Shown here: positions 1 to 64,000 of the stretch, one piece after another
How positions within the stretch are numbered: the first letter of the stretch is position 1
Layout: each line of letters starts with the position of its first letter
DNA from: an uncultured Candidatus Saccharibacteria bacterium
GTDB taxonomy: Bacteria > Patescibacteriota > Dojkabacteria > J137
Assembly (NCBI GenBank): GCA_965230975.1
Contig: OZ246402.1
Location: forward strand, 800,859 to 864,858
Reading direction: 5' to 3'
DNA: 64,000 bases
The notes under the pieces: generated by a model
Told to the model about the DNA's origin: nothing
The model's input: the letters and a program-made list of their open reading frames with translations, nothing else
Database searches by the model: none
Program-made: the position numbers and the translations under genes

Positions 1-13
1 ATCAAAAATTAAT

Positions 14-895
14 ATGCTAACTCAGATTTATATTGACACTGGAAGTATGACATCTGATGCTCTTTTTGAAACGGGAAAATGGAAAAGATCTTATTTAAAC
101 GGAAATGATTTAATTTTAAACAACCAGCAACTTCCAGAAAAAGCTAAAACAAAGTCTGAAATTTTGAACTATATTTCAAACCTATCATTACAAATCAATA
201 ACATTTCAAGGCTTTTAGATGGTGGAGAATTGATATACTCACTTAGCAGCATAAATAGTTATACTTTAAAGCTTTTAGCAGAAGATGATTCTAGCGTAAA
301 AGGGTTTTACGATGAAAGATTTATAAATAATGAAGAAGCATTATTAATTGAAATATCCGCAATTAAGAAATCTAGAAACGAGGCAAGACAAAAAAATATA
401 TCTTTAAACCTTTCAGGTATTAGAAATTATTCTAATCTAATGAAAATAAAGAGAATAATATCTTCGGAAGGGTTAAGAAGATCGCCAAGCTTTAAAATGT
501 TTGCAGAGTTAAGCATAACATCCTTTGCATTTGATATAGATCAAATTGATTCAGATGATGTTGATGGCATAATAATAGATTTAGATGGATTTATAAAAAA
601 CTCTACCTTGAAAACAACTCTATTAGAAAAAGACTATTTATCTACAATAGAGCAACTAAAGAAAGTTAAACAAATAGCAAAAGAAAAAAAACTTACTTTA
701 GGTGTAAGACTAGAATCAGAATTACCCAACAATGTATTTAAAGAAGTTATTTTATTACAACCAACAATCTTAATAGCTTCATTTAAGTTAAATGATAATC
801 ATATTCAGCTTATTAAAGATACTGAAAAGGAGTTTTTTGAAAACATGCTTGTTCCACTGAATAAAAGAGGGAGAAAAATCAAAAAGCTATTTTAA
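14..895 (+). CDS. hypothetical protein (start may lie upstream of the window)
   Basis: 293-codon ORF. There is no in-frame stop between the window edge and the ATG at 14. I recognise no motif. Confidence 0.45.
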   Translation: MLTQIYIDTGSMTSDALFETGKWKRSYLNGNDLILNNQQLPEKAKTKSEILNYISNLSLQINNISRLLDGGELIYSLSSINSYTLKLLAEDDSSVKGFYDERFINNEEALLIEISAIKKSRNEARQKNISLNLSGIRNYSNLMKIKRIISSEGLRRSPSFKMFAELSITSFAFDIDQIDSDDVDGIIIDLDGFIKNSTLKTTLLEKDYLSTIEQLKKVKQIAKEKKLTLGVRLESELPNNVFKEVILLQPTILIASFKLNDNHIQLIKDTEKEFFENMLVPLNKRGRKIKKLF

Positions 896-934
896 GCATT
901 AAATGTTTAGTAAACAGTACTAAAGTTTTATAAG

Positions 935-2176
935 CTATTCATATCTAAGGGCATCTATTGGGTTTAACCTAGCAGCCTTTAAAGCAGGGTACAAACCAAA
1001 CACAATTCCAATAAAACTAGATACTCCAACAGCTAGTAAAATTGAATCTATAGTAATAACACCTTCAAAGCCTAGTGCCTGACTTGCTAAGCTACTTATT
1101 AAAAACCCTATTACTATTCCAAAAACTCCACCAATCACTGTTAATAATAAAGCCTCTGTTAAAAATTGAACTAGAATATCAAAAGTTTTTGCCCCAACTG
1201 CTTTTCTTAAACCAATTTCCCTGGTTCTTTCAGTTACAGATACAAGCATAATGTTCATTATGCCAATTCCACCAACCAACAAAGATATTGCCGCTATACC
1301 AGATAAAAGAGCTGTTAAAACTCCTGTAATTTGACCGGCAACTGAAAGTAAATCTTGTGGAGTAATAATACTAAAGTCTGCAGATTCTGAACTTTCAATT
1401 TGGTGATTCTTTAATAGAATGTCTGTTATTTGCGTTTTAGCTTGTTCAATTTTATCTTCTGAAACAGCTGTTAAAATAAATGAATTGTAGTATTTTGTAT
1501 CAATTAAATCTAGTGCTACATAATCTGGAATAAACACGCTGTAGTTAGGGGTATTTGCAGAGAAATTACTTTCGGGTTCCTCTTCTAAAACTCCAACAAC
1601 GTTAAATTCCGTGCCTCTTATATTTACAGTTTGATTAAGAGGATCTTCTTCTATAAAAAGTTCTTTTGCAACTTTTGACCCTAAAATTGCACTGTAAGAT
1701 TCACGGGTATTATATACGCTACCACTAATAATATTTAAATTTGAAATTAAAAAATATTTTGGAGAAACACCCACCACAGTAGATAAAAGCTCTTTATCGT
1801 TGTATTTAATATTGGCATTAGTAGTTAGCGAACCCGCTACTTCAGATACAAATTCTTTATCAAAAGTAAGAGATTCTAAAGAAGTTAAATCATCTTTTGT
1901 TAAAGATTGAGTTTGGCCAAATTGCCTGGGTGCATTAGATTGCCCACTAGCAAAATTGCTTGCTCTAGAAAATCCACTGCCAGAAACAACGTTTAATCTA
2001 GAAGAACCTAAAGAACTTATTTCACCTTTAATTTCTTGCTGAACACCATTACCTAAAGCAACTAAACCAATCACAGAACCAATACCTATTATTATTCCTA
2101 AAGTTGTTAAAAAACTTCTGGCTTTATTTGCAAAAATAGATATTAAGGATTGTTTTATTAATTTAAAAAATTTCAT
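935..2176 (-). CDS. ABC transporter permease, MacB/FtsX family
   Basis: N-terminal TM helix, a large extracytoplasmic domain, and a C-terminal FtsX-type TM bundle ending ...ARLNPIDALRYE. The start overlaps the stop of the upstream ATPase gene (ATGA). Confidence 0.85.
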   Translation of the reverse strand: MKFFKLIKQSLISIFANKARSFLTTLGIIIGIGSVIGLVALGNGVQQEIKGEISSLGSSRLNVVSGSGFSRASNFASGQSNAPRQFGQTQSLTKDDLTSLESLTFDKEFVSEVAGSLTTNANIKYNDKELLSTVVGVSPKYFLISNLNIISGSVYNTRESYSAILGSKVAKELFIEEDPLNQTVNIRGTEFNVVGVLEEEPESNFSANTPNYSVFIPDYVALDLIDTKYYNSFILTAVSEDKIEQAKTQITDILLKNHQIESSESADFSIITPQDLLSVAGQITGVLTALLSGIAAISLLVGGIGIMNIMLVSVTERTREIGLRKAVGAKTFDILVQFLTEALLLTVIGGVFGIVIGFLISSLASQALGFEGVITIDSILLAVGVSSFIGIVFGLYPALKAARLNPIDALRYE

Positions 2177-2856
2177 AATTTTGTTTCATCACTAATAATT
2201 ACTCCGTCTTTAAGTATAATTTTTCTATTTGCATATTGTGCAATCTCATCTTCATGGGTAATCAATATCACCGTGCGCCCTTCTTCATTAATTTCTATAA
2301 ATAAATCCATAATCTCCTTACTTCTTTTAGAGTCTAAATTGCCGGTAGGCTCATCTGCCAAAACGATAGAAGGGTTCATAATTAACGCCCTAGCAATTGC
2401 TACTCTTTGAATTTGACCACCAGAGAGTTGATTGCTTTTATTTCTTGTTTTCTCTTTTAAACCGACTTTTTCTATAAGCTTTTTAGCTTCTGTAACTGTA
2501 TTCTTTTTAGTACCGTAAATAGTTGGTAATAATACATTATCTATAACAGAAGTTCTTGCAAGCAAATTAAATTGTTGAAAAACAAATCCAATTTCTTGAT
2601 TTCGAATTTTTGCTTGATCAGATCCTTTCAATCGACTGACGTTTTTGCCATTTAGTTTGTAAGTACCTGAAGTAGGTTTATCAAGTAAGCCCAATATGTG
2701 CATTAAGGTGGATTTACCAGATCCAGACGGCCCCATAATGGCTACAAACTCACCTTCGTTGATTTGCAAGTTTAAATCTTTAATAGCAAATGTTGTTTCA
2801 CCACCATTTTTATAAGATTTTGACAAATTATTTATTTCTATTAACGGATTTGGCAT
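2173..2856 (-). CDS. ABC transporter ATP-binding protein (MacB/LolD-like)
   Basis: Walker A GPSGSGKST, signature LSGGQIQR, Walker B VLADEPTGNLD, H-loop LITHE. Confidence 0.9.
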   Translation of the reverse strand: MPNPLIEINNLSKSYKNGGETTFAIKDLNLQINEGEFVAIMGPSGSGKSTLMHILGLLDKPTSGTYKLNGKNVSRLKGSDQAKIRNQEIGFVFQQFNLLARTSVIDNVLLPTIYGTKKNTVTEAKKLIEKVGLKEKTRNKSNQLSGGQIQRVAIARALIMNPSIVLADEPTGNLDSKRSKEIMDLFIEINEEGRTVILITHEDEIAQYANRKIILKDGVIISDETKL

Positions 2857-2998
2857 TAAGTATGATTTTCAAATTTAGACAATTAAATATAATATCATAG
2901 TTTTGTTTAATAAATTTAGCTAATGGACTTAATTTGCAAATTAGGCACTATATATCATTTATAGATTAAAACACCCTTAAAATGTTATAATATAAGGT

Positions 2999-3871
2999 AT
3001 GAATCTAACAAAAGAGCAACAAAATACCTTTATAATGATTACTACTATCTTAATAGTAAGTTTAATTACATTTATTGCAATTTTTAACATTATCTGGGGT
3101 ATTGTGGCACAACCTTTAAACGATGCATTGGGTTCTGTATCCTATTTTCTAAGAACTCAAAATGTAGATTATAACTTTGAAGTTCCAGCAAGTAATAATA
3201 CTCAAGTACAAATAATACAAGAAGATACAAAAGTTTCAGATCAAAATAATACTGCGACTACGGTGCAACAACAATCAGAAAACTATCAAAATGTTACACC
3301 AATTTCAGATGAAGAGGTTAAATCAGAACAACCAAACATAGAAGTTAACTATAACTTTGCTGTGCCAGCTGTTAATACAAACAATGCCGCAATAAACTTT
3401 GAAAGCTATCCAGATGCAATTCTTACAGACGCCATGTTAGCGGGTTATGGATCCGGGTCTGGAACACCTCAAGTAAATTTACAGATTATTATTCCAAAGA
3501 TAGGAGTAAACAGTCCTGTTCTTCAAGGGTTAGGTGCAGATGATTTACTAGAAAGAGGTTTTTGGACGTATCCAGGATCTTATACTTTGGGTGAGGGTGA
3601 AGTTGTAATGTTGTGTCACAGAAGATATTTTGGACCATACGACCCAAGAAGTTGTTGGTTTTTAGATAAAGTTGCAAAAGGTGACGAGATTATAATGAAG
3701 TACGCAGATGTATCTTTAAAATATGAGATTGTAGGGGTTAATGTATTTGATGCAAATGATCCACTAATCTATTCAATTTCTGATACCGATGATTACATTA
3801 AAATAGTAACTTGCACACCTCTATATTCAAATACTCAAAGATTAGTAGTTTTAGCAAAAAGAGCGAATTAA
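2999..3871 (+). CDS. sortase-family transpeptidase, membrane anchored
   Basis: N-terminal TM helix. His in VMLCHRRYFG, catalytic Cys in IKIVTCTP (TLxTC-like), Arg in QRLVVLAKR. Confidence 0.75.
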   Translation: MNLTKEQQNTFIMITTILIVSLITFIAIFNIIWGIVAQPLNDALGSVSYFLRTQNVDYNFEVPASNNTQVQIIQEDTKVSDQNNTATTVQQQSENYQNVTPISDEEVKSEQPNIEVNYNFAVPAVNTNNAAINFESYPDAILTDAMLAGYGSGSGTPQVNLQIIIPKIGVNSPVLQGLGADDLLERGFWTYPGSYTLGEGEVVMLCHRRYFGPYDPRSCWFLDKVAKGDEIIMKYADVSLKYEIVGVNVFDANDPLIYSISDTDDYIKIVTCTPLYSNTQRLVVLAKRAN

Positions 3872-3912
3872 ATTGCCTTTACCCAAGTAGATATTCCTTG
3901 TATTATAATAAA

Positions 3913-4584
3913 GTGAATATTTTTCGACTTAGCAACTTAAACATAAAGCTAATTGCCATTTTAATGGCTTCTTTTGTATTGGGCACATCAATTTTAACTC
4001 TATTCACATCCAACTATTACTTACATGCAGACCAGTTAGAAATACTAAATGGACTTTCATTAAGTAGCAATGTTAAAAGCGATCTTCAATTGCAAACGAT
4101 CAAAGTTTTAAATATAGAATCTACAATTCAAGCAAAAGACAATAGAGGATTTGTTTTAGACCAATATTTTCAAAAATACAACTCTCCTTTATTTGGCTAT
4201 GGCAATGTTTTTGTAAAAGCATGTGACCAGTATCAAGCCCCAGAAGACTGCATAACTGTTGCTGCAATTGCTAAACACGAAACCAATTTGTGTACTTACC
4301 CTCACTCAGCAGATATGTTTAACTGTTGGGGTTTTGGAGGTGGCGGAACAAATAGAATAAAATTCTCATCATTTGAAGAATCTATTTTTAGGGTAACAAA
4401 AGTTTTGGCACAACAATATGGAAGGAAATATATGATTGACCCGGAGTTAATGGAAAAAACCTTTTGTGGAACAGAAGACCCCCTATGTGCTGGCTGGGGT
4501 GACAGAGTAAAAATAATTATGAAAGAAATTAACGATTTCTCAATTAGTTTGAATATGGGAGATTTATTTAGTTTAAGAAGATAA
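3913..4584 (+). CDS. membrane-anchored/secreted hypothetical protein, Cys-rich
   Basis: The ORF track starts at TTG 3811, which overlaps the sortase gene. GTG 3913 gives a basic N-terminus plus a TM helix, and ATG 3964 is also possible. The AIAKHETN segment only weakly resembles lysozyme-like folds. Confidence 0.5.
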   Translation: MNIFRLSNLNIKLIAILMASFVLGTSILTLFTSNYYLHADQLEILNGLSLSSNVKSDLQLQTIKVLNIESTIQAKDNRGFVLDQYFQKYNSPLFGYGNVFVKACDQYQAPEDCITVAAIAKHETNLCTYPHSADMFNCWGFGGGGTNRIKFSSFEESIFRVTKVLAQQYGRKYMIDPELMEKTFCGTEDPLCAGWGDRVKIIMKEINDFSISLNMGDLFSLRR

Positions 4585-4588
4585 TTTT

Positions 4589-6322
4589 ATGGATGGGTCA
4601 CTACTTTCATTAAGAGATGTTTCAATTATACTAATAACTGGCTCAATTGCCGGCTATATAAGTTTAAGATTAAAGCTCCCAACTATAATAGGCTACATTT
4701 TGGCTGGTGTTTTGCTTTCAATAATACTGCCTTTATTAAACATTACTGGTGGTTTAAATTCTAATTTTGTAGGGCAAATTGCCAGTTTTGGGGTAGCCTT
4801 ACTATTGTTTGCTGCTGGTATAGAATTTTCGGTAAATAATATTAAGAGTATTAAAAACCTGGTTATATTTGGAGTATTGGCTCAAACATTGCTAACTATA
4901 GTATTTGGAATTATATTTATGCCGCTTTTTGGGTTAAGCTCTTACGAAAGTTTATTTGTTGGAGTAGTTGCCGCAACCAGTTCAACAGCATTCGTTTTAA
5001 AAATGCTAGAACAAAACGAAGAGATATCATCTACTGCAAGCAATATAATGATTGGATGGTTAATTGTGCAAGATATTCTTGGAATTGCTTTGTTTTTAAT
5101 ATTAAAAAGTTTTGCTCCAGGTAATACTATAAATATTGTTACACTTGCAGACCCAATTATAAAAAGTCTTTTACTTATAGTTTTAACGTTTACTATTGGT
5201 AAAGTAATAGTACCACCAATTTTCAGAGAAATTTCAAAAACAAGATCCCAAGAATTGTTATTAGTTTCTGTAATTGCTTTAAGTATTGGATTTGCTTTAC
5301 TATCAGAGGTTTTAGGGGTAAGTTATACTCTTGGAGCATTCCTTACTGGTTTAGCATTATCGGGTACTTTTTTAAAGCACGAAATTTTTACAGAAATAAA
5401 ACCCTTAAGAGATTTATTTTCAATGGTGTTTTTTGTTTCAATTGGATCATTATTAAATGTAAGCAGCATATTCAATAATATCCCTATTATTCTTGCGATA
5501 GTAGTTATTGTACTTGGCTTTAAAGTAGTAACTATATTCTTAGTAAATATATTCTTTAAAACCCACCCTAAAAACTCTGCAAAAGTAGCACTTGGGATTT
5601 CGCAAATTGGGGAGTTTGCATTCTTAGCAATTACAATTGCACAGCATAACAATTGGATCAATATAAATTTTTACTCTGTAATTTTGGTTTCCACAGTTAT
5701 TAGCATGACCCTAACTCCTATTTTATATAGCAATTACAGCACTTTGTTTAAGATTTCAGAAAAGATATTTAGCTCTTACTTTCCAGGTTTATATAGAAAA
5801 TACTATCTATCTAAGTTAAAGAGCTCTCAAAAAAGTGAGCTTTCAAATCATGTAATAATTGTTGGTTATGGAAAAGTTGGGAAATATGTTGCCGAGGCTT
5901 TGAATATTTCTAAAGAGGATTATGTTGTAATTGAATTAGATGCAAATTTAATAGAAAAGGCTATTAGCGATAATCACAAGGTCATATTAGGAGATGCTAC
6001 AAACATAGATACTTTAAAAGAGGCAAAAATAGAATTTGCAAAAGCTTTGGTATTGGCATTACCTGAAAGTAATCATGAATTGTTACAAAAACTTATTTTA
6101 GATGTTAAAGATTTAAATAAAGAGATAGAAATAATAGTAAGATCTAGTAAAGTTGTAAATGATACAGATAACATATCTAGCGTTATAGAACCCGAATTTG
6201 AAGCAGCAGTTAGAATCATTTCTAAGATGGAGGGTATTATTAGCGAAAATAAATATAGTTTAGTAAGAAAAATAAGAGCAATAAGGCGAAAAGAGATTAA
6301 AGAAATACTTGAGAATAATTGA
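4589..6322 (+). CDS. cation:proton antiporter (CPA2/Kef-type) with C-terminal TrkA-N/RCK domain
   Basis: Roughly a dozen hydrophobic helices followed by the Rossmann motif VIIVGYGKVGKYV. Confidence 0.8.
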   Translation: MDGSLLSLRDVSIILITGSIAGYISLRLKLPTIIGYILAGVLLSIILPLLNITGGLNSNFVGQIASFGVALLLFAAGIEFSVNNIKSIKNLVIFGVLAQTLLTIVFGIIFMPLFGLSSYESLFVGVVAATSSTAFVLKMLEQNEEISSTASNIMIGWLIVQDILGIALFLILKSFAPGNTINIVTLADPIIKSLLLIVLTFTIGKVIVPPIFREISKTRSQELLLVSVIALSIGFALLSEVLGVSYTLGAFLTGLALSGTFLKHEIFTEIKPLRDLFSMVFFVSIGSLLNVSSIFNNIPIILAIVVIVLGFKVVTIFLVNIFFKTHPKNSAKVALGISQIGEFAFLAITIAQHNNWININFYSVILVSTVISMTLTPILYSNYSTLFKISEKIFSSYFPGLYRKYYLSKLKSSQKSELSNHVIIVGYGKVGKYVAEALNISKEDYVVIELDANLIEKAISDNHKVILGDATNIDTLKEAKIEFAKALVLALPESNHELLQKLILDVKDLNKEIEIIVRSSKVVNDTDNISSVIEPEFEAAVRIISKMEGIISENKYSLVRKIRAIRRKEIKEILENN

Positions 6323-6406
6323 TTTTCATCAAAGAAAGTCATATAATTCACCTGCTCTTAAAAATATCCAGATCTCTTTACTAATAACGTATTGAGTCAA
6401 AGTTAC

Positions 6407-6857
6407 GAGTTGGTAGCTCAGTGGTAGAGCAGTCCCGTTTTACGGGATTGGTCGGGTAAGTTGTAAAATGTTTCTGGGTGTACAAAATCATAGATTGTGT
6501 ACTAACCAAAAGCAAATTACTTTTTGCTTTCGGGGGTTGGTAGCTCAGTGGTAGAGCAGTCCCGTTTACGGGATTGGTCGGTCAAGTTCATTTATAAAGT
6601 TATGGGTTGGTAGCTCAGTGGTAGAGCAGTCCCGTTTTACGGGATTGGTCGGGTAAGTTGTAAAATGTTTCTGGGTGTACAAAATCATAGATTGTGTACT
6701 AACCAAAAGCAAATTACTTTTTGCTTTCGGGGGTTGGTAGCTCAGTGGTAGAGCAGTCCCGTTTTACGGGATTGGTCGGGTAAGTTGTAAAATGTTTCTG
6801 GGTGTACAAAATCATAGATTGTGTACTAACCAAAAGCAAATTACTTTTTGCTTTCGG
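6407..6857 (+). repeat. tandem array of four truncated tRNA-Lys-like 5' parts, each followed by a conserved spacer
   Basis: Units start at 6407, 6534, 6604 and 6731. Three are 127 nt (50 nt of tRNA positions 1 to ~52 ending GGTCGGG, then an identical 77-nt spacer). Unit 2 is a 70-nt deletion variant. Confidence 0.9.
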
Positions 6858-6929
6858 GGGTTGGTAGCTCAGTGGTAGAGCAGTGGCCTTTTAAGCCATT
6901 GGTCGGGGGTTCGAATCCCCCCCAACTCA
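6858..6929 (+). tRNA. tRNA-Lys (anticodon UUU), no encoded CCA
   Basis: Hand-folded cloverleaf: acceptor GGGTTGG/CCAACTC, D arm GCTC-AGTGGTA-GAGC, anticodon arm GTGGC-CTTTTAA-GCCAT, T arm GGGGG-TTCGAAT-CCCCC. Confidence 0.9.
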
Positions 6930-6951
6930 CTTTTCTTCATTTCAAAATCTC

Positions 6952-7206
6952 ATGTATTACGTTTATATTCTTTATTCTAAGTCTATAGATAAATATTATA
7001 TAGGTTATACCTCAAACCTTGAACTTAGAATAGCTCAACATAATTCTGGATTTCATAAATCAAAGTTTACAAGAAAAAACTCATCTGACTGGGATTTAGT
7101 TTATCAAGAAAAATTTAATTCTAAATCTAAAGCCATCATTAGGGAAAAGGAGATCAAATCTTTTAAAAGTAGGTCTTACATTCAATCACTAATAAAGAAT
7201 CTGTAG
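6952..7206 (+). CDS. GIY-YIG nuclease family protein (small, URI-domain only)
   Basis: YVYILYS (GIY), KYYIGYT (YIG), conserved Arg in LELRIAQHN, Glu in IREKEIK. The size of 84 aa is typical of stand-alone GIY-YIG proteins. Confidence 0.85.
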   Translation: MYYVYILYSKSIDKYYIGYTSNLELRIAQHNSGFHKSKFTRKNSSDWDLVYQEKFNSKSKAIIREKEIKSFKSRSYIQSLIKNL

Positions 7207-7257
7207 AGAAGTCCCGTTTTACGGGATTGGTCGGGGGTTCGAATCCCCCCCAACTCA
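7203..7257 (+). pseudogene. 3' fragment of a tRNA-Lys-like gene (D-arm 3' strand to discriminator)
   Basis: GTAGAGAAGTCCCGTTTTACGGGATTGGTCGGGGGTTCGAATCCCCCCCAACTCA. It has the same variant anticodon arm as the upstream 5' fragments and lacks the acceptor 5' strand. Confidence 0.85.
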
Positions 7258-7358
7258 CTTATAGTCAATTCTCCTTTAGTAATTTAAAAACAGCTTAGTG
7301 TAACTTCAAATCTACAAAAATAAAGTTTAGAATAGATCTATAACTTTTAGATCTCGTT

Positions 7359-8126
7359 ATGAACGAATATGCTTTAATTACCGGAGCGTCAAGTGGAATT
7401 GGATTAGCGTTAGCTTATGAATTTGCAAGTAAAGGTCATAATTTAGTCCTTGTTGCAAGGACTGAAGATACACTCAAAGAAGTTGCAAAAGCATTAGAAT
7501 CGCAATATGCAATTAAAACAGTAATTATCCCCAAAGATTTAAGTAAACCCGAATCGGCAATCCAATTATTTAAAGATATTGAAAAGCAGAATATATACAT
7601 TAAATACTTAGTTAACAATGCAGGAATTGGAGTTGGAGGCAAATATTTAGAATCTAGTATGGAAGATAATGTAAACTTAGTAAATCTCAATATAATTAAC
7701 TTAATAGAACTTACTCACTTATTTGCCAAGAAAATGCTTGCTACGAATGGCGGGAAAGTATTGAATGTTGCATCAATCGCTGCATTTTTTCCTGGGCCAT
7801 ATTTATCTACATACTATGCATCTAAAGCATTTGTATTAAGCTTTACAGAAGGATTAGCTGCAGAATATTCAAACTCTAACGTTACATTTACTGCACTATG
7901 CCCAGGTTTAACAGAATCTAACTTTGGGAAAAGAGCAGGGGTTGAGAAATCAAGCTTTTGGACACAAAAGAAAATGAGTGCCGAAGAAGTAGCAAAAATT
8001 GGGTACAGCGCTATGCAAGCTGGGAAAACTATAATAATTCCAGGTCTAAGTAATAGAATATTTGTAAGCATTGCTAAAAGAATTCCTAGAGCTTTATTAG
8101 CTCAATTTATTAAAAAACTTTTTTAA
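7359..8126 (+). CDS. short-chain dehydrogenase/reductase (SDR)
   Basis: TGASSGIG cofactor motif, NNAG, catalytic YxxxK (YYASK). Confidence 0.85.
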   Translation: MNEYALITGASSGIGLALAYEFASKGHNLVLVARTEDTLKEVAKALESQYAIKTVIIPKDLSKPESAIQLFKDIEKQNIYIKYLVNNAGIGVGGKYLESSMEDNVNLVNLNIINLIELTHLFAKKMLATNGGKVLNVASIAAFFPGPYLSTYYASKAFVLSFTEGLAAEYSNSNVTFTALCPGLTESNFGKRAGVEKSSFWTQKKMSAEEVAKIGYSAMQAGKTIIIPGLSNRIFVSIAKRIPRALLAQFIKKLF

Positions 8127-8127
8127 T

Positions 8128-9051
8128 ATGAAAAAACTGCTATTAATATCACTTGCAGTAATCTTATTGATAATATTAAGCTTTATTCTAAAGCCTAGTT
8201 CTTCTACCAAAACTCTATTTGGAATTGTTGGATACACACCTGTTGGGTTCCCAAATGCAGGTGTAGAAGAAATGAGCCAATACTTTAAAGATATTAATCA
8301 GTATTCAAACGTTTATGGAATTAATTCAGAGTTAACAGAGGCAGAACAGCTTGCTGCGCTTTTTACCAGAAATATTAGCAAACCACTTATTTTGGTTTTA
8401 GGATACAAAGACGTGAGTTCTACAGAAAAGATAATTAATATATTAAAAGAGAATCCCAATGTTAAGTATTTAGGATTGGGGAATGAAGTTAATTTAATAT
8501 TTAAAGAAGATGAAACTTTGTTTGATTCGTATTTAGCAAATTACCTCAGCTCTTACGACAAGATTAAAGCCATAAACAATCATGTGAAGATATTTCCTGT
8601 ATTTCAATATGAAGCTCTTATTGGCAAAGGAAAGATAATGGGTGGTGAGAATCAAAGTAACATTGAACTTATTAATAGATTTGCTAAAAAGATTGATCTT
8701 ATTGGGCTAACACTTTACCCACATTTTGATTATGCAACTCCACAAGATATTCCAACAAACTACTTTGAAGATATACTCAGGTTTAACTTACCAATTGGTG
8801 TTACAGAAACAAGTTGGCCATCTAGTGTAAATGCATTTTCAGGTGATTTAGCTTATTTAAATACAACAACACAAGAGCAAAAAGATTATGTTGGCTGGAT
8901 AAATATGCAAGATAAAAATAAATTTGAATTTATTAACTGGTTGTTTTTAAACGATATAGATCAAAACAATCAAGCATTTAAAGGTAGTGCATTAAGGGAT
9001 AAAAATGGTATTTCAAAACCATCATTTGACGAGTGGATTAAGTTAAAATAA
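8128..9051 (+). CDS. secreted glycoside hydrolase, clan GH-A (GH5-like) TIM barrel
   Basis: Signal anchor. GLGNEVN is a candidate acid/base Asn-Glu and GVTETSW a candidate nucleophile Glu, at the expected spacing. Confidence 0.55.
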   Translation: MKKLLLISLAVILLIILSFILKPSSSTKTLFGIVGYTPVGFPNAGVEEMSQYFKDINQYSNVYGINSELTEAEQLAALFTRNISKPLILVLGYKDVSSTEKIINILKENPNVKYLGLGNEVNLIFKEDETLFDSYLANYLSSYDKIKAINNHVKIFPVFQYEALIGKGKIMGGENQSNIELINRFAKKIDLIGLTLYPHFDYATPQDIPTNYFEDILRFNLPIGVTETSWPSSVNAFSGDLAYLNTTTQEQKDYVGWINMQDKNKFEFINWLFLNDIDQNNQAFKGSALRDKNGISKPSFDEWIKLK

Positions 9052-9119
9052 ACTATACAAAATATTGAGAAATACCTTCTATAGGCTTATTTTAAGTGAT
9101 ATAATTCGTGGCATGTTTG

Positions 9120-9194
9120 GGGTTTGTAGCTCAGTGGTAGAGCAGTCGCCTCTTAAGCGATTGGTCGAGGGTTCGAATCCCTCCAAGCCCACCA
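9120..9194 (+). tRNA. tRNA-Lys (anticodon CUU), CCA encoded
   Basis: Acceptor GGGTTTG/CAAGCCC, anticodon arm GTCGC-CTCTTAA-GCGAT, T loop TTCGAAT, 3' ACCA. Confidence 0.9.
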
Positions 9195-9275
9195 TAATGT
9201 TCTTTAAAGAGTTTTAAGTTATAAGTTTTGATGGTAAAATCAAAGCGTTCTAAAATCTTAGAACATACACTACAT

Positions 9276-9348
9276 GTGCCCGTAGCTCAGTGGATAGAGC
9301 AACTGCCTTCTAAGCAGTAGGTCATACGTTCGAATCGTATCGGGCATA
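9276..9348 (+). tRNA. tRNA-Arg (anticodon UCU)
   Basis: Acceptor GTGCCCG/CGGGCAT, anticodon arm ACTGC-CTTCTAA-GCAGT, T arm ATACG-TTCGAAT-CGTAT. Confidence 0.85.
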
Positions 9349-9658
9349 TATATACAAACACTACCCAGATATAAACATAGAAGTAAACATTGAGAATAGC
9401 AAAACACAAAAATTTATGACTCAACTTGCTTGGGATTCTGGACTATTACCTACAAATTGGAATCAGTTCATAGAAGAAGCTGATAGACTAATCAGAGAAG
9501 AAAATGAGGTTGATTTTAAATAAATAATCAAAGAATGCTATATTTCAATTCATTAATCCAATTAAATACAAATTATTAGCAAAGTCTAGTTATTTAGTAA
9601 ATTTACAACTAAAAGTATTAAGTGCTATGATCTTTGAATAAATTATTAAACCACTAAT

Positions 9659-10009
9659 ATGGATTTTTTAAGACTTAGAAATTTTCCACAAGAGGAACAA
9701 TTAGAGTTACTAAGAAAACTTAGAATGTTACTAAGAAATTTAGAAAAAGGAACCTCTGATACCAGATTATCTAAAACACAAATTCAGTTTCTACATGGAT
9801 TCACTGGAGATGTAAGAAATTATATACGCTATCAAGGAAATCTTGGATCATTCGCTTTTATTTCATTTAACCGGTTAAATAGTAAGGGTCTTTACACAGA
9901 TCCTGATGGGAACACTAAAATGGAAGAACAAACTGCTGCAGAGATTGTACCAGAAATTTACGAAATAGGCATTCTGTTAGGTCTTTACGATATAGTCACC
10001 GAAGGTTAA
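9659..10009 (+). CDS. hypothetical protein
   Basis: 116-codon ORF in an otherwise empty interval. No recognisable motif. Confidence 0.4.
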   Translation: MDFLRLRNFPQEEQLELLRKLRMLLRNLEKGTSDTRLSKTQIQFLHGFTGDVRNYIRYQGNLGSFAFISFNRLNSKGLYTDPDGNTKMEEQTAAEIVPEIYEIGILLGLYDIVTEG

Positions 10010-10142
10010 ACCTTCTTATAATAACAAACATTGACTAACTAAAATTCAAAGAGTAATCATTTAGTGAGATTTACTAGAATTTTTATGACTTTCTTTTGAA
10101 TGAGGCATATTTTCTTTAAGTTTGAAAAAGAAGTTATAAAAC

Positions 10143-11267
10143 TTAGTTACAAACATTTGTAATAATAGGGTTGCCTCCTTCACATGCATACGGACTCTTA
10201 CTTACTAAAAACCTGGTTTGAGATTTGTTCACACAAGACCCCCAATTTGAATATGAAAAACCAGAGCAAATACGTTTATAAATCTTGTGATTTGTAAGTG
10301 CTATTTGCCCTAAATAGTAATGTTTGTCTTTTAAAGTTTTACTATAATTTGCATTATTTACATCAAATAAGTCCCTAATGTTCATTCCTAAACCTGAGTC
10401 AGTTGTTTTATAAATAAAAGTCAACATCCCAACAACCCTATCATTAGATTTAGCTAAATCTGCATATAGGTCAAAATTTCTAACTAATGAGTTTACAGTT
10501 CCACTATTGTAAGCAAAACCATCTGGAATCAACCAAATCTTCATTCTTTGTGGCAATTTTGCAACCATCTTATTAAAATATTCCATATACTTTGCAAAAG
10601 TTGCTTGAGGATATTGAGTAAAATAGTAATCAAAACCATAGTCTGTTATGTAATCTAAGATCCCAGCATAACTTGTTAATGCTTTTTCTAAAACATCATA
10701 ACCTTCAACAACCATTAGGTTTGTTTTTGGCAAATCAAATCTAATTTTAAGCAAAACCTTTAATAACTGATCTTTGCTAACTCCATTATAAAAAGGTTCG
10801 TCAAAATATATTGCATATATAGAATCCTCATAACCTTTTACACCTTCAAGAAAATCATTCCATCTTTTTTCCCAGTTAGATGCAAGTACTGCACCTTGAC
10901 CATTACCACCAGCTTTCAAGTCTGCAAAAAACACCCACTGAACACCTATTATCGCTTTCTGATAAGTATTGGTAAACGCTTGCATTTTTGCAGTCAAATC
11001 AGGTTTGTTTACCTCATAAATATTACCTTGTGCAGTTTTTATAATCACAGGAGCTGAAAAGTGCCCAATATTATTAGACCTAAGTTTATAACTTTCTTGA
11101 ATATATTCAACACTATCTAAACCCATATAACCAAAATATTTTAAATTTTGATTTGTTGAATATGCAGATGAGCTGTCTGGCGAGAGGTTGCTATTAACAA
11201 AAACTACTGAAAGCACTATTGAGCCTATAGTTAAGAAAACTATTAAAATTAGTAAAGATTTTCGCAT
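10143..11267 (-). CDS. secreted hypothetical protein with Cys-rich C-terminus
   Basis: N-terminal signal anchor MRKSLLILIVFLTIGSIVL. The alternating beta/alpha-like pattern (YFDEPFYNG, MVVEGY, WLIPDGF) hints at a TIM-barrel hydrolase, but I cannot assign a family. Confidence 0.5.
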   Translation of the reverse strand: MRKSLLILIVFLTIGSIVLSVVFVNSNLSPDSSSAYSTNQNLKYFGYMGLDSVEYIQESYKLRSNNIGHFSAPVIIKTAQGNIYEVNKPDLTAKMQAFTNTYQKAIIGVQWVFFADLKAGGNGQGAVLASNWEKRWNDFLEGVKGYEDSIYAIYFDEPFYNGVSKDQLLKVLLKIRFDLPKTNLMVVEGYDVLEKALTSYAGILDYITDYGFDYYFTQYPQATFAKYMEYFNKMVAKLPQRMKIWLIPDGFAYNSGTVNSLVRNFDLYADLAKSNDRVVGMLTFIYKTTDSGLGMNIRDLFDVNNANYSKTLKDKHYYLGQIALTNHKIYKRICSGFSYSNWGSCVNKSQTRFLVSKSPYACEGGNPIITNVCN

Positions 11268-11402
11268 AATTAAAAATGATATTTATCTATTGATTCTATT
11301 TAATATTTATTTAAATTACAACAAAAAATAGATATTAAATTTCAATTTAATATTCGCAACTGTACAAATAAATCGAATGCACCTTTCTGTTAATAGTATC
11401 AA

Positions 11403-11431
11403 TTGACGAACTGATACTATAGGCGTAATAT
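11403..11431 (+). promoter_or_regulatory. sigma70-like promoter candidate TTGACG-17-TAATAT
   Basis: The hexamers are 17 nt apart, and the -10 ends 32 nt upstream of the ATG at 11464. AT-rich DNA makes chance matches likely. Confidence 0.35.
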
Positions 11432-11463
11432 CAATATAACGTATTTTTAATATTTATATTTTT

Positions 11464-12432
11464 ATGGATAAAAACATCCATTCAATAATAGAAAGAATCA
11501 CTGGGGCGGTGTTTCTAATATTCTTAGGTTGCATACTTTTACTAAACTCAACAGGTGCATTGCCATGGAGTATTTGGGGTAATCTGTTTATGACTTTTTT
11601 TAGAATATGGCCAATATTCTTAATATTTGCAGGGTTTCAAATAATATTTTCTAGCAATAAAATTGCCAAAAGCGTTTTTGATATTGCATGGACAATATTA
11701 ATTATTGGAATATTCTCACTATCTATACTTGCATCTATTGGCAAAATAACATTGCCTGAGTGGACAAATAGTATTGGATGGAATTTAAGCTTTACCAATG
11801 CAAATTCTGTAACTCAAACCCAAGAATTAAAGTTTGAAGATTATCAAGACGTTTCAACTTTAGCTTATGAAATAAACGTACAGGCTGGAGAATTCAATTT
11901 AAGCTCAACTGATAGTTCGAATGCATACCTTACAACTAAGGCAGAATACAAAGAAAATATTGGAACTCCCAAAAGTGTCGTAGAACAAACTGGCTCTGAC
12001 ATGCTTATTAAGTTTTATCAAGAATTTGAAGGGATTGCATTTGGTGCTAGCAATTTCAAATACGATTTAACATTAGATTCTAACGATAAACCTACCAAAA
12101 TAGATGCTCAAGTAACAGCTGGTGATTTAAAAGCAGACTTAAGTCTACTAAAATTAACAGACTTAAAATTTTTAATGACGGCAGGTGATGCAAGAATTAA
12201 AGTAGGAGAAGAGGTTAAAGATATCAATGTTAAAGTAACAGCTGGAAAATTAACTTTATTAGTTCCAGAAATTTATAGACTTGAAATTGATGCAAATTCT
12301 ACAGCAGGCGATATTGATGTAGATGGGAAAGAGATAAATAGCGGTTCTACTGTTATAAACTCAACTGGAGAAAAAACATTAAAACTTGATTTAACTCAAA
12401 CTGCAGGTTCTATTGAAATAGAAAGAATTTAA
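11464..12432 (+). CDS. membrane protein with DUF4097/LiaG-like beta-helical repeat domain
   Basis: N-terminal TM helices, then five repeats of an xTAG(D/K/S) strand motif (VTAGDLKADL, MTAGDARIKV, VTAGKLTLLV, STAGDIDVDG, QTAGSIEIE). Confidence 0.55.
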   Translation: MDKNIHSIIERITGAVFLIFLGCILLLNSTGALPWSIWGNLFMTFFRIWPIFLIFAGFQIIFSSNKIAKSVFDIAWTILIIGIFSLSILASIGKITLPEWTNSIGWNLSFTNANSVTQTQELKFEDYQDVSTLAYEINVQAGEFNLSSTDSSNAYLTTKAEYKENIGTPKSVVEQTGSDMLIKFYQEFEGIAFGASNFKYDLTLDSNDKPTKIDAQVTAGDLKADLSLLKLTDLKFLMTAGDARIKVGEEVKDINVKVTAGKLTLLVPEIYRLEIDANSTAGDIDVDGKEINSGSTVINSTGEKTLKLDLTQTAGSIEIERI

Positions 12433-12452
12433 TTATTTATTAATATTATATT

Positions 12453-13133
12453 ATGAAGTCAGATACTTTAACTAAGCTAATAATTGGAGGTTTTTTAATC
12501 TTCTTAGGATTAGGGTTTTTAGGTGACCAAATACCTGGTGTAAATTTTGGCAGAATCTTTGCAATCTTTTGGCCGGTAGTGGTTATGTTAATTGGCTTAT
12601 ACATTATTTTAAAGACAAGAAGTCAGTTTTTTATTGGATCTATTGTAATGTTGTTGGGAGGGCTTTGGTTAGTAGATCAATTTATTGACTTACCATTTTC
12701 TATTTGGAATTTATGGCCTTTAGTTTTAATAGTTATAGGTTTAAGAATAATTTTCCCTGGTAAGGGTGGTAAATTTAACTATATTAACTCAAGTACTGTA
12801 ACAGACGATACTTTTGAATCTACAGCGGTTTTTTGGGGAGATAGTAGAAAAATAAAAAGCGAAAATTTAAAGATGGGTAAGATTACAGCAATTTTTGGAG
12901 GGAGTGAAATTGACTTAAGAGATGCAAATATTGCAAAAGATGGTGCAAATGTCGAGATTGTGGCAATGTTTGGTGGTGTTAGTGTTAAGGTTAACGAAAA
13001 TACTTTGGTAAAAAGTGATGGGTTAGGTGTATTTGGTGGATTTGAAGATAAATCTGCAAAACCAGCTAAGCCAAATGGGACAATAGTTATTAAAGGTTCT
13101 GCAATTTTTGGTGGAGTAGAGGTGAAGAATTAA
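12453..13133 (+). CDS. LiaF-like cell-envelope stress protein (DUF2154-type C-terminal domain)
   Basis: Four TM helices, then AIFGGSEIDLRDA, VAMFGGVSVKV and AIFGGVEVKN repeats. Confidence 0.6.
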   Translation: MKSDTLTKLIIGGFLIFLGLGFLGDQIPGVNFGRIFAIFWPVVVMLIGLYIILKTRSQFFIGSIVMLLGGLWLVDQFIDLPFSIWNLWPLVLIVIGLRIIFPGKGGKFNYINSSTVTDDTFESTAVFWGDSRKIKSENLKMGKITAIFGGSEIDLRDANIAKDGANVEIVAMFGGVSVKVNENTLVKSDGLGVFGGFEDKSAKPAKPNGTIVIKGSAIFGGVEVKN

Positions 13134-13169
13134 TAGATTTATTTGATTCTAGGATTTCTTTAGAAATTT

Positions 13170-13203
13170 ATACCGTCTCGATTTATCGAGACGGTATTTT
13201 TTT
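13170..13203 (+). terminator. rho-independent terminator
   Basis: 12-bp perfect stem ATACCGTCTCGA / TCGAGACGGTAT, loop TTTA, followed by T7. Confidence 0.75.
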
Positions 13204-13221
13204 GAAGAATATGCGAAAAAA

Positions 13222-13509
13222 TTAGGACTCTTTACTATTTGGAATAATAACTAGACCTAATTCTGTTGATCCATCAAATTTAACATCAAAGTCCTCTTGT
13301 GACACAGGTGTGCCTAATAGGTTTGGAGATTGGGCCATTTCTGTTTGTATACCCATTGCGGTTCTCCATCTTAAAAGAAATAAAGTTCTAATAAATTGTA
13401 TTCTTTTCTCATCAGGTAAATTCAATATATCCTGTTTATCTTGAGCACTTAAGCGTGCAAACATTCGCATTGCACTCTCGTCATTAAAAAATGAGGGGAA
13501 ATCTTCCAT
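13222..13509 (-). CDS. hypothetical protein
   Basis: 95-codon ORF between the terminator and a divergent intergenic region. No motif recognised. Confidence 0.4.
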   Translation of the reverse strand: MEDFPSFFNDESAMRMFARLSAQDKQDILNLPDEKRIQFIRTLFLLRWRTAMGIQTEMAQSPNLLGTPVSQEDFDVKFDGSTELGLVIIPNSKES

Positions 13510-13588
13510 AATTCTAAATTAAATATTATATATAATATAGCATATCAGATTTAACCCATATAACTTAAATTATTAGTAATTAGTTCTT

Positions 13589-13675
13589 AACACTACATAA
13601 ACAGTGTCAAAACAGTGCTAAATCTGGTTGATTTTAGGTCGGATTTAGCACTACTTCAGCACTGTTTATGTATCC
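13589..13675 (+). repeat. copy 1 of a ~88-nt imperfect palindromic element
   Basis: Outer arms TACATAAACAGTG / CACTGTTTATGTA and inner arms AGTGCTAAATC / GATTTAGCACT. It lies 66 nt upstream of the GNAT ATG. Confidence 0.8.
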
Positions 13676-13740
13676 ATCTAATTGTAATATTTCAAATAAG
13701 TTCATTTAACAAAATAGCTATAAATTAAATCTTTACTATC

Positions 13741-14475
13741 ATGTATAATTACTATATGGGTAAACTCTCAATAAAAATTGCATTCACAGAGGATGAATAT
13801 CTAGAATTCTACAACATTTATACAGATGCATTTAAAAATGAACCTGACGAAATTTTTAGCAAAGAAGAAGTACTCAAGTGGATAGATGAAACGGAAGACT
13901 ATGCAAATACCAAAATCTTTTTACTTTTAAAAGACAATATAACAGTTGGATTTGCAATATTGATGCATAAAGATGGAATAGGAAACATACCTTGGGCTGG
14001 AATAAAGTCCCAATATCAGGGCCATGGATTATATTCTCAATTTATTAACCTAATGATAGATACTATTTTTAATGAGTTAAACATTAATATTCTTACAAGA
14101 GAGTGTGATAACCCAGAAGTATTAGAAGGCAATGTAAAAAAGTTTGCTATAAAAAGATTGTCTATGTTTAGAGAAAAACTAAATAGTAAATTTTATAATA
14201 ACAACGAGTTTGTATATTTTAGAGAAGACCCTAAATCACCAAACGAAAGAACTTATAAGTACTTGTTTGGATTCACACTATTAAAACCTAATTCAAACTG
14301 GGAAATTACTAATAATAAAGTTAGTAAAAAAGATTTTAAGAAATTAGTTCAATATAGAATTTTCTTTGAAAGAGGTATTTTTGAAATTGAAAAACAATTA
14401 CAAAGTAACCCGGTTGTTAAAGATTTATACCAAGAGATTGATAACTTGAAAGAGGAGTATTTAACTATAGAATAA
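13741..14475 (+). CDS. GNAT-family N-acetyltransferase (putative)
   Basis: VGFAILM beta strand followed by a Q/RxxGxG/A-like motif, QYQGHGLYS. Confidence 0.5.
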   Translation: MYNYYMGKLSIKIAFTEDEYLEFYNIYTDAFKNEPDEIFSKEEVLKWIDETEDYANTKIFLLLKDNITVGFAILMHKDGIGNIPWAGIKSQYQGHGLYSQFINLMIDTIFNELNINILTRECDNPEVLEGNVKKFAIKRLSMFREKLNSKFYNNNEFVYFREDPKSPNERTYKYLFGFTLLKPNSNWEITNNKVSKKDFKKLVQYRIFFERGIFEIEKQLQSNPVVKDLYQEIDNLKEEYLTIE

Positions 14476-14476
14476 A

Positions 14477-15439
14477 TCAAAAGCTTGCTACCTTATTCTT
14501 AATTAATTCTTTTATAGATTCTAATGAATCTATATCATAAACAGAGCAAGTTAATACATCTTTATTAACCATTTTTAATTCTTTTAATTTTTGAGCAACT
14601 ACATCTGGTTTTACTAAATCTGTTTTAGTTAACAACACAACTTCTGGCTTGTTATATAAATCCAAGTCAATATTCTTAAGCTCAGCTCTAATTTTTTTGT
14701 ATTCTTCAACAACGTTTTCGTTTTCACAACTTACTAAGTGCATAACAAACTTTGCACTTCGGGTATGTTTAACAAAACTTGTACCTAAACCTTTACCTTC
14801 AAAGGTGCCTTCAATTAGTCCCGGCAAGTCCATAATGGTGATTCCGTTAAGTCTACCTAGTTGAGGGTTTAAAGTTGTAAAGGCGTAAGATGCAACTTTG
14901 CTTTGTGCGTTTGTAATCGAATTTAACAGTGAGGACTTGCCGGCGTTGGGAAACCCTATTAAAAGCACATCACTATATAGTTCTAATTCTAAATTGGCAT
15001 CTAAAACTTCACCTTCTTTTCCTTCATCAGATCTATGCAAATTTTCAATTCCTTTTGTTCTGTAAAAATGATTACCTAAACCACCAAGGCCACCCTTTAC
15101 TATTAATTCTCTTTGTCCATCTTTAGATATAGAAAATAATAAATTGCCGTGTTTATCATAAATGTTCGAGGTTAAAGGAACCTTCATTATAATATCTTTA
15201 CCGTTTTTTCCTGTAAGATTTTTGTCACCTCCTGGTTGGCCGTTTTCTGCTTTGATTGTAAAGTCTAAGTATATTGAGTTTAAATCATAAGTAATTGCAG
15301 ATCCTTCTACATAAATGGAACCACCATTGCCCCCAATTCCTCCTTCTGGGTTTCGACCTTTGTAAAAGGCAATGGCTCCGTGGCCACCTTTGCCGGCAAT
15401 AAATTTTAATCCTATTTTGTCTTTAAATTTTTTATCCAT
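14477..15439 (-). CDS. obg: GTPase Obg/CgtA (short form)
   Basis: Gly-rich Obg fold (GGHGAIAF, GGNGGSIY, GGLGGLGN), G1 GFPNAGKSS, G3 DLPGLIEG, G4 TKTD. Confidence 0.9.
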   Translation of the reverse strand: MDKKFKDKIGLKFIAGKGGHGAIAFYKGRNPEGGIGGNGGSIYVEGSAITYDLNSIYLDFTIKAENGQPGGDKNLTGKNGKDIIMKVPLTSNIYDKHGNLLFSISKDGQRELIVKGGLGGLGNHFYRTKGIENLHRSDEGKEGEVLDANLELELYSDVLLIGFPNAGKSSLLNSITNAQSKVASYAFTTLNPQLGRLNGITIMDLPGLIEGTFEGKGLGTSFVKHTRSAKFVMHLVSCENENVVEEYKKIRAELKNIDLDLYNKPEVVLLTKTDLVKPDVVAQKLKELKMVNKDVLTCSVYDIDSLESIKELIKNKVASF

Positions 15440-15649
15440 AATTAATCTTATTGAAAATATTTAGTTACCGATTGTTGTATTTCTATAGGGTGCTACTATA
15501 ACATATTTACTTAATAAGTAGGATAGCAGATTTAAACAAAAATAGTAATTCAGTTTACAGTAAACTATAAACTGTTTTAAATTAAATAAAATTATCCTTA
15601 AATTGTGTAAGTGTTAATTTTCCTAGATAATAAGTCTGTTTTTTAAACG

Positions 15650-15738
15650 GTCATTACAGAAACGGTGCTAATACAGTGCTAAAACAAAGCTAAAAACGGT
15701 CAAATTTAGCACTGTTATGACACTGTTTATGTAGTGTT
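15650..15738 (-). repeat. copy 2 of the ~88-nt palindromic element (inverted relative to copy 1)
   Basis: The reverse complement begins AACACTACATAAACAGTGTCATAACAGTGCTAAAT, and by hand alignment about four fifths of positions match copy 1. It lies ~210 nt upstream of the obg ATG. Confidence 0.8.
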
Positions 15739-15820
15739 ATGAGATACAACATTAGCTAAGTTCTTAGTTTAAGTATCAATATTTGTTTGGAGAGATAAAA
15801 CATCTCAAATATGAAGATAT

Positions 15821-15845
15821 AAAACTGCCAGCATTTCGCTGGCAG
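15821..15845 (-). terminator. rho-independent terminator downstream of the heliorhodopsin gene
   Basis: 8-bp GC-rich stem CTGCCAGC / GCTGGCAG with a 5-nt loop. On the minus strand it is followed by TTTTATAT. Confidence 0.6.
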
Positions 15846-15879
15846 TAATTTATCTTCAACAACTAGGATTTAGCAAATA

Positions 15880-16656
15880 TTATTGTGGCCTTAAAGTTCC
15901 GCTAAAGATTTGCCAAGCTAGGGCACTTTTAGCAACCAAACTTAAGATTATGTACATTCTTTCTCCAAAAATATAGCTTTTCCATGGTCCAACTTTTTTG
16001 TATTGCAAGAACATGTTTAAAGCAAATATATTAAAGAAAATGAATATAGAAGCCAAGATTGCGTATACAAAGCTTGGAATATTTGTACTTACAGATTGAA
16101 CTGCTCCGTAAAAATACATTCCAACTGCAACCCAAGGCACTATTCCTGCAAAGCAACCGAAAATGTAAGATGTCCAATTTGTTTTTTCTGTAGTTTGATT
16201 ATGAAGTTCCATCATTAAACCAAATAGGTTCATTGTTGCGTTTAAAGCAAATATTAAAATCAAGCTTGGTAAATCAAACATTCCGCACAATATTGCGATT
16301 GCTACAATCATTACGCTAGAACTTAATGCGTATTCGTACCATCTTAAATAGTTGATTTTCTTTTTTAAGTTTTTAACATACCATTCGTTTATTCCAGGCA
16401 ATATTATTAAAAAGTGAAAGAATGCAGATAAGAATAAGAATACTGCTATAAATTGACCTAGATTTAGTTTTAAAGCCTCTTGTGTCACCGGTAAAACTGT
16501 TCTTGCTTGAATATTAAAGTCTAGATATGTTGTTGTTAGTGGTATTTGAAAGTCTTTACTAACAAGCAACATCGCAATTCCTTGCACCAAGTGCAACACA
16601 AACATTACCGCATTGAATATGCGTAAGTTCTTAAATGTACGAGCTTCTTTATCCAT
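15880..16656 (-). CDS. heR: heliorhodopsin
   Basis: Seven TM helices with long collinear matches to the prototype HeR 48C12 as I recall it: RWYEYALSSSVMIV (counterion Glu), FGCFAGIVPWV, and LSLVAKSALAWQIFSGTL (retinal Lys). Conserved His residues sit in VLHLVQG and AFFHFLI. Confidence 0.9.
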   Translation of the reverse strand: MDKEARTFKNLRIFNAVMFVLHLVQGIAMLLVSKDFQIPLTTTYLDFNIQARTVLPVTQEALKLNLGQFIAVFLFLSAFFHFLIILPGINEWYVKNLKKKINYLRWYEYALSSSVMIVAIAILCGMFDLPSLILIFALNATMNLFGLMMELHNQTTEKTNWTSYIFGCFAGIVPWVAVGMYFYGAVQSVSTNIPSFVYAILASIFIFFNIFALNMFLQYKKVGPWKSYIFGERMYIILSLVAKSALAWQIFSGTLRPQ

Positions 16657-16688
16657 AAATGGAATAAAAATAATAGGTAAGTACTATT

Positions 16689-16717
16689 ATGGTAGATAAA
16701 TGCGGGAGGGAAGTCAA
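16689..16717 (-). promoter_or_regulatory. promoter candidate TTGACT-17-TACCAT for the heliorhodopsin gene
   Basis: Read on the minus strand, the -10 ends 32 nt upstream of the ATG at 16656. If real, heR has its own promoter. Confidence 0.3.
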
Positions 16718-16729
16718 ACTTTAAAAGGC

Positions 16730-17305
16730 TTAACCTTCTTTATTTAATTTATATTGTTCGTAAACTAAATCTTCTTCTTTTGCAGAGAGTAGATTCATCG
16801 ATTTTAATCCAGTAATAATTTCTAAAATTCCTTTTTTGCCTATTCCTATTACAGGAAACTCATCTGTACCATGCAATAACTGGTATTTTACATAACCCAC
16901 TAAATGATATTTCTTTCTTTTTAAAACATTATGATAAATTGTAGATAGATTTAATGTGTCAATACTTACAGAAGGGTATTTCTCACTATTATTTTCACCT
17001 ATCAAGCTAATTATAATTGACTCGGTGTTTTGTATATTTACGGTTTTTAAGACTAAACCCGCTTCTAATCTATCTATATACCCTCTGTTAAACAAATTAA
17101 CTATTAGGTCTTGATATGATTCTCTAAACCCACCTGGAATATCTACAAGACCACCATTTCTAAAGTATCTTAGTCGTTTTAGTAAATCAGCAATCGTATA
17201 AATCCCTTTAGATTTTAAATGATCAATAAAATTATCTGGTAGTTCTAAAACTGCAATATCTAAATTTGTATCTTTATTTTGTAAGTAATCTGGTTGTGAA
17301 CTCAT
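16730..17305 (-). CDS. protein with two RNA polymerase alpha-CTD-like helix-hairpin-helix modules (short paralog)
   Basis: LELPDNFIDHLKSKGIYTIADLL and LNLSTIYHNVLKRKKYHLVGYV...IGIGKKGILEIITGLKSMNL follow the RpoA CTD pattern LxLSVRxxNCLKxxxIxxIGDL...NLGKKSLxEI. Confidence 0.65.
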   Translation of the reverse strand: MSSQPDYLQNKDTNLDIAVLELPDNFIDHLKSKGIYTIADLLKRLRYFRNGGLVDIPGGFRESYQDLIVNLFNRGYIDRLEAGLVLKTVNIQNTESIIISLIGENNSEKYPSVSIDTLNLSTIYHNVLKRKKYHLVGYVKYQLLHGTDEFPVIGIGKKGILEIITGLKSMNLLSAKEEDLVYEQYKLNKEG

Positions 17306-17339
17306 TTTATGGATATTAACTTGGTTGCATACTACTTTT

Positions 17340-18251
17340 CTATACTTCTAAAGGAATATCATATTTAGCTAATATTTGGATAAACTGATCTTGAGTAATA
17401 TACCCTTTCTGAATTAATTGGCTTGCTATCTCTTTAATTGATTTTTTTGAAAATTGGTTTAAAAGTAGTGGAGTTGATATTTCAAGCAACATGAATTTAA
17501 TCTCACCAACTGTGTGGTAACCATTTATGAATAAATTAAAGTGTAAACTTGAATCTAAGGATAGCGCACCCAATGGAATTTCCGGATATTCCTCGCTTGT
17601 ATTGGCTCCTAATAACCTAATTAAATCCAATTGTCCTGCACCTCTATTTAAACACTTAATGTATACTTCGGCTTCTATTCTGCTAAATAAGTTCATTTTA
17701 TAAAGTTTAGCAATACAGTCGCTAAAATCGTAAGGTGTAGAACCATTATCTATTCTTATTCCTCGCTTGACTAAAGACTTTAGAAGGTCCATAAGTTGAC
17801 CGACAGTATTAATATTGCTTTGATTGACAAGGCTTTGTAAGTCCTCATTTAAATCTAGCACACTTACATTGAGGGCTGCTGCATCTTCAGGGGATATTGG
17901 TTGACTTAGTAAGTAGTCTTTAAAGTCTGCTACTGTTAAGGTGGCAATATCGGGCAAAGTTTGTTGTATATCTGAAAGTAGTCTTATAACTTGTGCATGC
18001 TTTGTGGTATCTACTTCACCTTCATTTGCCAATACTTGGATTTTTGCTAATGCTAATGCTTTTATTGCTGGGAATTCCGGATTGATATTTGGGTTATTTG
18101 CTACATAGTTAAGGTAGCTAGCTATTGATATATCTGTAAAGCCGGCATCTAGTAATTGTTTTATTTGTAATTCCAAAACTGTATTACTTGTTGGGGGGAT
18201 TACATCCGGATCCTGTAATCGTGTATAAACTGGGAAATGCTGAAATGCCAT
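17340..18251 (-). CDS. alpha-CTD-like double-module protein (long paralog 2)
   Basis: The C-terminal ~190 aa are collinear with ORF 16730-17305 (RIEAEVYIKCL, LLGANTSEEYPEIPL, LSLDSSLHFNLFINGYHTVGEI). I prefer the ATG at 18251 over GTG 18287 because it aligns with the N-terminus of paralog 1. Confidence 0.6.
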   Translation of the reverse strand: MAFQHFPVYTRLQDPDVIPPTSNTVLELQIKQLLDAGFTDISIASYLNYVANNPNINPEFPAIKALALAKIQVLANEGEVDTTKHAQVIRLLSDIQQTLPDIATLTVADFKDYLLSQPISPEDAAALNVSVLDLNEDLQSLVNQSNINTVGQLMDLLKSLVKRGIRIDNGSTPYDFSDCIAKLYKMNLFSRIEAEVYIKCLNRGAGQLDLIRLLGANTSEEYPEIPLGALSLDSSLHFNLFINGYHTVGEIKFMLLEISTPLLLNQFSKKSIKEIASQLIQKGYITQDQFIQILAKYDIPLEV

Positions 18252-18353
18252 ATCAAGTTGAGTAATATGTATACTCGATATTAACACCTTGTTACTAATT
18301 TAGACAATCAGTTTTGTCATATCTTTTGCGTAACAAAGGTGGATAATTATTAG

Positions 18354-19286
18354 TTAGGCCTCAATTTCAAATCTGGCATATATTTCTTTTTTGTAATCTT
18401 CCTCCGATTTCTCATCATCTTTAAAATATCCTTTAGATATTAAAGCCTCAGTTATTCCTTTTATTCCACTTACCCCTATATTCTTAACATTGAATTCAGG
18501 GCCTCCAAATAAAAGCTCGTGTTTAACTTCTCCTATAAAAATATAACTACCTCTCATTAAAGCATTATATGTTCTTCTAGGAAGATCTAATTCAGATATA
18601 TCTATAGAAGGGAAACTTTCACTATTATTAGCTCCTATCAAGTTATCTACTTGACTCTCATCAGGAAATCTTGCAATAAATCTTAAATACAAACCTGCTT
18701 CTATTCTAGATATATAATTTAATTCAAATAGTTGAACTACTAAATCTATAAAAACTGGGTTATTCATAATACGACTAGCAAACTGGTAATCTTCTCTGAT
18801 TGTTCTTAAGAGCTGTACTAAATCTGAAATATTTTGAACGTTTCTTGATTCTAAAAGTGCTCTTAATTCTCCACTAGGTCTAATCATTTCGATTGAATCT
18901 TGTAAGTTGCCTGGAATTCCTGATTGCATTGTGGATTGATATATAAAATCCAAAAAACTTTCAACTGTTAGTGCTGATAAGTCTTCTGAGTTATCGTAAG
19001 CATATTGTAAAAGTGCGTTTAATTTTAAATAGTTTGATTCTTCAATATCACCTTTCTGTACTAATTGTTTTATTCTAAGTAAAACTACAGAAGTTATTGC
19101 AGAGTAGGTGGATTTATCTATTGATTCTAAGTTTTGTAAGTATGCAAAATATAAACTTATTTGAATATCTTCAAAATCGTTTGCTAAGATTTGAGATATA
19201 AGAGCTAAAAGATTATCTGCATGAATCTTTACATTTTCTGGTAAATCTTCAGAACTTAAGTAATTGTTTAGAGCTGCAAATACCAT
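18354..19286 (-). CDS. alpha-CTD-like double-module protein (long paralog 1)
   Basis: ELDLPRRTYNALMRGSYIFIGEVKHELL...NIGVSGIKGITEALISKGY closely mirrors the RpoA CTD. An upstream degenerate module reads ELRALLESRNVQNISDLVQLL. Confidence 0.65.
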   Translation of the reverse strand: MVFAALNNYLSSEDLPENVKIHADNLLALISQILANDFEDIQISLYFAYLQNLESIDKSTYSAITSVVLLRIKQLVQKGDIEESNYLKLNALLQYAYDNSEDLSALTVESFLDFIYQSTMQSGIPGNLQDSIEMIRPSGELRALLESRNVQNISDLVQLLRTIREDYQFASRIMNNPVFIDLVVQLFELNYISRIEAGLYLRFIARFPDESQVDNLIGANNSESFPSIDISELDLPRRTYNALMRGSYIFIGEVKHELLFGGPEFNVKNIGVSGIKGITEALISKGYFKDDEKSEEDYKKEIYARFEIEA

Positions 19287-19359
19287 ATTTTTAAAATAAT
19301 ATGCGGAATGTTAGCATTAATGGACAGATTTTATCAATTTGCAATGTTTGGAAGGGCAG

Positions 19360-20187
19360 CTAAAGTTGAACCTCTTTATTTTTGTACCTTAAAAGTGAAA
19401 GCGCAACCAAAATTACAATTGCGACAATCATTACAATTATATTTTCTGGCTTTAAACTACTAGTCTTGGTAATTCCATTTAAATCTAAATAATAGAACGG
19501 TGTTAAATACCGTACAAATTCTGGAAAACCTGGAATTCGCGATAACGTATCTACCATAAAAGAGCCTAGAGTTAATGCTAAACCTGCAAACAAGGCAACA
19601 CCTTCTGACTTAACTAACCCAGCAAACATGGCAATTACACTAAATAGTATTTGAACTATAAAGCCTGCGCTAAAAGCAGCAAAAAAGAATTGAGGATAAA
19701 ATGCGTTTTCACTACCCAAAAACTTAGAAGACAAACTAGAAATTAATAGCACAACTAAATTACTTATTCCAAGCAGTACTACAAAAGCTGCAAATTTAGT
19801 TAAGAATATGTTTTGTCTTTTAATCTTTTTTAAAAACAATATAAATACAGAACCATCATTTAACTCTTTAACAATCATTCTGTTTAAAATATAGCCGCCA
19901 ATAATCGAGTTGATTATTATTAATGTAGATAAAAACTTTGTGTTGTAATAGCCTTTAAATTCAACCAACGTTTTAGCATCAGATCCAAATGCCTCTAGTA
20001 GTTCTGGAGGGAATCCTTTTAAGACTTCTGTTAGTTGAGCTGCCTGCTCTTTGATTGTTCCAAACAATGCTATTAACATTACAGCCATAGAGGCGAATAT
20101 TAATCCCCAAAAGATCATTAACTTTAAATGTCTTTTAAATTCAAACATAAAGACCGTTGTGGATTTGTTTAGTTCTGTTTTATTCAT
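19360..20187 (-). CDS. ABC-2 type transporter permease
   Basis: Six hydrophobic helices. Overlaps the upstream ATPase gene by 8 nt. Confidence 0.7.
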   Translation of the reverse strand: MNKTELNKSTTVFMFEFKRHLKLMIFWGLIFASMAVMLIALFGTIKEQAAQLTEVLKGFPPELLEAFGSDAKTLVEFKGYYNTKFLSTLIIINSIIGGYILNRMIVKELNDGSVFILFLKKIKRQNIFLTKFAAFVVLLGISNLVVLLISSLSSKFLGSENAFYPQFFFAAFSAGFIVQILFSVIAMFAGLVKSEGVALFAGLALTLGSFMVDTLSRIPGFPEFVRYLTPFYYLDLNGITKTSSLKPENIIVMIVAIVILVALSLLRYKNKEVQL

Positions 20188-21058
20188 AATATTTCATAAA
20201 AATATCTTCTAGTGTTGGGTGTTCTATATAAAAGTCTGTTATGTCGTTTTCAAATAGAGTAGTTACGTCCTTTTTTACATCGCTTGTTAAGATTATGTAG
20301 TCTCCATTATCGTTTTGGGTTATTCCTTTTTTGAATATGTTTCTTAGTTTTTTAGATTCTTTGCCAAATTCTATTCTTATTTTTTTAGAATCTCCGTTTA
20401 GCACTTTTTTGGTGTCTCCTTCCATTAATATTTTGCCGTCTTTTATTAGTATTATTCTGTCTGTTATTTTTTCTACTTCTGATAGTACATGAGAGCTAAA
20501 GAATATTGTGCTGCCTGTTTTTTTTAGTTCTGTTAGTTCTTTTAGTACTTTGTTTTGCATTATTGGGTCTAGTGAGTTTGTTGGTTCGTCTAGTATTAAT
20601 AGTTTTGGTTTATGTTGTAATGCATTTACTATTGCTACTTTCTTTTTATTACCTAATGATAGTCTTCCAAACTTTTTGTTTAAATCTATTTCAAAGCTTT
20701 GTATTAAATGGTCAAAGTATTGTTTATCAAAGTTTTGGGATAATGATGCTGAGTAGTTTAGTATTTCTTTTACCGTTAAGCTTGTTGGAAATGTTGGTTC
20801 TCCTGGTAAGAATCCTATTTGTTCTATTACTTTTTGTAGATCTTCTAATGTTGTTATTTGCTCTCCAAACAGTTTATAACTCCCACCTGTTAGATTGGCA
20901 AAACCCAATATTGTTCTTATTGTGGTTGTTTTGCCGGCGCCGTTTGGGCCTAAGAATCCTACAATTTCGCCTTTGTTTAGCGTTATGTTTATGTTAAAGG
21001 CTCCTTTGTTGTTTGTGTATGTTTTGGTTAGGTTTGTGGTTTGTAGTATTGGGTCCAT
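20180..21058 (-). CDS. ABC transporter ATP-binding protein (ABC-2/DrrA-like)
   Basis: Walker A GPNGAGKTT, signature LSLGNKKKV, Walker B LILDEPTNSLD, H-loop SSHVL. Confidence 0.9.
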   Translation of the reverse strand: MDPILQTTNLTKTYTNNKGAFNINITLNKGEIVGFLGPNGAGKTTTIRTILGFANLTGGSYKLFGEQITTLEDLQKVIEQIGFLPGEPTFPTSLTVKEILNYSASLSQNFDKQYFDHLIQSFEIDLNKKFGRLSLGNKKKVAIVNALQHKPKLLILDEPTNSLDPIMQNKVLKELTELKKTGSTIFFSSHVLSEVEKITDRIILIKDGKILMEGDTKKVLNGDSKKIRIEFGKESKKLRNIFKKGITQNDNGDYIILTSDVKKDVTTLFENDITDFYIEHPTLEDIFMKYYE

Positions 21059-21159
21059 TTATTTAGTATATTCCTAGTTACTTCTCTTGGCAATTTTTGT
21101 TTTTACGTTTTTAGTTAAGGGTAAATAGATGATATAATACATCGATCTTTTAGCAATAT

Positions 21160-21235
21160 GGTGGTTGTAGCTCAATGGTAGAGCACTCGCCTGTGGAGCG
21201 AGGTGTTGTGGGTTCGAGCCCCACCAACTACCCCA
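21160..21235 (+). tRNA. tRNA-His (anticodon GUG) with encoded G-1 and CCA
   Basis: G-1 followed by acceptor GTGGTTG/CAACTAC, anticodon arm CTCGC-CTGTGGA-GCGAG, T arm GTGGG-TTCGAGC-CCCAC, discriminator C, CCA. Confidence 0.9.
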
Positions 21236-24152
21236 AATTTGATTCTTCCCATTCTTTTTTATACTCGTAGTAATTAGGTGATCTATTCTCAATAAAAGTG
21301 TTCAGAATTTCCTCAATTTTATCGGCTGGCTCTTTAAATTCAATTAACTTTTTAACGGCCTGATCCATATGGTCTGAAGGATTTAGACCCTTTGGATAGT
21401 TAGCTAAATAATCCATCCATTTTATGAATTCTTCTTTACCTGCTTTATTTAATATTTTCAGTAGGATGTCTCCATTCTTGTAAAATGGCCACCAATTCAA
21501 CTGTGATAAATCATTTTGACCTTTAAAGAACTTTCTCTCATTAATAATACACTTAGTCCAAAGTGAGAAGCATTCTGTGAATTTCTCATCAATATTCTCT
21601 TCTATGAAATAATAGATTCTTTCATAGATTTCGTGATTATAAACTTTTGTGAATTTCTCTAAATATTTAATAGCAATTTTAAAATTTTCATTATGATGCG
21701 ACTTATCTGATCCTAGTCTCCAGAAATTCCATGCGATATTTACTTTAATACTCTCAGAGGAATTTTCCATCAAATCAAACAATATGCTTTTGAATGGCTT
21801 ATCATTAAAGGTGTTGACTTTGTACCAATAGTCCTTACCCAAAACTGCTTCAAAAGCTTTGGATTTATAAGCTTTTGCTCTAAATTCCGCATAGAAGATT
21901 ATCAATGGAAGGAAGTGGTCTATAACTACCTCATAAGGTGATTTACTTGATCTGTTATTGTATACATTTGTCAAAGGTAAATTCAATATTATATTTACAA
22001 ATTTCATTGCTTTATCCTCTTCTATACTCCTCATAAAGCCAAAAACGTTAACTATAGACTTCATTAATTCCATAACAGATTGATTATTTTTATCTACTAG
22101 CATATCAAAAGCGATTGATTCTATTTCTTGTGCTAGTTCGAATGAAATAAATCTTTCAACAGGCATAATATTTGGCATTTTTGTATGCCTGTTTTTCGCG
22201 AGTTCAGTTAAAGGTACGCATGCTTGCATTCTTACATAGTAACTTGAATCTTGAGATAAAATCCTTACAAGTTTCGTAACTTCAGCTAAATAAGCCCGCC
22301 CACTTAAATTACAAAAATATAACAATGCCCAAGCACAATAACCCCTAACTGTTGTAATTATTGAAACTTCATTTTCATTTTTAAGCAAATCTAATTCAAC
22401 ACTATCCTCATGAATTGGATCTTTATCTTGAATAAATATTCTTATTAACTTTAAAGACTCATCAAAAAACTTATTTCTTGCCAATTTCTCAGCAAGTTTA
22501 ACTATGTTTTGTCTTGCTAAATTTTCGCTAAAGAATTGTTCAATTTGAGCAATATTATTATCATATTTAGTCAGTATTGGATCTAATACCCTATAAACCT
22601 GTATAAATAAATCCGAATCATCAGGTATGTAATCAATAATACTAGTAATTGAATTTTGTTGATTTGGAGTTAGTGTTACTTCGTTTAATATATTACTTAT
22701 AAGTGTAGTACCCTTATTTATATCTTTTTGAAGTATGGTAACTAACAATCTCGAAAATTTAAATACCTCAAAATGTTCTGTTTCGATCTTAAATTTATCA
22801 GTATTAACATAGTTGGTTAGGGCATCGATGCCTTCGTCAAAACTTATATCCGAACTGATTAATTTACTTATTATCTCAAACGGATTGAAGCCCCAATGAC
22901 CATGTCGTTTCAAATAAGTAGAGTTATTTAACCAGACTTTTAATATCTCATTTGCTTCAGTATTACCTTCAGCAGCAAGGTCTGACACGATTTGCTCAAC
23001 AAACACATTTGCCGGTGCTCCGTTATATCCCTTTATCTTTAACTGTTCTTTAACATAGTCTAATTTTACTGTGCCAGAAAGTTTCTTTGAGTTTCTAAGT
23101 GCCTGAAAAATCAATTCTGTTTTATAAGGGATTCCACTTCTCATCAGAATAAACTTCTTAAGAATATATTTAGTTTCTTTGACATACTTATCTTCTTCTA
23201 GATTCTGAATTAGTAAAGGAATAACAGCTCTATTAAGAAAATCTGGCCTTTTTGTGTTAATCTTTTTCTCATCAACCTCTATCAAATTTTCTTTTATATA
23301 ATTCCAGGTTTCATCATCGAACTTATAAAATTCTTCAAGAGCTGGAGTTAGTGCATACATCACAAAGTGCCTATCAAATAGAGAATGTTCATCATTCAAA
23401 CTTGATATTCCAGCACCCATATGTTCCCATCCTTTAAATCCATCTTTTATACCTATTCTCTTATAGTCTTGTTTATACTGCTTGACTATAATCTTTTTAA
23501 TTTTTAAGAAATTACTTTCAAAATCGAGATTAATATAATTCCTGAGAATAGTGAATACTGTTTTAGGAGTATATAAATCATATTCTCCATCACCAGCTAC
23601 TAAGTTAAAATATTTATCAAGTAAGAAAACAATCTCTGCTAATTCTTCAATCTGATTAATCATTTTAGATGAAGCATTTCCCAATAATTCTGCAACTTGT
23701 ATTTTTTCGTGCTCTAATTTATTTCTATGATCTAAGGATTTATAGCTATGTCCTCTATGTGTTAGTACTATTTTAACTATAGTAATTAAGTCATTATATT
23801 GTAGTAAATTATTATTAAACATCGTATTTAATGTATGAAGAAGACTATTTGATTCAAATTCAAGAAAGCCATCTATATTATTGACGAGAAGTTCAAGGAA
23901 AAACGACTTGCCTATTTGTGGATAATTATCCTCGAGTGTTTTTAAGACCAAAAAATATTCTCGATTTTTAATCAAGAAGTCTATTAAACTGATAAAAATT
24001 TCGTTATTAAAGTTATTCGTAAGTTCTTTTAGGTAGTATCTTAGCATCATAGGATCATGTACGATCTCGTTAAGAGATGCAATATCTTTCTCACTTAGGT
24101 GCTGTTTGTCTAAAGTTTCTTTTATTTTTGATATTTTATAGAGCTGGTTCAT
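21228..24152 (-). CDS. 974-aa all-helical repeat protein (HEAT/ARM-like), unknown function
   Basis: No TM helix or signal peptide. It shows a repetitive amphipathic helix pattern, and VRGYCAWALLYF...YVRMQACVPLTELAKN resembles HEAT repeats. The 3' end overlaps the tRNA-His 3' end antisense by 8 nt. Confidence 0.6.
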   Translation of the reverse strand: MNQLYKISKIKETLDKQHLSEKDIASLNEIVHDPMMLRYYLKELTNNFNNEIFISLIDFLIKNREYFLVLKTLEDNYPQIGKSFFLELLVNNIDGFLEFESNSLLHTLNTMFNNNLLQYNDLITIVKIVLTHRGHSYKSLDHRNKLEHEKIQVAELLGNASSKMINQIEELAEIVFLLDKYFNLVAGDGEYDLYTPKTVFTILRNYINLDFESNFLKIKKIIVKQYKQDYKRIGIKDGFKGWEHMGAGISSLNDEHSLFDRHFVMYALTPALEEFYKFDDETWNYIKENLIEVDEKKINTKRPDFLNRAVIPLLIQNLEEDKYVKETKYILKKFILMRSGIPYKTELIFQALRNSKKLSGTVKLDYVKEQLKIKGYNGAPANVFVEQIVSDLAAEGNTEANEILKVWLNNSTYLKRHGHWGFNPFEIISKLISSDISFDEGIDALTNYVNTDKFKIETEHFEVFKFSRLLVTILQKDINKGTTLISNILNEVTLTPNQQNSITSIIDYIPDDSDLFIQVYRVLDPILTKYDNNIAQIEQFFSENLARQNIVKLAEKLARNKFFDESLKLIRIFIQDKDPIHEDSVELDLLKNENEVSIITTVRGYCAWALLYFCNLSGRAYLAEVTKLVRILSQDSSYYVRMQACVPLTELAKNRHTKMPNIMPVERFISFELAQEIESIAFDMLVDKNNQSVMELMKSIVNVFGFMRSIEEDKAMKFVNIILNLPLTNVYNNRSSKSPYEVVIDHFLPLIIFYAEFRAKAYKSKAFEAVLGKDYWYKVNTFNDKPFKSILFDLMENSSESIKVNIAWNFWRLGSDKSHHNENFKIAIKYLEKFTKVYNHEIYERIYYFIEENIDEKFTECFSLWTKCIINERKFFKGQNDLSQLNWWPFYKNGDILLKILNKAGKEEFIKWMDYLANYPKGLNPSDHMDQAVKKLIEFKEPADKIEEILNTFIENRSPNYYEYKKEWEESNLG

Positions 24153-24759
24153 TTATATTTTCTATATTAGTATTGATTGGATTTTCTATATACTTTTTTA
24201 TTTGAGGATCATTAGCATTACTTGGAAATCTGTCATCTCTTAAAATATTACAAATTCTTCTAAAATCATCAACATTGAATTTATAGTTTTGTGAATATTT
24301 TTCGTTGTAACAATGAATTGTTGACTGAATTTTTCTTGCTATGTCTCGACCATTTGCAAAACGAAAGAAAAGATACCCTCCATTAATACGACTAAGGATA
24401 TGTAACTTGGCTGCATGGTTAAAATCACCCGAAGTAACAATATACAATTCTCCAAGTTTACCAGCATCATGCAACATTGTGAATTCATTGTTAAGCGCCT
24501 CACTTGCCTGATTACAAACTGTCCGAATATCCTTATCCGTATTTCCACTTTTTACAATATCTTCAGCTTTTAATAAAACACCTCCTATTAAACGATCAGA
24601 AGAGTAGAAATCACAAAAAGTATAAAGAATATCAACTCCATTTTCGGAGTTACCGTGATTATCTTCAACAAAATGATAGTTGACTTCATACAATGGGATT
24701 ATAACCTTTAACCTCAGAGTATTTTCGTCTAAATGTTTTATCTCATCTTCAATTGACAT
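24136..24759 (-). CDS. Mrr-cat/PD-(D/E)xK-like restriction-endonuclease-fold protein (putative, atypical active site)
   Basis: The element order matches Mrr_cat: helix ...IIPLYE, GVDILY (Asp), GGVLLKAED (xxK strand), then ELYIVTSGDFNHAAK (compare ITTSxFTxxA). The position usually held by E/Q is Leu. It overlaps the downstream gene by 17 nt. Confidence 0.45.
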   Translation of the reverse strand: MSIEDEIKHLDENTLRLKVIIPLYEVNYHFVEDNHGNSENGVDILYTFCDFYSSDRLIGGVLLKAEDIVKSGNTDKDIRTVCNQASEALNNEFTMLHDAGKLGELYIVTSGDFNHAAKLHILSRINGGYLFFRFANGRDIARKIQSTIHCYNEKYSQNYKFNVDDFRRICNILRDDRFPSNANDPQIKKYIENPINTNIENINEPAL

Positions 24760-24844
24760 TTTCTGGATATTAGAATTTTATAAAGATGTTATCACCTTTA
24801 ATACCAATTGTCTTTAGTTTAAATAAATATATACTCAGTATAAA

Positions 24845-25801
24845 TCATACCCTCACCACCACGCTTCCTCTTTTTCTTCCTGTTTCTACATACTCATGTG
24901 CTTTTGCAATATCTTCAAACTCAAATACCCTATCAATATTCGGCTTTAACTTATTACCTTCAATCAAATCTATCACAGCTTGTAAATCCTCCTTCTTTTC
25001 CGGAGCAGTACCAGTCAAGAATTTCTTACCATCTTCACGATTTTTCTTAGCAAACAACTCTGGAAAAGTAGCAACCGCCTGTAAAAACACACCATTAGAA
25101 TTCAACAAATGCTTATAATCCTTAAACCTCAAATTACCAACAACATCTAAAATAACATCAAACTTTAAAGACAAATCCCTCAAATTAATATTCTTATAAT
25201 CAATAACATCTTTAGCACCTAAAGACTTAACAAAACTTGCATTACTACCGCTACAAACACCAACAACACTAGCACCGTTAGACGCTGCAATTTGAACAGC
25301 ATTAGAACCAACAGCACCAGAAGCACCATTAATCAAAACACTCTGACCAGCCTTAAGATTACCCAAATTCAAAAAAAACAAAGCAGTACATGCACCAAAA
25401 GGAACACCAGCAGCCTCTTCAAAACTTAAATTTGATGGCTTAAGCAAAATAGCACTACTAACATCAATAACAACATACTCGGCATAAATATTAAAAACCC
25501 TAAAACCAATAACTTCATCTCCAACTTTAAAATCTGTAACACTAGACCCAACCTCTTCAACAACACCAGAAAACTCAGAACCTAAAATCTTTTTTCTTGG
25601 TGCAAAAATCCCCAAAGCTAACCTTGCTGGAATACTAAAACCCTTAGGGAATTTTGCACTCCTAATTCTTACATCCCCTGAAGTTACACCAAAAGCTTTA
25701 ACTTTAACTAATACCTGTGTAGGGTTTGGAGTTGTTTTATCAACCTCAGTAATTTTAACAACTTGTGGGCCACCATATTTTGTTACAATCGCTGCTTTCA
25801 T
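24845..25801 (-). CDS. NADPH:quinone oxidoreductase / medium-chain dehydrogenase-reductase family
   Basis: GroES-like N-domain (GEVIGF) and Rossmann motif INGASGAVGSNAVQIA. Confidence 0.8.
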   Translation of the reverse strand: MKAAIVTKYGGPQVVKITEVDKTTPNPTQVLVKVKAFGVTSGDVRIRSAKFPKGFSIPARLALGIFAPRKKILGSEFSGVVEEVGSSVTDFKVGDEVIGFRVFNIYAEYVVIDVSSAILLKPSNLSFEEAAGVPFGACTALFFLNLGNLKAGQSVLINGASGAVGSNAVQIAASNGASVVGVCSGSNASFVKSLGAKDVIDYKNINLRDLSLKFDVILDVVGNLRFKDYKHLLNSNGVFLQAVATFPELFAKKNREDGKKFLTGTAPEKKEDLQAVIDLIEGNKLKPNIDRVFEFEDIAKAHEYVETGRKRGSVVVRV

Positions 25802-26160
25802 AAATTAATCGAATAATAAATCACACCTACATTAAAAAACAAACTAATTACTAGTAAAAACTTATCGTAATAACCTTTATAAGTAGGTATTCCAAACAAA
25901 TTAAACACAAAGAAAAATCCAGAAACAACAATATTTACAACCTTATTAAAATCTATTGGTAAAACTAAATTTAAAAACACCATCAAAATAGGAACAACCA
26001 TCAAACAAGCTATAAACATCATCATAGACTGAGTAAGCTTCTTACCTTCAACCTCACCCATAACAAAATCCCCCTTAAAAATCCTTAAAACATCTCCAAG
26101 CAAGTAAACAAGTGCAGTGCAAATCCAAAGCGCGCTAATTAAGATTATATTATTGTCCAT
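25798..26160 (-). CDS. small integral membrane protein
   Basis: Four hydrophobic helices. ATGA overlap with the downstream oxidoreductase gene. Confidence 0.55.
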   Translation of the reverse strand: MDNNIILISALWICTALVYLLGDVLRIFKGDFVMGEVEGKKLTQSMMMFIACLMVVPILMVFLNLVLPIDFNKVVNIVVSGFFFVFNLFGIPTYKGYYDKFLLVISLFFNVGVIYYSINL

Positions 26161-26329
26161 AATTTATTATTTAACAGATAAGGAAAATTCTACCAGTAAA
26201 ATTGATAAATTGCATAATTATATTTCAAAGTAGTTATTACAACATCACTTTTCTAGACTATTACTCACAGCTCTATATTTAATGTATACAAGGGTATTCA
26301 TTTACCCCAAATAATATTATAATCTACTT

Positions 26330-26737
26330 ATGAAATTTGTAGCCTGCTTTATAATATTTGAAAACAAAATACTAACTGTCAAAAGATCTTCCAATGAAGT
26401 TGAAGGTGGTAAGAATGGCTTAATTGGAGGTGGAATTGAAGATGGAGAGCTAGCTATTGATTCTATGACAAGAGAAATTCGCGAAGAGATAAACTTACAG
26501 GTAAATGGTAACGACTTAATAGATCTTGGAAATCACAAATTGCCATTTAATGGGGTAGAAGTAGAGTTTAATTGCTATAAATTGAACCTAAAAGAGTCAT
26601 TTAATCCTAAACTTGATCCAAACGAAGCAGAAGGTTTTGAATGGGTTACAATTGATGAACTACTATCTAAACCAAATCTTGTAAGTGGATTAGGAGAGCT
26701 AATTGAAATTCTAGGGAAAGATCGAATAGTAAGCTAA
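26330..26737 (+). CDS. NUDIX hydrolase
   Basis: Nudix box GGGIEDGELAIDSMTREIREEINL (Gx5Ex7REUxEExGU pattern). Confidence 0.8.
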   Translation: MKFVACFIIFENKILTVKRSSNEVEGGKNGLIGGGIEDGELAIDSMTREIREEINLQVNGNDLIDLGNHKLPFNGVEVEFNCYKLNLKESFNPKLDPNEAEGFEWVTIDELLSKPNLVSGLGELIEILGKDRIVS

Positions 26738-26853
26738 ACCTCTATAAGATAAATTAATTGACTTGTATTTTCTCCCTCAGATACAAAAGTCATCTTCAGA
26801 AAAGTTTATCCATATCTGCTATTATTAAGTCGTTAACTTATTAAAATTAACCT

Positions 26854-27237
26854 ATGCTAAAAATAAACCCATGGATCAACTTTAACGGCAATGCAGAAGA
26901 AGCATTTGATTTTTATCAATCAATATTTGGAGGCGAAATTCAAAAAGAACTAGATGAAAACAACAACTTAATGTTTATAAGATTACCAATAGGTGCACAA
27001 AATACATTAATTTCAAACAACGTACCCGAAGAATTAGGAAAAGTAAACGAACGGGAAAATAGAAGCAAAATAGATGTAAGCACAGACAACAAAGAAGAAG
27101 CAGAAAGAATATTTAACGGACTATCACAAGGAGGAGAAGTAGAAGTACCAATGAGCGAAGGCATGGGAATGTTCTTTGGAATGCTAAGAGACAAGTATGG
27201 AATAGAGTGGATAGTTGAATATAATTCAAATAACTAG
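26854..27237 (+). CDS. VOC/glyoxalase-superfamily protein (PhnB-like)
   Basis: The N-terminus INPWINFNGNAEEAFDFYQSIFGG and the C-terminal RDKYGIEW are typical of PhnB-like proteins. Confidence 0.65.
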   Translation: MLKINPWINFNGNAEEAFDFYQSIFGGEIQKELDENNNLMFIRLPIGAQNTLISNNVPEELGKVNERENRSKIDVSTDNKEEAERIFNGLSQGGEVEVPMSEGMGMFFGMLRDKYGIEWIVEYNSNN

Positions 27238-27265
27238 AAAAACCCAATCGTATTTAACCTTACAA

Positions 27266-27853
27266 CTACAATTGTTCCCACTCTTCATAATCAATTACAT
27301 GAGCTGTAATACTTCCATTAGAATCAACTTGATATAATAATTGTCCAGCATCAAAATCTAAAAGTATTAATCCTCTTGTATGTGCGAATTGCCTAATAGT
27401 TTTTATATGATTAATAACAATACTTTGCTGATCTTCGGTTAAATCATTATAAGAAATACCATTTTCTATAAAAGGTGCATAAGAAACAAGTAGCTGTTGC
27501 CCTGCATTACGTTCACTAATAAGCCATGGGAGAAATGATGAGGCAGTTTCGGGAGATAAGGCAATTGCATAATTAATCGGCTGTAATTGCAAACTAAAAG
27601 TATCATCTGCAAATTGGGCATTGAAAGCGGTTACAAAATTTTCCATAGGATCTTGCAGCATCATCTCTTGATTTTCTGCATCGGTATCATGAAAACCTGC
27701 TTTTACCATATATTTGCCTGTGCTTGTAGAAAGTACTGTTTTTAAACGCGACTCATCTTCTCTTGCTTGTAATTCCTGTAGATGCTCAAATCCGACTCTT
27801 CTAAAAAAATCCTCGCAATTTATTTGTTGGTCACAATTAAATACTATGTCCAT
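27266..27853 (-). CDS. hypothetical protein
   Basis: 195-codon ORF. LILLDFDAGQLLY...HVIDYEEW only weakly recalls kinase-like folds. Confidence 0.45.
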   Translation of the reverse strand: MDIVFNCDQQINCEDFFRRVGFEHLQELQAREDESRLKTVLSTSTGKYMVKAGFHDTDAENQEMMLQDPMENFVTAFNAQFADDTFSLQLQPINYAIALSPETASSFLPWLISERNAGQQLLVSYAPFIENGISYNDLTEDQQSIVINHIKTIRQFAHTRGLILLDFDAGQLLYQVDSNGSITAHVIDYEEWEQL

Positions 27854-27957
27854 TAAAGGTTTTTAAACACTTAATTATATCATCAATCCATATCTTTTGA
27901 TATTATCAGTTCCGCAAAGTAAAACAATTTGGAAACAGATCTAAATGAATATATTAT

Positions 27958-28581
27958 TTACATTAACTCCCATCTTTCTCTCATCACTTCGCTATACATT
28001 CCCGCTATCTCTCTAGCACTAGGCAATTCTAAAGTCTTTGTCTTATCAAACTTTCTTTGTAACTCTAACTTTCCATTCCCTTCTGCTAAGCTCTCAGCCC
28101 AAGCGTAAAATGCTGTTTGCAATACCTCATCTGTAACAAAAGCAATCTTATCTGCCTCTTTAACAATCTTTTGCTCTATACAAGAATTAATAGTCTCTGG
28201 ATTTTCAAAAAGAATATTCCTCAACTTATGTAATTGATCTGGGCTTAAATCTAAACTTTCAAAGAACTCATTTGCAATATCCCAATTAAATTGTGCATGT
28301 CTTTGTTGAAGAACTTGTGGAGTTTCATCAGCAGTCTTACCAATATCATGAAAAAGAGCACCCAGCAAAATAACTTTTAAATCTGCATCTGTATAATCCT
28401 TAGCAACTTCAACAGCAATGTTCATAACATCTATACTATGATTAATCATAATATCTGCGTTATTAAAACTATATCTTGGGTTTGCATTAAACCTATCTCT
28501 TACAAAAGCTTGAGCACTTTGCTTTACTTGAGCTAAACCTTTACTATCTAAGTAAGCTTGAAGTGATGGATCTGTAAACAT
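27958..28581 (-). CDS. HD-domain phosphohydrolase
   Basis: H...HDIGK motif (GALFHDIGKT) and a downstream D in KEADKIAF. Confidence 0.75.
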   Translation of the reverse strand: MFTDPSLQAYLDSKGLAQVKQSAQAFVRDRFNANPRYSFNNADIMINHSIDVMNIAVEVAKDYTDADLKVILLGALFHDIGKTADETPQVLQQRHAQFNWDIANEFFESLDLSPDQLHKLRNILFENPETINSCIEQKIVKEADKIAFVTDEVLQTAFYAWAESLAEGNGKLELQRKFDKTKTLELPSAREIAGMYSEVMRERWELM

Positions 28582-28648
28582 AAAGCTTAGTGTATTAAAG
28601 TATATAAATATTAGTTAAAATAATAACACAATCTTTACTTGAATAATT

Positions 28649-30640
28649 ATGAGAAATACGGGAATAGAAGGCGCGATAGATTCTGACCCAAGCACAGAAC
28701 TAATTACAAATTTCGAACAACTAGTTAAAGTAGCCCAACTTTACAGATTAGATTACCTAGACTTAAGACACCCTTATATAAAAAGAAGTATAAGTACGTA
28801 TCAGGGTTACCCTAGATATACAGAAACTATACAAGATGAAGATGAGCAGGGTAATGACGTTCAGACAGAAGTTAAAATTAATACTGAGTGGCATACTTCA
28901 ATAGAAGGAATAACAAGTGGTAAACCAAGGCTAATATTAGAAGTGAGATGCGCAACTTTCGGTAGTACTGAAAAAACTAAAACGAATGTTCAAAAATTAG
29001 TTGCTGATAACGCCGCATACAAGCTTAATCCCAAATACCTACTTTTAGAAGTAAGTATTGAGAATATTGATAGGATATTTGAAGAAATTTATAAATTGGT
29101 TTTAGCATTAGAAAAAGCTTTCGACGAACCTTCAATTTCACAGTCTGAACGAATAGACAATGTAAACATTATCATTAAAACAATAGCACAGGGATTAAAT
29201 CAGGTAAGTCAATATCTTAATAACTTTGAAAACAACAAAGAAAGGCAGACATTATTAGCACAAACCATAAACCCTAATATAATTACCGTTTTTAATATTT
29301 ATTATGATGAAAAGGAGAAGGATTATCCTATTATAAAACCAGAATCTATTGCCAAATACTATTTTTTAACAAGAGCTTGTTTAAGCCAGGGTTATACCGA
29401 TATAAGTTATGAACAACAGATTTATCTTAGAGATCAAATATTGACAATAGCCAAAGAAATGTTTTCTGCACTTTTTTACTTAAATCTAGGCGGAGATTAT
29501 AGATCAAAATGGGACCCTAACGGTGAATTTGCTAGTAGAGTTGAAGAAGCTTCAACCTTTGAAGAGATAAAAGAGATATATCAAGAATTTATACCAAAGA
29601 TAGAAGAAGTTATAAAACCTTACATAACAGGTAAGCGAAAAGAAGTAAGTGGATGGGAAGAGGTTGCACTTATTTTGTTTATGCTAGGTGAAGAATTAAC
29701 AATAAAAACACCCAGACTAAGGCTAATTATATCTCTTTTAGAAAAATTTATTCATTTTACACATTCTGGAAATGAGGAGTCTACAATATCTCAAAGATTA
29801 GTAAGATTTAACATGAATGCATTACTACCTTTTCTAATTGCAAGTGAGGGACATTCTGACCCAAAGGAGATTTCATGTCTCTTTCAAACACTAAGCCCTC
29901 TCGAACAAGAAGAAGTATTGCGAATGTTTCCACAAATAGATATAGAAGATTACACTGATTTAGATGTATTAAACATGATTTTGGAATCAGAAGCAGATGA
30001 TTTAAAAGGGGCATTTTGGCGTAATTTAATAAATCCAGATTTAAGAATGAGAGGTGGTACAAACTCTAGTAATATGACCTTTGAGATAGCGAATGTGGGG
30101 GATGGAGAAAATACTTCTTGGAAAATACTTTGCGATTTATATACTAAGTTTTACAGATTTTCTAGATACGACCCAAACAAATCATATAGAGCTTTGAATT
30201 TTAGATACGAAGATTTTAAATACGCTAGCCCTATAATGTGCGAGTTCTTAGAATGGTATCCAAAAGTAAATAAAAAGCTATTTGAAAAACTTTTAGAAAA
30301 ATTAAAAGTTGAAAACGAAGAACCAGATTTTAATGCTAAAAAAGTATTATCATTTTTACAAGATAATGTATTTTCACAAACTTTGATTAATCTAGGTAAA
30401 GATAGATACGAGTTAGTAAAAGTACCTGAAAGTAACTTACAAATATTACTAATAGACCAACCACCAATAAATATTCAAATAGCTGCAGAATTTACAAATC
30501 TAAATGGTGAAGTTAAGTCAAAAGATTCTTTTGTTCCAATTGTTTTTATAAATGGAGTTGAAGTTACAAGTCTTGAATCAATTCTCTCACATTTAGGTAT
30601 TGTTCAAGCAATAAAATACAAATTTCAGCAAGGAGATTAA
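28649..30640 (+). CDS. hypothetical protein, 663 aa, cytoplasmic
   Basis: Long uninterrupted ORF with no TM helix and no recognisable motif. Confidence 0.55.
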   Translation: MRNTGIEGAIDSDPSTELITNFEQLVKVAQLYRLDYLDLRHPYIKRSISTYQGYPRYTETIQDEDEQGNDVQTEVKINTEWHTSIEGITSGKPRLILEVRCATFGSTEKTKTNVQKLVADNAAYKLNPKYLLLEVSIENIDRIFEEIYKLVLALEKAFDEPSISQSERIDNVNIIIKTIAQGLNQVSQYLNNFENNKERQTLLAQTINPNIITVFNIYYDEKEKDYPIIKPESIAKYYFLTRACLSQGYTDISYEQQIYLRDQILTIAKEMFSALFYLNLGGDYRSKWDPNGEFASRVEEASTFEEIKEIYQEFIPKIEEVIKPYITGKRKEVSGWEEVALILFMLGEELTIKTPRLRLIISLLEKFIHFTHSGNEESTISQRLVRFNMNALLPFLIASEGHSDPKEISCLFQTLSPLEQEEVLRMFPQIDIEDYTDLDVLNMILESEADDLKGAFWRNLINPDLRMRGGTNSSNMTFEIANVGDGENTSWKILCDLYTKFYRFSRYDPNKSYRALNFRYEDFKYASPIMCEFLEWYPKVNKKLFEKLLEKLKVENEEPDFNAKKVLSFLQDNVFSQTLINLGKDRYELVKVPESNLQILLIDQPPINIQIAAEFTNLNGEVKSKDSFVPIVFINGVEVTSLESILSHLGIVQAIKYKFQQGD

Positions 30641-30724
30641 ATTAGCTAATTGCATTTCCACCCACACCTTACTATACTAGTATTAACTCCTGGGTTTACT
30701 ATACTATTTGTTAAGCTAAACTAA

Positions 30725-31696
30725 ATGAGCAAGCCAACCGTACTTATAATAGGTGGAACAGGATATATAGGCTACCACGTTTGCAAAGAGCTTGTTGCAC
30801 AAGACTATAGCGTAACGGCAATATCAATAGACGATGTACCTCAAAATTTTTTACCAGAACAAGTAAAAATAGTTAAAGCAAATATAGAAAAGCTAACAGA
30901 TGAACAACTATCAGAACTATTTAAAGACATTGACTACTTTATATTTGCAGCAGGCGCAGACGATAGACTAACACCAAAAGCACCATCTTACCCATTCTTT
31001 TACAAAGCAAACGTAGAATCTGTAGAAAGATTGTTAACAATCGGCAAATCAGCAGGAGTAAAGAAATGCGTAGTACTAAACTCTTACTTTGCATACTTTA
31101 ATAGAACCTGGCCACAAATGCAGCTCGCAAAAAAGCACCCATATATAAGATCTAGAGTAGCGCAACAGGAGATGGCATTCAAAATTGGAGGTGACACAAT
31201 GCCAGTAGCAGTTTTAGAACTACCTTACATAGTAGGAGTAACACCAACCAAAGGATCTTTATGGAAAGGTCTTGTAAAATATGTAAACTCTAAGGGCAAT
31301 ACAAAATACTATACAAAAGGAGGAACAGCAGTAACATCTGTAAGAAATGTAGGGTTAGCAATTGCAAACGCATTAAAATTCACAACACAAAACACACAAT
31401 ATCAGGTTGTAGATATTAATATGACTTGGGAGGAGTGGTTAAAAGCTTTAAGAGTAGATAAAACAAGAGAGATTAAAGTTGTAAGCATACCAACATTTTT
31501 AGTAAAAATCGCATCTGTATTCATGCTAATTAGGTACAAACTAAAAGGTGAAGAACCTGGTTTAAATATTGTAGATTTTATTGACCTGCAAACTAAAAAT
31601 ACCTTCTTACCAATAAAAGAAAGCCAACAAGCTTTGCAGTATAATAAATACGATATAAATCAAGATTTTGAAGATACAGTAAAGCTTTGCGCGTAG
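30725..31696 (+). CDS. NAD-dependent epimerase/dehydratase family (atypical SDR)
   Basis: N-terminal Rossmann motif VLIIGGTGYIGYHV. Confidence 0.7.
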   Translation: MSKPTVLIIGGTGYIGYHVCKELVAQDYSVTAISIDDVPQNFLPEQVKIVKANIEKLTDEQLSELFKDIDYFIFAAGADDRLTPKAPSYPFFYKANVESVERLLTIGKSAGVKKCVVLNSYFAYFNRTWPQMQLAKKHPYIRSRVAQQEMAFKIGGDTMPVAVLELPYIVGVTPTKGSLWKGLVKYVNSKGNTKYYTKGGTAVTSVRNVGLAIANALKFTTQNTQYQVVDINMTWEEWLKALRVDKTREIKVVSIPTFLVKIASVFMLIRYKLKGEEPGLNIVDFIDLQTKNTFLPIKESQQALQYNKYDINQDFEDTVKLCA

Positions 31697-31710
31697 TTTA
31701 TATAAAAGCA

Positions 31711-31735
31711 AAATGCCCACCAAAGGTGGGCATTT
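31711..31735. terminator. bidirectional hairpin terminator between convergent genes
   Basis: AAATGCCCACC-AAA-GGTGGGCATTT. U-rich runs follow it on both strands. Confidence 0.6.
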
Positions 31736-31749
31736 CTTAATTCAATTAC

Positions 31750-33390
31750 TTATCTTAAATTTACTTCATTTGAAATAGCTTCTCCAACGCCACACCATCC
31801 TCCATATACATTTTGATCTTTTGCACAAACCCTAATGTAGGTGTAATCCTTAAATGGAGTAAGATCATATTCTCTTACGCTAGGTGCTACATCAGAATGA
31901 GTATAAGATGCATAAGGGATGCCGTTTGTAGGAATAGGGCTATATGAACCGATAATCTTAAACCCAGATAAATTAGTACCAACTACATTCCAAACTAGTT
32001 TATTTGCTGTGGTATCAACACTTAAGTTAATACTTTTTACAAATGGCTCAGAAGTTTTAGTTAAGTCTACCTGCTCTGAAATAGCTCCGCATTTAGCAAT
32101 ATAACCTCTTTCGTAAGAAATAGCGCAAATTCTTGCCTTACTAATACTAATATTAGAATTTTGTAGAGTGTAGTTTCTTTTAACTGGATCTGAAATAGTT
32201 ACTTGAGAATATGTAGCTGCAGGGAATCCACTATCTGGAATATCTGCATCTGAGAATGTAATTAAAAAACCGTCTTCCGCATATCCATTAGTTACCCAAG
32301 AAAGTTCATTAGATTCTTTATTAAACTTTAAATCAATATCTGAAACCAATGTACCTACATCTTCTAAGTAAAATGTAATTAGATTAGAAAAGGTATAACA
32401 ACTATCTGGAATATCTTTATTTACAAGACATGCAATTGCATTGTATGTACCAGGTCCATCAACTCTTGTAATTTTTCCATATTTATATGCTGTAGCAGTA
32501 GTAAATTCCCCATGAGATACAGTTGGATTATATCTTAAAATATCTGGTGACTTTGACCATATAATTTTTGTTGTATCATAACCAGTTGCATCTCCACTTA
32601 CAGTCCATGTTAAAACCCTATCTGATTCGTATTTCAAAGTAATTATTGGAGTGTTTCCATTAAATTTATTTGGATCACTTTTAATCCATTTAACGGTACT
32701 TACCATTGCATCACAAATAGATACATCTCCAGTACACTTCATTGATAAACCGAAAGAATAACCTCTATTTGAGCCATCTTGTAGTGGAACAAATACAGAA
32801 GGTTTTCCACAAGGTGCAGATATACTTACTCCTTGAAATTCGCAGGTAGTATTTAATAGATTTGCAAAATAATAATAAGTTCCATTTGATTCACCTCTAG
32901 TAAATTTTTGTCCTAGTTCTGTAGTAATACTTACTAAGCTATTATTTGTAACTGCTACCGGAGCTATAGGAACTCCAACACTATCCCACAGTATACTTAA
33001 TATATAGTCTTGGTTTTCGAACTCTACTGTATCATTTTGAGTTGATCCATTTACATATTTTTTGCTAGTATTTTCTGGGGTTTTTAGTTCAAAAGTAGCT
33101 GTATATAAATCAAAATTAGCCTTTGGCCAAGTTTGAATTGGTAATGCAATTATTTCGTTTGCATTATCTATAGAAGTTGGTCCAGAAACTACACCCTGAT
33201 TACTATAATCTACACTTTTAACAGTAATAACACTTGGAGTAGGCACTAAATCTTCAATAGACTTATCTAAGTCATTTGCAAGATTTGAATTATTGTTATT
33301 TAAAAGTTGATACGCAATGAATGCTCCAGCGGCAACTAATAATAATGCAACAACCGACATTATTAATGTTTTCTTATTAAGAAAGCGCAT
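31750..33390 (-). CDS. secreted/anchored beta-rich protein with Fn3/Ig-like repeats
   Basis: I prefer the ATG at 33390 (MRFLNKKTLIMSVVALLLVAAGAF signal anchor) over TTG 33447. The motif (ELS/KLV)W-(VT/NV)-x-G is repeated with Cys pairs. Confidence 0.6.
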   Translation of the reverse strand: MRFLNKKTLIMSVVALLLVAAGAFIAYQLLNNNNSNLANDLDKSIEDLVPTPSVITVKSVDYSNQGVVSGPTSIDNANEIIALPIQTWPKANFDLYTATFELKTPENTSKKYVNGSTQNDTVEFENQDYILSILWDSVGVPIAPVAVTNNSLVSITTELGQKFTRGESNGTYYYFANLLNTTCEFQGVSISAPCGKPSVFVPLQDGSNRGYSFGLSMKCTGDVSICDAMVSTVKWIKSDPNKFNGNTPIITLKYESDRVLTWTVSGDATGYDTTKIIWSKSPDILRYNPTVSHGEFTTATAYKYGKITRVDGPGTYNAIACLVNKDIPDSCYTFSNLITFYLEDVGTLVSDIDLKFNKESNELSWVTNGYAEDGFLITFSDADIPDSGFPAATYSQVTISDPVKRNYTLQNSNISISKARICAISYERGYIAKCGAISEQVDLTKTSEPFVKSINLSVDTTANKLVWNVVGTNLSGFKIIGSYSPIPTNGIPYASYTHSDVAPSVREYDLTPFKDYTYIRVCAKDQNVYGGWCGVGEAISNEVNLR

Positions 33391-33534
33391 AAAATAATAA
33401 TAAAAATGTAATATACCAATATTAGTATTTTGTAGTGTACATTGCAATTTAGGTATAAAAGTTTGGGAATATTTTCTTCTTATGATTAGTTGGCTATAGT
33501 ATAATATTCAAATCTTACTTAACTAAAATCTATT

Positions 33535-34050
33535 ATGCTTCAAAGTAAAATATCTGACGACAATGCACGTAAATTTAACAAGTATTCTAAAGCACCCGAA
33601 ATAATGCCAAGAGATGAAATTATTAACAAAAAATCAGTCTTAAAAACAGACAAAGGCGTAATAGAAATTAAACTATTTGGAGACGAAGCACCTTTAGCTG
33701 TAAGTAACCACATCTTTTTAGTAAAAGATAAATTCTATAACAATATAATCTTTCACAGAAGAGAAGAGGGATTTGTAATTCAAGGTGGAGACCCACTAGG
33801 AAAAGGATACGGAGGACCTGGTTACCAATTTGAAGATGAACCTGTTATGAGAGATTACACACGAGGGATTGTTGCAATGGCAAATGCCGGCCCAGACACA
33901 AACGGAAGTCAATTCTTTATAATGCTAGACAATGTACCATTGCCCCCTCTATACACAATATTTGGCGAGGTAATATCTGGATTAGATGTAGTAGATCAGA
34001 TTCAAATAGGAGACACCATTCTTGAAGCTAAAATTGAAGATTTAGATTAA
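33535..34050 (+). CDS. peptidyl-prolyl cis-trans isomerase, cyclophilin type
   Basis: FHRREEGFVIQGGDP, GIVAMANAGPDTNGSQFFIM. Confidence 0.9.
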   Translation: MLQSKISDDNARKFNKYSKAPEIMPRDEIINKKSVLKTDKGVIEIKLFGDEAPLAVSNHIFLVKDKFYNNIIFHRREEGFVIQGGDPLGKGYGGPGYQFEDEPVMRDYTRGIVAMANAGPDTNGSQFFIMLDNVPLPPLYTIFGEVISGLDVVDQIQIGDTILEAKIEDLD

Positions 34051-34061
34051 ACAATAATTCT

Positions 34062-34529
34062 ATGCTAATTTTTCAAAAAGATGATTGGAACAAATTACAC
34101 ATAGCTAAAATAAATGGATGGACTTTAACCTTAATGGGGGATCAAAACCTATTAGGATGGGTTATGTTATTTCCTTCTAGAAAATTAAAAGGACCTATAA
34201 CTTTATTAACAAATGATGAATTAATTGAATTTAAAAAAGTGGCTTTGTTAACTGAAGAACTATTAAACGATTTGTTTCAACCTGATTGGTTTAATTATTC
34301 TCAGCTCGGAAACCATGATGGAACATTGCATATTCATTTAGTTCCTAGATACAAAAGTAATAGGGTTTTCGATGGATTTACTTTTACTGATGAGAATTGG
34401 GGTAATAGAATAAAATACCTGCCAATTGAAAAATTAGCCCGCAAAGAAACCGTCTTGAAAATAGTTCAAGCTTTTAAAGATAAATTAAAAGAAAGAAATA
34501 TTCAAGATTTGAAAATAGAAATACTTTGA
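34062..34529 (+). CDS. HIT-family-like protein
   Basis: Histidine-triad-like motif GTLHIHLVPRY. Confidence 0.55.
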   Translation: MLIFQKDDWNKLHIAKINGWTLTLMGDQNLLGWVMLFPSRKLKGPITLLTNDELIEFKKVALLTEELLNDLFQPDWFNYSQLGNHDGTLHIHLVPRYKSNRVFDGFTFTDENWGNRIKYLPIEKLARKETVLKIVQAFKDKLKERNIQDLKIEIL

Positions 34530-34561
34530 TTCTATTAAATAACGCTAATTAAGCGTACAAA

Positions 34562-34975
34562 TTAGTTCTCTTCAACATAACTTTTAAAATTATCAAGAAT
34601 TGCTTGCCATCCTTCTCTTTGAAGCTCAATTGAATTTTCTGTTTCTGCATCAAAGGTTACTTCTATATTTGTTTGGTCGCCTGATTGGTTTAATAAAGCA
34701 GTCACATTTCTACCATCTTCCATCGAATACTTTATGGATTTATTATCTATAACCTCTGTGTAAACACCTTCAAAATCAAAACCATTTTTACCATCTACTG
34801 ATTCCATTCTGTAACTAAATTTACCTCCAACTCTTAAATCGTTTTTAGCACTTGGAGTATGCCAATCAATAGACGCATTATTCCAATTAACAATATGCTT
34901 TGGGTTTGTATAGTATTCCCAAACTTTTGTAACCGGCGCATTAATTTTGGTTTGAACTGTAATTTTTTGAAACAT
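34562..34975 (-). CDS. SRPBCC/AHSA1-domain protein
   Basis: INAPVTKVWEYYTNPKHIVNWN and the C-terminal GWQAILDNFKSYVE are typical of Aha1-like SRPBCC proteins. Confidence 0.7.
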   Translation of the reverse strand: MFQKITVQTKINAPVTKVWEYYTNPKHIVNWNNASIDWHTPSAKNDLRVGGKFSYRMESVDGKNGFDFEGVYTEVIDNKSIKYSMEDGRNVTALLNQSGDQTNIEVTFDAETENSIELQREGWQAILDNFKSYVEEN

Positions 34976-35153
34976 AATTTAAATATTAAAGTTATTAGAT
35001 TATTTTTACTTAAAACATGCTATTTAGGCAAGTAAATAATTTGTAAGTAGTTGTTAAATCACCCTATATAAATTTTCTATTATTTATAACTTATATAGGC
35101 ACGGAAATTCTTAATAGAAGCACCAAATCTGTAAATTAATTGTAAATTTTTAA

Positions 35154-35182
35154 TTGAAAACTTGTTCAAAAATCCCTATTAT
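35154..35182 (+). promoter_or_regulatory. promoter candidate TTGAAA-17-TATTAT upstream of the giant gene
   Basis: Hexamers with a 17-nt spacer, ~130 nt upstream of ATG 35313, within a 337-bp AT-rich intergenic region. Confidence 0.25.
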
Positions 35183-35312
35183 AGAAAGAGTGAAAACTAT
35201 ATCTGTATTTATTTATATTATATTTCAGATATATAAAATACCTAGTTAATTTCAATTCAATTAATAGTTGAGAGTAACATTTAAATTAAAACAACTCTTA
35301 AATAGTGAAAAA

Positions 35313-38300
35313 ATGCTATCAGTTAAGCATTCTTTTCTAACTTCATATAAAAATAATAAAAATAGATTCCACGTTATTATTGGTTTGGTTTTAGTTTTAA
35401 GCATTGCAGGATTAGTTTACGCAGCTACATCTACTAATAATATTGCTACCTCTTCTACAAATACAGCTACCACTGTTTCTACATTAAGAAGGGTAGTAAG
35501 AACAAGCGATGGAACATTACATGCATTTGTACAACTAGGTACAGAGACAATGACCTGTGGTGGAACACCAACAAATGGATTACTCTGGACTTATTCAACA
35601 GATAACGGGACAAATTGGACATGTGGTGGTCAGGTTTCTAACAATGTTAGTATTCTATTTCACGCTTCTGCCGTAGTAGATTCCTCAGATAATATTTATA
35701 TAGTATATTCACCTACAAATAGCGGAGCAAACAGCACTTACGATGCATATTATAGAAAACTAACAAAAGGGTCTGGGTCTACATGGACTTTAGAAAACGC
35801 ACAAACAGTATTAGATGCATCTGCATCTACTGGATTTAACTACGCAACCATAGAAATTGAAGGGACCGATAGACTCTGGGTTGCAGCAAGAAGGTTTGAT
35901 GGCACCAACTATCAAATATCAACTTACTATTCAGACGGGCTCACTACAAACCCTACCTGGGAAACATCTGAAAATGTATTAAGTGTAGCCGGTAATAGCG
36001 CCTCTTACCACATACCTGCAATGTTTAGATTCGGAAATAAAATAGGTATTGTTTATAACTCGCAACTGCCTACTGCAGTTATGAGATGGAGGTTTAGAGA
36101 AGATGGAGAATCTTTAACAAAATGGGCTTCTGAGACAATTATTAACACATTAACAGCTACTGGGCCAACATTTTCTGTAATTTCTGATAGTAATGCAAAT
36201 GCATATTTTGCTTTAAGTAGTACTACTAATGTTTTCTTTAACTATTGGAATGGTAGCGTTTGGTCTCAAAACGCAATAGTTAGTACGACTGCGCTTTCAA
36301 ACAGCTATGTATCTTTAACTACAAACGGTTCTAGCGTCAAAGTAATATATGGTGAATCTACAAATTTAGCTGCTGGTATTACAGGTCTAGGTATTTATAA
36401 ACTATCTTACAAAAATGGATATTTACCATTCTCCTCATCTGAATTTGATGTTACTGCTAGCCCTGTGGTTAGCTACCAAACCACATTTGATAAATATTGG
36501 AGTTACAATGGCACAACTTATACAAACGATACAACAGATGTTGCAAACGCAACTAGTGCAGATACACAAATGACATCTGGGATTGGGAGTATCGCATACT
36601 TTGGAAAACTTGAAAAATTTGACTCTATAGCTTGGGATATTTCTACAAGTGGAGTAACTGGTACTATAGTTTGGGAGTACTGGAACGGGAGTTCATGGAC
36701 AGCCTTAACTTTAAGAAACTCTTCTAGTCCTAACTTTACAGCAGATGGTTGGATAAACTTTGTAGACCCTGCAAACTGGGCAACAACTCAAGTTAATGCA
36801 GAAGGCACACCTTATTATTATGTTAGAGCTAGAACTAGTGTTGCATTTACAACTCAACCTGTAGGTGTTCAAATACTACCAATAACAGGCGTTTTTGGTG
36901 CTAACTTTATACAAAACAGTGTTAGTGGTAGTAGCTATGGTATTTGGACAGAAAACACTGCAAGCAGATTTGTTATTAAACAAGGATCTCTTAGCTATCC
37001 AGCAGTTACTGTAAATAATGCAACAAACACAAATGCAGTAAATAACTTGATAGGATACTCAACACTTGCTACAGCTACTCACCCAAGTACAATGAAAAAT
37101 ATATTACAAACATCTGACGGTACATTTCATGCCTTTATACAAGCTGGGAATAATGTTGCCTGTAATGACACGACTTATAATGGAGGGCTAGTATGGACAT
37201 ATTCTACAGATGAAGGAGTAAATTGGGATTGTGGTGCAGAACTTATGAGCGAAATTGTTAATGTATCTTATGCTTCTGCAGTAAAAGATAGTTCTGATAA
37301 TATTTATGTAGTTTATTCTACTTTAAATAATGCAGGTGGAGTTACAAATGACACCTACTATACAAAGCTAACAAAAGGAGTTGGATCAACCTGGAGCGTA
37401 GGCACTCCAGACTTAGTTTTAGATGCAAGTGGAACAACAGCATATACATACTCAACAGTTGAGATAGAAAATAATACAAGATTATGGCTTGCCACAAGGT
37501 ACTTTGACGGGGTTTATTATCAAATCAATACTTATTATTCATCAGACCTTTCGGGTGCTCCAAACTGGAGTGTTTCGAAAGCCCCATTAACAGCTCTTAC
37601 CGCAACTAGCACATATCTGTACCCTGCAATCGTTAGGTTTGGAAGTAATATTGGTGTAGCTTATAATGCTCAAACTAATAATCAAAGGTGGCGAGTTAGA
37701 TCTGATTCTGACCCGTTGAGCTCTTGGGGTACTGAAAACATTGTAAGCACAGAAGCAGTAGCTAGCCCAAGATTCTCAATTATATCTGATGGAAGTGATA
37801 ATGTTTACTATGGGTCCTTGGTAACATGTTCAATTTATACAACCTTTTGGAACGGTAGAACATGGGCTCCAACAACTACAGTAATAAACAACAACTGTAC
37901 TCAGGTAGCATCTGGCACTTACTTTAGCTTGTCTACTGATGGTACAAATTTAAGGTTATTTTATGGAGAGCCATTAAGTACTAGTACTGGAATTCCCCAA
38001 CATAGACTAGTTTATAGAACAGGTGTACCTCCATATAGTGCAAACAGCTTTGATTTAACTGCAACACAGGTAAATACAATGCATTCAACATTTACTAAGT
38101 ATTGGAGTTATGTTTCAAGTGTTTACCTAAACGACACTACAGATGCCGCAAGTGTGACAAGCGCAGATACTCAAATGCTAACAAACGCAGGAGATATTGC
38201 ATTTTTTGGATCCAGTTCAAAATTTGATACTGTTGCATGGGATGTTTCAACATTAGGAACTGTTGGATCCGTAATTTGGGAATATTGGAATGGCAGTGCT

Positions 38301-41300
38301 TGGGTAGAACTAACAGATTTTACATCAGTATCTAACCCATCTTTTTACAATGATGGATATATTAACTTTGTTACGCCAGTAAATTGGGCTACAACACAAG
38401 TTAATGCAGAAGGCACACCTTACTATTATGTTAGGGCTAGAGTAACAAGGTCATTTAGTGTAGCACCAGTAGGCATTCAGTTTACAACAATGCCATTAGT
38501 TTCTTGGGCAACTGCACTCCCGAATACAAATGCTAATAAAGTTGGTGCTATGTGGACTGAAAACTCAGTTTCATCTATGCCTATAAAATTTCAAAATATT
38601 AGCTTGGGTAGCAATTACACTAATTATAACGCTACGCAAACAGATGTTATTCCAACTTTAGGTTATTCAGCTAATGTCACTTCGCTGGGGCCAACAACTA
38701 TGGAAAGCTATGTTAAAACTTCAGATGGAACATACCACTCATTTGTGCAAGCTGGAAACAAGCAATTTTGTAACGATGCATCATCTACAGTAAACAATGT
38801 TGGTTTAATGTGGGTTTATTCTACCAATGGGTCGGATTGGAATTGTGGAGGTCAATTATCCGGTGATGTTACTAATTTTATGTATGCTTCCGCTACAACC
38901 GACTCTGCAGGAAACATTTATGTAGTTTATTCAGTAACCGCAAATGGAGCAAACATCGCATATAGCACTTATTATAGAAAACTAACAAAAGGGGTTGGTG
39001 CAACATGGACAATAGGAAATGCAAGTCAGGTTCTAAATGCTTCTGCAGGTGGTATTGCTTATTCATACTCTGTTATTAAAGCAGAATCAGATTCAAGATT
39101 GTGGTTAGCAACGCGTTACTTTGATGGTACAAACTATCAAATATCTGCTTACTATACTGATACTTTAGTTGATGATCCTACATGGAACCTTTCAACAATG
39201 AGTCTAAGTGTTGCGACTCCAAGCACAACCGATTTCTTTCCATCAATTGTAAAGTTTGGAAACAATATTGGAATAATTTATGCATCCCAATTCCCTGCAT
39301 CTTATCAAATGTGGAGATACAGAAGTAATTCTCAAGACCCTACTGTTTGGTCATCTCAAATGGTAGTTAATACAGAAAACTTATCTGTACCTGCTTATTC
39401 CACAGTGTCTGATAATGCAGGAAATGTTTATACAGTTTCAGTTAATGGTGCTAATGTTGTATTTAACTATTGGAATGGTAACGTTTGGTCACCCTCTGTA
39501 AACTTATCAACAACCGCCTCTACTGCTTATGCAGGTATTATTACAGATGGTTACAACGTTTGGGTTAACTATTTAGATACAACTGGGCTTATCTCATCTG
39601 GACTTGGATTAAGAAAATTTAGCTACAGAAAAGGAATACCTCCTTACACAGCTACAGAGTGGGAGGCTGCTACAAATTTGGTGACTAATCATGGATTTTT
39701 TGATAAATACTGGAGTTACTTTAGCTCTGTTTACTTAAATGACACAACCGATGTTACTTCTGTTGCAACAGCAGATACTCAAATGCTAAGAAATATAGGA
39801 GATATTGCATATTTTGGGAAATTAGAAAAATTTGATGCAGTATCTTGGGTTTTAAGCACAGCAGGTGTTGGGGGGAATGTTGTTTGGGAATACTATAATG
39901 GGAGTGTTTGGGCACCAATAGAGGATTTTGAGCATAACTTGAATCCTAATTTTATTGGTGCAACAACTGGAATTATATCTTTCAGTCCTGCAAGTGATTG
40001 GCAAACGACCACGGTTAACAGCGAACCCACACCTTATTACTATGTTAGAGCAAGGGTAATTGCAAATTACTCAACAACCCCTGTTGCATCACAAATTGTT
40101 ACAATTCCAAACTTAAATAGCTCTGCATTGCTACCTACTTTAGATGGAAACAATATGTCAGGGCTTTGGACAGAAAACTCGGTAGCTCCTATTCGAATAA
40201 GAAAATACGATATTACATTATCTACAGAAACACCTAACACAGCATCTGCATCTGATTTAATGCCTACCTTAAACTCGGCAACTTGGTATTCTTCAACAAA
40301 CCTAACTAATCAATCATCTACTCAAAGAAGTATTGTAAAAACATCTGATGGCACTATCCATTCATTTGTTTACACTGCTAACTCGCCAGCTTGTGGTGGC
40401 AACTCAACAAGCCAGGCAAATTCAGGTGGGTTAGTTTGGATGACCTCAAGTGATGAAGGTGTAACTTGGGATTGTAAATCTACTTTGTGGTCTGACCCGA
40501 CAATGGGGTACTACGCATCTGCAACAGTAGACAGCAACGACAATATTTATGTTGTTTATTCTCAAGCTGCAAATGGTGGGAGTGTTAATTACGATATTTA
40601 TTATAGAATGATTACAAAAACTGGACCTGGGACTTGGAGCATGGAACCTCAACAAATACTACTTGATTCAATTACTGCTAATACTGGGTACACTTATGCA
40701 ACAATAGAGGTAGAAGGTTCTAATAGACTTTGGGTAGCATTTAGAAATTATAATAATCCAAACTATCAAGTCTCTGTATATTATTCTAGCGCACTAACTT
40801 CTGAACCAGTTTGGACACTTTCAAGCTTAGCATTAGAAAGTGCAGGCACATCTACAAGTTACCATTATCCAACCATTGTACGTTATGGAAGTAATATAGG
40901 AGTTATTTATAGCAATGAAATTGGAGGTGTTTCTACCAGATGGAGATCTAGAGCCGACACAGATGGTTTAACAACATGGGGAACAGAAGCAACAATTATG
41001 GCATCTGCTTCAACAGGGCCATTATTTTCTGCAGTTGGTAGTGATGCTGGTGAAATCTATTTAAGTGTTGGCTCTGCTGCAACTGTTTACTTTACATCAT
41101 GGAATGGAAGTTCTTGGTCAAGTAGAGCAACATTATCTTCAACTGCTATTACAAATGGATTTACAAATGTAAGTATGGTTGGAACAACTGCATATGTTTA
41201 CTATACCAATGCAAGTGGTTTGAGTGCCGGATTACCAGGTAATAGAAAATTAGTATATAAAAGAGGTGTTGCCCCATACTTAGATGCAAACTTTGATGTA

Positions 41301-44300
41301 TCAGAAACAAGTATTGTTTCTTACCACTCACTATTTGATAAAGTTTGGAGTTATGTATCTTCAGTTTACGCAAACGAAACTACAGATGCTTCAAATACAA
41401 CAAGTGCAGATACTCAAATGGTAAGCCAAATAGGGGATATTATATATTTAGGTAAAACTTCTAAATTTGATAATATCTCTTGGGACTTATCTACATTGGG
41501 TACAAATGGAATAATAAGATGGGAGTATTATAATGGTGCTTCTTGGAAAGCAATAAATAAATATTTAGGTGTATTAACTCCATCATTCACAGGAGATGGT
41601 GCAATTTCATTTGTTCCGGCTCAAGACTGGGCACAAACAACAATTAACGGAGAGGGAACATCTTATTATTACGTAAGAGGGGTAGTAACAAGAGCATTTA
41701 GCGTTGTACCAATTGGAGTTCAGTTTGCAAGTATTCCATTACTGTCTCAATTTACAAGCATTGCTAAAGCTAACAACATTTACTACTCATGGACAGAAAA
41801 CTCTGCATCTAACTACAGAGTTAGATTTTCAGCATACATATTTAATGTTGCTCCAAACACACCAACCTCATTGGGCGCTAGTGCAGTAGTAGATGGATCT
41901 CCAACAAAAAACAATCAACCCGAATTTATATTTACAACAAGTGATCTTAACTTAGGAGATACTTCAACATATACTATTCAAATTGATAACGATAGCGATT
42001 TTTCATCTCCAGTAGTAGATTACACTTCTGCATTTACATTAAATGGAGTTAGAGGCTTTGCAGTAGGGCAAGCAGTTGGTAGTGGAATTTACACTACAGG
42101 TTCGCAAGGGCAAACATTGACAGACGGAGATTATTACTGGAGAGTTAAAGCAAGTGACTTAGCAGGTTTAGAATCCGGGTTTGCAGTAGCAAACAGCGGA
42201 AGTGTTGCGTTTAAAATAGATACTGCAAACCCGGCAACAAATGCAAGCAGTATTTTAATGTTAAAAACCGCTGGTGGACCTGGAGTTAACTCTAATGGTT
42301 GGACAAATAACGCATCTCCTTATTTTTCTTGGACACCTGGTGTAGATAACGTAGGTGGTTCTGGAATTTTTGGTTATTGTGTTTATTTAGGAACAGATTC
42401 TAATGGTAATCCAGAAACTAGCAAAGGCTTGTTAGGAACATCACCTGCAACTTTGGTAGATTCAACTTGTCAATTTATAACTACAACTACATCAATTGAT
42501 TTTACCAACGCTAACTTAAAAGGTGGAACATGGCTTACAACATCTTCTAGCCCATATTATATAAACATTAAAGCTATAGATATTGTTGGTAATATATATA
42601 CAACTTCAAGTGCGCAATTTCAGTTTAGGTTTGATAACGTTGCACCAACTAACGTAGCTTTCATAAGCACCGCTGGTGGAACATTTAATAATGTAGCAGA
42701 TATGAGCTTTTCGTGGCCAACAGCAGGTTTAAACACATCATCAGATGCAACATCTGGAGTATTGGGTTGGCAATATGCAATTAATATAACAAGTGGTAGT
42801 TGGCAAGGCACAACAGATAGTACAGAACTAGACGAGAGATATATACCAACAAGTGATAGCAATTACAGCTTAACAAATGTTCAAGATGCAGGTTCTATTG
42901 TGACTGGTAGCAATACAATTTACTTTAGAACAATTGACCAGGCGGGGAATTATTCATCTGAGGGCACAGTTAGAACAGGTGTATTGCAGTTTGGTGGAGC
43001 TGCACCAATGTTCCCACCACTTTCTCAAGTAACAGTAACACCATCCGTGGGAGTATCAAATAATTACGAATTATCTTGGCCAGAAGCAATGTCTGGATCT
43101 GGTGGAGATATTTCAAATTATTACTATATGATAAATATAACGCCACCAACGGTTTTAAGTACTATAACAACAAACCCTGCAACATTTATAAACAACAACT
43201 TAAGTTTAGGAGTTACTGCAAGATCTTTACCAAACGTAAATAGAGGAACGAATACCGTATATGTTGTAGCAGTAGACGAAGATGGACATTATTCACCATC
43301 TAATTATATTACCGGAACATTTGAATTGAATTCAACAGAGCCGGACAATCCAACACAACTTACAGCATCAGATGCATCTATAAAATCTGAAAACAGATGG
43401 ATGGTTACATTAACATGGATTAAACCAGCATACGAAGGTGCAGGAAACTTAACATACTTGGTACATAGATCTTTAGATGGAGTAAGCTTTAGCTTGGTAG
43501 GTACAACTACAAGTTTGTCTTATGTAGATAACCCAGATGAAAGTAGACTATATTATTACAAAGTTTATGCAAAAGATGGAGCTAACCAAACATCGTCCGG
43601 TACAAATGCTGTTTCTGAAACGCCAACAGGTCGGTGGACAGTACCTCCTACACTAGACAATGAGCCAGAAGTTACAAATATTACTACTAAGAAAGCAAAA
43701 ATATCTTGGACAACATCAAGAAAAGCAGATTCTAAAGTAGCTTATGGTACAGAAAGTGGAGTTTACTTCCCGGTTGAACCTAGTACATCTGATTTAACCC
43801 CGGCACACGAAATAAATTTAAATGGTTTACAACCAAGTACTCAATACTATTATATTGCAAGATGGACAGACGAAGATGGTAATACAGGTTCGTCAACAGA
43901 ATATAGCTTTGTAACACAACCTGCCCCAAGTGTTAAAGATGTAGTTGCAAGTAACGTTGGTTTAACATCTGCTATATTAAGATACACAACCTTAGGTGCA
44001 AGCAAAGTAAGGATATTTTATGGAACAACAACATCTTTTGGAGGTTTGAAAGAGGTTTCTACTTCTACTAGCGAAACAGTTCAAACTACAGAAATAACAG
44101 GATTGTTAGATGGTACAAAATACTATTATAGAATAGATACTTTAGATGAAGAATCAGCTCAATACGAAGGAACAATTTTAGACTTTACAACACTACCTAG
44201 ACCAAAAATTAATAATGTTAGAGTACAGCAAGTTAGAAATACCGCACAGTCAACTGTTTTAATAAGCTGGCAAACAAATACGGAAGTATCTTCTATAGTT

Positions 44301-44876
44301 ACATACTATCCGGAAAATCAACCAGGACTTTCTACAGATGAAGTAAATGTCACCTTAACAAAAGGGGATCACAGTATGATAATTAGAGGTTTGCTACCTC
44401 AAACAAATTACAATATTATAGTTAAGGGAAGAGACAGAATGGGAAACGAAGCAGTATCTGATGTTCAAAGATTAACAACTGCAACAGATACTAGACCGCC
44501 GGTATTAAGCAACATTAAAATTGAAGGCGCAATTTCAAAGTTATCAAGTAGTTCTGATAATACTCAAGTTGCTCAAATAGTGGTTAGTTGGAATACCGAT
44601 GAGCCAGCTACATCTCAAGTTGAGTTTGGAGAAGGCACAGGTACAACTTATTCTCAAAGAACACAAGAAGATACTAATTTAACAGTAAATCATTTGGTGG
44701 TAATAACAGGTCTTACACCTTCAAAGGTTTACCACTTAAGAATACTAGCTAAAGATAAAGCAGAGAATTTAGGTAGATCTGTAGATACAGTTACAATTAC
44801 GCCAAAAGGAACGGATAATGCATTGGATTTGGTTTTATCTAGTTTGCAACAAACCTTTGGATTTTTAAATAATTAA
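35313..44876 (+). CDS. giant surface protein: signal anchor, four ~536-aa BNR/Asp-box-containing tandem repeats, C-terminal Ig/Fn3-like domain series
   Basis: I prefer the ATG at 35313 over TTG 35268. The repeat landmark TSDGT starts at 35502, 37110, 38718 and 40341. Each repeat has an Asp-box SxDxGxxW (YSTDNGTNW and variants). Four clear Fn3-like units fall after ~43620. Confidence 0.85.
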   Translation: MLSVKHSFLTSYKNNKNRFHVIIGLVLVLSIAGLVYAATSTNNIATSSTNTATTVSTLRRVVRTSDGTLHAFVQLGTETMTCGGTPTNGLLWTYSTDNGTNWTCGGQVSNNVSILFHASAVVDSSDNIYIVYSPTNSGANSTYDAYYRKLTKGSGSTWTLENAQTVLDASASTGFNYATIEIEGTDRLWVAARRFDGTNYQISTYYSDGLTTNPTWETSENVLSVAGNSASYHIPAMFRFGNKIGIVYNSQLPTAVMRWRFREDGESLTKWASETIINTLTATGPTFSVISDSNANAYFALSSTTNVFFNYWNGSVWSQNAIVSTTALSNSYVSLTTNGSSVKVIYGESTNLAAGITGLGIYKLSYKNGYLPFSSSEFDVTASPVVSYQTTFDKYWSYNGTTYTNDTTDVANATSADTQMTSGIGSIAYFGKLEKFDSIAWDISTSGVTGTIVWEYWNGSSWTALTLRNSSSPNFTADGWINFVDPANWATTQVNAEGTPYYYVRARTSVAFTTQPVGVQILPITGVFGANFIQNSVSGSSYGIWTENTASRFVIKQGSLSYPAVTVNNATNTNAVNNLIGYSTLATATHPSTMKNILQTSDGTFHAFIQAGNNVACNDTTYNGGLVWTYSTDEGVNWDCGAELMSEIVNVSYASAVKDSSDNIYVVYSTLNNAGGVTNDTYYTKLTKGVGSTWSVGTPDLVLDASGTTAYTYSTVEIENNTRLWLATRYFDGVYYQINTYYSSDLSGAPNWSVSKAPLTALTATSTYLYPAIVRFGSNIGVAYNAQTNNQRWRVRSDSDPLSSWGTENIVSTEAVASPRFSIISDGSDNVYYGSLVTCSIYTTFWNGRTWAPTTTVINNNCTQVASGTYFSLSTDGTNLRLFYGEPLSTSTGIPQHRLVYRTGVPPYSANSFDLTATQVNTMHSTFTKYWSYVSSVYLNDTTDAASVTSADTQMLTNAGDIAFFGSSSKFDTVAWDVSTLGTVGSVIWEYWNGSAWVELTDFTSVSNPSFYNDGYINFVTPVNWATTQVNAEGTPYYYVRARVTRSFSVAPVGIQFTTMPLVSWATALPNTNANKVGAMWTENSVSSMPIKFQNISLGSNYTNYNATQTDVIPTLGYSANVTSLGPTTMESYVKTSDGTYHSFVQAGNKQFCNDASSTVNNVGLMWVYSTNGSDWNCGGQLSGDVTNFMYASATTDSAGNIYVVYSVTANGANIAYSTYYRKLTKGVGATWTIGNASQVLNASAGGIAYSYSVIKAESDSRLWLATRYFDGTNYQISAYYTDTLVDDPTWNLSTMSLSVATPSTTDFFPSIVKFGNNIGIIYASQFPASYQMWRYRSNSQDPTVWSSQMVVNTENLSVPAYSTVSDNAGNVYTVSVNGANVVFNYWNGNVWSPSVNLSTTASTAYAGIITDGYNVWVNYLDTTGLISSGLGLRKFSYRKGIPPYTATEWEAATNLVTNHGFFDKYWSYFSSVYLNDTTDVTSVATADTQMLRNIGDIAYFGKLEKFDAVSWVLSTAGVGGNVVWEYYNGSVWAPIEDFEHNLNPNFIGATTGIISFSPASDWQTTTVNSEPTPYYYVRARVIANYSTTPVASQIVTIPNLNSSALLPTLDGNNMSGLWTENSVAPIRIRKYDITLSTETPNTASASDLMPTLNSATWYSSTNLTNQSSTQRSIVKTSDGTIHSFVYTANSPACGGNSTSQANSGGLVWMTSSDEGVTWDCKSTLWSDPTMGYYASATVDSNDNIYVVYSQAANGGSVNYDIYYRMITKTGPGTWSMEPQQILLDSITANTGYTYATIEVEGSNRLWVAFRNYNNPNYQVSVYYSSALTSEPVWTLSSLALESAGTSTSYHYPTIVRYGSNIGVIYSNEIGGVSTRWRSRADTDGLTTWGTEATIMASASTGPLFSAVGSDAGEIYLSVGSAATVYFTSWNGSSWSSRATLSSTAITNGFTNVSMVGTTAYVYYTNASGLSAGLPGNRKLVYKRGVAPYLDANFDVSETSIVSYHSLFDKVWSYVSSVYANETTDASNTTSADTQMVSQIGDIIYLGKTSKFDNISWDLSTLGTNGIIRWEYYNGASWKAINKYLGVLTPSFTGDGAISFVPAQDWAQTTINGEGTSYYYVRGVVTRAFSVVPIGVQFASIPLLSQFTSIAKANNIYYSWTENSASNYRVRFSAYIFNVAPNTPTSLGASAVVDGSPTKNNQPEFIFTTSDLNLGDTSTYTIQIDNDSDFSSPVVDYTSAFTLNGVRGFAVGQAVGSGIYTTGSQGQTLTDGDYYWRVKASDLAGLESGFAVANSGSVAFKIDTANPATNASSILMLKTAGGPGVNSNGWTNNASPYFSWTPGVDNVGGSGIFGYCVYLGTDSNGNPETSKGLLGTSPATLVDSTCQFITTTTSIDFTNANLKGGTWLTTSSSPYYINIKAIDIVGNIYTTSSAQFQFRFDNVAPTNVAFISTAGGTFNNVADMSFSWPTAGLNTSSDATSGVLGWQYAINITSGSWQGTTDSTELDERYIPTSDSNYSLTNVQDAGSIVTGSNTIYFRTIDQAGNYSSEGTVRTGVLQFGGAAPMFPPLSQVTVTPSVGVSNNYELSWPEAMSGSGGDISNYYYMINITPPTVLSTITTNPATFINNNLSLGVTARSLPNVNRGTNTVYVVAVDEDGHYSPSNYITGTFELNSTEPDNPTQLTASDASIKSENRWMVTLTWIKPAYEGAGNLTYLVHRSLDGVSFSLVGTTTSLSYVDNPDESRLYYYKVYAKDGANQTSSGTNAVSETPTGRWTVPPTLDNEPEVTNITTKKAKISWTTSRKADSKVAYGTESGVYFPVEPSTSDLTPAHEINLNGLQPSTQYYYIARWTDEDGNTGSSTEYSFVTQPAPSVKDVVASNVGLTSAILRYTTLGASKVRIFYGTTTSFGGLKEVSTSTSETVQTTEITGLLDGTKYYYRIDTLDEESAQYEGTILDFTTLPRPKINNVRVQQVRNTAQSTVLISWQTNTEVSSIVTYYPENQPGLSTDEVNVTLTKGDHSMIIRGLLPQTNYNIIVKGRDRMGNEAVSDVQRLTTATDTRPPVLSNIKIEGAISKLSSSSDNTQVAQIVVSWNTDEPATSQVEFGEGTGTTYSQRTQEDTNLTVNHLVVITGLTPSKVYHLRILAKDKAENLGRSVDTVTITPKGTDNALDLVLSSLQQTFGFLNN

Positions 44877-44877
44877 A

Positions 44878-47838
44878 ATGGGTGACCCAATAATAAAAAT
44901 ACAAAACATTAATAAAGTATTCACAGTTGGTGATCAAGATTTGCATATTTTAAAAGATATATCTGTAGATATTGAGAGAGACGATTTCGCAATCATTTTG
45001 GGGCCATCAGGATGCGGAAAATCCACTTTATTACATACAATTATTGGATTAGAAGAGCCTACATCTGGTAGTTTAATATTTAGTGGGGTAGATATTTACA
45101 AAGGTAAAACTGATGATGATAGAAGTGTTTTTAGAAAAACACATATTGGAATGATTTACCAACAACCAAACTGGGTTAAAGCCCTACATGTTTTAGATAA
45201 TGTAGCGTTACCTTTAGAAATGCTTGGAGAAGATAAAGAATCTGCCAGAAAAAAAGCATTGTCTGCATTAGGATCTGTATCTATGGATGAGTGGGCATAT
45301 CACTTACCAACATCTCTATCTTCTGGTCAACAACAAAGAATTGCACTTGCCCGGGCTTTAATTACAGACCCAGAAGTAATAATTGCAGATGAGCCAACAG
45401 GAAACCTTGACTACGAAGCTGGACAAGCATTAATGAATCTTTTAAAGATTTACAACACTCACTTTAAGAAAACAGTATTAATGGTAACTCACGACTTGGA
45501 ATACCTATCTTTTGCCAAAACTGCCATTAAACTTTTTGATGGTAAATTAGTTGGTGTTTATCAAGATGGAGATAAAGATGAACTGCAACATAATACTAAG
45601 ACTAAAAAACTACCTGAAATGGCACTACCAGATATTGCAGTAAATACTGCAGCTATTGCTAAGGCTCAAGATGAAAAATCACAAGCAAATGGTGTTGGGA
45701 AACTTAACTCAAGTAAAGTTGGACAGGATGACAAGCAAGATTTAGCAGACTTTAATAAAGGTTTCTTTCAAAAGCAATCTTTAGAAAAAGTTGCTACAAG
45801 TGGACCTAAAATTAAGCCAAAAACTCCTTTAGCACAAAAGATTATAAGGATTATAAAAAACATACCTTCTAATATAAAAGGTGCCTTAATACTTAGTAAA
45901 CAGATCTTTGTAATAGTATTACTTTTAACTATTTACTTAATAAAGCTAATCATAGCTACAGTAGTAAAAAGATTAATTCCAGGTTTCATTATAAATGTTA
46001 TTGGAAAGCCATTAATGCAAATAGATCTATTAGTAACAAAATGGATTGATCCAAGCTTTTCAAAAACAATTCCGAAAATTGAATTAATAAGTATTGCAGT
46101 TAAGAACATGCTTGCAAAAAAAACTCGAACTGCAGTTACAATTGGTGGTATGGCTGTAGGTATTGCTGCAATTGTATTTTTGGTTTCACTGGGTTATGGA
46201 TTACAAGATGTAGTAATTAGTAGAGTAGCCCGGTTAGACGAGATGAAACAAGCAGACATATCTCCTCAAACAGGAGGTAATGTAAGTTTAAATGACGAAA
46301 CAATTGCTAACTTTTCTAGAATACCTAACGTATCAATGTTAATGCCGTTAATTTCCGTGGTAGGAAAAATCTCTTACCAAAACTCTGTTACAGATGTTGC
46401 AACATATGGTGTTACATCTGATTATTTAAAACAGTCTGCTGTAAAACCATCTTTCGGAACAATCTTTGAAAGCAATGAAACAGTTGTAAGTGTTAATAAA
46501 AGTGATTTAGTTGATCAAGGCAAGGTTGCAGGACTAAGTACAGAAAATGCAATTGTAAAAGTTGGTGAAAAAATTTCAGATGTTACGTTTAACATAACAA
46601 CTAATGTTTGGGCAACAGTACGCTCTGGCCCTGACTTAAAATCAGAGATTTTAGGTTTTACTAAAAGAGTAGAGGGTAATTTAACAGGCGAAGAGGTTTG
46701 GGGAGTAGAAGACAATTGGGTTAGAACAAAATATTCATTATGGAAAGAACAATCATGCTCAACTATTTATAATTTAGACTGCGCAGATGGGAAGTATTTA
46801 AAAATAAAAGACTCTCTTGGAACTCAAATACAGCAAAGTGGATATGTTTATAATGCTGATTTACAAATTTCTAATCGAAAATTAAAACCAGATAATTCAA
46901 CCGCCAATGTGTTGGGGCTATCAACAGATAGCAATGTCAAAGTTAATGGTCAAGTATTAGGTGTTTCAGATGAGCAATGGGTAGAACTACCATCCGAATC
47001 TTCAACTTCATCTTTGGAGCAAGTTACAACCATAGAGCTTTCACCTCTTGCAAAAAAAGAAGCTGTTGTAAATGTAGCAATGCTTAAAGTACTGGGAATT
47101 GAACCAAGCGAAGCAGTTGGGAAATCTTTTGCAGTATCTTATGTAGTAGTTGGTAATTTATTAAATCAAGATAACGAAAAAGTCGAATCTGCAATTTCAG
47201 ATTACAAGATTATTGGTGTTGTTCCAGAAGATAAAACTCCTTACTTTTATGTACCATTTATTGATTTAAGATCTTTAGGTATTGCTAGTTATTCTCAGTT
47301 AAAATTAGTTGTTAATGACTCTGCAAATTTAGCTGGTGTTAGAAACCAAGTAGAGAGCTTAGGTTATAATACTGTCTCTGTTTCCGATACAGTGGCTCAA
47401 ATAGAATCCTTATTTTCAACATTAAGAACGTTACTCGCATTGGTAGGGTCTGTTGCATTAGCTGTTGCATCTTTAGGAATGTTTAATACATTAACGGTAT
47501 CTTTATTAGAAAGAACTAGAGAGGTAGGGTTTTTAAGAGCTATAGGTATGACATCTTCAGAAGTTCAAGAGCTATTCTTAACAGAGTCCTTAACAATGAT
47601 GTTCTTTGGTGGGTTTGGTGGAATTTTTGCAGGGTTAGTATTTGGGAAACTAGCTAGTTTAATAGTTTCTTTGATAGCCGCCAGAGATAATGCTGGATTC
47701 TTAGATATATCAAGACTGCCTTTATCATTCTTATTAATAGTATCTGCCTTAGCATTATTGGTTGGTATTGCAACTGGAATTTACCCAGCAAGAAGAGCAA
47801 AAAAGATATCTGCACTAAATGCCTTAAGATACGAATAA
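44878..47838 (+). CDS. fused MacB-type ABC exporter (ATPase + FtsX permease) with enlarged extracytoplasmic domain
   Basis: Walker A GPSGCGKST, signature LSSGQQQR, Walker B IADEPTGNLD. This is followed by a TM helix and a ~430-aa external region including an SH3b-like stretch (WATVRSGPDLKSEILGF...WVRTKY). The FtsX C-terminus ends ALNALRYE. The ATG lies 1 nt after the giant gene's stop. Confidence 0.85.
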   Translation: MGDPIIKIQNINKVFTVGDQDLHILKDISVDIERDDFAIILGPSGCGKSTLLHTIIGLEEPTSGSLIFSGVDIYKGKTDDDRSVFRKTHIGMIYQQPNWVKALHVLDNVALPLEMLGEDKESARKKALSALGSVSMDEWAYHLPTSLSSGQQQRIALARALITDPEVIIADEPTGNLDYEAGQALMNLLKIYNTHFKKTVLMVTHDLEYLSFAKTAIKLFDGKLVGVYQDGDKDELQHNTKTKKLPEMALPDIAVNTAAIAKAQDEKSQANGVGKLNSSKVGQDDKQDLADFNKGFFQKQSLEKVATSGPKIKPKTPLAQKIIRIIKNIPSNIKGALILSKQIFVIVLLLTIYLIKLIIATVVKRLIPGFIINVIGKPLMQIDLLVTKWIDPSFSKTIPKIELISIAVKNMLAKKTRTAVTIGGMAVGIAAIVFLVSLGYGLQDVVISRVARLDEMKQADISPQTGGNVSLNDETIANFSRIPNVSMLMPLISVVGKISYQNSVTDVATYGVTSDYLKQSAVKPSFGTIFESNETVVSVNKSDLVDQGKVAGLSTENAIVKVGEKISDVTFNITTNVWATVRSGPDLKSEILGFTKRVEGNLTGEEVWGVEDNWVRTKYSLWKEQSCSTIYNLDCADGKYLKIKDSLGTQIQQSGYVYNADLQISNRKLKPDNSTANVLGLSTDSNVKVNGQVLGVSDEQWVELPSESSTSSLEQVTTIELSPLAKKEAVVNVAMLKVLGIEPSEAVGKSFAVSYVVVGNLLNQDNEKVESAISDYKIIGVVPEDKTPYFYVPFIDLRSLGIASYSQLKLVVNDSANLAGVRNQVESLGYNTVSVSDTVAQIESLFSTLRTLLALVGSVALAVASLGMFNTLTVSLLERTREVGFLRAIGMTSSEVQELFLTESLTMMFFGGFGGIFAGLVFGKLASLIVSLIAARDNAGFLDISRLPLSFLLIVSALALLVGIATGIYPARRAKKISALNALRYE

Positions 47839-47843
47839 TATTT

Positions 47844-48557
47844 TTACTTAAATGAATTTTCTATAGCATTAGAAATTAATGTATTTATCTTTTCTATTTG
47901 GCTAACAGCTACTTTTCTATGCATATAAACTCCTTTAAAATCTTTAACTTCATAAGTATCTATTATTGTTTTTACAGTAGAAGAATAATCTGAAAATATT
48001 AAGTTTACCAAATCAACAGAAAAATTTGAGTTTAAAGAGTTATAAAAGCTAGCAAGTTTTGCCGGGAAAGAGGTTATTTTGCTTAATTGTTCTCTAACCT
48101 TATTTGTATCTCCACTTTTTTTAGCATTTGTATAATCAATAAAAGTTTTAATATAGTCATTCCATATATTTGAAAATTGAATTTTTTGTTCTTCTGTATA
48201 GTATTTTGCAAAATATAAAGAAAGCTTTTGCGTATTGGTATTTAATGATTCTTGAATTGCATCTTTTTCTAAAGTATCAAAATATACAGCATTAATATAG
48301 TTAAATAACAAGTTTGTTTGATCTATACCATCAATAATAAAAGTTTTATCTGTAACATTTGCTACACTTAATTCTTGTTGATAACTAGTTAATAACTCAT
48401 TAACATAAAGCTGTTTTTTAACTTCTGAAACTATTAATATTGTTAAAATAGATACAACTATCAGCGAAATAAATATTAAAACTTGTTTCTTTTTTATATT
48501 TTTGAACCATGCTTGCAATGGATTTTTTAAATCTTTTGAAGATCTTTTTATTGTCAT
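47844..48557 (-). CDS. membrane-anchored hypothetical protein
   Basis: I prefer the ATG at 48557 over TTG 48578. One TM helix (VLIFISLIVVSILTILIV), then a helical domain. Confidence 0.5.
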   Translation of the reverse strand: MTIKRSSKDLKNPLQAWFKNIKKKQVLIFISLIVVSILTILIVSEVKKQLYVNELLTSYQQELSVANVTDKTFIIDGIDQTNLLFNYINAVYFDTLEKDAIQESLNTNTQKLSLYFAKYYTEEQKIQFSNIWNDYIKTFIDYTNAKKSGDTNKVREQLSKITSFPAKLASFYNSLNSNFSVDLVNLIFSDYSSTVKTIIDTYEVKDFKGVYMHRKVAVSQIEKINTLISNAIENSFK

Positions 48558-48623
48558 AATTAATAATAGTAAATACAAAACTAAGTATATTAGTTTTTAC
48601 TATTTATGACAAATTTGATTTGA

Positions 48624-49133
48624 CTACGACTGATTATAAGCTTGTTCCAATTTTGCAATATCAATTTTATGCATTTCTAGCATAGCATTCATAACTCTAT
48701 GCGCTTTTTGTTGATCCGGGTCTTGCAAAAGTTCACCCAATCTTTTTGGGATAATCTGCCAAGATAAGCCAAACTTGTCTTTGCACCAACCACACTGTTC
48801 TGATTCTGGAACAAAAGATAGTTTTTCCCAAAAATAATCTAGCTCTTCTTGGTTTTCGCATTCAATTTGAAAAGAAACTGCCTCTGAAAGTTTAAAAGTT
48901 GGGCCCCCATCTAAAGCCATAAAACTTTGCCCATTAAGTTCAAAGATTGCTGTTAAGACTTTACCAACCATGTTTTCAATTCCAGGAGTATTCATTCCTT
49001 GTTCATATTTTTGAATGCTAATAATCTTAGATTCTTGTAGCTTTACTGGTGAATTATTAAAAGTTTTAACATAGTGGTTTATAGCCTCTTCACAATTATC
49101 TGAAAACCAAATACATGGCGTTATTTTTTGCAT
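48624..49133 (-). CDS. VOC-superfamily protein (PhnB / 3-demethylubiquinone-9 3-methyltransferase-domain type)
   Basis: MQKITPCIWFSDNCEEAINHY... and ...CGWCKDKFGLSWQI are hallmarks of this family. Confidence 0.75.
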   Translation of the reverse strand: MQKITPCIWFSDNCEEAINHYVKTFNNSPVKLQESKIISIQKYEQGMNTPGIENMVGKVLTAIFELNGQSFMALDGGPTFKLSEAVSFQIECENQEELDYFWEKLSFVPESEQCGWCKDKFGLSWQIIPKRLGELLQDPDQQKAHRVMNAMLEMHKIDIAKLEQAYNQS

Positions 49134-49240
49134 TTATATATTTTAATAAGTATTTATTTAAATTTAACTTATGTATACCGTAAACTTCAAGTAAAGAAAT
49201 TGTAAATCTGTGATATATTTATAAAAACACAACCAAATTA

Positions 49241-49825
49241 ATGGACCAATTTAAAGGACAACCCAATTTAGAAATTGTAGCAAATAATATCGAAAAAAAG
49301 ATAAACTTACCTGTTCAAGTTATTATCTTGTGTGGGTTGCAAGGGTCCGGTAAAAGCACCGTAGGTAGAATTTTATCTGCAAGAACAAATTTACAATTAC
49401 TACTTTCAGACAAAATTAGAAAAGAAGTATTTCAAAACCCTAGCTACTCATCACTAGAAAGTACTTACGTTTATAGCAGAATGATAGCAATGGCATTAGA
49501 AAATTTAAATAATGGTTTACCTGTAGTGTTAGATGCCACACATACTAACCAACGAAACAGAGAGACAGAAGAGAGAATATTTAAATTAATGGGTTACCTT
49601 GTAAAAGTTGTTTATATTAAGGCTCCAAGTGATACTATAGTTAAGGAAAGAATTGAAAATAGAACAAATGACTTTAGTGATGCGGATTATGAAATCTATT
49701 TAAGAACTAAAACAAGATTTATTGAGCCAACAAACGCCATTGTTATAAATAACAATGGGGCAATTGCCGATTTACAAGAGCAAGTTGAAAATTTGGTACA
49801 AGAATTAGTGTTTGCAGAATGTTAA
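49241..49825 (+). CDS. P-loop kinase-like ATP-binding protein (AAA_33-like)
   Basis: Walker A CGLQGSGKST. The downstream LDATHTNQRNR is typical of small P-loop kinases. Confidence 0.6.
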   Translation: MDQFKGQPNLEIVANNIEKKINLPVQVIILCGLQGSGKSTVGRILSARTNLQLLLSDKIRKEVFQNPSYSSLESTYVYSRMIAMALENLNNGLPVVLDATHTNQRNRETEERIFKLMGYLVKVVYIKAPSDTIVKERIENRTNDFSDADYEIYLRTKTRFIEPTNAIVINNNGAIADLQEQVENLVQELVFAEC

Positions 49826-49849
49826 AATATTTATAGTTATTTAAAAGAT

Positions 49850-50272
49850 ATGAACCCAGAATATAAAATAGGTCAAGAGATAATAGGCGTTGTAGATAGA
49901 TTTTCACCTATGGGAATTAATGTAATTTTAGATGAATGCAATGAGGGATTGTTATATAACAACGAGGTTTTTAGGCATTTACGGAAAGGAGAACGAATTA
50001 AAGTTTATATAACAGATATTAGAGCAGATGGTAAAATAACACTCTCTTTACAGCAGCAAGGTTATAAAAATTTTATAGATAGCGCTACTAACCAAGTTTT
50101 ACATGCCCTACAACAATCAAATGGGTTTTTACCTTTAACCGATAAAAGTTCCCCCGAAGATATTTACTATAATCTTCAAATGAGCAAAAAAAGATTTAAA
50201 GATGCAGTTGGAGCACTATATAAAGCAAGAAAAATAGATATAACATCAGATGGCATAAAGCTAGTTAAATAA
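49850..50272 (+). CDS. S1 RNA-binding domain protein (CvfB/YitL-like C-terminal portion)
   Basis: S1-like barrel (GVVDRFSPMGINVILD...GERIKVYITDIRADGKITLS) followed by a winged-helix-like tail. Confidence 0.6.
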   Translation: MNPEYKIGQEIIGVVDRFSPMGINVILDECNEGLLYNNEVFRHLRKGERIKVYITDIRADGKITLSLQQQGYKNFIDSATNQVLHALQQSNGFLPLTDKSSPEDIYYNLQMSKKRFKDAVGALYKARKIDITSDGIKLVK

Positions 50273-50336
50273 AGCTGTGGCAATTGAGAAAAAATCACAA
50301 CTTGCTATGTTAAAAAATTCCCTATAATATTATTTT

Positions 50337-51158
50337 ATGACAAATAAAAAAACCATTATTGCTATAGCTTTATTTTCTATAATTACCTTAATTGCTATTA
50401 TACTAATTGTAATAGTTGGTACATTAGCAGATAAAAATAATTATTCTGATAGAAACGATTCGGGATTTAATAACAATGGGTATGGGAATTATCAAAAAAA
50501 TCAGAAATCTAGTTACACAGAGCAAAACCTACCAAAATTCATTAAGGAAAATTATATTGATTTAAATTTAATTGGTTTTGTATCTCAATTTAGGTCAGAT
50601 AACGGACATGACTTTTCCGATGAGACAGCTAAGTGTTCTAGTATGAAGCATTATTTTGAATTTCCACTAGGGAAACGATTAGATGTTAACGGTCCAAATG
50701 GAATTCCTGCAGACCCGACAGCACAAAATGGTGTGCCAATATATGCACCTGTAGATGGCACAATACTGGATATTCAGTCAGAAGTATTCCCATTAGGTAA
50801 ACAGCTTCATATTCAGGTAAAAGATTATACAGATTTTAAGGTAAGATTATTTCATATTTACCCGATTATCACTTTAAAAGTTGGTCAACAAGTTAAAGCA
50901 GGTGATCAAATTGGCTTAATAAATATGGGACAAGGTACAGATATTGCAGTAGAAGCAAATATAAATTCCAATAGAAGATTTTATTCAATTTTTGAGTTAA
51001 TGACCGATCAACTATTTCAAAAATATATACAAAAAGGTGCAAGTTCTAGAGATGAATTTATACTTTCAGAGCAATATCGTAAAGAGAATCCATTAACATG
51101 TAACGGCCAACAATTTACTAATCATTCAGAAACTTGGAAAGAGTGGGTTGCATTTTAA
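50337..51158 (+). CDS. membrane-anchored LytM/M23-like protein, probably catalytically degenerate
   Basis: TM anchor, HxxxD (GHDFSD), PIYAPVDGTI, VKAGDQIG. The HxH position reads GTDIAVE. Confidence 0.45.
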   Translation: MTNKKTIIAIALFSIITLIAIILIVIVGTLADKNNYSDRNDSGFNNNGYGNYQKNQKSSYTEQNLPKFIKENYIDLNLIGFVSQFRSDNGHDFSDETAKCSSMKHYFEFPLGKRLDVNGPNGIPADPTAQNGVPIYAPVDGTILDIQSEVFPLGKQLHIQVKDYTDFKVRLFHIYPIITLKVGQQVKAGDQIGLINMGQGTDIAVEANINSNRRFYSIFELMTDQLFQKYIQKGASSRDEFILSEQYRKENPLTCNGQQFTNHSETWKEWVAF

Positions 51159-51238
51159 GAATTTATAATACCAGTAGTTGTAAGTTTAAATAAATTCACC
51201 TGTCTACTATTTAGGTGTAAATATTCATTTTAACCAAA

Positions 51239-51264
51239 AACACCACCCCGAAAGGGGTGGTGTT
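51239..51264. terminator. bidirectional hairpin terminator between convergent genes
   Basis: ACACCACCCC-GAAA-GGGGTGGTGT, flanked by A5 upstream and T-rich sequence downstream. Confidence 0.7.
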
Positions 51265-51284
51265 TAAAATTTATTTAGTTAGCT

Positions 51285-54200
51285 TTACTTTTGCTTTTTC
51301 TTAAATACTCCCAAGTATATTGCTATTAACAATAAAACTATAAACAAAACAGCACATAGCAATGGAACAAACCAACTATTTGTTTGAGTTTCAGTTGTAG
51401 ATTCTCCTAAAACATTTCCACCCGCATTTTCATTGCTTTGATTTGACTCATCTGTACCATTTTCATTTGATTCTTCTTCTAAAGTGTTGTCAGTTTGGTT
51501 TTGTTCTTCTTGGCTATTGCTACCTTGATTTGAGTTACCTTGCCAACTTGCACCTATACCCAAAACCGCACCATTATTAACAACAATCACAACACCTGCA
51601 GATGCAGTATCTGAATTTGAATCTGTAACATCTAACCTACAATAGTAACTACCTGGAGTTGTTGGGACAGTTGCAGTATTAGTTAAACCTGTTGCAGTTA
51701 AAGTACCACTTCCAGAACAAGCACCAGACCAAACATAGCTAAAGTTTGCATCTCCCGAAAGAACATTACCTTGCAAAGTAACTAATGTTCCTTGAGATAC
51801 GTTTGTTGATGGTGTTGCAAAAATAATTACAGATGGAAGTGTGTTATTTGCACTTACAGTTATACTAGAAGTTGCAGTATCTCCATCAGAATCTGTGACT
51901 AGCACATTACAATTATAAGATGTTGCACTTGGTGTATTTAAAACTACACTTGCTGTGTTACCACTACAAGCACCACTCCATAAATAAGAAACTATTGTAT
52001 TACCAGCCAAAACATTGCCCGAAATATCTGCAATTAAAGTAACTGGTGTACCTACAAGAACAGATGTAGACGGGTTTGCATTAATAGATACAGATGGCAA
52101 AGTGTTATTAATAACTAGTTGCGAATTAGCAGTAGTTGTATTACCTGCTTCATCTGTAATACTACATTCAATATCTAATGTTTTTGTTAGGTTAGGTAAG
52201 TCAACATTTAAATCCCCGGGGCTGAACACAGAAGGGGTACATGTTAATGACAAGTTTTCCGGATTATTTAAAACAAAATCTTCAATAGCTGGTGCAGAAT
52301 CTCCTTCATTTATTGTTAAGGTTTGTAATTCTAAAATTGGGAAAACCTTATCAATATTAGTAACAGTAGCAATTGCACTACCTAAGTTACCTGCCAAATC
52401 TGAAAATGTAAATGTGAATGTTCCATTATCATCGAATGTGAACATGTTAGATGCTCCATTGTTTGTAATTGTAACAGTCTCACTTGTACTTAAAGTTGCT
52501 ACCACACTTGTGTTTGTAGGTGTAGTTATTGAGTAAGAAATACTACCAGTTGGGGCTACTGTATCTAAAGTTACATTCCAAATCTCGCTCCAATTACTTT
52601 CATTTCCCAATTGATCTATTGCTTTTACCTGCCAATACCATGTTCCATCTGGTGCACCAACAGAAAGTATTTGAGGTAAATTTAAAGGATTTTGAGCCGG
52701 GTTAGAACTTGATGTGTTTACCCATACACCAGAATTCAAAACCCCACCAACTTGGCTTGAACTTAAAGATGCTTGAAAAACATATGTAATTGGTCCTGGA
52801 TTATTATCTGTAGAAGAATCCCAATTAAAGTAAAAATTATTGGTATTTAAATACGAGTTATGTGGCAATCCATTTGTAGGTACAGATGGAGCAGTAGTAT
52901 CTAACACAAATTCATATTGAGTTGTATTGCCTGCTACATCAAATACTACAAGAGTATTTGTTCCCTCAATAGCTCCAAAAACTCCGGGTTTTACATTATT
53001 TAAATCACTCCAAGGGTTATTACTTAAATCTTTTACAACTCCATTAATGCTTACCTTATCTATTTTATTTGCATCATAAAGTTTAAAACTAACAATCTTA
53101 AACATATTTCCATTACCAATAGAAAATGGTGTATATGAATTACCCCATGCACTTCCTTTAACATAAAAACTAGGATTAGTTATATCTATAGTAAAGTCAA
53201 AAGTCTTGGTGGTAGATATATTTCCAGCTTTATCTTGAGCATTATATTTAAGTGTGTAGTTGCCTGCTGGTAAAGGTAAATTACCTGCCATAACAGTTGC
53301 TAAATCAATGGTGTGTGTCCCACTTAAACCTGAAATACTTACACTTGTGCTTCTATACAATGTACCATTTTTGTAAATATTACCAACTATCCTATCTAAA
53401 GCCAAATTATCTGTTGAATCAATAACTAAATCCATTGTTTGATTAAATACATTAGAAGAGGGTAGTGGGCTGGTAAGCGTTACTGTTGGCTTTGTATTAT
53501 CTATATAAAACTGTCTTAAAGCTTGGCCCCAAGTAGTATTGGAGTCTAAAAATTGTGCCGAGAATACATATAATCCATCTGGTGTTAATGTTGTATTGTA
53601 CTCACAAGATTCATCTAAAGATGTACCAAGTAAATCTGCACCAGGTGCTTCTTGGCAAACAAAAACTAAGTTACCTGAACTCTCAAACGCATCTTTCCAA
53701 TACCTTAAATAGTAACTACCCATTCCATAATCATCTGTAGCTAAAGCTCTACTTGTTATTGTGCCTTTTACATAAGAATTTTCTAAGGGTGTAGGGCTTA
53801 CAATATTCACAACAGGTGCTTCGTTACCAAACATATTTACATTCATAGCCAAGGTGAAAGGACTCCAATCTGTATCCCGTCTTAAAATACCAACGCCGCT
53901 TGCACCTGAATCTGTATAAAAACCTGCATGTGTTGTATTCCAAAATACTACACCTGGTTCTGTATCTGTACCAGTTGTAGGGCTTAATGTTGCTAAACTA
54001 ACATTTAAAGAATCATATGGACCAGGCATTCCAATTGGCGAGTATCCATGTACACTTGTGTTATATGCCAAAGTTATAATTACGTTATTTGGTAAAGTTA
54101 AATTATCTAAAGAAAAATCATAAGAGATATTAAATGCATATCCATTTGTACATACACCTCTTACTGCATCAAACCATTTACCTCCAAAAGGTACATTTGT

Positions 54201-55190
54201 TGAAGGATCTGTGCAGTTAACAGCGTCATAAGATGGTCTAAAAGGGATATTTGCATTTATAGTCTTGGTTGTAATTAAACTACCTACTTTATTTGTTCCA
54301 CTTGAACTATCTACATTGTAAATGTTTAAAGTAATAGGATGAGTAAAAGAGCTACCAGGTGTAGTTACACAAGCTTCTGTAGAAGTTCTATTAGGAACCC
54401 ATGCAGAGCCACTCCAAGAAAAGTCATTTTCACAAGACCAGTTTGTTAAACTAATTTCTATAGTGCTTAGTTTTCTAAAAGAACCTGCCAAAGTAATTTG
54501 ATCACCAAATTCTTTTGTTGAAGTAGCAGCATAACCCAAGCTTGAAAATGCACCAGGGTAAACTGATGGAATACTATTATAAGTAACTACAAAAACTGTA
54601 AAGTGGTTACCAGCGAAAGTTATTGTATTATTACCAATATTTGCATTAACATCTTTAAAACTAATATTATCTTCTGAATATTTAAGTTCTGCATTATTTC
54701 CAAAAGGATTAGGCAAAGTCATTACATATTCAAATGTGTAATTTTGCATGTTTGTATTAAACTCGTAGCCTTTAGAAAAAATACCTTCTACCATTAATTC
54801 AACTTCTTTAATACTAAAAAAATTATCGCCCTGTGGTAGTTTTGTAAAAGTTATATTTACCTGATTGTTATTATAAAAAGTGTAAAGATAGTTTAATTGA
54901 ATATTACTAAAAGTTTGTGTGCCATTCGAATCAATGGAATATTGAGGCTGAATTGGTTTTGAAGCCTCGTTTAAGCCTTTTCCAGGCTGATCAACTTGTA
55001 CATTTTCTGTACTATCAACCACAGCTGGTTCTTCTTGCTGATTGTATGTTGCTGGGTAAGACGGGATATTCTCATCTGTACCACTATATTCTTCTGCAAA
55101 TAAAGGTGTTACGGGGTAAACTAAAAAGAAGGCTAAATAACTCAGTAAGCAAAAAATCTTGAGCCGGGATTTTTGAGTAATTATTCTCAT
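51285..55190 (-). CDS. 1,301-aa cell-surface protein with Ig/Fn3/PKD-like domains and C-terminal TM anchor
   Basis: Signal peptide and multiple beta-rich modules, including two PKD-like ~88-aa repeats (LPSV-x-I-x-A-x-PST...WSGACSG...TDS-x-x-DTA). An acidic N/Q/E/S linker is followed by a hydrophobic helix and a KKKQK tail. Confidence 0.8.
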   Translation of the reverse strand: MRIITQKSRLKIFCLLSYLAFFLVYPVTPLFAEEYSGTDENIPSYPATYNQQEEPAVVDSTENVQVDQPGKGLNEASKPIQPQYSIDSNGTQTFSNIQLNYLYTFYNNNQVNITFTKLPQGDNFFSIKEVELMVEGIFSKGYEFNTNMQNYTFEYVMTLPNPFGNNAELKYSEDNISFKDVNANIGNNTITFAGNHFTVFVVTYNSIPSVYPGAFSSLGYAATSTKEFGDQITLAGSFRKLSTIEISLTNWSCENDFSWSGSAWVPNRTSTEACVTTPGSSFTHPITLNIYNVDSSSGTNKVGSLITTKTINANIPFRPSYDAVNCTDPSTNVPFGGKWFDAVRGVCTNGYAFNISYDFSLDNLTLPNNVIITLAYNTSVHGYSPIGMPGPYDSLNVSLATLSPTTGTDTEPGVVFWNTTHAGFYTDSGASGVGILRRDTDWSPFTLAMNVNMFGNEAPVVNIVSPTPLENSYVKGTITSRALATDDYGMGSYYLRYWKDAFESSGNLVFVCQEAPGADLLGTSLDESCEYNTTLTPDGLYVFSAQFLDSNTTWGQALRQFYIDNTKPTVTLTSPLPSSNVFNQTMDLVIDSTDNLALDRIVGNIYKNGTLYRSTSVSISGLSGTHTIDLATVMAGNLPLPAGNYTLKYNAQDKAGNISTTKTFDFTIDITNPSFYVKGSAWGNSYTPFSIGNGNMFKIVSFKLYDANKIDKVSINGVVKDLSNNPWSDLNNVKPGVFGAIEGTNTLVVFDVAGNTTQYEFVLDTTAPSVPTNGLPHNSYLNTNNFYFNWDSSTDNNPGPITYVFQASLSSSQVGGVLNSGVWVNTSSSNPAQNPLNLPQILSVGAPDGTWYWQVKAIDQLGNESNWSEIWNVTLDTVAPTGSISYSITTPTNTSVVATLSTSETVTITNNGASNMFTFDDNGTFTFTFSDLAGNLGSAIATVTNIDKVFPILELQTLTINEGDSAPAIEDFVLNNPENLSLTCTPSVFSPGDLNVDLPNLTKTLDIECSITDEAGNTTTANSQLVINNTLPSVSINANPSTSVLVGTPVTLIADISGNVLAGNTIVSYLWSGACSGNTASVVLNTPSATSYNCNVLVTDSDGDTATSSITVSANNTLPSVIIFATPSTNVSQGTLVTLQGNVLSGDANFSYVWSGACSGSGTLTATGLTNTATVPTTPGSYYCRLDVTDSNSDTASAGVVIVVNNGAVLGIGASWQGNSNQGSNSQEEQNQTDNTLEEESNENGTDESNQSNENAGGNVLGESTTETQTNSWFVPLLCAVLFIVLLLIAIYLGVFKKKQK

Positions 55191-55417
55191 AATATAGGAG
55201 ATAAAGAATAAATTTATACAACAGTTTTATATAAAGTATATCACTGTTTTCTTTAAATAAAAGCCCTATAACTCAAATTGTAAAAAAATTTACCAAATAA
55301 GTAATTCCATTTTAATCTGTTTATGGTATCATTCATATAACATAATCCCACAGATGTTTATACAATTTACAAATAATTAAATTTATTTGTTTTTTTATTT
55401 TTATTGACAATTAAATT

Positions 55418-57718
55418 ATGAAACTCTTTAACCGAACTGGAAAGTACAAATTCAATAAAAGACGTGAATTTGGAAGCGAAACCAATATCTCTCCACTACC
55501 TTGGCTTCATGAAAAGCCATCAACTTTTAAGCTAGTATTTAGTAGAGTAGCAATATTCTTAACTGTGTTCTTTTGGGTTTTATACATACTCTCAATTGTC
55601 CTAAGACAAGTTGTAAACTCTGCAGGTAGAGGTTATGACTTTACTTTAGAAGCATTTGCCTATGCAAGTGTGGTAACATTTCTAACATTTTCTGCATTAA
55701 TGTATTTAATATCTAGGCTAGGAGCATTTGAAAGATTCTTAAGCCATGTTAGAGTTCCACACTCAGTACTTGAAAAACATTTTAGTGAAAATAAATCAGA
55801 GATAACAGTATTGGTACCAAGCTATGATGAAGAGCCAAGCGTAATTAGAAAAACATTGCTTTCTGCAGCACTTCAAGAGTACCCCGAAAAGAGAGTAGTA
55901 CTATTACTAGACGACAAGCCTTTTCCAACTGACCCTAAGGTATTAAACAGATTGAATGAAACAAGAGAGATTGCTAAAGATATAAACACATTGTTAAAAG
56001 AACCTTTCAAAAGATTTGAAAAATCTTATTCAGAATTTACTAAAACAATATCTAGTAAAAAAAGTGCTACTAATAAAGATATTCAGTTAATCGAAAAAGA
56101 GTACGAATGGGCTGCACATTTTTTAAATAATTTAGCTGAATCAGAAAAAATTGAAGACCATGTTGATGTATTCTTTAAAGAGCAAGTATTACTTGGATTA
56201 TCTTACGATTTAAGTTTGGTAGCAAAAGCATTAAAAGCATCTAGCAATGATGGAGCAAAAATATCTCTAGAAAGAATTGATCAACTTTATCAAAGACTTT
56301 TATGGATTTTTAAATGTGAAGTTTCATATTTTGAAAGAAAAAAATATGTATCTTTATCACACGAAGCAAATAAAGCTATGAACCTAAACTCTTATATAGG
56401 GTTAATGGGTGGAACATATACAATAGAGGCAACTCCGGATGGGAACATACTTTTACCTTCTTCAGAGAAATCAGAAGGTGAGAAAATTACTATTAAAGAC
56501 TCAGAGTTCTTACTAACCTTGGATGCAGATTCAATATTACTTAGAGACTATTGCTTAAGACTTGTATACTTTTTACAAGAACCAGGCAACGAAAGAGTGG
56601 CAGTAACTCAAACACCCTATTCATCTTTTAGAGGAGCGTTTACGCGAATAGAAAGAATATCTGCTGCAACAACTGACATTCAACATATTTTGCACCAAGG
56701 CATGACTAAATTTAACGCAACCTTTTGGGTTGGTGCAAACGCAGTTATTAGAAAGAAAGCTGTAGAAGATATTGTGGAGAAAGAGTGGATTGGTGGTTTT
56801 GAGATAAAAAGATACATCCAAGATAGAACAGTAATTGAAGATACAGAATCTAGCATTGACTTAGCTAAACATGGTTGGAAGTTAGTTAACTATCCAGAAA
56901 GACTAAGTTACAGTGCTACACCGCCAGATTTTGGGTCACTTGTTATTCAAAGAAGAAGGTGGGCTAATGGCGGATTATTAATATTGCCAAAACTATGGAG
57001 CGTAATAAGTGAAAGAAAAAAAAGAAACGAAAATGTATCTTTAATGGAGATATTAATCAGAATAAACTACATGGCATCTATTGCCTGGTCAAGTTTGGGG
57101 CTACTATTCTTACTTGCATATCCATTTAATGGACAACTTTTAAGTACATTAGTTTTATTAACTGCATTACCGTACTTTATAGCTCAAGCAATAGATTTAA
57201 AATATTGTAGATACAATTATAGAGATATTTTAGGAATTTATGGTTTTAACTTAATATTACTACCCGTTAACTTGGCAGGAGTTTTAAAATCAATAGAACA
57301 AACACTTACCGGAAAGAAAATTCCATTTGCAAGAACACCAAAGATTAAAAACAGAACTGCCACAGGATTACTTTATGTTGCAGCACCATTAGGAATTGTA
57401 TTATTCTCAATTCTTACTTTTTGGAGAAATGTATTTGAACAAAACTGGGGAAACGCTTTATTTGCTGGCTTTAACGCTTTAGCCGCTGTTTGGGCAATTT
57501 CATCTTATATGGGAATTGGAAACTTCTTAACAGACTTTTGGTTAGGTATAACAAATTGGCTTTACGTAGAAGAGAAACCTAAAAAAGCAAAAACGGTTGC
57601 AAAGCCAGAAAAAGAACTAGACTGGAAAGCAGTTTTATACCACGGAGAAAGTGATGGTATTGTGCCATACACTTATTTAAAAAACTTAGTTGTTAATAAT
57701 GTTAAAGAATCAAAATGA
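55418..57718 (+). CDS. processive family-2 glycosyltransferase (cellulose/chitin/PNAG-synthase-like), membrane embedded
   Basis: Motifs VVLLLDDKP (DD), LTLDADS (DxD), VIEDTESSIDL (TED-like) and QRRRWANGG (Q-x-x-R-W), with TM helices on both sides of the catalytic domain. Confidence 0.8.
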   Translation: MKLFNRTGKYKFNKRREFGSETNISPLPWLHEKPSTFKLVFSRVAIFLTVFFWVLYILSIVLRQVVNSAGRGYDFTLEAFAYASVVTFLTFSALMYLISRLGAFERFLSHVRVPHSVLEKHFSENKSEITVLVPSYDEEPSVIRKTLLSAALQEYPEKRVVLLLDDKPFPTDPKVLNRLNETREIAKDINTLLKEPFKRFEKSYSEFTKTISSKKSATNKDIQLIEKEYEWAAHFLNNLAESEKIEDHVDVFFKEQVLLGLSYDLSLVAKALKASSNDGAKISLERIDQLYQRLLWIFKCEVSYFERKKYVSLSHEANKAMNLNSYIGLMGGTYTIEATPDGNILLPSSEKSEGEKITIKDSEFLLTLDADSILLRDYCLRLVYFLQEPGNERVAVTQTPYSSFRGAFTRIERISAATTDIQHILHQGMTKFNATFWVGANAVIRKKAVEDIVEKEWIGGFEIKRYIQDRTVIEDTESSIDLAKHGWKLVNYPERLSYSATPPDFGSLVIQRRRWANGGLLILPKLWSVISERKKRNENVSLMEILIRINYMASIAWSSLGLLFLLAYPFNGQLLSTLVLLTALPYFIAQAIDLKYCRYNYRDILGIYGFNLILLPVNLAGVLKSIEQTLTGKKIPFARTPKIKNRTATGLLYVAAPLGIVLFSILTFWRNVFEQNWGNALFAGFNALAAVWAISSYMGIGNFLTDFWLGITNWLYVEEKPKKAKTVAKPEKELDWKAVLYHGESDGIVPYTYLKNLVVNNVKESK

Positions 57719-59319
57719 GAAAATTAAAAAAAGAAAAACTAACACAAACAACCACTCCTCAAAGAAGATTATCTTTATTTAGAGTTTTAATTGCTGTTTT
57801 AATATCAGGAGCTAGCATTTATTATGTTGCAACTAATTGGATCGATCTTAAAGATAAAGTTATAGAGATAGTTATTGCAAGTTCTACCAGCACTCAGTTT
57901 TATGCACCTTATGTAGATGTCACCGCAACTCCAACATTTGAGTTTGAAAAACTTGGAAATACCACTTCTAAAAATGTAGTTTTATCTTTTATTGTCGCAA
58001 GTAAAGAAGATGCTTGCTTACCAACATGGGGCACAGCATATAATTTAGATCAAGCAAGCGTAGGTTTAGACCTAGACAGAAGAATTGCAAGACTTAGGCA
58101 ATTAGGTGGAGATATCTCTATATCTTTTGGCGGACTGTTAAATAATGAGCTAGCAGTTGGTTGCACAGATTTAGATAAATTAAAGCTTGCTTATAAATCT
58201 GTAATCGAGAAATATAATGTATTCACATTAGATTTAGACATAGAAGGAAATGCATTGAATGATACATCATCTAACATAAGAAGAGCAGAGGCTTTGTATG
58301 CTTTACAACAAGAGTACAAACAAGATAATAAAAACCTAGCTATTTGGTTAACATTGCCGGTCACAACTAATGGGTTAACAGAAGCAGGCACAAATTTTGT
58401 TTCCACTATGCTTAATTACAATGTAGATATTGCAGGAGTTAATGCTATGACTATGAACTTTGGAGATAGTAAAGATAGCGATACATCTATGGCACAAGCT
58501 TCTATCAAGTCGCTAAATGAAACTCATAGACAACTTGGAATATTATATAGACAATCCGGAACAAGTCTAAGTAGCACCTCATTGTGGAAAAAAATAGGAG
58601 CTACACCAATGATTGGGCAAAATGATTTCTCTAAAGAGGTATTTCGTTTATCAGATGCGAAAACTCTAAATGAATATATACTTTCTCAAGGTATTATTAG
58701 AACTTCAATGTGGTCTATTAATAGAGATAGACAGTGTGGAGAAAACTATGCAAATGTTAACCAGGTTTCTGATTCTTGTAGTGGTACAGAGCAAAACGCT
58801 TTAGATTATTCAGTTGCATTAGCAAATGGATTGACTGGTAACTTTATTGTAAACCAAAACAATACTACCAAAGAGAGTTCAGATAAGGAGGTATTAATTT
58901 CAGATGATCCAGAAAATAGTCCTTACAGAATTTGGGGACCAACAGATGTTTATATTGCTGGTACAAAAGTTGTATGGAAACGGAATGTTTACCAGGCAAA
59001 ATGGTGGACTCAAGGTGAAAACCCAGATAACCCTGTACTTCAAGCATGGCAAACTCCATGGCAATTAATTGGGCCTGTGTTACCCGGAGAAAAACCAGTT
59101 GAGCAACCAACTTTGCCAGATGGAACTTATCCGGAATGGGATAGTAAAGCTGAGTACCAAGCTGGTGATAGGATATTATTTAACAAAGTTCCTTTCCAAG
59201 CAAAGTGGTGGACACATGCAGATAATCCAAGTGTTTCTATTGCCAACCCCGCTATTTCGCCATGGGTTCAATTAAACATAACTCAAATTGAAGAGATTTT
59301 AAAAAGCCAAAACAAATAG
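57715..59319 (+). CDS. GH18 glycoside hydrolase (chitinase-like) with two C-terminal CBM5/12-type modules, membrane anchored
   Basis: TM anchor and the GH18 catalytic signature FTLDLDIEG (DxDxE). Duplicated modules read YIAGTKVVWKRNVYQAKWWTQGENP and YQAGDRILFNKVPFQAKWWTHADNP. ATGA overlap with the GT2 gene. Confidence 0.75.
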   Translation: MRKLKKEKLTQTTTPQRRLSLFRVLIAVLISGASIYYVATNWIDLKDKVIEIVIASSTSTQFYAPYVDVTATPTFEFEKLGNTTSKNVVLSFIVASKEDACLPTWGTAYNLDQASVGLDLDRRIARLRQLGGDISISFGGLLNNELAVGCTDLDKLKLAYKSVIEKYNVFTLDLDIEGNALNDTSSNIRRAEALYALQQEYKQDNKNLAIWLTLPVTTNGLTEAGTNFVSTMLNYNVDIAGVNAMTMNFGDSKDSDTSMAQASIKSLNETHRQLGILYRQSGTSLSSTSLWKKIGATPMIGQNDFSKEVFRLSDAKTLNEYILSQGIIRTSMWSINRDRQCGENYANVNQVSDSCSGTEQNALDYSVALANGLTGNFIVNQNNTTKESSDKEVLISDDPENSPYRIWGPTDVYIAGTKVVWKRNVYQAKWWTQGENPDNPVLQAWQTPWQLIGPVLPGEKPVEQPTLPDGTYPEWDSKAEYQAGDRILFNKVPFQAKWWTHADNPSVSIANPAISPWVQLNITQIEEILKSQNK

Positions 59320-59342
59320 ATAATAAAAATTGGCTAGCAAAA

Positions 59343-59367
59343 CAGCCCCTTTCGGGGCTGTTTTTTT
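59343..59367. terminator. rho-independent terminator (usable from both strands)
   Basis: CAGCCCC-TTTC-GGGGCTG followed by T7. A4 upstream provides a U tract for the convergent minus-strand gene. Confidence 0.75.
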
Positions 59368-59381
59368 ATTATAAACGAATT

Positions 59382-59663
59382 TTAAGCTGCTTTTGCAACT
59401 GCAGCTGGCTTTGTAATATGAGCAGAGATTAATTTAGCGATCTCGAACATATTTACAGAATCTCTATCTGCAAAAATCTTTTTTAATTTTGCATCTGTAT
59501 TTACATTTCTTTTGTTAGTTTGGTCTTGTAAACCATTTGCTCTAATGTATTCCCAAAGTTTTTTTACAACTTCTGTTCTAGGCATTGGGCCTTTACCTAC
59601 TACTGCTTCTAAATCTGCAGATAAATTTAATGGTTGCTTTAATCCTTTTGCTGCTTCAGCCAT
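59382..59663 (-). CDS. SWIB/MDM2-domain protein
   Basis: LSADLEAVVGKGPMPRTEVVKKLWEYIRANGLQD...NVNTDAKLKKIF matches the SWIB consensus pattern (P-x-x-R-x-E-V-x-K-x-L-W-x-Y-I-K-x-x-x-L-Q). Confidence 0.8.
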   Translation of the reverse strand: MAEAAKGLKQPLNLSADLEAVVGKGPMPRTEVVKKLWEYIRANGLQDQTNKRNVNTDAKLKKIFADRDSVNMFEIAKLISAHITKPAAVAKAA

Positions 59664-59794
59664 ATTTTGTTTTTAAAAATTAACCTTTAAATTTAGCATA
59701 GAACTATTAATTTTGCCAATGGTTATAAGAATATATTAAGGGTACTAAGATTGTATTGGCTAGGATTTGCAAATTGAGATAATTGATTGAATAG

Positions 59795-60580
59795 TTAATT
59801 AACAATATCTTCTCCTATGCCTGGCATATAACATAATGTATTTTGAGTAATTGGGACCCCACCGCATACACCTTGCATATAAATGCTAGACATTTTATTA
59901 ACAATCTCTTTAGAAAAAATATTTGGACATAATAACCCGTTACTTCCATTCATATGCAAATTATAGTGAATATGAGTGCCAGTTTTTGGATCGCTACTAA
60001 ACTTTGGCATTATTGCAATTACATCTCCTGCTTTAACTTCTTGACCCTCTTCTACTTTTATATATTTTTTATAGTAATCTGCATTTGTTTTGCATCTTAA
60101 TCCATCAAAAGGCTCAATACTGTAATCTAAAGATACAGGAACACCGTTTAAACTGGCAAAACTTACAGATACATCAAACTTATCATGTGTTCCCAAGTCA
60201 AAACATGGTTGAACCCTTGTTATTCGTCCATCTACGGGTGTTATTATTTCAACCTCATATGGAGCATTATTATTTGTAAAGTTTATGTGGGCACCAGAGT
60301 GTGGGCAACTTGTGTTTAATCCCATAAACGGTGTTGTGCTTGCAATGTATTTATAATCTGATTCTTTAACTATAAATAAATCTGTTGGTTTATTTACAAA
60401 TGTTTTTATGCTTGGCAAATCACTTCCAAATATAGTGGTGGAAATATCATAGCTAATATTTTTTGATTTTGAGAGTGCTATTAAAAGTATAGAAAGTGGA
60501 ACCAAAACAAATACAGTTATTATTGCAATGAGGATGTATTTTTTTGTGTTAGGTGTTTTCAAATATTTATTAGTAAACAC
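59795..60580 (-). CDS. membrane-anchored LytM/M23-like protein (HxH retained)
   Basis: GTG start and a TM anchor. ITPVDGRITRV, VKAGDVIA and GTHIHYNLH; a paralog of ORF 50337-51158. Confidence 0.45.
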   Translation of the reverse strand: MFTNKYLKTPNTKKYILIAIITVFVLVPLSILLIALSKSKNISYDISTTIFGSDLPSIKTFVNKPTDLFIVKESDYKYIASTTPFMGLNTSCPHSGAHINFTNNNAPYEVEIITPVDGRITRVQPCFDLGTHDKFDVSVSFASLNGVPVSLDYSIEPFDGLRCKTNADYYKKYIKVEEGQEVKAGDVIAIMPKFSSDPKTGTHIHYNLHMNGSNGLLCPNIFSKEIVNKMSSIYMQGVCGGVPITQNTLCYMPGIGEDIVN

Positions 60581-60707
60581 TTAATTATACATATTTTAAT
60601 AATCTTTTATAGCCCATGCATAATTCCAGACCAAGGAAGTTAAGCAGAAATCATAATTATTTAGTTACTAAAAAATTTACTCTTATAAAGTTTCTAAAAA
60701 AGAACTA

Positions 60708-62744
60708 TTAAGCAGATTTACTATACTGTTGGTACATTTGAGTTTCTTTTGGCTCCCTAACAACAACTCTTTGGTAAGGGTTTGTGACCCAGTTTTCAAT
60801 TAACGTTACTGGAACATCATCTAAAATCACAACATGAGAAAGTGTTTTATTGTAATCTAAACCTTTATTGTACATATCTTTTATTACATCTTTGTAAAAC
60901 TCCTGAATATTGAGAATATTTGCTTTGTTAAGATTTACATTAGTTTCACTAGAGATAGTTAATATTTTGCCTAAGCTTATTACCCCCGATGAGTGAATAC
61001 CTTCTTTACTGTCCATTAATAAGTCTTGCCTTGTGTATAAACCAAAATCTTTTGTATTTGTTAAAACATCTATTTCTAAGTCCTGGCTAATCTTATTAGG
61101 TTGATAAGCTATAAACGATTGTGAACCATTAATAATTGGGTAAAGTTCTCCATTAAAAACAAATGATATAGCAAAATCTTTTGGTAATTTGTCTTTATTT
61201 CTTTCTATCCTGTTTAGAAGTCTTTGGTAAATCTCTTCAAAATCAATTGGTTTAGTTTTATCTTTACTTTCAAGTTTTATCTCTGTCATTGATTGAAGAT
61301 ATAAAGATCTTAAGTACTTAACCTCTTCTTGAGTTGCCTCTGGAGATATTCTTATAGAAGAATCAAAATCTTGTACTAATTCCATTAACTCTATTTTATA
61401 TTGATAACTTATCATTTCTAATACTATTATTTCTACATTCAGTTTAAGGTTTGGATTATTTGCATTAAGTGCTACTACAATATTTTCTATGGTGGTTTGC
61501 TGAGGGTTTGTTAAGTAATTTTTAACATCGTTATAAACCTGAGTATTTGGTGTTAAAGTTTTAATTTCTTGAGTAATCTCTGCTGGAATGCTTAAATACC
61601 TTTCTGCATTTGCAACAGATGCTTTTATTGCTAATGATAATTGTTGTGAACTTTGGTTAGTATCTTGTGTATTACTTAATGCGTTGGCAAGTTCTAAAAG
61701 TTGGCCCTTTTGATTAAGTACCCTTTCTGATTTTTCTTGTTGATTATTAAGTATTGTTTCTAAAGATTGATCTTGTGGCAATACTTCTACAGTTGGCAAG
61801 TTAGGGTTTGTAGCACCAATAACATCAAAATTAATAACATCTAAAAATTCTTGAGTAACATTTGTTTTTGTTAAGAGTTCAACTTCTGAACCAGTAAAAG
61901 TTAGAGCATTTAAACTAACCGAACCTTCTATTTGCATTACATTTTGCAATATGTCGTTTACATTGTATAAAGATTGGGTTATTTGAGTGTAATCTACAGG
62001 CTCAGTTAAATCTTCAAATGATTCTGGTTTTGTTTGTAAAGCTGTATCTTGGTCTAGTTGTTGTGTAATAGAATTAACGTCTATTGGTTGTAAAGAATCT
62101 AAGTCTTGTGTTTCTTGGTTCGACACCAATGGTTGAATTGTAGAGTCTAAGTTTGTAAATAGTTGAGGTTGTACTTCGGTTTGTATTTGAGGTTGAGTTT
62201 CTAAGTCCGGTTCAATTGGAGCATCAGATTTAGATTCAATTACTGGCTCAATTTGTATATTGGTATCAATAGGTGTATCTATTACGCTTTCTGGTAGAGT
62301 ATTCTCGATTTCTGTATATGGTTTGTAAGCGCTTACAGAATCTAATGTGCTATTGGTATCTGGTTGTAATTCTAAATCTATACTTTCAGGGCTTTCTTGT
62401 GGGTTTGTAATTTCTGTATTTGCTAAATCTATTTCTGGCATTGTACTATCAGAATAGGCTTGTGTTTGTTGAAATATGTCTTGCAATGGGTTTTGGTCTA
62501 ATGTTTCTGTTTGTGGTATTTCTACATTATTTACAATATCTATTTCTTCTTGTTTGGAATCTAGTGTTACAAAATCTGGTTTAGTAAAGTCCTGAATTGC
62601 ATCATCTTGCATTTCTATTATATTTATATCTGATGGCATCGCGTTTGCAAAGAAGTCAGATGTTTTAGGTGATACAAAGCTGTTTGGTGAGTTTACACCG
62701 GGAGTATAAGCAAAACTTGGAGCCTCTAGTGTATTTGTATTCAT
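60708..62744 (-). CDS. hypothetical protein with ~300-aa acidic Q/T/P/D/E-rich low-complexity N-terminal half
   Basis: 678-codon ORF. The N-terminal half is compositionally biased and the C-terminal half looks globular. No motif recognised. Confidence 0.55.
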   Translation of the reverse strand: MNTNTLEAPSFAYTPGVNSPNSFVSPKTSDFFANAMPSDINIIEMQDDAIQDFTKPDFVTLDSKQEEIDIVNNVEIPQTETLDQNPLQDIFQQTQAYSDSTMPEIDLANTEITNPQESPESIDLELQPDTNSTLDSVSAYKPYTEIENTLPESVIDTPIDTNIQIEPVIESKSDAPIEPDLETQPQIQTEVQPQLFTNLDSTIQPLVSNQETQDLDSLQPIDVNSITQQLDQDTALQTKPESFEDLTEPVDYTQITQSLYNVNDILQNVMQIEGSVSLNALTFTGSEVELLTKTNVTQEFLDVINFDVIGATNPNLPTVEVLPQDQSLETILNNQQEKSERVLNQKGQLLELANALSNTQDTNQSSQQLSLAIKASVANAERYLSIPAEITQEIKTLTPNTQVYNDVKNYLTNPQQTTIENIVVALNANNPNLKLNVEIIVLEMISYQYKIELMELVQDFDSSIRISPEATQEEVKYLRSLYLQSMTEIKLESKDKTKPIDFEEIYQRLLNRIERNKDKLPKDFAISFVFNGELYPIINGSQSFIAYQPNKISQDLEIDVLTNTKDFGLYTRQDLLMDSKEGIHSSGVISLGKILTISSETNVNLNKANILNIQEFYKDVIKDMYNKGLDYNKTLSHVVILDDVPVTLIENWVTNPYQRVVVREPKETQMYQQYSKSA

Positions 62745-62926
62745 ACATGCTTATTATAACAGTTAAATTGTAATTAGCACTCTTTAACTATTATATATGT
62801 CTTGTACGGTGTACTATACAGATAATTTACCCGCAGAGAAAGCAACGTCAACCATTCCCATTATTTTACATATTCACAATTGTATTATGTATAGTAAAAT
62901 CTTGGCATAATTATTAGATTAAAGAA

Positions 62927-63475
62927 ATGACCGATTTATTAGAACCTAAATTCACTTCTGTACAATTTGGAGAAGAGGAATTACCTTTACTAAGAGTAAT
63001 GGTAGATGAAGCTTCAGATGTTCCATTAACTATTCAAGACCTAGAAACAGCGTATAGTGCTTCATCTGAAATTTTTTACATACTACAATTGTTTCAAGAT
63101 GCTTATCACTTATCAGACGAAGGTTTATGTGAGGACTTTTCTATAACTAACGAAGATGGAACTAGGTCATTCTTTAAATTAGATCAAGAAAATTTAGTTA
63201 ACTACATGCTAGAGAATTCAAATTTGAGGGATAAGGTTTTTGATGTGTTAACAAGAAATATGTCTTATATAGAAAGTTTAATAGAGTTGTTAAGGTTAAT
63301 TGATAGTAATTCATTAAATATTAATTTTGTTATTACAGAAGAGGGTGATAAATTTATTAACAGACTGAAAAGAGAATTACCAATTTTTATACTTGCTCAC
63401 AACAAATTGTCTCAAATTGCTAATCAATTTGCGGAGGCATTAAAATTCAAGTTAAAAATAAGAATCGAGGCTTAA
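62927..63475 (+). CDS. hypothetical acidic protein
   Basis: 182-codon ORF divergent from the 678-aa gene. Confidence 0.45.
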   Translation: MTDLLEPKFTSVQFGEEELPLLRVMVDEASDVPLTIQDLETAYSASSEIFYILQLFQDAYHLSDEGLCEDFSITNEDGTRSFFKLDQENLVNYMLENSNLRDKVFDVLTRNMSYIESLIELLRLIDSNSLNINFVITEEGDKFINRLKRELPIFILAHNKLSQIANQFAEALKFKLKIRIEA

Positions 63476-63548
63476 ACTAAAGCCAGATAATGTTTGTAAA
63501 AGCCTACTAATGTAGTAAAATCCGTTAATAAATTTTAGTAAATTTAAT

Positions 63549-64000
63549 ATGCAAGTTGATCAACGTTTAGAATTTGGAGAATTGGCAAACTCACAAGAAG
63601 AATTTATTGATGGTTTGGTTAAAGCAAAAGTAAATTCCCTTGTAGATGGTCCAGATAGCACTTCTGAGGCAATTAATTCTTCTAAATTTTTAATGGCTTT
63701 ACGAAATGTAGTCAGCTTAAATATTTTGAACCCACATTTAGATAATTTCTTAGTTTTGCTTTTTCAAAATATTCAACAAAATGATTTACTTAAAGATATT
63801 AATTTTGTTAATGAGTTACTTGAGTATTATGTAAGACCAGCTTTCGTAATTGAGATGAATAGATGCAAAGCATTAGGAGATAGCGATTTACAAAACAATT
63901 TAAAAGAGCGATTTGCTATGTTAATTTCAGGTTTACCTATAGATGTTCAAGTGAATAATGCTATTGATGATGAAGAAATAGATTGTGACTTTAAAATTAA
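63549..64000 (+). CDS. hypothetical protein, 3'-truncated by window end
   Basis: I read the frame from the ATG at 63549 to the window edge (150 codons) without a stop. It is absent from the ORF track because no stop is present. Confidence 0.45.
   Translation, partial: MQVDQRLEFGELANSQEEFIDGLVKAKVNSLVDGPDSTSEAINSSKFLMALRNVVSLNILNPHLDNFLVLLFQNIQQNDLLKDINFVNELLEYYVRPAFVIEMNRCKALGDSDLQNNLKERFAMLISGLPIDVQVNNAIDDEEIDCDFKI

Follow-up and report, generated by a model that had tools for sequence, protein, structure and literature searches.

Anatomy of the locus

Read directly, positions 6407-7257 of the window (the whole 64-kb stretch of DNA that was analysed) are made up of six tandem segments derived from tRNA-Lys, namely four units designated A1 to A4, an intact tRNA-Lys(UUU) gene and a further partial copy, T*. 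A1-A4 are truncated at the 3' end and T* at the 5' end, and the single functional member is the gene at 6858-6930. A short GIY-YIG gene lies between it and T*. The features are listed below.

6319..6347, + strand, promoter-like site TTGATT-17-TATAAT, 5' of the array; putative, named from its match to the consensus alone (10 of 12 positions)
6407..6456, + strand, unit A1, tRNA-Lys positions 1 to ~52, with hairpin TCCCGTTTTACGGGA at 6433-6447
6457..6533, + strand, spacer S, first copy (77 nt), with two hairpins and homology to the leader found 5' of tRNA-Lys genes in relatives
6534..6581, + strand, unit A2, with hairpin TCCCGTTTACGGGA, one T short, at 6560-6573
6582..6603, + strand, short spacer s, TCAAGTTCATTTATAAAGTTAT, 22 nt, a GTTC T-loop remnant plus a copy of the native 5' flank
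6604..6653, + strand, unit A3, with hairpin at 6630-6644
6654..6730, + strand, spacer S, copy 2, identical 77 nt
6731..6780, + strand, unit A4, with hairpin at 6757-6771
6781..6857, + strand, spacer S, copy 3, abutting the intact tRNA gene
6858..6930, + strand, intact tRNA-Lys(UUU) (ARAGORN; Rfam tRNA, 77.2 bits)
6931..6951, + strand, tRNA 3' flank and short nuclease 5' UTR, CTTTTCTTCATTTCAAAATCTC, the final 12 nt of which persist in allele L089
6952..7206, + strand, GIY-YIG gene, UPF0213/YazA-YhbQ type, 84 aa (PF01541, E = 1e-15)
7203..7257, + strand, T*, from the D-stem 3' strand to the tRNA 3' end, with hairpin TCCCGTTTTACGGGA at 7212-7226 replacing the anticodon arm
7258..7280, + strand, second copy of the tRNA 3' flank, CTTATAGTCAATTCTCCTTTAGT, the end of the segment that is absent from allele L089

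The units begin at 6407, 6534, 6604 and 6731, as given in the preliminary description, and correspond to tRNA positions 1 to ~52. In each, the 5' acceptor strand and D arm are followed by a hairpin of 15-17 nt, the variable region and the beginning of the T stem. The tRNA sequence stops there, and the 3' half of the T arm and the 3' strand of the acceptor stem are missing. The 5' end of A1 is GAGTTGG and that of the remaining copies is GGGTTGG. The earlier reading of the units as a tRNA-Lys truncated in the T arm was right about the truncation, but the anticodon arm has been swapped for a TCCCG...CGGGA hairpin, and the units read GTCCCGTTTTACGGGAT at this position where the intact tRNA reads GTGGCCTTTTAAGCCAT. 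Similarly, A2 does lack one T, but this is missing from the substituted hairpin and not from an anticodon loop. The array had also been described as having four members, which holds for A1-A4, but the further 5'-truncated hairpin copy at 7203-7257 (T*) had been overlooked.

As first proposed, none of the units can form a tRNA. ARAGORN called no tRNA in A1-A4 and called the intact tRNA-Lys(UUU) at 6858-6930. The scores of A1-A4 under the Rfam tRNA model (21.7-23.8 bits) are below the gathering score of 29, and the fold predicted in silico consists of a D-like stem and the hairpin only, with no cloverleaf. When Rfam 15 was searched with the window region and 20 related loci, tRNA was the only match at threshold; a match to HPnc0260 at 6900-7027 was rejected, as it is sub-threshold and its score comes from the tRNA T arm. 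The unit and spacer repeats had 0 matches in 100 shuffles, and Tandem Repeats Finder reported periods of 127 nt and 197 nt, the latter corresponding to a higher-order repeat. An exact search of the JGI metagenomes with the unit from the window gave no match. If the putative promoter at 6319..6347 is used, the array would lie within the transcribed leader of the tRNA.

Spacers

The order of the elements in the array is A1-S-A2-s-A3-S-A4-S. The units had been described as separated by identical 77-nt spacers, which is correct for the three that begin at 6457, 6654 and 6781, but A2 is followed by a different sequence of 22 nt. This had been attributed to an internal spacer deletion in unit 2; it is instead the spacer type of a second form of the array, found in the sister strain L216, where it builds an array with a 70-nt period. 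In the window, the 22-nt spacer marks the junction of the 197-nt higher-order repeat. The window array is a mosaic of the two spacer types found in L001 and L216.

The hairpin noted earlier in spacer S (AAAGCAAA/TTTGCTTT) is real, and a second hairpin lies further upstream in the spacer. A homologue of the S module is located directly 5' of tRNA-Lys(CUU) in L090 where, relative to positions 9090-9119 of the window, it is inserted between the promoter region and the tRNA. The module is also found 5' of a chimeric tRNA-Lys in L089, with compensatory changes in the second stem. A CRISPR array, already dismissed in the preliminary description, was rejected on anatomy: three spacers are identical, the fourth copies native flank and there is no cas-like ORF beside the array.

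The intact tRNA, T* and the GIY-YIG gene

The intact tRNA-Lys(UUU) is the native gene, and its anticodon stem, GTGGC/GCCAT, is identical in L091, a relative that lacks the cassette (defined below). The T arm and acceptor 3' strand of T* are identical to those of the intact tRNA, and the stop codon of the GIY-YIG gene is inside T*.

The 84-aa product consists of the catalytic domain only, with PF01541 spanning residues 1-70. An alignment of the window protein with 26 homologues (27 sequences in all) has no substitution at Y5, Y16, G18, R26, H30 or E65, which is consistent with an active enzyme, and the protein is a predicted GIY-YIG nuclease. Among PDB entries, the solved relatives are only 1zg2 and 1ywl, both structural-genomics UPF0213 proteins. 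Searches of NCBIfam and PHROGs with the protein gave no match, and PADLOC returned two marginal matches to PDC-S14 (E = 0.003-0.009) and nothing else. To our knowledge, the UPF0213/YazA-YhbQ family (COG2827) is annotated as having unknown function, and we know of no nuclease activity reported for this GIY-YIG family.

The TCCCG-CGGGA hairpin

All of the non-functional copies at the window locus carry TCCCG-loop-CGGGA in the position of the anticodon arm. The strict motif matches five times in the 64-kb window (0.03 expected) and all five matches are at this locus. In 357 kb of tRNA-linked GIY-YIG loci it occurs 161 times, compared with 1.05 times in shuffled sequence. In tRNA-derived copies, the hairpin takes the exact place of one arm or loop, which may be the D loop, anticodon arm or T loop; for example, the T loop is replaced at Asp loci and the anticodon arm at a Val locus. 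It does not behave as a REP- or MITE-like dispersed repeat, as the matches in the window are confined to the locus and elsewhere the hairpin is found within tRNA-derived copies.

Beyond the invariant TCCCG/CGGGA core, the stem is extended by covarying pairs, with A-T, C-G, G-C and T-A all found at position 6. Changes in the inner stem come in pairs, one on each strand, and the loop sequence differs freely between copies. Perfect palindromes make up only 6 of 96 hairpins, and many hairpins have an odd length. The motif is therefore a stem-loop and not a symmetric duplex site. Most matches in the set scored for G-U and A-C deviations are due to chance; 22 deviations were of the G-U type and 14 of the A-C type. 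Within arrays, 3 of 120 columns of the hairpin core are variable, compared with 5-8 % in neighbouring classes, and this count, in which two arrays were scored on both strands, is suggestive of extra conservation of the core inside arrays.

An older tRNA-Lys allele was considered as the source of the stem in the units and rejected, since the same TCCCG stem is present at Asp, Val and Ala loci, sometimes located in the T loop or D loop. The reading in which an old allele was displaced also fails, as L091, which is free of the cassette, has the 'new' stem. Candidate roles for the hairpin are a recognition or anchoring site for the nuclease, or a block that would split the homology between copies.

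Alleles of the locus in related strains

The related loci used for comparison are listed below.

L001, short-read metagenome contig, 3x coverage: one unit, A1-S-tRNA-nuclease-T*
L216, MAG, with a nuclease of at least 90 % identity: two or more units separated by the short spacer (70-nt period), then the tRNA, nuclease and T*
L215, Logan contig: match to the window from T* on
L214, Logan contig: degenerate 66-nt ORF stump, with ATG changed to ATT
L089, downstream sequence 97 % identical: of the cassette, the 12-nt 5' UTR alone is left
L091, neighbouring dehydrogenase 73 % identical: tRNA-Lys(UUU) with the GTGGC/GCCAT stem, the gene directly after it, and no cassette

The comparison of related loci recommended in the preliminary description revealed copy-number variation between nearly identical strains, with one unit in L001, at least two in L216 and four in the window. 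In L216, the tRNA and T* each precede the same 11 nt, TTTTCTTCATT. Presence and absence are also polymorphic. L091 is free of the cassette at the junction between the tRNA and the SDR gene, and L089 and L214 are independent deletion remnants. L089 was considered as a virgin empty site and this was rejected, because it retains the 12-nt 5' UTR of the cassette and is a deletion remnant. In L214, the ORF stump is joined to the downstream DNA at the microhomology ACYTCAAA. From the sequences compared, the cassette is an insertion that duplicated tRNA positions ~13/18-76 together with 9-11 nt of the 3' flank. The deletion alleles and the variation in copy number and spacer indicate that both the array and the nuclease gene turn over quickly, which is the pattern expected of the invasion and decay of a selfish endonuclease gene.

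Occurrence of the arrangement in other genomes

The first homologues examined were located right after an intact Asp or Val tRNA gene and were followed by a partial copy with TCCCG-loop-CGGGA. One of the Val loci also has a broken unit of the window type upstream. A scan of one genome per species, queried with a 9-sequence alignment, detected 436 relatives, and 80 loci were fetched. These were mostly from Bacteroidota, Ignavibacteria/Melioribacteraceae and Cloacimonadota, with few from Patescibacteria, and the best match in the scan was a Candidatus Dojkabacteria MAG. Among 2.9 million viral contigs, one relative was found, compared with the 436 in the genome scan, and the nuclease family is chromosomal.

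The homologues share 46-74 % identity. About 50 of the 86 ORFs follow an intact tRNA gene that has the same orientation and ends 9-70 nt before the ORF, and most of the others are at contig ends or within tandem arrays of nuclease genes. The tRNA types found next to the homologues are Asp, Ala, Val, Lys, Arg, Met, Pro and Phe. The relevance that had been suggested for the adjacent GIY-YIG gene is borne out. The same hairpin is paired with a homologous GIY-YIG gene at other tRNA loci.

The partial copies downstream of the ORF match the same tRNA perfectly over 30-36 nt, up to its 3' end, and the 5' part of most of them has decayed to varying extents. In the upstream copies, the tRNA sequence ends 6-16 nt beyond the hairpin, in most cases between positions 49 and 60 (T stem/loop). 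Upstream hairpin units were found at 16 of 38 loci and in 2 of 34 control windows. The arrays occur in unrelated bacteria and comprise one to nine units (nine in L058, five in L027, three each in L049 and L025). The nine units in L058 are at a tRNA-Lys(UUU) gene in a 1.17-Mb contig, with a layout like that in the window. The spacer is the tRNA's own 5' flank in L049, L058 and L027. In L043 it consists of the nuclease ORF, either in full or as a remnant with an internal deletion, and nuclease ORFs fill some spacers, with their 3' ends extending into the next tRNA-derived copy. Tandem nuclease cassettes are present in L080, which has six, and in L033 and L049. Some full-length pseudo-tRNAs (in L051, L057, L062, L105 and L104) are called as odd tRNAs by ARAGORN. 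The general layout is one of tandem tRNA-derived segments, of which exactly one is intact and the others are disabled by the hairpin.

A sample that was blind to the nuclease was drawn by collecting hairpin pseudo-tRNAs from metagenomes by DNA pattern alone, with at least 1 kb on each side (n=15). A GIY-YIG ORF of the family was within 1.5 kb of 5 of the 15. No GIY-YIG ORF was found within 1.5 kb of the arrays upstream of tRNA-Thr in L110 (five units) and L109 (eight units), and these arrays therefore do not need the gene in cis.

Origin of the arrays

The explanation that we favour, with some reserve, is that the locus is a selfish tRNA-linked GIY-YIG cassette and that breaks stimulate unequal recombination between its tRNA-derived direct repeats, which expand as a result. 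The cassette would consist of the nuclease ORF, a hairpin pseudo-tRNA and a copy of the tRNA 3' flank, and its position beside an intact tRNA would create direct repeats. We infer that the protein cuts DNA, and the breaks, made at or near tRNA-derived DNA, would drive the amplification, with repair by unequal homologous recombination, slippage or microhomology duplicating some segments and deleting others. In this way, truncated units would build up into arrays on the upstream side and cassettes into arrays on the downstream side. Selection would retain exactly one intact tRNA, and the nuclease gene would decay through deletion. Unequal crossing-over, one of the possibilities raised in the preliminary description, would contribute to this process, and copy number does vary among strains.

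That about two thirds of the independently sampled arrays have no GIY-YIG ORF within 1.5 kb argues against a nuclease that acts strictly in cis. Action in trans or loss of the gene, as in L089 and L214, could account for this, as could passive propagation of the repeats. It is not enough to suppose that the nuclease targets the T loop and that the hairpin provides immunity, because the Lys-type T* has an intact T loop. Break-stimulated recombination also leaves unexplained how the constant TCCCG core is installed at a new tRNA type.

Passive propagation would amount to ordinary repeat dynamics, with slippage or unequal crossing-over amplifying the units and the GIY-YIG gene being a frequent passenger near tRNAs. 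Palindromes are known hotspots of both processes, direct repeats by themselves suffice for expansion, and the two thirds of arrays with no GIY-YIG ORF within 1.5 kb fit this reading, as does microhomology at junctions, e.g. GTTC(TT) in L049 and GTTTAAAAA in L004. However, it accounts neither for the presence of one TCCCG/CGGGA core next to nuclease genes of this family in several phyla nor for the hairpin in essentially all extra tRNA copies. Hairpin and nuclease are associated far above chance in both directions, and a nuclease that works in trans or has been lost would also account for arrays that lack it. We consider repeat dynamics alone to be unlikely, though a serious contender. It is distinctly unlikely that the hairpin-substituted pieces are themselves functional, either as a recognition or guide module for the nuclease or as leader RNAs that regulate expression of the tRNA or the nuclease. 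The neat replacement of an arm keeps the cloverleaf layout, the core is invariant while the inner stem varies in pairs and the loop is free, some full-length copies are called as odd tRNAs (the five listed above), there is a promoter-like site upstream of arrays, and the predicted fold of a unit with its spacer S is more stable than that of shuffled sequence (z = -4.3). Yet the 5' decay of most downstream copies means that there is no general tRNA-like fold, the upstream units have neither the T arm nor the acceptor 3' strand, and the G-U and A-C counts give no strand signal. The expressed tRNA-half-like or decoy RNAs suggested in the preliminary description likewise gained no support from the analysis. 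A variant that we regard as more speculative still is that the hairpin pseudo-tRNAs are the targeting module of a minimal, domain-less GIY-YIG nuclease. The hairpin would bind or position the enzyme and the tRNA-derived flank, acting as DNA or as a transcript, would pair with the homologous tRNA gene, such that a target-derived guide would be rebuilt at each new tRNA type.

Two further possibilities are very improbable. Expansion of a single unit by the assembler might be suspected, since L001, the 3x-coverage short-read contig of the same locus, has one unit and the contigs of relatives often end at these repeats (L002, L090, L091 and L215). However, the units are not the same, as A1 has GAGTTGG and A2 has lost 1 nt from its loop and is followed by another type of spacer, and the array includes a 197-nt higher-order repeat. 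The short-spacer form is independently present in L216, and comparable arrays are found in L028 (CP129491, a record titled 'complete genome') and in the 1.17-Mb contig of L058. The array is confirmed as real and not an artefact. Just as hard to credit is that integrase-type elements repeatedly entered and left the tRNA gene, with the copies as scars of their attachment sites, even though such elements classically leave a partial duplication of the tRNA behind (PMC9897764). This is contradicted by the anatomy: there is no integrase ORF nearby and no kilobase-scale element between copies, the DNA between repeats being 22 nt, 77 nt or the 255-nt nuclease ORF. In addition, the copies carry a foreign hairpin and are not exact tRNA fragments, and the design is repeated at many tRNA types together with a GIY-YIG gene.

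Significance

The window locus is one instance of a widespread tRNA-linked GIY-YIG cassette that, as far as we could find, is undescribed. We found no published description of such cassettes with hairpin-substituted pseudo-tRNA repeats, and the literature found on UPF0213/COG2827 reports no tRNA linkage, pseudo-tRNA repeats or hairpin motif. tRNA genes are classic landing sites of large mobile elements. If the favoured explanation is correct, the cassette would be a tiny tRNA-linked parasite of ~330 nt, comprising an 84-aa nuclease and a disabled tRNA copy, in at least four bacterial phyla, and this small parasite would remodel tRNA genes into pseudo-tRNA arrays. It would offer a testable function for UPF0213/COG2827 and would account for odd annotation calls seen here, such as 'tRNA-Stop', 'tRNA-Cys(aca)' and 'tRNA-???'. 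The conserved hairpin that swaps for tRNA arms is the part likeliest to hold new biology. Should the targeting-module idea prove true, the cassette would represent a mobile element of a new class, with a novel means of directing a GIY-YIG nuclease.

Comparison with known systems

The constant hairpin that replaces tRNA arms has no known counterpart, but other parts of the arrangement do. Mobile endonuclease ORFs in fungal mitochondria (e.g. at Allomyces atp6) carry a duplicated 3' end of the host gene, and there, as here, intact and partial copies of an essential gene flank a free-standing endonuclease ORF. Those cases differ in that they involve protein genes and have no hairpin substitution and no upstream arrays. 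The window locus is like the tRNA fragments at attL and attR in having partial copies beside an intact tRNA gene (PMC9897764). In contrast to attL/attR, there is no integrase, the intervening DNA is tens to hundreds of bases and not kilobases, and the copies are hairpin-modified and tandemly amplified. The protein belongs to the same sequence family as UPF0213/YazA-YhbQ (COG2827).

Phage SegB is a longer protein that includes a DNA-binding part, unlike the 84-aa catalytic domain encoded here, which has no separate DNA-binding domain. Compared with Seg-like homing endonucleases, the window protein has the catalytic domain but lacks the DNA-binding domain, and the locus shows the presence/absence polymorphism and gene decay of such genes (L091, L089 and L214). 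Furthermore, the present family is chromosomal (436 genome relatives and one viral-contig relative), and whereas SegB amplicons carry full-length functional tRNA genes, the extra copies here are truncated and have a hairpin in place of an arm. SegB, also a GIY-YIG protein, cuts tRNA genes at RAWTSGAAC (PMC13096335), the reverse complement of which, by our own reading, would be the T-loop box. The segment containing the tRNA and segB undergoes tandem amplification that depends on the nuclease, UvsX and UvsY and collapses without selection (PMC13096335). As in T4/T6 SegB, the GIY-YIG gene is embedded among tRNA genes (PMC13096335; PMC2330249). Tandem repeats of the kind produced by SegB-type amplification are also seen, with four units in the window, one and at least two in the sister strains, and tandem cassettes in L080, L033 and L049. 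Nuclease-driven amplification of tRNA genes, as found for SegB, would be extended from phages to bacterial chromosomes and, of the known systems, the locus appears to be most like a free-standing homing endonuclease with SegB-type segmental amplification.

Possible recombination and candidate leader elements at tRNA-Lys genes

In a strain that is ~97 % identical to the window downstream (locus L089; L-numbers denote loci from other genomes or metagenome contigs), the position of the window's tRNA-Lys is occupied by a chimeric gene. This gene combines 5′ two thirds that are tRNA-Lys(CUU)-like with the T arm and acceptor 3′ strand of tRNA-Lys(UUU), which gives a T6-C67 mismatch. The upstream genes also differ, namely histone deacetylase-like, tRNA_edit and DUF5665 genes, with the Kef-type exchanger replaced. 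The chimera and the differing upstream genes together suggest that tRNA-Lys genes recombined with each other here.

L089:2207-2279, chimeric tRNA-Lys

Directly 5′ of tRNA-Lys genes in relatives is a two-hairpin module of ~75-100 nt, also listed for the first copy of the window's spacer.

L090:2850-2962, two-hairpin module
L089:2120-2206, two-hairpin module
window:6457-6533, two-hairpin module

In L090, the module is placed between tRNA-Lys(CUU) and its promoter region, and it is missing from the window's tRNA-Lys(CUU) (comparison site window:9090-9119). In the second stem, the differences are compensatory (AAAGCAA/TTGCTTT versus AAATTCAAC/GTTGAATTT), and the module may be an independent leader element, either mobile or regulatory.

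Other features in the window

Antisense to the truncated tRNA-derived units are three near-identical ORFs of 41-48 aa, starting MLLVSTQSMILYTQKHFTTYPTNPVKRDCSTTELPT. These are a by-product of the repeat and do not count as evidence of genes.

window:6381-6839, minus strand, three antisense ORFs

The G+C content of window:36001-44000 is 0.37, versus ~0.31 in the rest of the window.

Variant arrays and cassettes

At four loci, a GIY-YIG nuclease gene and pseudo-tRNA are repeated in tandem (3-6 copies, period 355-429 nt), and several copies are degenerate.

L080:2501-4933, tandem array
L033:2501-3544, tandem array
L049:1747-3240, tandem array
L024:1436-3482, tandem array

In a Saccharibacteria MAG (L043:118-607), the nuclease ORF, which is upstream of the intact tRNA, begins exactly where a tRNA-Met unit is broken off in the T loop; the next spacer is an internally deleted version of this ORF, and the hairpin core is CTCCG/CGGAG.

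Arrays of broken, hairpin-bearing tRNA-Thr units, five in L110 and eight in L109, precede tRNA-Thr(UGU), and there is no GIY-YIG ORF within 1.5 kb of them. Of the anticodon arm, just the loop and the 5′ strand are replaced by the hairpin in these units.

L110:2938-3277, tRNA-Thr unit array
L109:1606-2109, minus strand, tRNA-Thr unit array

Downstream of the tRNA-Val cassette of L004 (L004:4089-6255) are a TIR-domain gene, a SUKH-4 gene and an IS110-family transposase, and this is a variable, defence-like neighbourhood.

Some tRNA-like genes are full-length, with the TCCCG hairpin as their anticodon arm, and part of them are located within ordinary tRNA clusters.

L104:3461-3538, full-length gene
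L116:201-277, full-length gene
L146:946-1022, full-length gene
L105:7846-7920, full-length gene
L051:2746-2825, full-length gene
L062:2760-2839, full-length gene
L057:2735-2815, full-length gene

ARAGORN labels them tRNA-???, tRNA-Ile(aat), tRNA-Stop(tta), tRNA-Cys or tRNA-Ser, and such genes probably give rise to spurious tRNA annotations.

Follow-up and report, generated by a model that had tools for sequence, protein, structure and literature searches.

A tRNA-Lys gene beside a small GIY-YIG nuclease gene and hairpin-bearing pseudo-tRNAs: a candidate tRNA-gene-resident cassette

Why does a small GIY-YIG gene lie between an intact tRNA gene and a truncated copy of the same tRNA, and why do this copy and four further fragments upstream carry an anticodon arm that differs from that of the intact gene? 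We addressed these questions at a locus within a window of 64,000 nt, the whole stretch of DNA that was analysed (contig OZ246402.1, positions 800,859 to 864,858, forward strand). The locus is composed of the following features, in window coordinates:

6407..6456, + strand: first pseudo-tRNA 5′ fragment (tRNA positions 1 to ~50), starting with GAGTTGG
6457..6533, + strand: 77-nt leader copy; in the relative L004 the homologous sequence is the one native region 5′ of the tRNA
6534..6581, + strand: second pseudo-tRNA 5′ fragment, with a hairpin at 6560-6573 whose loop is 1 nt shorter (GTTTAC)
6582-6603, + strand: short spacer of 22 nt directly 3′ of the second fragment
6604..6653, + strand: third pseudo-tRNA 5′ fragment, with a hairpin at 6630-6644; it opens a 127-bp tandem unit
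6654..6730, + strand: leader copy
6731..6780, + strand: fourth pseudo-tRNA 5′ fragment, with a hairpin at 6757-6771
6781..6857, + strand: leader copy immediately 5′ of the functional tRNA-Lys
6858..6930, + strand: functional tRNA-Lys(UUU), native allele (ARAGORN; Rfam, 77 bits)
6931..6951, + strand: trailer of 21 nt between the tRNA-Lys and the nuclease ORF
6952..7206, + strand: stand-alone GIY-YIG nuclease ORF of 84 aa, SLX1/UPF0213 type (Pfam PF01541)
7203..7260, + strand: pseudo-tRNA 3′ fragment (tRNA positions 18-73 plus CTT)
6953..7280, + strand: 328-bp segment missing from strain L146; it spans the ORF body, the pseudo-tRNA 3′ fragment and a further 20 nt

ARAGORN, Rfam and Pfam agree with what an earlier note on this DNA had described, namely an intact tRNA-Lys(UUU), an 84-aa GIY-YIG ORF and a 3′ tRNA fragment, and the four upstream 5′ fragments (at 6407, 6534, 6604 and 6731) are present as well. 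The perfect 35-bp direct repeats reported at 6898-6932 and 7226-7260 are real; they are nested in a longer repeat (6875-6943 versus 7203-7271) with 84% identity and a spacing of 328 bp. The T arm and the acceptor 3′ strand of the 3′ fragment are identical to those of the functional tRNA-Lys, and six substitutions separate the anticodon arms, as the note had stated. However, the D arm, which it had also taken to be identical, differs by a C to A exchange at 7209 in the D stem. In the 3′ fragment a hairpin at 7212-7226 substitutes for the anticodon arm, and in the first 5′ fragment a hairpin at 6433-6447 stands where the anticodon arm should be; the latter fragment yields a weak Rfam tRNA match of 23.8 bits and opens with GAGTTGG in place of GGGTTGG. 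Within the leader copy at 6457..6533, TGTAAAAT is similar to an extended -10 element. The nuclease ORF ends within the 3′ tRNA fragment: its stop codon TAG (7204-7206) is part of the sequence GTAGAG. Simple consensus scans found neither a terminator nor a convincing separate promoter for the ORF, which is therefore probably co-transcribed with the tRNA-Lys.

With its cargo between an intact tRNA and a 3′ tRNA fragment, the locus looks like a classic att duplication, and the repeats could accordingly be read as attL and attR of an ordinary island left by an integrase at a tRNA 3′ end. ORF and domain annotation of the locus revealed no recombinase or integrase gene between or beside the repeats: a single ORF lies between them, and the neighbouring genes encode a Na/H exchanger and an SDR oxidoreductase. 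The ‘island’ would measure only 328 bp with the 84-aa nuclease as its sole ORF, the repeat extends into the D arm, the anticodon arm is substituted, and the same miniature layout recurs in dozens of genomes. Since a recombinase gene is lacking both at the window locus and at the related loci, the scar of an integrase-type island is already contradicted, and we regard it as extremely improbable.

The 84-aa protein matches the Pfam GIY-YIG family PF01541 over residues 1-70 (E=1e-15, 58 bits at a cut-off of 22.6). In an alignment of 28 homologues Y16, G18, T20, R26, H30, E65 and K69 are invariant and Y5 and Y19 nearly so; the window protein has all of these residues, and the conserved Y, YxGxT, R, H and E positions are kept in the alignment with the UPF0213 structures 1zg2 and 1ywl. 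These two were also the closest entries in a profile comparison with the PDB (E=1.5e-15 and 1.8e-13, respectively), followed by SLX1 (7cq2, E=4e-6). Domain match and catalytic-core residues place the protein, as far as its sequence can tell, in the GIY-YIG superfamily, and a single domain of about 80-110 aa with UPF0213 and SLX1 as nearest structures is what characterizes the stand-alone SLX1-like/UPF0213 proteins. The whole protein corresponds to the catalytic domain: its 84 aa hold no auxiliary domain and no separate DNA-binding domain. No NCBIfam model matches it.

We then asked what the variant arm represents. The earlier note had proposed that it marks an older tRNA-Lys allele which was replaced by the nuclease-linked copy via a compensatory swap. 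Indeed both arms are of equal length, both have TTTTA in the loop and the differences lie at symmetric positions. But the nuclease-free relatives L005 and L148 are cassette-free sites that carry the native, intact allele: the tRNA-Lys(UUU) at 6858-6930 has exact counterparts in L005 and L096, and in L148 a single T-loop base is different. An uninterrupted variant allele did not occur among 45 related metagenomic tRNA-Lys genes with an identical 26-nt 5′ end (0/45): all of these have normal loops of the CTTTTAA type, and none has a GIY-YIG gene nearby. The variant arm, TCCCGT-TTT-ACGGGA, is instead a member of a hairpin family TCCCG(A)-loop-(T)CGGGA which is common to elements at unrelated tRNAs and substitutes for tRNA stem-loops independently of tRNA identity, at least eight being represented (Asp, Ala, Val, Lys, Arg, Asn, Leu and Met). 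The note was right that the variant arm is not a normal anticodon loop; the arm can form a stem of as many as 9 bp around a loop of 3 nt, and so departs from such a loop even more than the 6-bp stem with a 5-nt loop that the note had considered. Closure of the G32-C38 pair leaves a loop of 3 to 5 nt, which is incompatible with decoding. The older-allele reading is thereby contradicted and has in our view become very improbable. Our analysis shows that the variant anticodon arm in the window is the conserved hairpin and that the intact tRNA is the native gene.

The hairpin is strongly enriched at these loci. The exact arm sequence occurs 4 times in the window (0.01 expected by chance), and all 5 hairpin copies in the 64 kb lie at the nuclease locus. 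The 3′ fragment and the 5′ fragments share the variant arm, as had been noted, though not in exactly the same form in every copy: the one at 6534 carries the 1-nt loop deletion. Every one of the five copies is truncated, so that neither a complete cloverleaf nor a 7-nt anticodon loop can form, and their Rfam tRNA scores (21-24 bits) remain under the 29-bit threshold. Across 427 kb the motif was found 145 times (2.7 expected), clustered around the ORF stop and 5′ of the tRNA. Its outer 5 bp are conserved and the inner pairs covary; pair 7, for example, is complementary in 60/64 cases (T-A 29, A-T 16, C-G 15). The hairpin takes the place of the anticodon arm at Lys, Val, Arg, Leu, Asn, Ala and Met tRNAs, where the flanks match the tRNA up to position 26-28 and again from 42-46; elsewhere it stands in for the D or T arm or is located in the variable loop. 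ARAGORN calls some of the hairpin-bearing copies as tRNAs, for instance as 86-87-nt tRNA-Asn and tRNA-Asp, as tRNA-Cys or as ‘tRNA-???’.

We compared 80 homologous GIY-YIG loci, mostly from Bacteroidota and Ignavibacteriota. A tRNA gene on the same strand lies within 400 bp upstream of the ORF in 57/80 loci (within 150 bp in 43/80) and just downstream in 6/80; the hairpin is found at the ORF stop codon in 59/80, often with the stop codon within its loop, and in total 78/80 loci show an adjacent tRNA, a hairpin at the ORF stop, or both. Of 58 loci, 44 have a 3′ copy of the upstream tRNA behind the ORF. The homologues thus overwhelmingly adjoin tRNA genes, with tRNA-derived repeats after them, which supports the view that insertion or recombination at a tRNA gene shaped the window locus; a family scattered over unrelated loci without tRNA repeats, named beforehand as the outcome that would speak against this, is not what we found. 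Both orders, tRNA-ORF-pseudo-tRNA and pseudo-tRNA-ORF-tRNA, were observed, which would be expected if a crossover can fall on either side of the hairpin. In several loci ORF units are repeated in tandem downstream, with periods of 303-406 bp, and upstream arrays resembling that of the window occur in about 16 of 58 loci. The fragment junctions are imprecise, with the last tRNA position of the 5′ fragments lying within 50-59 and the first of the 3′ fragments within 9-20, 42-46 or 59-60.

Presence/absence polymorphism beside the conserved tRNA-Lys was seen among close relatives, as L146, L148 and L005 are without the nuclease gene. The near-identical strain L146 lacks exactly positions 6953-7280, a stretch of 328 bp that corresponds to a single repeat period. 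L146 does not qualify as a clean empty site, however, because its upstream neighbourhood is different and its tRNA-Lys is a hybrid. L096 retains only a remnant of the cassette and in L137 the pseudo-tRNA has decayed. L004 has the leader 5′ of the tRNA with no 5′ fragment before it. In L001 one 127-bp unit is present, compared to 4 in the window, a difference that may stem from assembly collapse. We also considered an element with its own leader and tRNA that is bounded by two hairpins. It would fit the nested left and right arrays. Against it stand the missing fragment in L004, the restriction of left units to about 16/58 loci, and the frequent mismatch between the hairpins on the two sides.

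Taken as a whole, we lean slightly towards reading the locus as a member of a widespread set of small nuclease cassettes resident at tRNA genes, whose gain and loss would proceed by recombination via the duplicated tRNA segment; the hairpin would be a putative cis site or immunity mark of the nuclease. Such a cassette would comprise (i) a stand-alone GIY-YIG nuclease (SLX1/UPF0213 type, 80-95 aa) encoded directly behind a functional tRNA and in its orientation, (ii) a duplicate of this tRNA, partial or complete, which follows immediately on the ORF stop or overlaps it and in which a stem-loop, usually the anticodon arm, is exchanged for the TCCCG(A)-loop-(T)CGGGA hairpin, and (iii) often either upstream arrays of hairpin-bearing 5′ tRNA fragments with leader or downstream tandem units of ORF, pseudo-tRNA and terminator. 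The unit of ORF and pseudo-tRNA may be gained, lost and amplified through the duplicated tRNA 3′ segment, by Campbell-type integration and excision or by homing-type repair. The homology could come from the conserved tRNA sequence, and the structure-specific nuclease could stimulate recombination by cutting at or near the stem-loop. The hairpin would then be either a cis-acting site of the nuclease or a feature that renders the disabled copy uncleavable, and replacement of the anticodon arm would keep the extra copies from acting as tRNAs. That the arm difference might mark what the nuclease recognizes, or what confers immunity, had been suggested earlier; conservation of the hairpin throughout the family makes this more plausible. 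Several points stand against the cassette model. The 84-aa protein does not have the DNA-binding domain of sequence-specific homing endonucleases, cutting in the anticodon arm would leave the adjacent functional tRNA a target, and the junctions are, as described, imprecise. The model also gives no detailed origin for the upstream array of 5′ fragments, and the frequent position of the stop codon in the hairpin loop could point to a role at the RNA level.

In an RNA-level system the pseudo-tRNAs would be tRNA-like RNAs, signals for mRNA processing or stability, or the RNA partner or substrate of the protein, and the DNA repeats would merely encode them. Covariation of the inner stem pairs requires a folded single strand, and in many loci the stop codon is formed in the hairpin loop or by the TAG of the D arm, so that the hairpin belongs to the mRNA. 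The full-length hairpin-bearing tRNA-likes found in L053 and L136 fold as cloverleaves, and the cassette is inherited vertically under purifying selection. A link to RNA metabolism has also been suggested by a prokaryotic protein in which an Slx1-like domain is fused to a TrmH-like tRNA Gm18 methyltransferase (Dunin-Horkawicz et al. 2006, PMC1564403). Most copies, however, are truncated at variable positions and without a partner for the acceptor stem, and therefore cannot fold as tRNA-likes. The conserved part is a 5-6-bp sequence and not structure alone, and presence/absence as well as tandem amplification in register with the repeat are events at the DNA level. No Rfam family other than tRNA matched the window region (E≤1) or 20 related loci (gathering threshold). 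To our knowledge, the characterized GIY-YIG enzymes act on DNA. We therefore consider an RNA-level system unlikely, if with some real weight.

A domesticated host function was also considered, in which nuclease and decoy tRNA copies would maintain or regulate tRNA copy number or guard tRNA genes from integrating elements. Between orthologous loci of different genera the cassette is syntenic and under strong purifying selection, with dN/dS values of 0-0.10 for the nuclease (the pairs L013/L052, L021/L064 and L021/L048 were excluded, as indels put them out of register). Synteny and purifying selection would agree with a function that is useful to the host or was domesticated long ago no less well than with an actively mobile element. 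Moreover, nuclease sequences group by tRNA identity: the nearest neighbour belongs to the same tRNA type in 43/60 cases, compared to 18% by chance. The family is nearly absent from viral contigs, where only 8 distant relatives were detected, which makes phage carriage unlikely as the main vehicle. A precedent is the role of SLX1 in maintaining rDNA copy number in yeast (cited in PMC1564403). On the other hand, the distribution is patchy within the window's own clade (L005, L148 and L146 without the cassette, the remnant in L096, the decayed copy in L137), no partner genes were found, and PADLOC gave no convincing defence-system model, its best match being a weak PDC-S14 hit (E=0.0026) that we do not take as meaningful. 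All in all, we judge a host function of this kind to be rather unlikely.

Comparison with known systems gives partial matches to the tRNA-resident cassette. SegB in the tRNA gene cluster of T4 (PMC2330249) is likewise a GIY-YIG gene among or beside tRNAs outside any intron or intein, and free-standing GIY-YIG genes of T-even phages are also inherited together with flanking tRNA sequence. SegB-driven segmental amplification has been reported as a nuclease-linked tandem amplification of the neighbourhood (PMC13096335), and arrays are present at loci of the window type, too. In contrast to the phage-borne Seg genes, the cassette is chromosomal in bacteria, its protein is a bare 84-aa catalytic domain and it includes hairpin-substituted pseudo-tRNA copies. 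We know of no such pseudo-tRNAs at Seg loci. As for free-standing homing endonucleases, the gene lies beside a conserved target and is polymorphic for presence and absence, but the separate DNA-binding domain for a long asymmetric site, as in I-TevI and the Seg proteins, is missing. The hairpin in place of the anticodon arm of the disabled copies is the only feature that may correspond to homing immunity.

The UPF0213 (COG2827) proteins BH0048 (1zg2) and EF2693 (1ywl) and eukaryotic SLX1 agree with the window protein in domain, size and conserved residues. SLX1 cleaves DNA according to its structure, at branches and stem-loops, and not at a particular sequence; such structure-based cutting would suit a hairpin or cruciform site. 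Integrative elements at tRNA 3′ ends show the same arrangement of intact tRNA, cargo and 3′ fragment as direct repeat, and are gained and lost in register with the repeat like the cassette. The direct repeat of the tRNA 3′ part is thus shared with integrase-type islands, whereas the recombinase gene is not: the cassette has no integrase and a cargo of only ~250 bp, its duplicate is rewritten with the conserved hairpin, and 5′ fragments are arrayed upstream. REP/RAYT transposases and IS200/IS605 elements similarly tie a small nuclease-type gene to a conserved short hairpin and leave extra hairpin copies without an adjacent gene, as in the cassette loci. Their enzymes are HUH/Y1 transposases, however, whereas that of the cassette is a GIY-YIG nuclease and its hairpins lie within tRNA scaffolds and only at the tRNA locus instead of being spread genome-wide.

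The 2006 phylogenomic analysis of the GIY-YIG superfamily (PMC1564403) describes the stand-alone proteins without mentioning tRNA adjacency or a hairpin motif, and a full-text literature search for GIY-YIG and tRNA found no published description of the architecture of nuclease and hairpin-bearing pseudo-tRNA. We tentatively entertain the idea, though it falls a little short of what we would favour, that these loci constitute a so far unrecognized class of elements occurring in the FCB group (Fibrobacterota-Chlorobiota-Bacteroidota), some other phyla and at least one Patescibacteria-like lineage. In such a class, a bare SLX1-like GIY-YIG nuclease would be combined with a hairpin of conserved sequence by which stem-loops of tRNA copies are overwritten, and would work by hairpin-directed recombination or conversion, or in a function at the tRNA locus, for which there is no characterized precedent.

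For the very common stand-alone bacterial GIY-YIG proteins (UPF0213/COG2827), a large subgroup gains a concrete and testable context: an address just 3′ of tRNA genes, the 5-6-bp base of the hairpin as candidate substrate and, as a characteristic by-product, pseudo-tRNAs with an overwritten anticodon arm. Should the hairpin or stem-loops of tRNA genes prove to be what the nuclease acts on, the cassette would represent a compact system, selfish or serving maintenance, that remodels tRNA loci, and possibly also a source of a small structure- and sequence-specific nuclease. For genome annotation the consequence is that some called tRNAs are in fact hairpin-bearing copies. Loci with hairpins and pseudo-tRNAs are also prone to break short-read assemblies.

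The arrangement at the tRNA-Lys(UUU) gene of the window had been described in the earlier note as an intact tRNA, an ORF, a 3′ tRNA fragment, a 35-bp repeat and upstream tRNA fragments, and all of these were found:

6858–6930: intact tRNA-Lys(UUU), called by ARAGORN and Rfam (77 bits)
6952–7206: 84-aa ORF with a Pfam GIY-YIG match (E = 1e-15)
7203: start of the 3′ tRNA fragment
6898–6932 and 7226–7260: perfect 35-bp repeat, within a 69-nt repeat of 84% identity

The copies of the 69-nt repeat lie 328 bp apart, start to start, and the TAG stop codon of the ORF is the TAG in the D-arm sequence GTAGAG of the 3′ fragment. Upstream we found four 5′ tRNA fragments spanning tRNA positions 1 to ∼50: three are units of a fragment plus a 77-nt leader, and in the remaining, short unit the arm is one T shorter. 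The arm GTCCCGTTTTACGGGAT occurs in four exact copies (0.01 expected by chance), and all five copies of the hairpin motif described below that are present in the 64-kb window map to this locus. The stretch at 6457–6533, directly 3′ of a truncated 5′ fragment, contains (A)GTTGTAAAAT or GTTGTTTTAAAAT, as does the same position in L072 and L133; this trio comprises one Patescibacteria-like genome and two unrelated loci. Since the element looks like an extended −10 promoter element, each upstream unit may have its own promoter.

Species-representative genomes were scanned with a GIY-YIG alignment, and the best 80 of >564 relatives were analysed. Bacteroidota and Ignavibacteriota account for most of these 80 loci; Calditrichota, Fidelibacterota, Chlorobiota and Desulfobacterota contribute a few. 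A tRNA on the same strand ends ≤400 bp upstream of the ORF in 57/80 and ≤150 bp upstream in 43/80, the identities being Asp, Ala, Val, Lys, Asn, Arg, Met, Leu, Pro and Thr; of the 58 loci that have such an upstream tRNA, 44 carry a copy of its 3′ part after the ORF. An adjacent tRNA, a hairpin at the stop codon, or both were present in 78 of the best 80 loci.

When the tRNA copies were aligned to their tRNAs, the anticodon stem-loop proved to be swapped for a hairpin with a conserved base; we refer to such partial copies as pseudo-tRNAs. Examples by tRNA type are:

Val: TCCCGAC-TGATAA-GTCGGGA
Arg: CCCCGAT-TCGT-ATCGGGG
Leu: TCCCGAT-TATA-ATCGGGA
Ala: TCCCGAA-AGCG-TTCGGGA
Lys: TCCCGAC-ATATAA-GTCGGGA
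window: TCCCGT-TTT-ACGGGA

The motif TCCCG-N3–14-CGGGA was found 145 times in 427 kb of homologous loci vs 2.7 times in resampled sequence, clustering ≤100 nt from the ORF stop and 300–600 nt upstream of the stop, i.e. before the intact tRNA. Of 89 distinct hairpins, 71 have A-T as the sixth pair, 6 C-G, 3 G-C and 3 T-A, the last being that of the window; the seventh pair is complementary in 60/64 (T-A, A-T or C-G). The picture is of a hairpin that folds, with a base fixed in sequence and an inner stem and loop that are free to vary. No Rfam family except tRNA matched.

The hairpin mostly abuts or overlaps the ORF stop codon: loci of the Asp group have the stop inside the hairpin loop, and other loci, the window included, use the D-arm TAG of the tRNA as stop. 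The duplicated segment often extends through the tRNA trailer and terminator, 33–45 nt past the tRNA end, and in several loci the whole unit of ORF, pseudo-tRNA and terminator is repeated in tandem with a period of 303–406 bp. Window-like upstream arrays (leader, tRNA 1–26, hairpin, tRNA 44 to ∼50–59) occur in ∼16 loci and precede the intact tRNA in L026, L042, L045, L072 and L133, among others. A minority (L136, L062, L063, L065) shows the reverse order of pseudo-tRNA, ORF and intact tRNA. Elsewhere (L051, L064, L071, L077, L035) the D or T arm gives way to the hairpin, or the hairpin is found in the variable loop and ARAGORN continues to call the copy a tRNA. In L077 (2663–2869) and L035 (2068–2635) the calls are tRNA-Asn/tRNA-Asp of 86–87 nt; their anticodon arm is intact, the variable or T region holds a CCCCGAAAGCTTTCGGGG or TCCCGAC…GTCGGGA hairpin, and they may be functional tRNAs into which a hairpin was inserted. 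In L133 (2860–5255) acetyltransferase, TIR-domain (ThsB-like) and SUKH-4 genes come after the tRNA-Val cassette, a defence or immunity-type neighbourhood.

The window protein consists of the catalytic domain alone and retains the conserved residues (Tyr, Y-x-G-x-T, Arg, His, Glu). A profile of 28 homologues matched the UPF0213 structures 1zg2 (E = 1.5e-15) and 1ywl, then SLX1 (4e-6); no NCBIfam model matched, and IMG/VR yielded only eight distant relatives. The nearest nuclease neighbour has the same tRNA type in 43/60 cases vs 18% by chance, a figure confounded by host relatedness. In orthologous, syntenic loci of different genera dN/dS of the ORF is 0–0.10, which shows purifying selection. 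Such long-term synteny and strong selection fit a function of the cassette (ORF plus hairpin pseudo-tRNA, with or without terminator) that is useful to the host as well as they fit a selfish one.

Relatives of the window locus were found by tracing orthologues of both flanking genes. L005 (exchanger 74% identical) carries an uninterrupted tRNA-Lys(UUU) identical to the intact gene of the window, with neither a GIY-YIG gene nor tRNA fragments at this locus; in L148 (SDR 73% identical) the same tRNA, with one T-loop difference, is directly followed by the SDR gene. In L096 the same tRNA and its trailer are followed by just ATGTATTA, apparently what is left of the ORF start. L137, from one common sample with the short-read contig L001, has the same tRNA, a GIY-YIG gene 74% identical and a decayed pseudo-tRNA downstream. 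When metagenomes were scanned for the 26-nt 5′ end common to both arm types, 45 tRNA-Lys genes came up, all with C32/A38-type loops and none (0/45) with the variant arm or a GIY-YIG gene. Among the loci compared, the variant arm was present only where the nuclease gene was. Because the relatives and the 45 metagenomic genes carry the normal arm and the variant occurs only with the nuclease, the intact allele is the native tRNA-Lys and the variant arm is not ancestral. The earlier note had read the variant arm as an older tRNA-Lys allele that was replaced; uninterrupted copies were found for the intact allele (L005, L148) and not for the variant among the 45 metagenomic genes, and we reject the replacement on these comparative data.

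Several further features were seen at these loci. On the reverse strand, L096 contains a ∼100-bp direct repeat (…tagtttgaataatgggtctgtagcgaagtgctcaataaggcaatgtatttgttaaca…) that comes after the trailer and ATGTATTA, ∼260 nt beyond the tRNA. In the window, L001, L146, L147 and L148, tRNA-Lys(UUU) and a 307-aa gene are separated by the SDR oxidoreductase gene (window 7359–8126); L005 (2497–2566) lacks this gene, and its tRNA is directly followed by the orthologue of window 8128–9051. Downstream of tRNA-Lys(UUU) in L006 (7950–7995), a 57%-identity relative, there is a perfect GC-rich hairpin, accgggcggg-ccttttaagg-tcccgcccggt, probably a bidirectional terminator; its loop resembles the tRNA-Lys anticodon loop, possibly by chance.

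L146, whose SDR protein is 100% identical to that of the window and whose downstream DNA is nearly identical, carries the window-type tRNA 3′ half and trailer up to window position 6952 and resumes at 7281. It thus lacks exactly 6953–7280, i.e. 328 bp, the repeat period, so that the polymorphic unit comprises ORF body, pseudo-tRNA and 20 nt, in register with the duplicated segment. This is the pattern expected if the unit was integrated or excised when the 3′ segment of the tRNA recombined with its copy; a 78-bp target duplication would be equally compatible. The site is not a clean empty site, as a Lys(CUU)-like 5′ part is joined to the window-type 3′ half and the upstream genes differ (histone deacetylase-like, tRNA_edit, DUF5665). 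In this hybrid tRNA (2207–2279), located upstream of the SDR gene, the resemblance to Lys(CUU) extends over the 5′ part and the anticodon arm, apart from one anticodon-stem change; the 3′ half and trailer match the window tRNA-Lys(UUU), and the acceptor stem has a U6-C67 mismatch, which suggests recombination between tRNA-Lys genes in this population. In L001, which otherwise matches the window exactly, a single upstream unit stands in place of four, which may be real variation or assembly collapse.

The data show the architecture, the conserved and covarying hairpin, the native status of the intact allele, the presence/absence polymorphism and purifying selection; that the protein cleaves, what it cleaves and how recombination proceeds are inferred as follows. 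In the simplest account that covers five features together, the cassette would recombine with the resident tRNA gene via common tRNA sequence. The five are the duplication of the tRNA 3′ segment, the occurrence of intact and disabled copies in either order, the ORF units in tandem, the presence/absence difference in register with the repeat, and the spread over tRNA identities. A crossover 3′ of the hairpin would leave the upstream copy intact, one 5′ of it the downstream copy, and unequal exchange would give arrays. Imprecise fragment junctions count against this mechanism. A classical integrase-type island was rejected, there being no recombinase gene. The SLX1-like nuclease is the only protein always alongside the hairpin, and stem-loops and junctions are among the DNA structures that SLX1 enzymes cut; we therefore propose that the nuclease drives recombination by acting either at the hairpin or at tRNA-gene stem-loops, with the hairpin in the latter case marking an uncleavable copy. 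The covariation of the hairpin and the stop codons within it would also fit an RNA-level role. Dunin-Horkawicz et al. (PMC1564403) noted a prokaryotic Slx1-like domain fused to a homologue of tRNA Gm18 methyltransferase.

For the proposed mechanism, the nearest functional precedent is SegB, a free-standing GIY-YIG endonuclease of the T4 tRNA cluster with a reported role in segmental amplification (PMC2330249, PMC13096335). Classical homing endonucleases have a DNA-binding domain that the cassette protein lacks, a further point against the mechanism. We would place the locus with nuclease-based selfish cassettes at conserved genes, and there is a substantial chance that the cassette is a distinct class. 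In open-access papers and bioRxiv we came across no account of stand-alone GIY-YIG genes that are linked to tRNAs and accompanied by pseudo-tRNAs with the hairpin; as the search covered these sources, an earlier description elsewhere is possible.

The window also holds a tRNA-Lys(CUU) gene (9120–9194) in which 25 of the first 26 nt are identical to tRNA-Lys(UUU). A 21-mer common to both probably explains why the short-read contigs L003, L004 and L002 break inside the tRNA. Two consecutive very large ORFs of 3202 aa and 986 aa lie on the + strand at 35268–47838.

Follow-up and report, generated by a model that had tools for sequence, protein, structure and literature searches.

Among the bacterial MITEs and intergenic palindromic repeats are the Correia elements of Neisseria, the pneumococcal RUP and the enterobacterial ERIC/IRU. 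The element analyzed here shares with these systems a length in the range of ~80-130 bp, long imperfect inverted repeats that give a hairpin on either strand, an AT-rich intergenic location near promoters, a non-coding sequence and a patchy presence among relatives; its possible TA flanks are a likeness to IS630/Tc1-type elements. It differs from Correia, RUP and ERIC in that two copies were seen, at one locus, in that no matching IS or transposase is known, in that homology continues past one end, and in showing no similarity to anything in the collections searched.

Arrays of short units bound by a protein are a second point of comparison: the 11-bp iterons of the parC region of plasmid R1 are bound by ParR, and heptad arrays are bound by the omega protein. 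The units of the present element are likewise short, spaced by about one helical turn, arranged in direct and inverted orientation and located beside promoters. However, no partner protein was found, only 2+2 units are clear, and the sole related genome that carries the element has not conserved the inner ones. The CIRCE element, operator of HrcA upstream of chaperone genes, has as its consensus the 9-bp inverted repeat TTAGCACTC-N9-GAGTGCTAA, and the inner-unit 8-mer of the present element (AGTGCTAA/TTAGCACT) is identical to the core of the CIRCE half-site. Here, however, the half-sites are everted, the gap is 23 nt rather than 9, and the flanking genes do not code for chaperones; CIRCE/HrcA was rejected on this geometry and gene context, and the window contains no match to CIRCE with up to 3 mismatches. 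NrdR and LexA boxes, suggested by ACAC-N10-GTGT and ACAG/CTGT, were rejected since neither spacing nor order fits. Integron attC was also rejected: neither RYYYAAC/GTTRRRY core sites nor an integrase could be found. REP/REPIN sequences occur in many copies per genome together with a RAYT (Y1 transposase) gene; in the window, the scanned ORFs contain no Y1 transposase domain and there are no further copies.

The 64-kb window, i.e. the whole stretch of DNA that was analyzed, belongs to a small genome of the Patescibacteria (candidate phyla radiation), probably of the Dojkabacteria. In it an earlier note had described a nested palindrome of ~88 nt in two copies, here named e1 and e2, which match by hand alignment at about four fifths of positions and are oriented alike with respect to the gene that follows each of them. 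All this was confirmed: e1 (plus strand) and e2 (minus strand) align without gaps over the whole element at ~80% identity, with a global score of z=19 against shuffled sequences. The copies and their arms are the following:

13589 to 13675, plus strand: e1, palindromic-repeat copy, palindrome core 13594-13672
13601 to 13622, plus strand: e1 left arm, two tandem 11-bp units, ACAGTGTCAAA + ACAGTGCTAAA
13645 to 13666, minus strand: e1 right arm, two tandem 11-bp units, ACAGTGCTGAA + GTAGTGCTAAA, minus-strand reading
15650 to 15738, minus strand: e2, palindromic-repeat copy, core 15655-15733, inverted relative to e1
15705 to 15726, minus strand: e2 left arm, units ACAGTGTCATA + ACAGTGCTAAA
15662 to 15683, plus strand: e2 right arm, units ACGGTGCTAAT + ACAGTGCTAAA, plus-strand reading

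No other inverted repeat in the window is as long as these two copies. Their inverted-repeat arms are 31-32 nt long and 78-84% complementary, which bounds a short non-coding element at both ends. There are two units per arm, phased at 11 bp and reading roughly ACAGTG(C/T)TAAA, and their geometry is the same in e1 and e2, free of indels (GTG at 16 and 27, CAC at 61 and 72). The phased pattern AAACNGTG-N7-AGTG gave four matches in the window, all of them in the four arms, against 1.0 expected. Four ACAGTG(C/T) half-sites in a 2+2 arrangement had been proposed; the arrangement is right, and three of the four in each copy fit the sequence. Similarly, the outer arm pair TACATAAACAGTG/CACTGTTTATGTA is exact in e1 and not in e2, whose right arm reads CACCGTTTCTGTA, and the inner pair CAGTGCTAAA/TTTAGCACTG is exact in e2 and not in e1. 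That the window holds no other copy, as the earlier note had it, agrees with an nhmmer profile search, which detected no third one; no additional unit sites above chance were found in the window either. That only two copies occur in 64 kb, both of them in one stretch of 2.2 kb, is a point against a MITE.

Divergence between e1 and e2 is highly uneven. Matches amount to 5/5 in the left flank (AACAC), 28/29 in the left arm, 12/21 in the centre and 23/29 in the right arm, so that left arm and flank together differ at 1/34 positions and the centre at 9/21. This unevenness, a point against a MITE, also fits constraint on a binding site or a gene-conversion tract. The 5-nt extension AACAC, common to e1 and e2, lies outside the palindrome; homology past the palindrome is confined to this left side, over 5 nt and perhaps 13 nt (10/13). 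Clean TIR-to-TIR transposition should not carry such left-flank homology (5-13 nt).

The genes and predicted signals next to the two copies are listed below; promoters were assigned from conservation.

13222 to 13509, minus strand: 95-aa ORF, clade-specific, transcribed away from e1
13744 to 13749: GNAT -10 box TATAAT, 6 nt before the ATG at 13756
13756 to 14475, plus strand: GNAT-like gene, 239 aa, first in-frame ATG at 13741
14477 to 15439, minus strand: obg, with GTP1/OBG and MMR_HSR1 domains
15480 to 15504, minus strand: obg-proximal motif ATGTTATAGTAGCACCCTATAGAAA, conserved, likely obg promoter, ~145 nt downstream of e2
15824 to 15846, minus strand: heliorhodopsin gene, intrinsic terminator, beyond e2 as seen from obg

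GNAT and obg are convergent, as described before, with stop codons 1 nt apart, and the spacing of 210 nt between e2 and the start codon of obg was also given correctly. The start of GNAT is most likely 13756, because the resulting length of 239 aa matches homologues and public gene calls; so measured, e1 precedes the GNAT ATG by 80 nt and not by 66 nt. A -10 box is located 6 nt before the GNAT ATG in the window and in the related genome L049 (TATAAT) and in L057 (CATAAT), implying a leaderless mRNA, and in L055 only TAATAT, ~9 nt away, was found. From the end of e1 to this box there are 68 nt. Between e2 and obg lie the conserved motif ATGTTATAGTnnnACCCTATAAT and an AT-rich terminator-like hairpin. 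Both e1 and e2 thus lie upstream of the predicted core promoters. Neither element was reported by a scan for intrinsic terminators; the genes on the two sides of e1 are divergent, and the heliorhodopsin gene ends in a terminator of its own.

Related genomes were found to contain one further member of the family. A diverged homologue of e1 is present in L049 upstream of the orthologue of the 95-aa ORF, adjoining the 3' end of obg; the only conserved position of the element is upstream of the 95-aa ORF and not of GNAT. When e1 was compared with the L049 copy, the outer 13+13 nt matched at 22/26 positions (z=11.2), whereas the interior (z=1.8) was no better kept than the flanking intergenic DNA (z=1.9). 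What is kept between lineages is only the outer 13-nt arms (consensus TACAKAAACNGTG, each TA-flanked); in the L049 copy the inner units are not conserved and the left arm is off the 11-bp phase, its GTG cores being 9 nt apart. If this copy is orthologous, its termini have been kept in place, which would point to local selection rather than to the decay of a dead MITE. TA is found at both ends of all three family members (e1, e2 and the L049 copy), a self-complementary dinucleotide that is very common at 30% GC and so is no proof of a target-site duplication.

The distance to the L049 copy is about equal for e1 (z=6.9) and e2 (z=5.5), and e1 and e2 are far closer to each other (z=19), which fits a duplication after the lineage split. 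Presence of both copies is polymorphic among relatives. The element e1 occurs in the window and in L049; it is absent in L056 and in the orthologous 98-bp 100aa-ORF/GNAT spacer of L055, which is too diverged to serve as a clean empty site. As to e2, it has no homologue upstream of obg in any of six related genomes, examined on seven contigs with Obg identities of 59-85% (L049, L057, L058, L059/L060, L061 and L062). At the equivalent place L057 has a palindrome with 11-bp repeats, which was rejected as a homologue of e2 on account of its low similarity (z<=1.5). Within the species, e1 and e2 are both present in L001 and L063, and e1 is present in L052, where the contig ends before e2; across these independent samples the two copies are thus fixed. 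The three known members all lie in one syntenic neighbourhood of 2.5 kb, unlike scattered mobile elements.

Of the three readings offered earlier (a shared operator, a structured 5'-leader RNA and a MITE-like insertion), the last fits best. We consider it the leading explanation, with a probability of about 45%, that e1 and e2 belong to a low-copy, lineage-restricted MITE-like palindromic repeat whose ends are recognized by a protein. This reading is suggested by the TIR-like anatomy, with the longest inverted repeats of the window and TA at all ends; by the conservation of the ends while the interior drifts, as seen between e1 and the L049 copy; by the patchy presence of e1 and e2 among relatives; and by the closeness of e1 to e2 when compared with the L049 copy, the fixation of the copies in independent samples and the lack of an Rfam match. 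The element would then span ~80-88 bp, with 13-bp terminal inverted repeats that start with TA and a second repeat unit in each arm, 11 bp further inward. It would act at the DNA level through a protein that reads the sequence of the arms, the simplest candidate being a transposase provided in trans, and the hairpin that can be drawn would be a by-product of the inverted repeats. The copy e1 would be old, since the ancestor shared with L049 would already have carried it upstream of the 95-aa ORF, and e2 would be a later, lineage-specific copy that a hop or a duplication, local in either case, may have placed in the space separating the obg promoter from the heliorhodopsin terminator. From this evidence we infer that the repeat is mobile, that a protein acts on it in trans and that it plays no regulatory part specific to a gene.

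The alternative that survives best, though we regard it as doubtful, is that the copies are cis-acting arrays bound by a protein, either an upstream operator or activator site or an architectural one. A putative DNA-binding protein would occupy four, perhaps six, 11-bp-phased units, about one helical turn apart, and form a nucleoprotein complex upstream of the divergent promoters of the 95-aa ORF and GNAT and upstream of obg, coupling their expression. The spacing of the units and their identical, indel-free geometry in e1 and e2 are consistent with such an array, as is the much better preservation of the arms than of the centre between the copies (33/34 and 23/29 vs 12/21); arm variation is one-sided (see below), as expected of a recognition sequence. 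Both copies lie in promoter-upstream DNA, the L049 homologue occupies the same place upstream of the 95-aa ORF with outer arms far more conserved than its flanks, every known copy is tied to this single locus, and the unrelated 11-bp-repeat palindrome of L057 also lies upstream of obg. However, the shared GNAT/obg operator suggested before does not hold, there being no conserved element upstream of obg in the six relatives; none was found upstream of the homologues of the 95-aa ORF in L055 and L056 either, and in L049 the inner units and the phase of the left arm are lost. None of the sites overlaps an inferred -10 box, their distances upstream of these boxes being 55-240 nt; for an operator of obg, sites at the core promoter would be expected, and e2 is located ~145 nt upstream of the obg-proximal motif. 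The window, in which additional sites do not exceed chance, gives no sign of a regulon.

Nor was a candidate regulator found: no recognizable transcription factor is encoded in the window, and the neighbouring 95-aa protein has no Pfam match and belongs to a family of only four members. Its AlphaFold2 model, an all-helical N-terminal domain (pLDDT 85-92) followed by a disordered acidic tail, has no significant PDB neighbour (best Foldseek match E=3.8). A role of the 95-aa ORF as a ribbon-helix-helix autoregulator is unsupported by this all-helical model and these searches. A more specific version of the array, which seems unlikely to us, is a dedicated nucleoprotein site through which obg, the gene of an essential ribosome-assembly GTPase, is coupled to a GNAT-like enzyme and to a clade-specific protein that is small and acidic. 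A putative factor would bind its four to six units, phased at 11 bp or about one helical turn within each arm, and the recognition sequence would turn over fast between lineages, as the palindrome of L057 hints.

It is distinctly improbable that the copies are products or agents of local rearrangement rather than of transposition, either as a non-mobile palindrome duplicated in inverted orientation during reshuffling of the locus or as a recombination or fragile site. Consistent with this idea, the order of GNAT and obg is swapped between the window and L049, L057 and L050, and the elements border the swapped block on the outside; directly after its e1 copy, L049 retains the fossil of a GNAT promoter and start; the homology of e1 and e2 overruns the palindrome on one side only; and the copies are inverted and only 2 kb apart. 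However, both gene orientations are kept in the swap, which a single inversion between inverted copies cannot yield, and an e1-e2 inversion was rejected on this ground as the cause of the difference in gene order. Tandem duplication followed by reciprocal loss explains the swap without the elements, the window encodes no recombinase, and both arrangements are stable within the species.

Both copies fold into long hairpins, e1 with -36.9 kcal/mol (z=-8.0) and e2 with -25.1 kcal/mol (z=-3.8). The complementary strands fold about as well, the opposite strand of e2 reaching -32.1 kcal/mol against -25.1. Differences between the arms are one-sided and not compensatory: in the six arms position 10 reads A, A, A, G, C and A, and the compensatory changes that the earlier note proposed to look for were absent. 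The covariation term (+0.44) gives no support for conserved pairing, the L049 homologue is broken at 6/11 pairs of the inner stem, and the strain variant L052 breaks one outer pair. Rfam 15 was searched with gathering and with E-value cutoffs, and nothing relevant emerged: in the whole window only tRNAs passed the gathering threshold; at the elements there were only sub-threshold matches to miRNA precursors, with 16-28 bits against thresholds of 64-100. The arms are conserved as sequence and not as base pairs. It is highly improbable that the element is a structured RNA whose transcription runs toward GNAT and obg, be it a small RNA or, as previously proposed, a 5' leader: the stable hairpins and the equal orientation of both copies relative to the downstream gene would suit it, but the -10 box 6 nt before the GNAT ATG and the conserved obg-proximal motif place the promoters downstream of the copies, the AT-rich terminator-like hairpin separates e2 from obg, and strand preference, covariation and an Rfam family are all lacking. 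The one-sided arm differences, the broken stem of L049 and the lack of a consistent strand preference argue for recognition of sequence over pairing, as supposed for the MITE-like repeat.

Repeats and regulatory DNA of Patescibacteria have barely been described. If mobile, the element would provide an early case of a MITE family from the reduced genomes of this group and would imply an active transposase somewhere in the 1.2-Mb genome; if it is a binding site, it would offer a rare experimental handle on the control of obg transcription in a lineage that has not been cultivated. In both cases the finding is of little practical value, as it concerns one species and one diverged copy and has no link to a phenotype. 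The finding as a whole is modest and fairly ordinary.

Searches for a transposase were negative within the window: 50 of its 54 ORFs of >=90 aa contain no transposase or integrase Pfam domain, the other four, outside the Pfam scan, being located inside larger genes on the opposite strand. The absence of a transposase or integrase from the window and of relatives from the databases are points against a MITE. A literature search for the motif returned nothing relevant, and in a text search Patescibacteria and 'miniature inverted-repeat' co-occurred in only two papers, with a single mention of each, never in a title or abstract. A blastn search against phages and plasmids gave nothing below E ~0.02, only words of 20-24 nt, and a metagenome scan with Obg gave only matches of 31-32% identity. 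Comparison of strains showed the region to be a recombination mosaic with long identical tracts, uninformative on constraint.

No relatives of the element were found in 185,579 species genomes, which are species representatives and do not include the source genome, nor in IMG/VR, phages or plasmids. In IMG/VR the TIR pattern gave no match and the arm pattern gave one, on the viral contig L002. In the species genomes the degenerate arm pattern gave 46 single matches. Isolated occurrences in unrelated taxa, with no second motif nearby, account for 36 of these, as expected by chance. The remaining 10, from Bacteroidota, were judged together with contig L002 to represent an unrelated system which shares only an 11-mer with the element; these matches are perfect tandem ACAGTGCTAAA units, located beside tRNA genes or in a prophage spacer.

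Two palindromic repeat copies were recovered as the earlier note had placed them, and the sequence given there for each stands:
13589-13675, plus strand: e1, palindromic repeat copy 5' of the GNAT-like gene
15650-15738, minus strand: e2, palindromic repeat copy 5' of obg

The pair is real and lies well above chance: in inverted orientation e1 and e2 align without gaps over the whole element, with a global alignment score 19 standard deviations above that of shuffles. Identity is 5/5 in the left flank AACAC, 28/29 in the left arm, 12/21 in the centre and 23/29 in the right arm. A long hairpin is predicted for both copies (z=-8.0 for e1, z=-3.8 for e2), with folds of similar quality on the complementary strands, and the two are the longest inverted repeats of the 64-kb window. 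Their arms are built from tandem 11-bp units, approximately ACAGTG(C/T)TAAA. In e1 and e2 alike GTG falls at positions 16 and 27, and CAC at 61 and 72. Within the window the phased pattern AAACNGTG-N7-AGTG is matched only by these four arms, and an nhmmer profile search found no third copy there; the earlier note had noticed none.

The local order is LiaF-like, LiaF-like, a 95-aa ORF (-), e1, GNAT-like (+), obg (-), e2, heliorhodopsin terminator, heliorhodopsin (-). The LiaF-like products are membrane proteins, and the window (G+C 30%) also encodes a sortase and many orphan proteins; the named Obg homologues come from Candidatus Dojkabacteria or Patescibacteria. The 95-aa protein is itself an orphan with four known relatives. 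Downstream of the heliorhodopsin gene, two proteins of 191 and 310 aa (16730-17305 and 18354-19286) each contain a domain similar to the alpha C-terminal domain of RNA polymerase. The 191-aa protein and the adjoining 315-aa ORF (17340-18287) are syntenic in the related contig L049, and the 310-aa protein has no counterpart at that locus. A 3202-aa ORF (35268-44876) with fibronectin-III and purple-acid-phosphatase-N-like domains has a G+C of 37%, against about 30% elsewhere in the window.

The species was present in three independent read sets. Contigs L001 and L063 carry both e1 and e2, identical in sequence to the window; L052, which stops within obg and so is compared for e1 only, shows two substitutions in e1, one of which disrupts an outer stem pair. 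The GNAT gene segment 13669-14532 shows zero differences from strains L052 and L063, with neighbouring genes differing by 2-5%, a pattern suggestive of mosaic recombination or of a recent sweep of this segment.

In L049 (Obg 85% and GNAT 60% identical to the window) a single diverged copy was found at 4204-4283, 5' of a 92-aa homologue of the 95-aa ORF and adjoining the obg 3' end; its similarity to the window copies is significant (z=6.9 and 5.5). Between e1 and this copy the outer 13+13 nt match at 22/26 positions (z=11.2), and conservation of the interior (z=1.8) does not exceed that of flanking intergenic DNA (z=1.9). Arm changes are one-sided: the six arms read A, A, A, G, C, A at position 10 of the 13-mer. 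RNAalifold gives a covariation term of +0.44, and 6 of the 11 inner-stem pairs are broken in L049. The conserved feature is thus the arm sequence TACAKAAACNGTG and not base pairing, so that a protein recognising the DNA is a likelier basis than an RNA or a cruciform.

The reading that best fits both anatomy and evolutionary pattern is a MITE-like repeat (miniature inverted-repeat transposable element), one of the three options named in the earlier note and now the likeliest of them; it is unproven, and we give it a rough probability of 45%. It is favoured by conserved termini flanked by TA, a drifting interior, patchy presence in relatives, and a second copy that is specific to this lineage and as distant as the first from the one in L049. 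Against it stand the very low copy number, with every known member within one locus, and a shared flank that runs 5-13 nt past the left end of e1 and e2. No partner transposase was found either: the window has 54 ORFs of at least 90 aa, and a domain scan of 50 of them, the other four being nested in larger genes on the opposite strand, showed neither a transposase or integrase nor a recognisable transcription factor. Moreover, divergence between e1 and e2 is very uneven, which would fit binding-site constraint or gene conversion too.

A protein-binding cis-element is the main rival and is possible, if rather unlikely. Its strict 11-bp phasing and locus specificity support such a role, but inner units and phase are both lost in L049, and the element is not conserved 5' of obg: no homologue was found there in L049 (154-bp spacer), L058, L059/L060 (110 bp), L061 (78 bp) or L062 (88 bp). 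An operator shared by GNAT and obg, as once proposed, is therefore not supported. Nor was a candidate regulator found; the adjoining 95-aa protein gave no Pfam match, and its structure model had no significant PDB neighbour. The element is also absent from L056 and from L055, where a 100-aa ORF homologue and GNAT diverge over just 98 bp. In the close relative L057 a 107-nt imperfect palindrome (397-503) occupies the place equivalent to e2, 5' of obg. Its arms of 24 nt show 75% complementarity, and it contains two repeats of 11 bp, TGGTGCAGTAC and TGGTGCACTAC; its similarity to e1 and e2 was not significant (z<=1.5), and it was rejected as a homologue. In L058 (Obg 75% identical) positions 1-914 hold, just 5' of obg, a tRNA-His gene and a fragment resembling, by eye reading alone, a large serine recombinase, which suggests an integrated element adjoining obg.

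That the element took part in, or was born of, a local rearrangement is doubtful. The order of GNAT and obg is swapped, each gene keeping its orientation, between the window (13222-15880) and L049 (3819-6318), L057 and L050; L049 reads 92-aa ORF (-), obg (-), GNAT (+), heliorhodopsin (-). Right after its element copy, L049 carries a GNAT promoter and start-codon fossil, GGATAATTACTAATAG (~4360-4389), abutting the obg stop, so the window order is probably ancestral. For the order in L049 and L057, the best explanation is a tandem duplication and then reciprocal loss.

A structured RNA, including the 5' leader proposed earlier, is very improbable, since arm sequence rather than pairing is conserved and both copies lie upstream of the core promoters predicted from conservation. 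For GNAT, a -10 box 6 nt 5' of the ATG (13744-13758 region) reads TATAAT in the window and L049 and CATAAT in L057, a spacing that suggests a leaderless mRNA; L055 has only TAATAT, ~9 nt upstream. For obg, the partly palindromic motif ATGTTATAGTnnnACCCTATAAT, probably a promoter or control site, is conserved in the window (15480-15504, minus strand, ~145 nt downstream of e2), L049, L057 and L058, at 10 to ~83 nt from the ATG. Between it and e2 lies an AT-rich terminator-like hairpin, CAGTTTATAGTTTACTGTAAACTG (15551-15574, minus strand), holding further ACAGT/ACTGT words.

Neither of the two thresholds applied to Rfam gave a relevant match, and nothing was found in IMG/VR, phage and plasmid collections. 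Among 185,579 species genomes, whose representatives do not include the source genome, the pattern had 46 single matches: 36 were isolated, without a second motif nearby, as expected by chance, and ten came from Bacteroidota, where perfect ACAGTGCTAAA units stand in tandem beside tRNA genes or in the spacer of a prophage, which we regard as a separate system. In Bacteroidota MAGs perfect tandem AAACAGTGCTAAAACAGTGCTAAA lies 83-107 nt beyond genes for tRNA-Ser or tRNA-Ala, counted from their 3' end (L011 2990-3240; also L007, L012, L023, L026, L021, L037, L044 and L046), adjoining a conserved small ORF with the motif KIYTI(T/N)QKL...E.AK.VL; five different MAGs share the 144 nt around it without a difference. 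In the putative prophage L002 (930-1655; IMG/VR UViG 3300045988_182652), whose sequence is that of L029 (Bacteroidales UMGS884), nine CAGTRCTAA sites cluster within 725 bp of intergenic DNA; they occur in both orientations, and some of them are spaced by 11 bp. The locus has 10 matches where 2.9 would be expected. This cluster resembles an operator or an array of iterons.

Follow-up and report, generated by a model that had tools for sequence, protein, structure and literature searches.

The open reading frame (ORF) at positions 15880-16656 of the window, by which we mean the whole stretch of 64,000 nucleotides analysed here, is almost certainly a genuine full-length heliorhodopsin (HeR). The gene lies on the minus strand and runs from ATG to TAA, stop codon included, and its product has 258 amino acids. 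By analogy with the characterised members of the family, we think that this protein is probably a functional, orthodox heliorhodopsin, that is, a non-pumping photosensor dependent on scavenged retinal. Heliorhodopsins in Dojkabacteria and other CPR bacteria have already been published (PMC9166423), and the protein in the window is canonical and, in this sense, ordinary; the retinal auxotrophy of CPR and of HeR-only organisms has been published as well. The only non-trivial points are the strong constraint on HeR within a reshuffled neighbourhood, and the peculiar array of adjoining genes whose products resemble the C-terminal domain of the RNA polymerase alpha subunit (alpha-CTD).

An earlier note, made from the letters of this DNA, had called for a profile search, and that search, now run, assigns the product to the heliorhodopsins by two models. 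Pfam PF18761 is matched along its whole length (positions 1-242 of 242) with E=1.1e-99 and 333 bits, where the cut-off is 26.7, and the NCBIfam equivalog NF038020 ‘heliorhodopsin HeR’ with 348 bits, against a cut-off of 100, over positions 1-244 of 244; it is by such an equivalog model that the NCBI pipeline names proteins of this kind. The best solved relative is TaHeR (PDB 6is6; E=1.4e-77, 50.0% identity), while the prototype 48C12 (6su3/6uh3) is matched with E ~1e-63 and 45.6% identity. Since both models are matched over their full profiles and TaHeR is matched as well, the ORF cannot be put down to chance.

The earlier note had also claimed that the product is collinear with the prototype and that it retains the Schiff-base lysine, the counterion glutamate and both conserved histidines, and each of these claims holds in the alignments. 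The protein aligns to 48C12 over residues 6-257, and in the re-indexed structure alignments 29 of the 31 positions of 48C12 that we checked are identical. Residues H23, H80, E107, S237 and K241 of 48C12 correspond to H22, H81, E108, S239 and K243 in the window, so that the histidine pair, the counterion and the Schiff-base lysine are all found in register. E108, the single counterion glutamate of TM3, sits in RWYEYALSS (residues 105-113), and K243, the Schiff-base lysine of TM7, sits in SLVAKSALAW (residues 239-248). The stretch S239-L-V-A-K243 satisfies the S-x-x-x-K motif of heliorhodopsins, as opposed to the D-x-x-x-K of type-1 rhodopsins (PMC9166423). The other identical positions, in the numbering of 48C12, include R104, W105, N101, N138, E149, P172, W173, Y226, E230, W246 and Q247. 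The two positions that differ are F162, conservatively replaced by Y164, and Q213, replaced by M215; TaHeR has both replacements. The residues of the lateral fenestration are kept too (Y164, C168, G171, F208, N209 and A212, at 48C12 positions 162, 166, 169, 206, 207 and 210), where the motif for the fenestration, which is also the proposed carotenoid-binding site, is the one defined in a recent preprint (10.1101/2025.11.27.691015).

The predicted orientation of the protein places the N-terminus inside, as is definitive of the family, and a positive-inside count fits this orientation, with 14 lysines and arginines on the predicted cytoplasmic side versus 4 outside. Hydropathy finds six of the seven transmembrane helices, and the protein is collinear with the solved heliorhodopsin structures over all seven. 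We thus predict a seven-helix protein of inverted topology, with a cytoplasmic N-terminus.

Comparison with individual members of the family brings the window's protein closest to TaHeR, from the Thermoplasmatales archaeon SG8-52-1 (PDB 6is6/7u55), with 50% identity over residues 4-257. The two have in common the counterion glutamate, the histidine pair, the S-x-x-x-K motif, the fenestration tyrosine and the methionine at the position of Q213 in 48C12. They differ in that TaHeR is archaeal, whereas the present protein comes from a CPR bacterium and has an external loop between TM5 and TM6 that is five residues longer. The prototype 48C12, from which the protein departs at the two replaced positions named above, is the most distant of the compared sequences in a rough neighbour-joining tree. 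The closeness to the crystallised TaHeR makes the protein an easy target for expression.

In the same neighbour-joining tree, which is rough and carries no support values, the protein falls in a tight clade together with named Dojkabacteria metagenome-assembled genomes and unlabelled metagenome relatives at 80-98% identity, while another Dojkabacteria HeR falls with other CPR sequences. Identities to the window's HeR within the Dojkabacteria clade span 79% to 97-98%. The nearest named relatives are recorded as ‘heliorhodopsin HeR [Candidatus Dojkabacteria bacterium]’, at 79% identity, and include the complete 1.17-Mb genome CP129475.1, which is also the top match (79%) in a search of genome contigs. 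A protein identical to that of the window is recorded on an NCBI contig of 1,193,217 bp. The host thus belongs to the Dojkabacteria (Patescibacteria/CPR) and has a genome of about 1.2 Mb, and the description of that genome as AT-rich and reduced-looking, which had been offered from the letters, is borne out by the sizes just given and by the GC content of the window (32%). The names of the Dojkabacteria relatives, together with a sortase gene at 2999-3871 in the Pfam scan of the window, fit a monoderm CPR cell. Seven Dojkabacteria HeRs stand among the 115 CPR rhodopsins catalogued by Chiriac et al. (2022; PMC9166423), in which SLVAK is the commonest motif. The present protein resembles the catalogued Dojkabacteria HeRs (PMC9166423; CP129475.1) in its bacterial class, its SLVAK-type motif, its 79-86% identity and its place in a tight clade.

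How strongly the gene is maintained can be gauged by comparing it with its counterpart in a closely related strain, L008. The two HeRs are 97.3% identical in amino acids and 90.2% in nucleotides, and their codons differ by 61 synonymous and 7 non-synonymous changes, which corresponds to dN/dS of 0.03 at dS of 0.59. Codon comparison and tree, taken together, show that strong purifying selection acts on HeR and that a Dojkabacteria clade has retained it vertically, and the low dN/dS marks it as a maintained functional gene. Such selection in a genome of some 1.2 Mb is further evidence that heliorhodopsins matter to reduced, probably host-dependent cells that scavenge their retinal.

This bears on the idea that HeR is a decaying or silent relic of horizontal transfer, useless for want of retinal. 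One could cite in its favour that no retinal pathway is in view and that the neighbourhoods of HeR are shuffled between relatives. Against this, the ORF is intact with all its key residues, dN/dS is 0.03 at the dS just given, the GC content of the gene (32.6%) is that of the window (32.2%), and HeR is retained across the Dojkabacteria clade; we regard the idea as barely credible. A pseudogene or relic is rejected on dN/dS, and a recent foreign acquisition is likewise rejected, by the agreement in GC content and by the Dojkabacteria-specific clade.

The source of the chromophore must be considered separately. We scanned with Pfam 47 ORFs of the window, namely all non-overlapping ORFs of at least 100 amino acids except 62927-63475, plus one ORF of 95 amino acids; the NCBIfam scan also took in ORF 62927-63475 and eight ORFs that have no Pfam match. 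Among the scanned ORFs of the 64-kb window we find no BCD/Blh (PF15461), no RPE65/carotenoid oxygenase, no phytoene synthase of the SQS_PSY type, no phytoene desaturase of the amino-oxidase CrtI type, no lycopene cyclase and no type-1 rhodopsin, nor does any of the 14 checked ORFs without Pfam match look like a polytopic membrane protein, in which a Blh-like enzyme could be hidden. The statement that no genes for retinal synthesis are in view therefore stands for the 64 kb covered by the two scans.

The lack of blh and crt genes in these 64 kb is what the literature leads one to expect. As a rule, HeR genes have no blh close by or elsewhere in the genome (bioRxiv 10.1101/2021.02.16.431466; PMC9296517): blh is seldom found beside a HeR gene or in genomes whose only rhodopsin is a HeR, and where the two do co-occur, type-1 rhodopsins are mostly present in the genome too (bioRxiv 10.1101/2021.02.16.431466). 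Rhodopsin carriers among the CPR have no blh, and their retinal is thought to come from hosts (PMC9296517). The type-1 rhodopsins of Saccharibacteria, the SacRs described in that paper, are similar to the present case in having a CPR host and no blh (for the window, within 64 kb), which implies chromophore auxotrophy; they differ from it in that they belong to the type-1 family, pump protons outward and lie in the membrane the other way round. The passage of PMC9296517 that cites work on TaHeR gives its host as having no retinal pathway, and the TaHeR apoprotein as rapidly taking up external retinal through an opening. Since a retinal pathway is found neither in the window nor in CPR genomes generally, the chromophore is most likely scavenged. 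A retinal pathway may also lie elsewhere in the genome, or there may be an alternative pathway, as has been proposed for some Actinobacteria.

The sequence of events that we propose for the non-pumping photosensor is modelled on these relatives. By extension from TaHeR, 48C12 and some ten other tested prokaryotic HeRs, the protein would sit in the membrane with its N-terminus inside and would bind all-trans retinal at K243, with E108 as the counterion. The retinal would be scavenged, either from the surroundings or from a host cell, and would enter through the lateral fenestration formed by Y164, C168, G171, F208, N209 and A212, as shown for TaHeR. Photoisomerisation would then lead to a long-lived signalling state, presumably with no pumping of ions, and the basic cytoplasmic loops, rich in lysine and arginine (ICL1, residues 87-106, and ICL3, residues 219-234), may pass the signal to a partner protein. 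Retinal binding, photocycle and lack of transport are thus extrapolated from relatives that are 45-50% identical. The cytoplasmic loops of HeRs are the means by which they regulate their partner proteins (PMC11109279). The OcHeR-OmrDE, HeR-glutamine synthetase and HeR-photolyase pairs (PMC11109279 and references therein) make it plausible that the window's protein, with 14 lysines and arginines predicted on its cytoplasmic side, also modulates a partner through basic loops without pumping. The ‘sensor/regulator’ output remains generic, however, since the partner is not identifiable from the gene context.

A different kind of output would be energy capture or ion transport, with HeR acting either as a light harvester that uses retinal and a scavenged xanthophyll, or as a proton transporter like the viral V2HeR3. 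Light harvesting with a carotenoid antenna has been argued for most HeRs (preprint 10.1101/2025.11.27.691015), and the window's protein also carries the antenna motif proposed there: the pattern of the carotenoid site is present in the aromatic pair Y164/F208, the small residues C168 and A212, and G171. Such a role would, moreover, be of benefit to a CPR cell with few means of building up a proton gradient. But the antenna idea is derived from docking and from motifs in the sequence, and it names no energy-conserving output. No proton pumping was found in any tested HeR (bioRxiv 10.1101/2021.02.16.431466), the prokaryotic HeRs tested so far show no pumping (same preprint; PMC11109279), and the window's protein is closest to TaHeR, which does not transport. 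We consider a role in energy capture or transport unlikely.

We turn now to the transcription of the gene. An intrinsic-terminator-like hairpin on the minus strand, at 15824-15846, has a stem of 10 bp with 6 G-C pairs, followed by TTTATATCTT. It lies 34 nt past the stop codon of HeR and separates HeR from the gene of the Obg GTPase (14477-15439). The claim that HeR has its own terminator, placed in the earlier note at 15821-15845, is right as to the terminator-like pattern, which is real. The related loci L008, L009 and L006 each have a different hairpin 3′ of HeR, with a T-run, as read by eye, in L008 and L009; on account of these hairpins we take HeR to close a transcription unit across the clade.

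The evidence at the 5′ end is of another kind. The spacer of 73 bp 5′ of HeR contains the promoter-like site TTGACT-17 nt-TACCAT (16689-16717, minus strand; 9 of 12 matches). The region has fewer promoter-like matches than its shuffles, and the promoter scan alone is weak evidence. The site is identical in L008, and it recurs as TTGACT-17-TAACAT in L006, whose HeR is 83% identical; what gives the site weight is its conservation in L006 only. In L006 the upstream gene is divergently oriented, and the HeR of that locus must therefore have a promoter of its own. The possibility of a separate promoter, raised in the earlier note, is strengthened in this way, and HeR probably does have its own promoter, as far as such sequence signals indicate. 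Read-through from upstream genes into HeR is nonetheless possible, since the scan of the window finds no terminator-like site between HeR and the gene for a 191-aa protein upstream of it. The field's strict definition of an operon requires spacers of <10 bp (PMC8612252), and by that definition HeR, with its spacer of 73 bp, would stand alone.

The genes directly upstream are the most peculiar feature of the locus. At 16730-19286, on the minus strand, lie three paralogous genes for soluble proteins of 191, 315 and 310 aa, which are 25-39% identical to each other and contain helix-hairpin-helix modules like those of the RNA polymerase alpha-CTD. The C-terminal halves of the paralogs are alpha-CTD-like, and the 191-aa protein matches Pfam PF03118 with E=2e-7. 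Used as the query of a word-indexed homology search, that protein finds nothing but itself. In an exhaustive profile search, the matches beyond the family are multi-alpha-CTD proteins and otherwise single alpha-CTD modules, and of 1.84 billion cluster representatives (50% identity) only five are full-length members of the family itself, all of them tied to the lineage of the window. An AlphaFold model of the 310-aa paralog, built from five sequences, reaches pLDDT 70-90 over residues ~130-310, and is usable only there; compared with the PDB by Foldseek, its top matches are alpha-CTD chains, with TM-scores up to 0.84 on the target and E-values that are all at least 0.5 and hence not significant. 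The single-sequence model of the 191-aa protein has a pLDDT of 44 and is unusable.

Three further loci carry the array: L008 (8340-9897), L090 (1078-2996) and L091 (4-1136). There are two copies in L008, and the first slot, which can also be absent, is filled by the 310-aa protein, by a divergent protein of 305 aa in L090 or by one of 231 aa in L091. dN/dS is 0.47-0.76 for the alpha-CTD-like genes, versus 0.03 for HeR and 0.08 for the ABC transporter genes further upstream. The array looks like a rapidly diversifying cassette.

It is tempting to read this arrangement as a lineage-specific module in which HeR provides the light input, and binds or releases the three adjacent alpha-CTD-like proteins so that they act on RNA polymerase or on promoter DNA. 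The alpha-CTD-like genes and HeR are on one strand with spacers of 34-73 bp, the gap between the 191-aa gene and HeR is free of terminator-like sites, the arrangement is kept in L008, L090 and L091 as far as the contigs reach, and the C-terminal module is a genuine relative of the alpha-CTD by profile search and by the top Foldseek matches. If true, such wiring would be a direct route from a membrane photoreceptor to the transcription machinery, which is undescribed for any rhodopsin; a search of the literature for work combining heliorhodopsins with the C-terminal domain of the alpha subunit found no papers. Several observations speak against it, however. The family is confined to its five full-length, lineage-bound representatives, and the Foldseek E-values are those given above. 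HeR's relatives at 79-86% identity, and some 80 other HeR loci, have no alpha-CTD-like neighbour, and the promoter-like site of HeR is conserved where the upstream gene differs. Lastly, neighbours that evolve as fast as these and vary in copy number, next to a frozen HeR, do not show the pattern of co-adapted partners. We hold such a module to be quite unlikely. The array is linked to HeR by adjacency alone (same strand, short spacers, four strains), and that HeR is wired to it at all seems to us very improbable.

Another candidate partner is an ABC-2-type exporter 2.7 kb upstream of HeR, which consists of a DrrA-like ABC ATPase (20180-21058) and an ABC2_membrane_2 permease (19360-20187), both on the minus strand. 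OcHeR enhances the multidrug transporter OmrDE in the light (PMC11109279), and by analogy HeR could modulate the exporter of the window. The ATPase and permease genes lie upstream on HeR's own strand, the strongest promoter-like site of the region (21093-21065) stands ahead of them, and one of the ten recurrent groups of HeR operons has an ABC transporter upstream of helR (PMC11109279). Yet three unrelated genes separate the pair from HeR, and the transporter is of the ABC-2/DrrA-like type, not of the heterodimeric half-transporter type of OmrDE (PMC11109279). The other Dojkabacteria loci have no orthologous ABC-2 pair near HeR, and in a few of them there is only generic similarity of 22-37% to ABC ATPases. 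Modulation of this exporter by HeR is, in our estimation, highly unlikely.

More generally, the neighbours of HeR change completely from one relative to the next. A tblastn search of 89 HeR loci with the window's neighbours (the alpha-CTD-like proteins, the ABC pair, Obg, GNAT and the 95-aa ORF) matches only L008, besides generic ABC ATPases, and no alpha-CTD-like gene stands beside HeR in the Dojkabacteria relatives whose HeRs are 79-86% identical or in some 80 further HeR loci. Of those relatives, CP129475.1 has a membrane protein of 157 aa and a protein of 208 aa beside HeR, L006 has glycosyltransferases and L009 has still other neighbours; none of them is similar to the neighbours in the window. 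The neighbourhood in CP129475.1 is thus entirely different from that of the window, to which, of these two loci, the alpha-CTD-like genes are confined. BLASTP of the immediate neighbours of HeR in L001, L003, L006 and L009 reveals no shared family.

Nor do known partners appear. The ten recurrent HeR partner genes encode glutamine synthetase (GS), NAD synthetase, photolyase, MerR, TerC, ABC transporter, SDR, alpha/beta hydrolase, DUF2177 and DUF2238 proteins (PMC11109279); none adjoins the HeR of the window, whose neighbours are the alpha-CTD-like proteins and Obg. DUF2177, DegV and DUF1295, which are HeR neighbours in bioRxiv 10.1101/2021.02.16.431466, are not found among the Pfam-scanned ORFs of the window.

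Since the alpha-CTD-like neighbours are confined to one species-level lineage, the locus yields no conserved partner for HeR. The earlier note had valued these unusual neighbours as making the locus useful for a functional hypothesis; they are not conserved beside HeR outside that lineage, and on this comparison of gene content the locus is a weak basis for such a hypothesis. For the search for partners by genomic context this is a negative result: members of one and the same Dojkabacteria clade retain HeR, but the genes around it have been reshuffled completely. The same observation suggests that a partner of HeR, if there is one, has its gene at another place in the genome or belongs to the core components of the cell.

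The reshuffling can be followed in individual genes. A family-2 glycosyltransferase and a CBM5/12 protein are encoded at 55418-59319 of the window and at 11778-15689 of L006, with 73% and 62% amino acid identity, respectively. In L006 these orthologues lie 1-5 kb from HeR, whereas in the window they are 39 kb away, which marks the neighbourhood of HeR as reshuffled.

Differences are also found between the window and L008. Positions 11464-21239 of the window, compared with 6388-15118 of L008, diverge in a mosaic, with dS values of 0.07 (191-aa gene), 0.18 (ABC ATPase), 0.30 (permease) and 0.59 (HeR). On the right-hand side of HeR, amino acid identity is 84.6% for Obg, 60% for GNAT, 61-79% for the LiaF-like proteins and 33% for the 95-aa ORF, and the Obg and GNAT genes have swapped positions between the two strains. 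The mosaic divergence and the sharp drop in identity suggest recombination breakpoints around HeR. At the other end, where 21161-24759 of the window is compared with 1-6466 of L008, the tRNA-His is 100% identical and the genes beyond it are completely different: the window has ORFs of 974 and 207 aa with no Pfam match, and in L008 one finds an AAA_15 protein and five genes without annotation. The stretch adjoining tRNA-His is probably an island that varies between strains.

Some other genes of the window deserve mention. Short-chain dehydrogenases of the SDR type could in principle interconvert retinol and retinal. The SDR gene of the window (7359-8126, plus strand) is 7.7 kb from HeR and on the opposite strand; only distant loci, L036 for instance, have an SDR gene directly 3′ of HeR. 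The plus strand at 11464-13133 encodes two LiaF-like membrane proteins in tandem (LiaF-TM; DUF4097 ‘toastrack’), whose position is kept in L008; they form a module for cell-envelope stress that is not obviously linked to HeR. At 35268-47838, also on the plus strand, an ORF of 3202 aa with a TTG start has fibronectin-III and purple-acid-phosphatase-N-like domains only near its C-terminus, and is directly followed by a 986-aa fusion of an ABC ATPase with a MacB-FtsX permease; the GC content around this long ORF is 37%, versus about 31% elsewhere.
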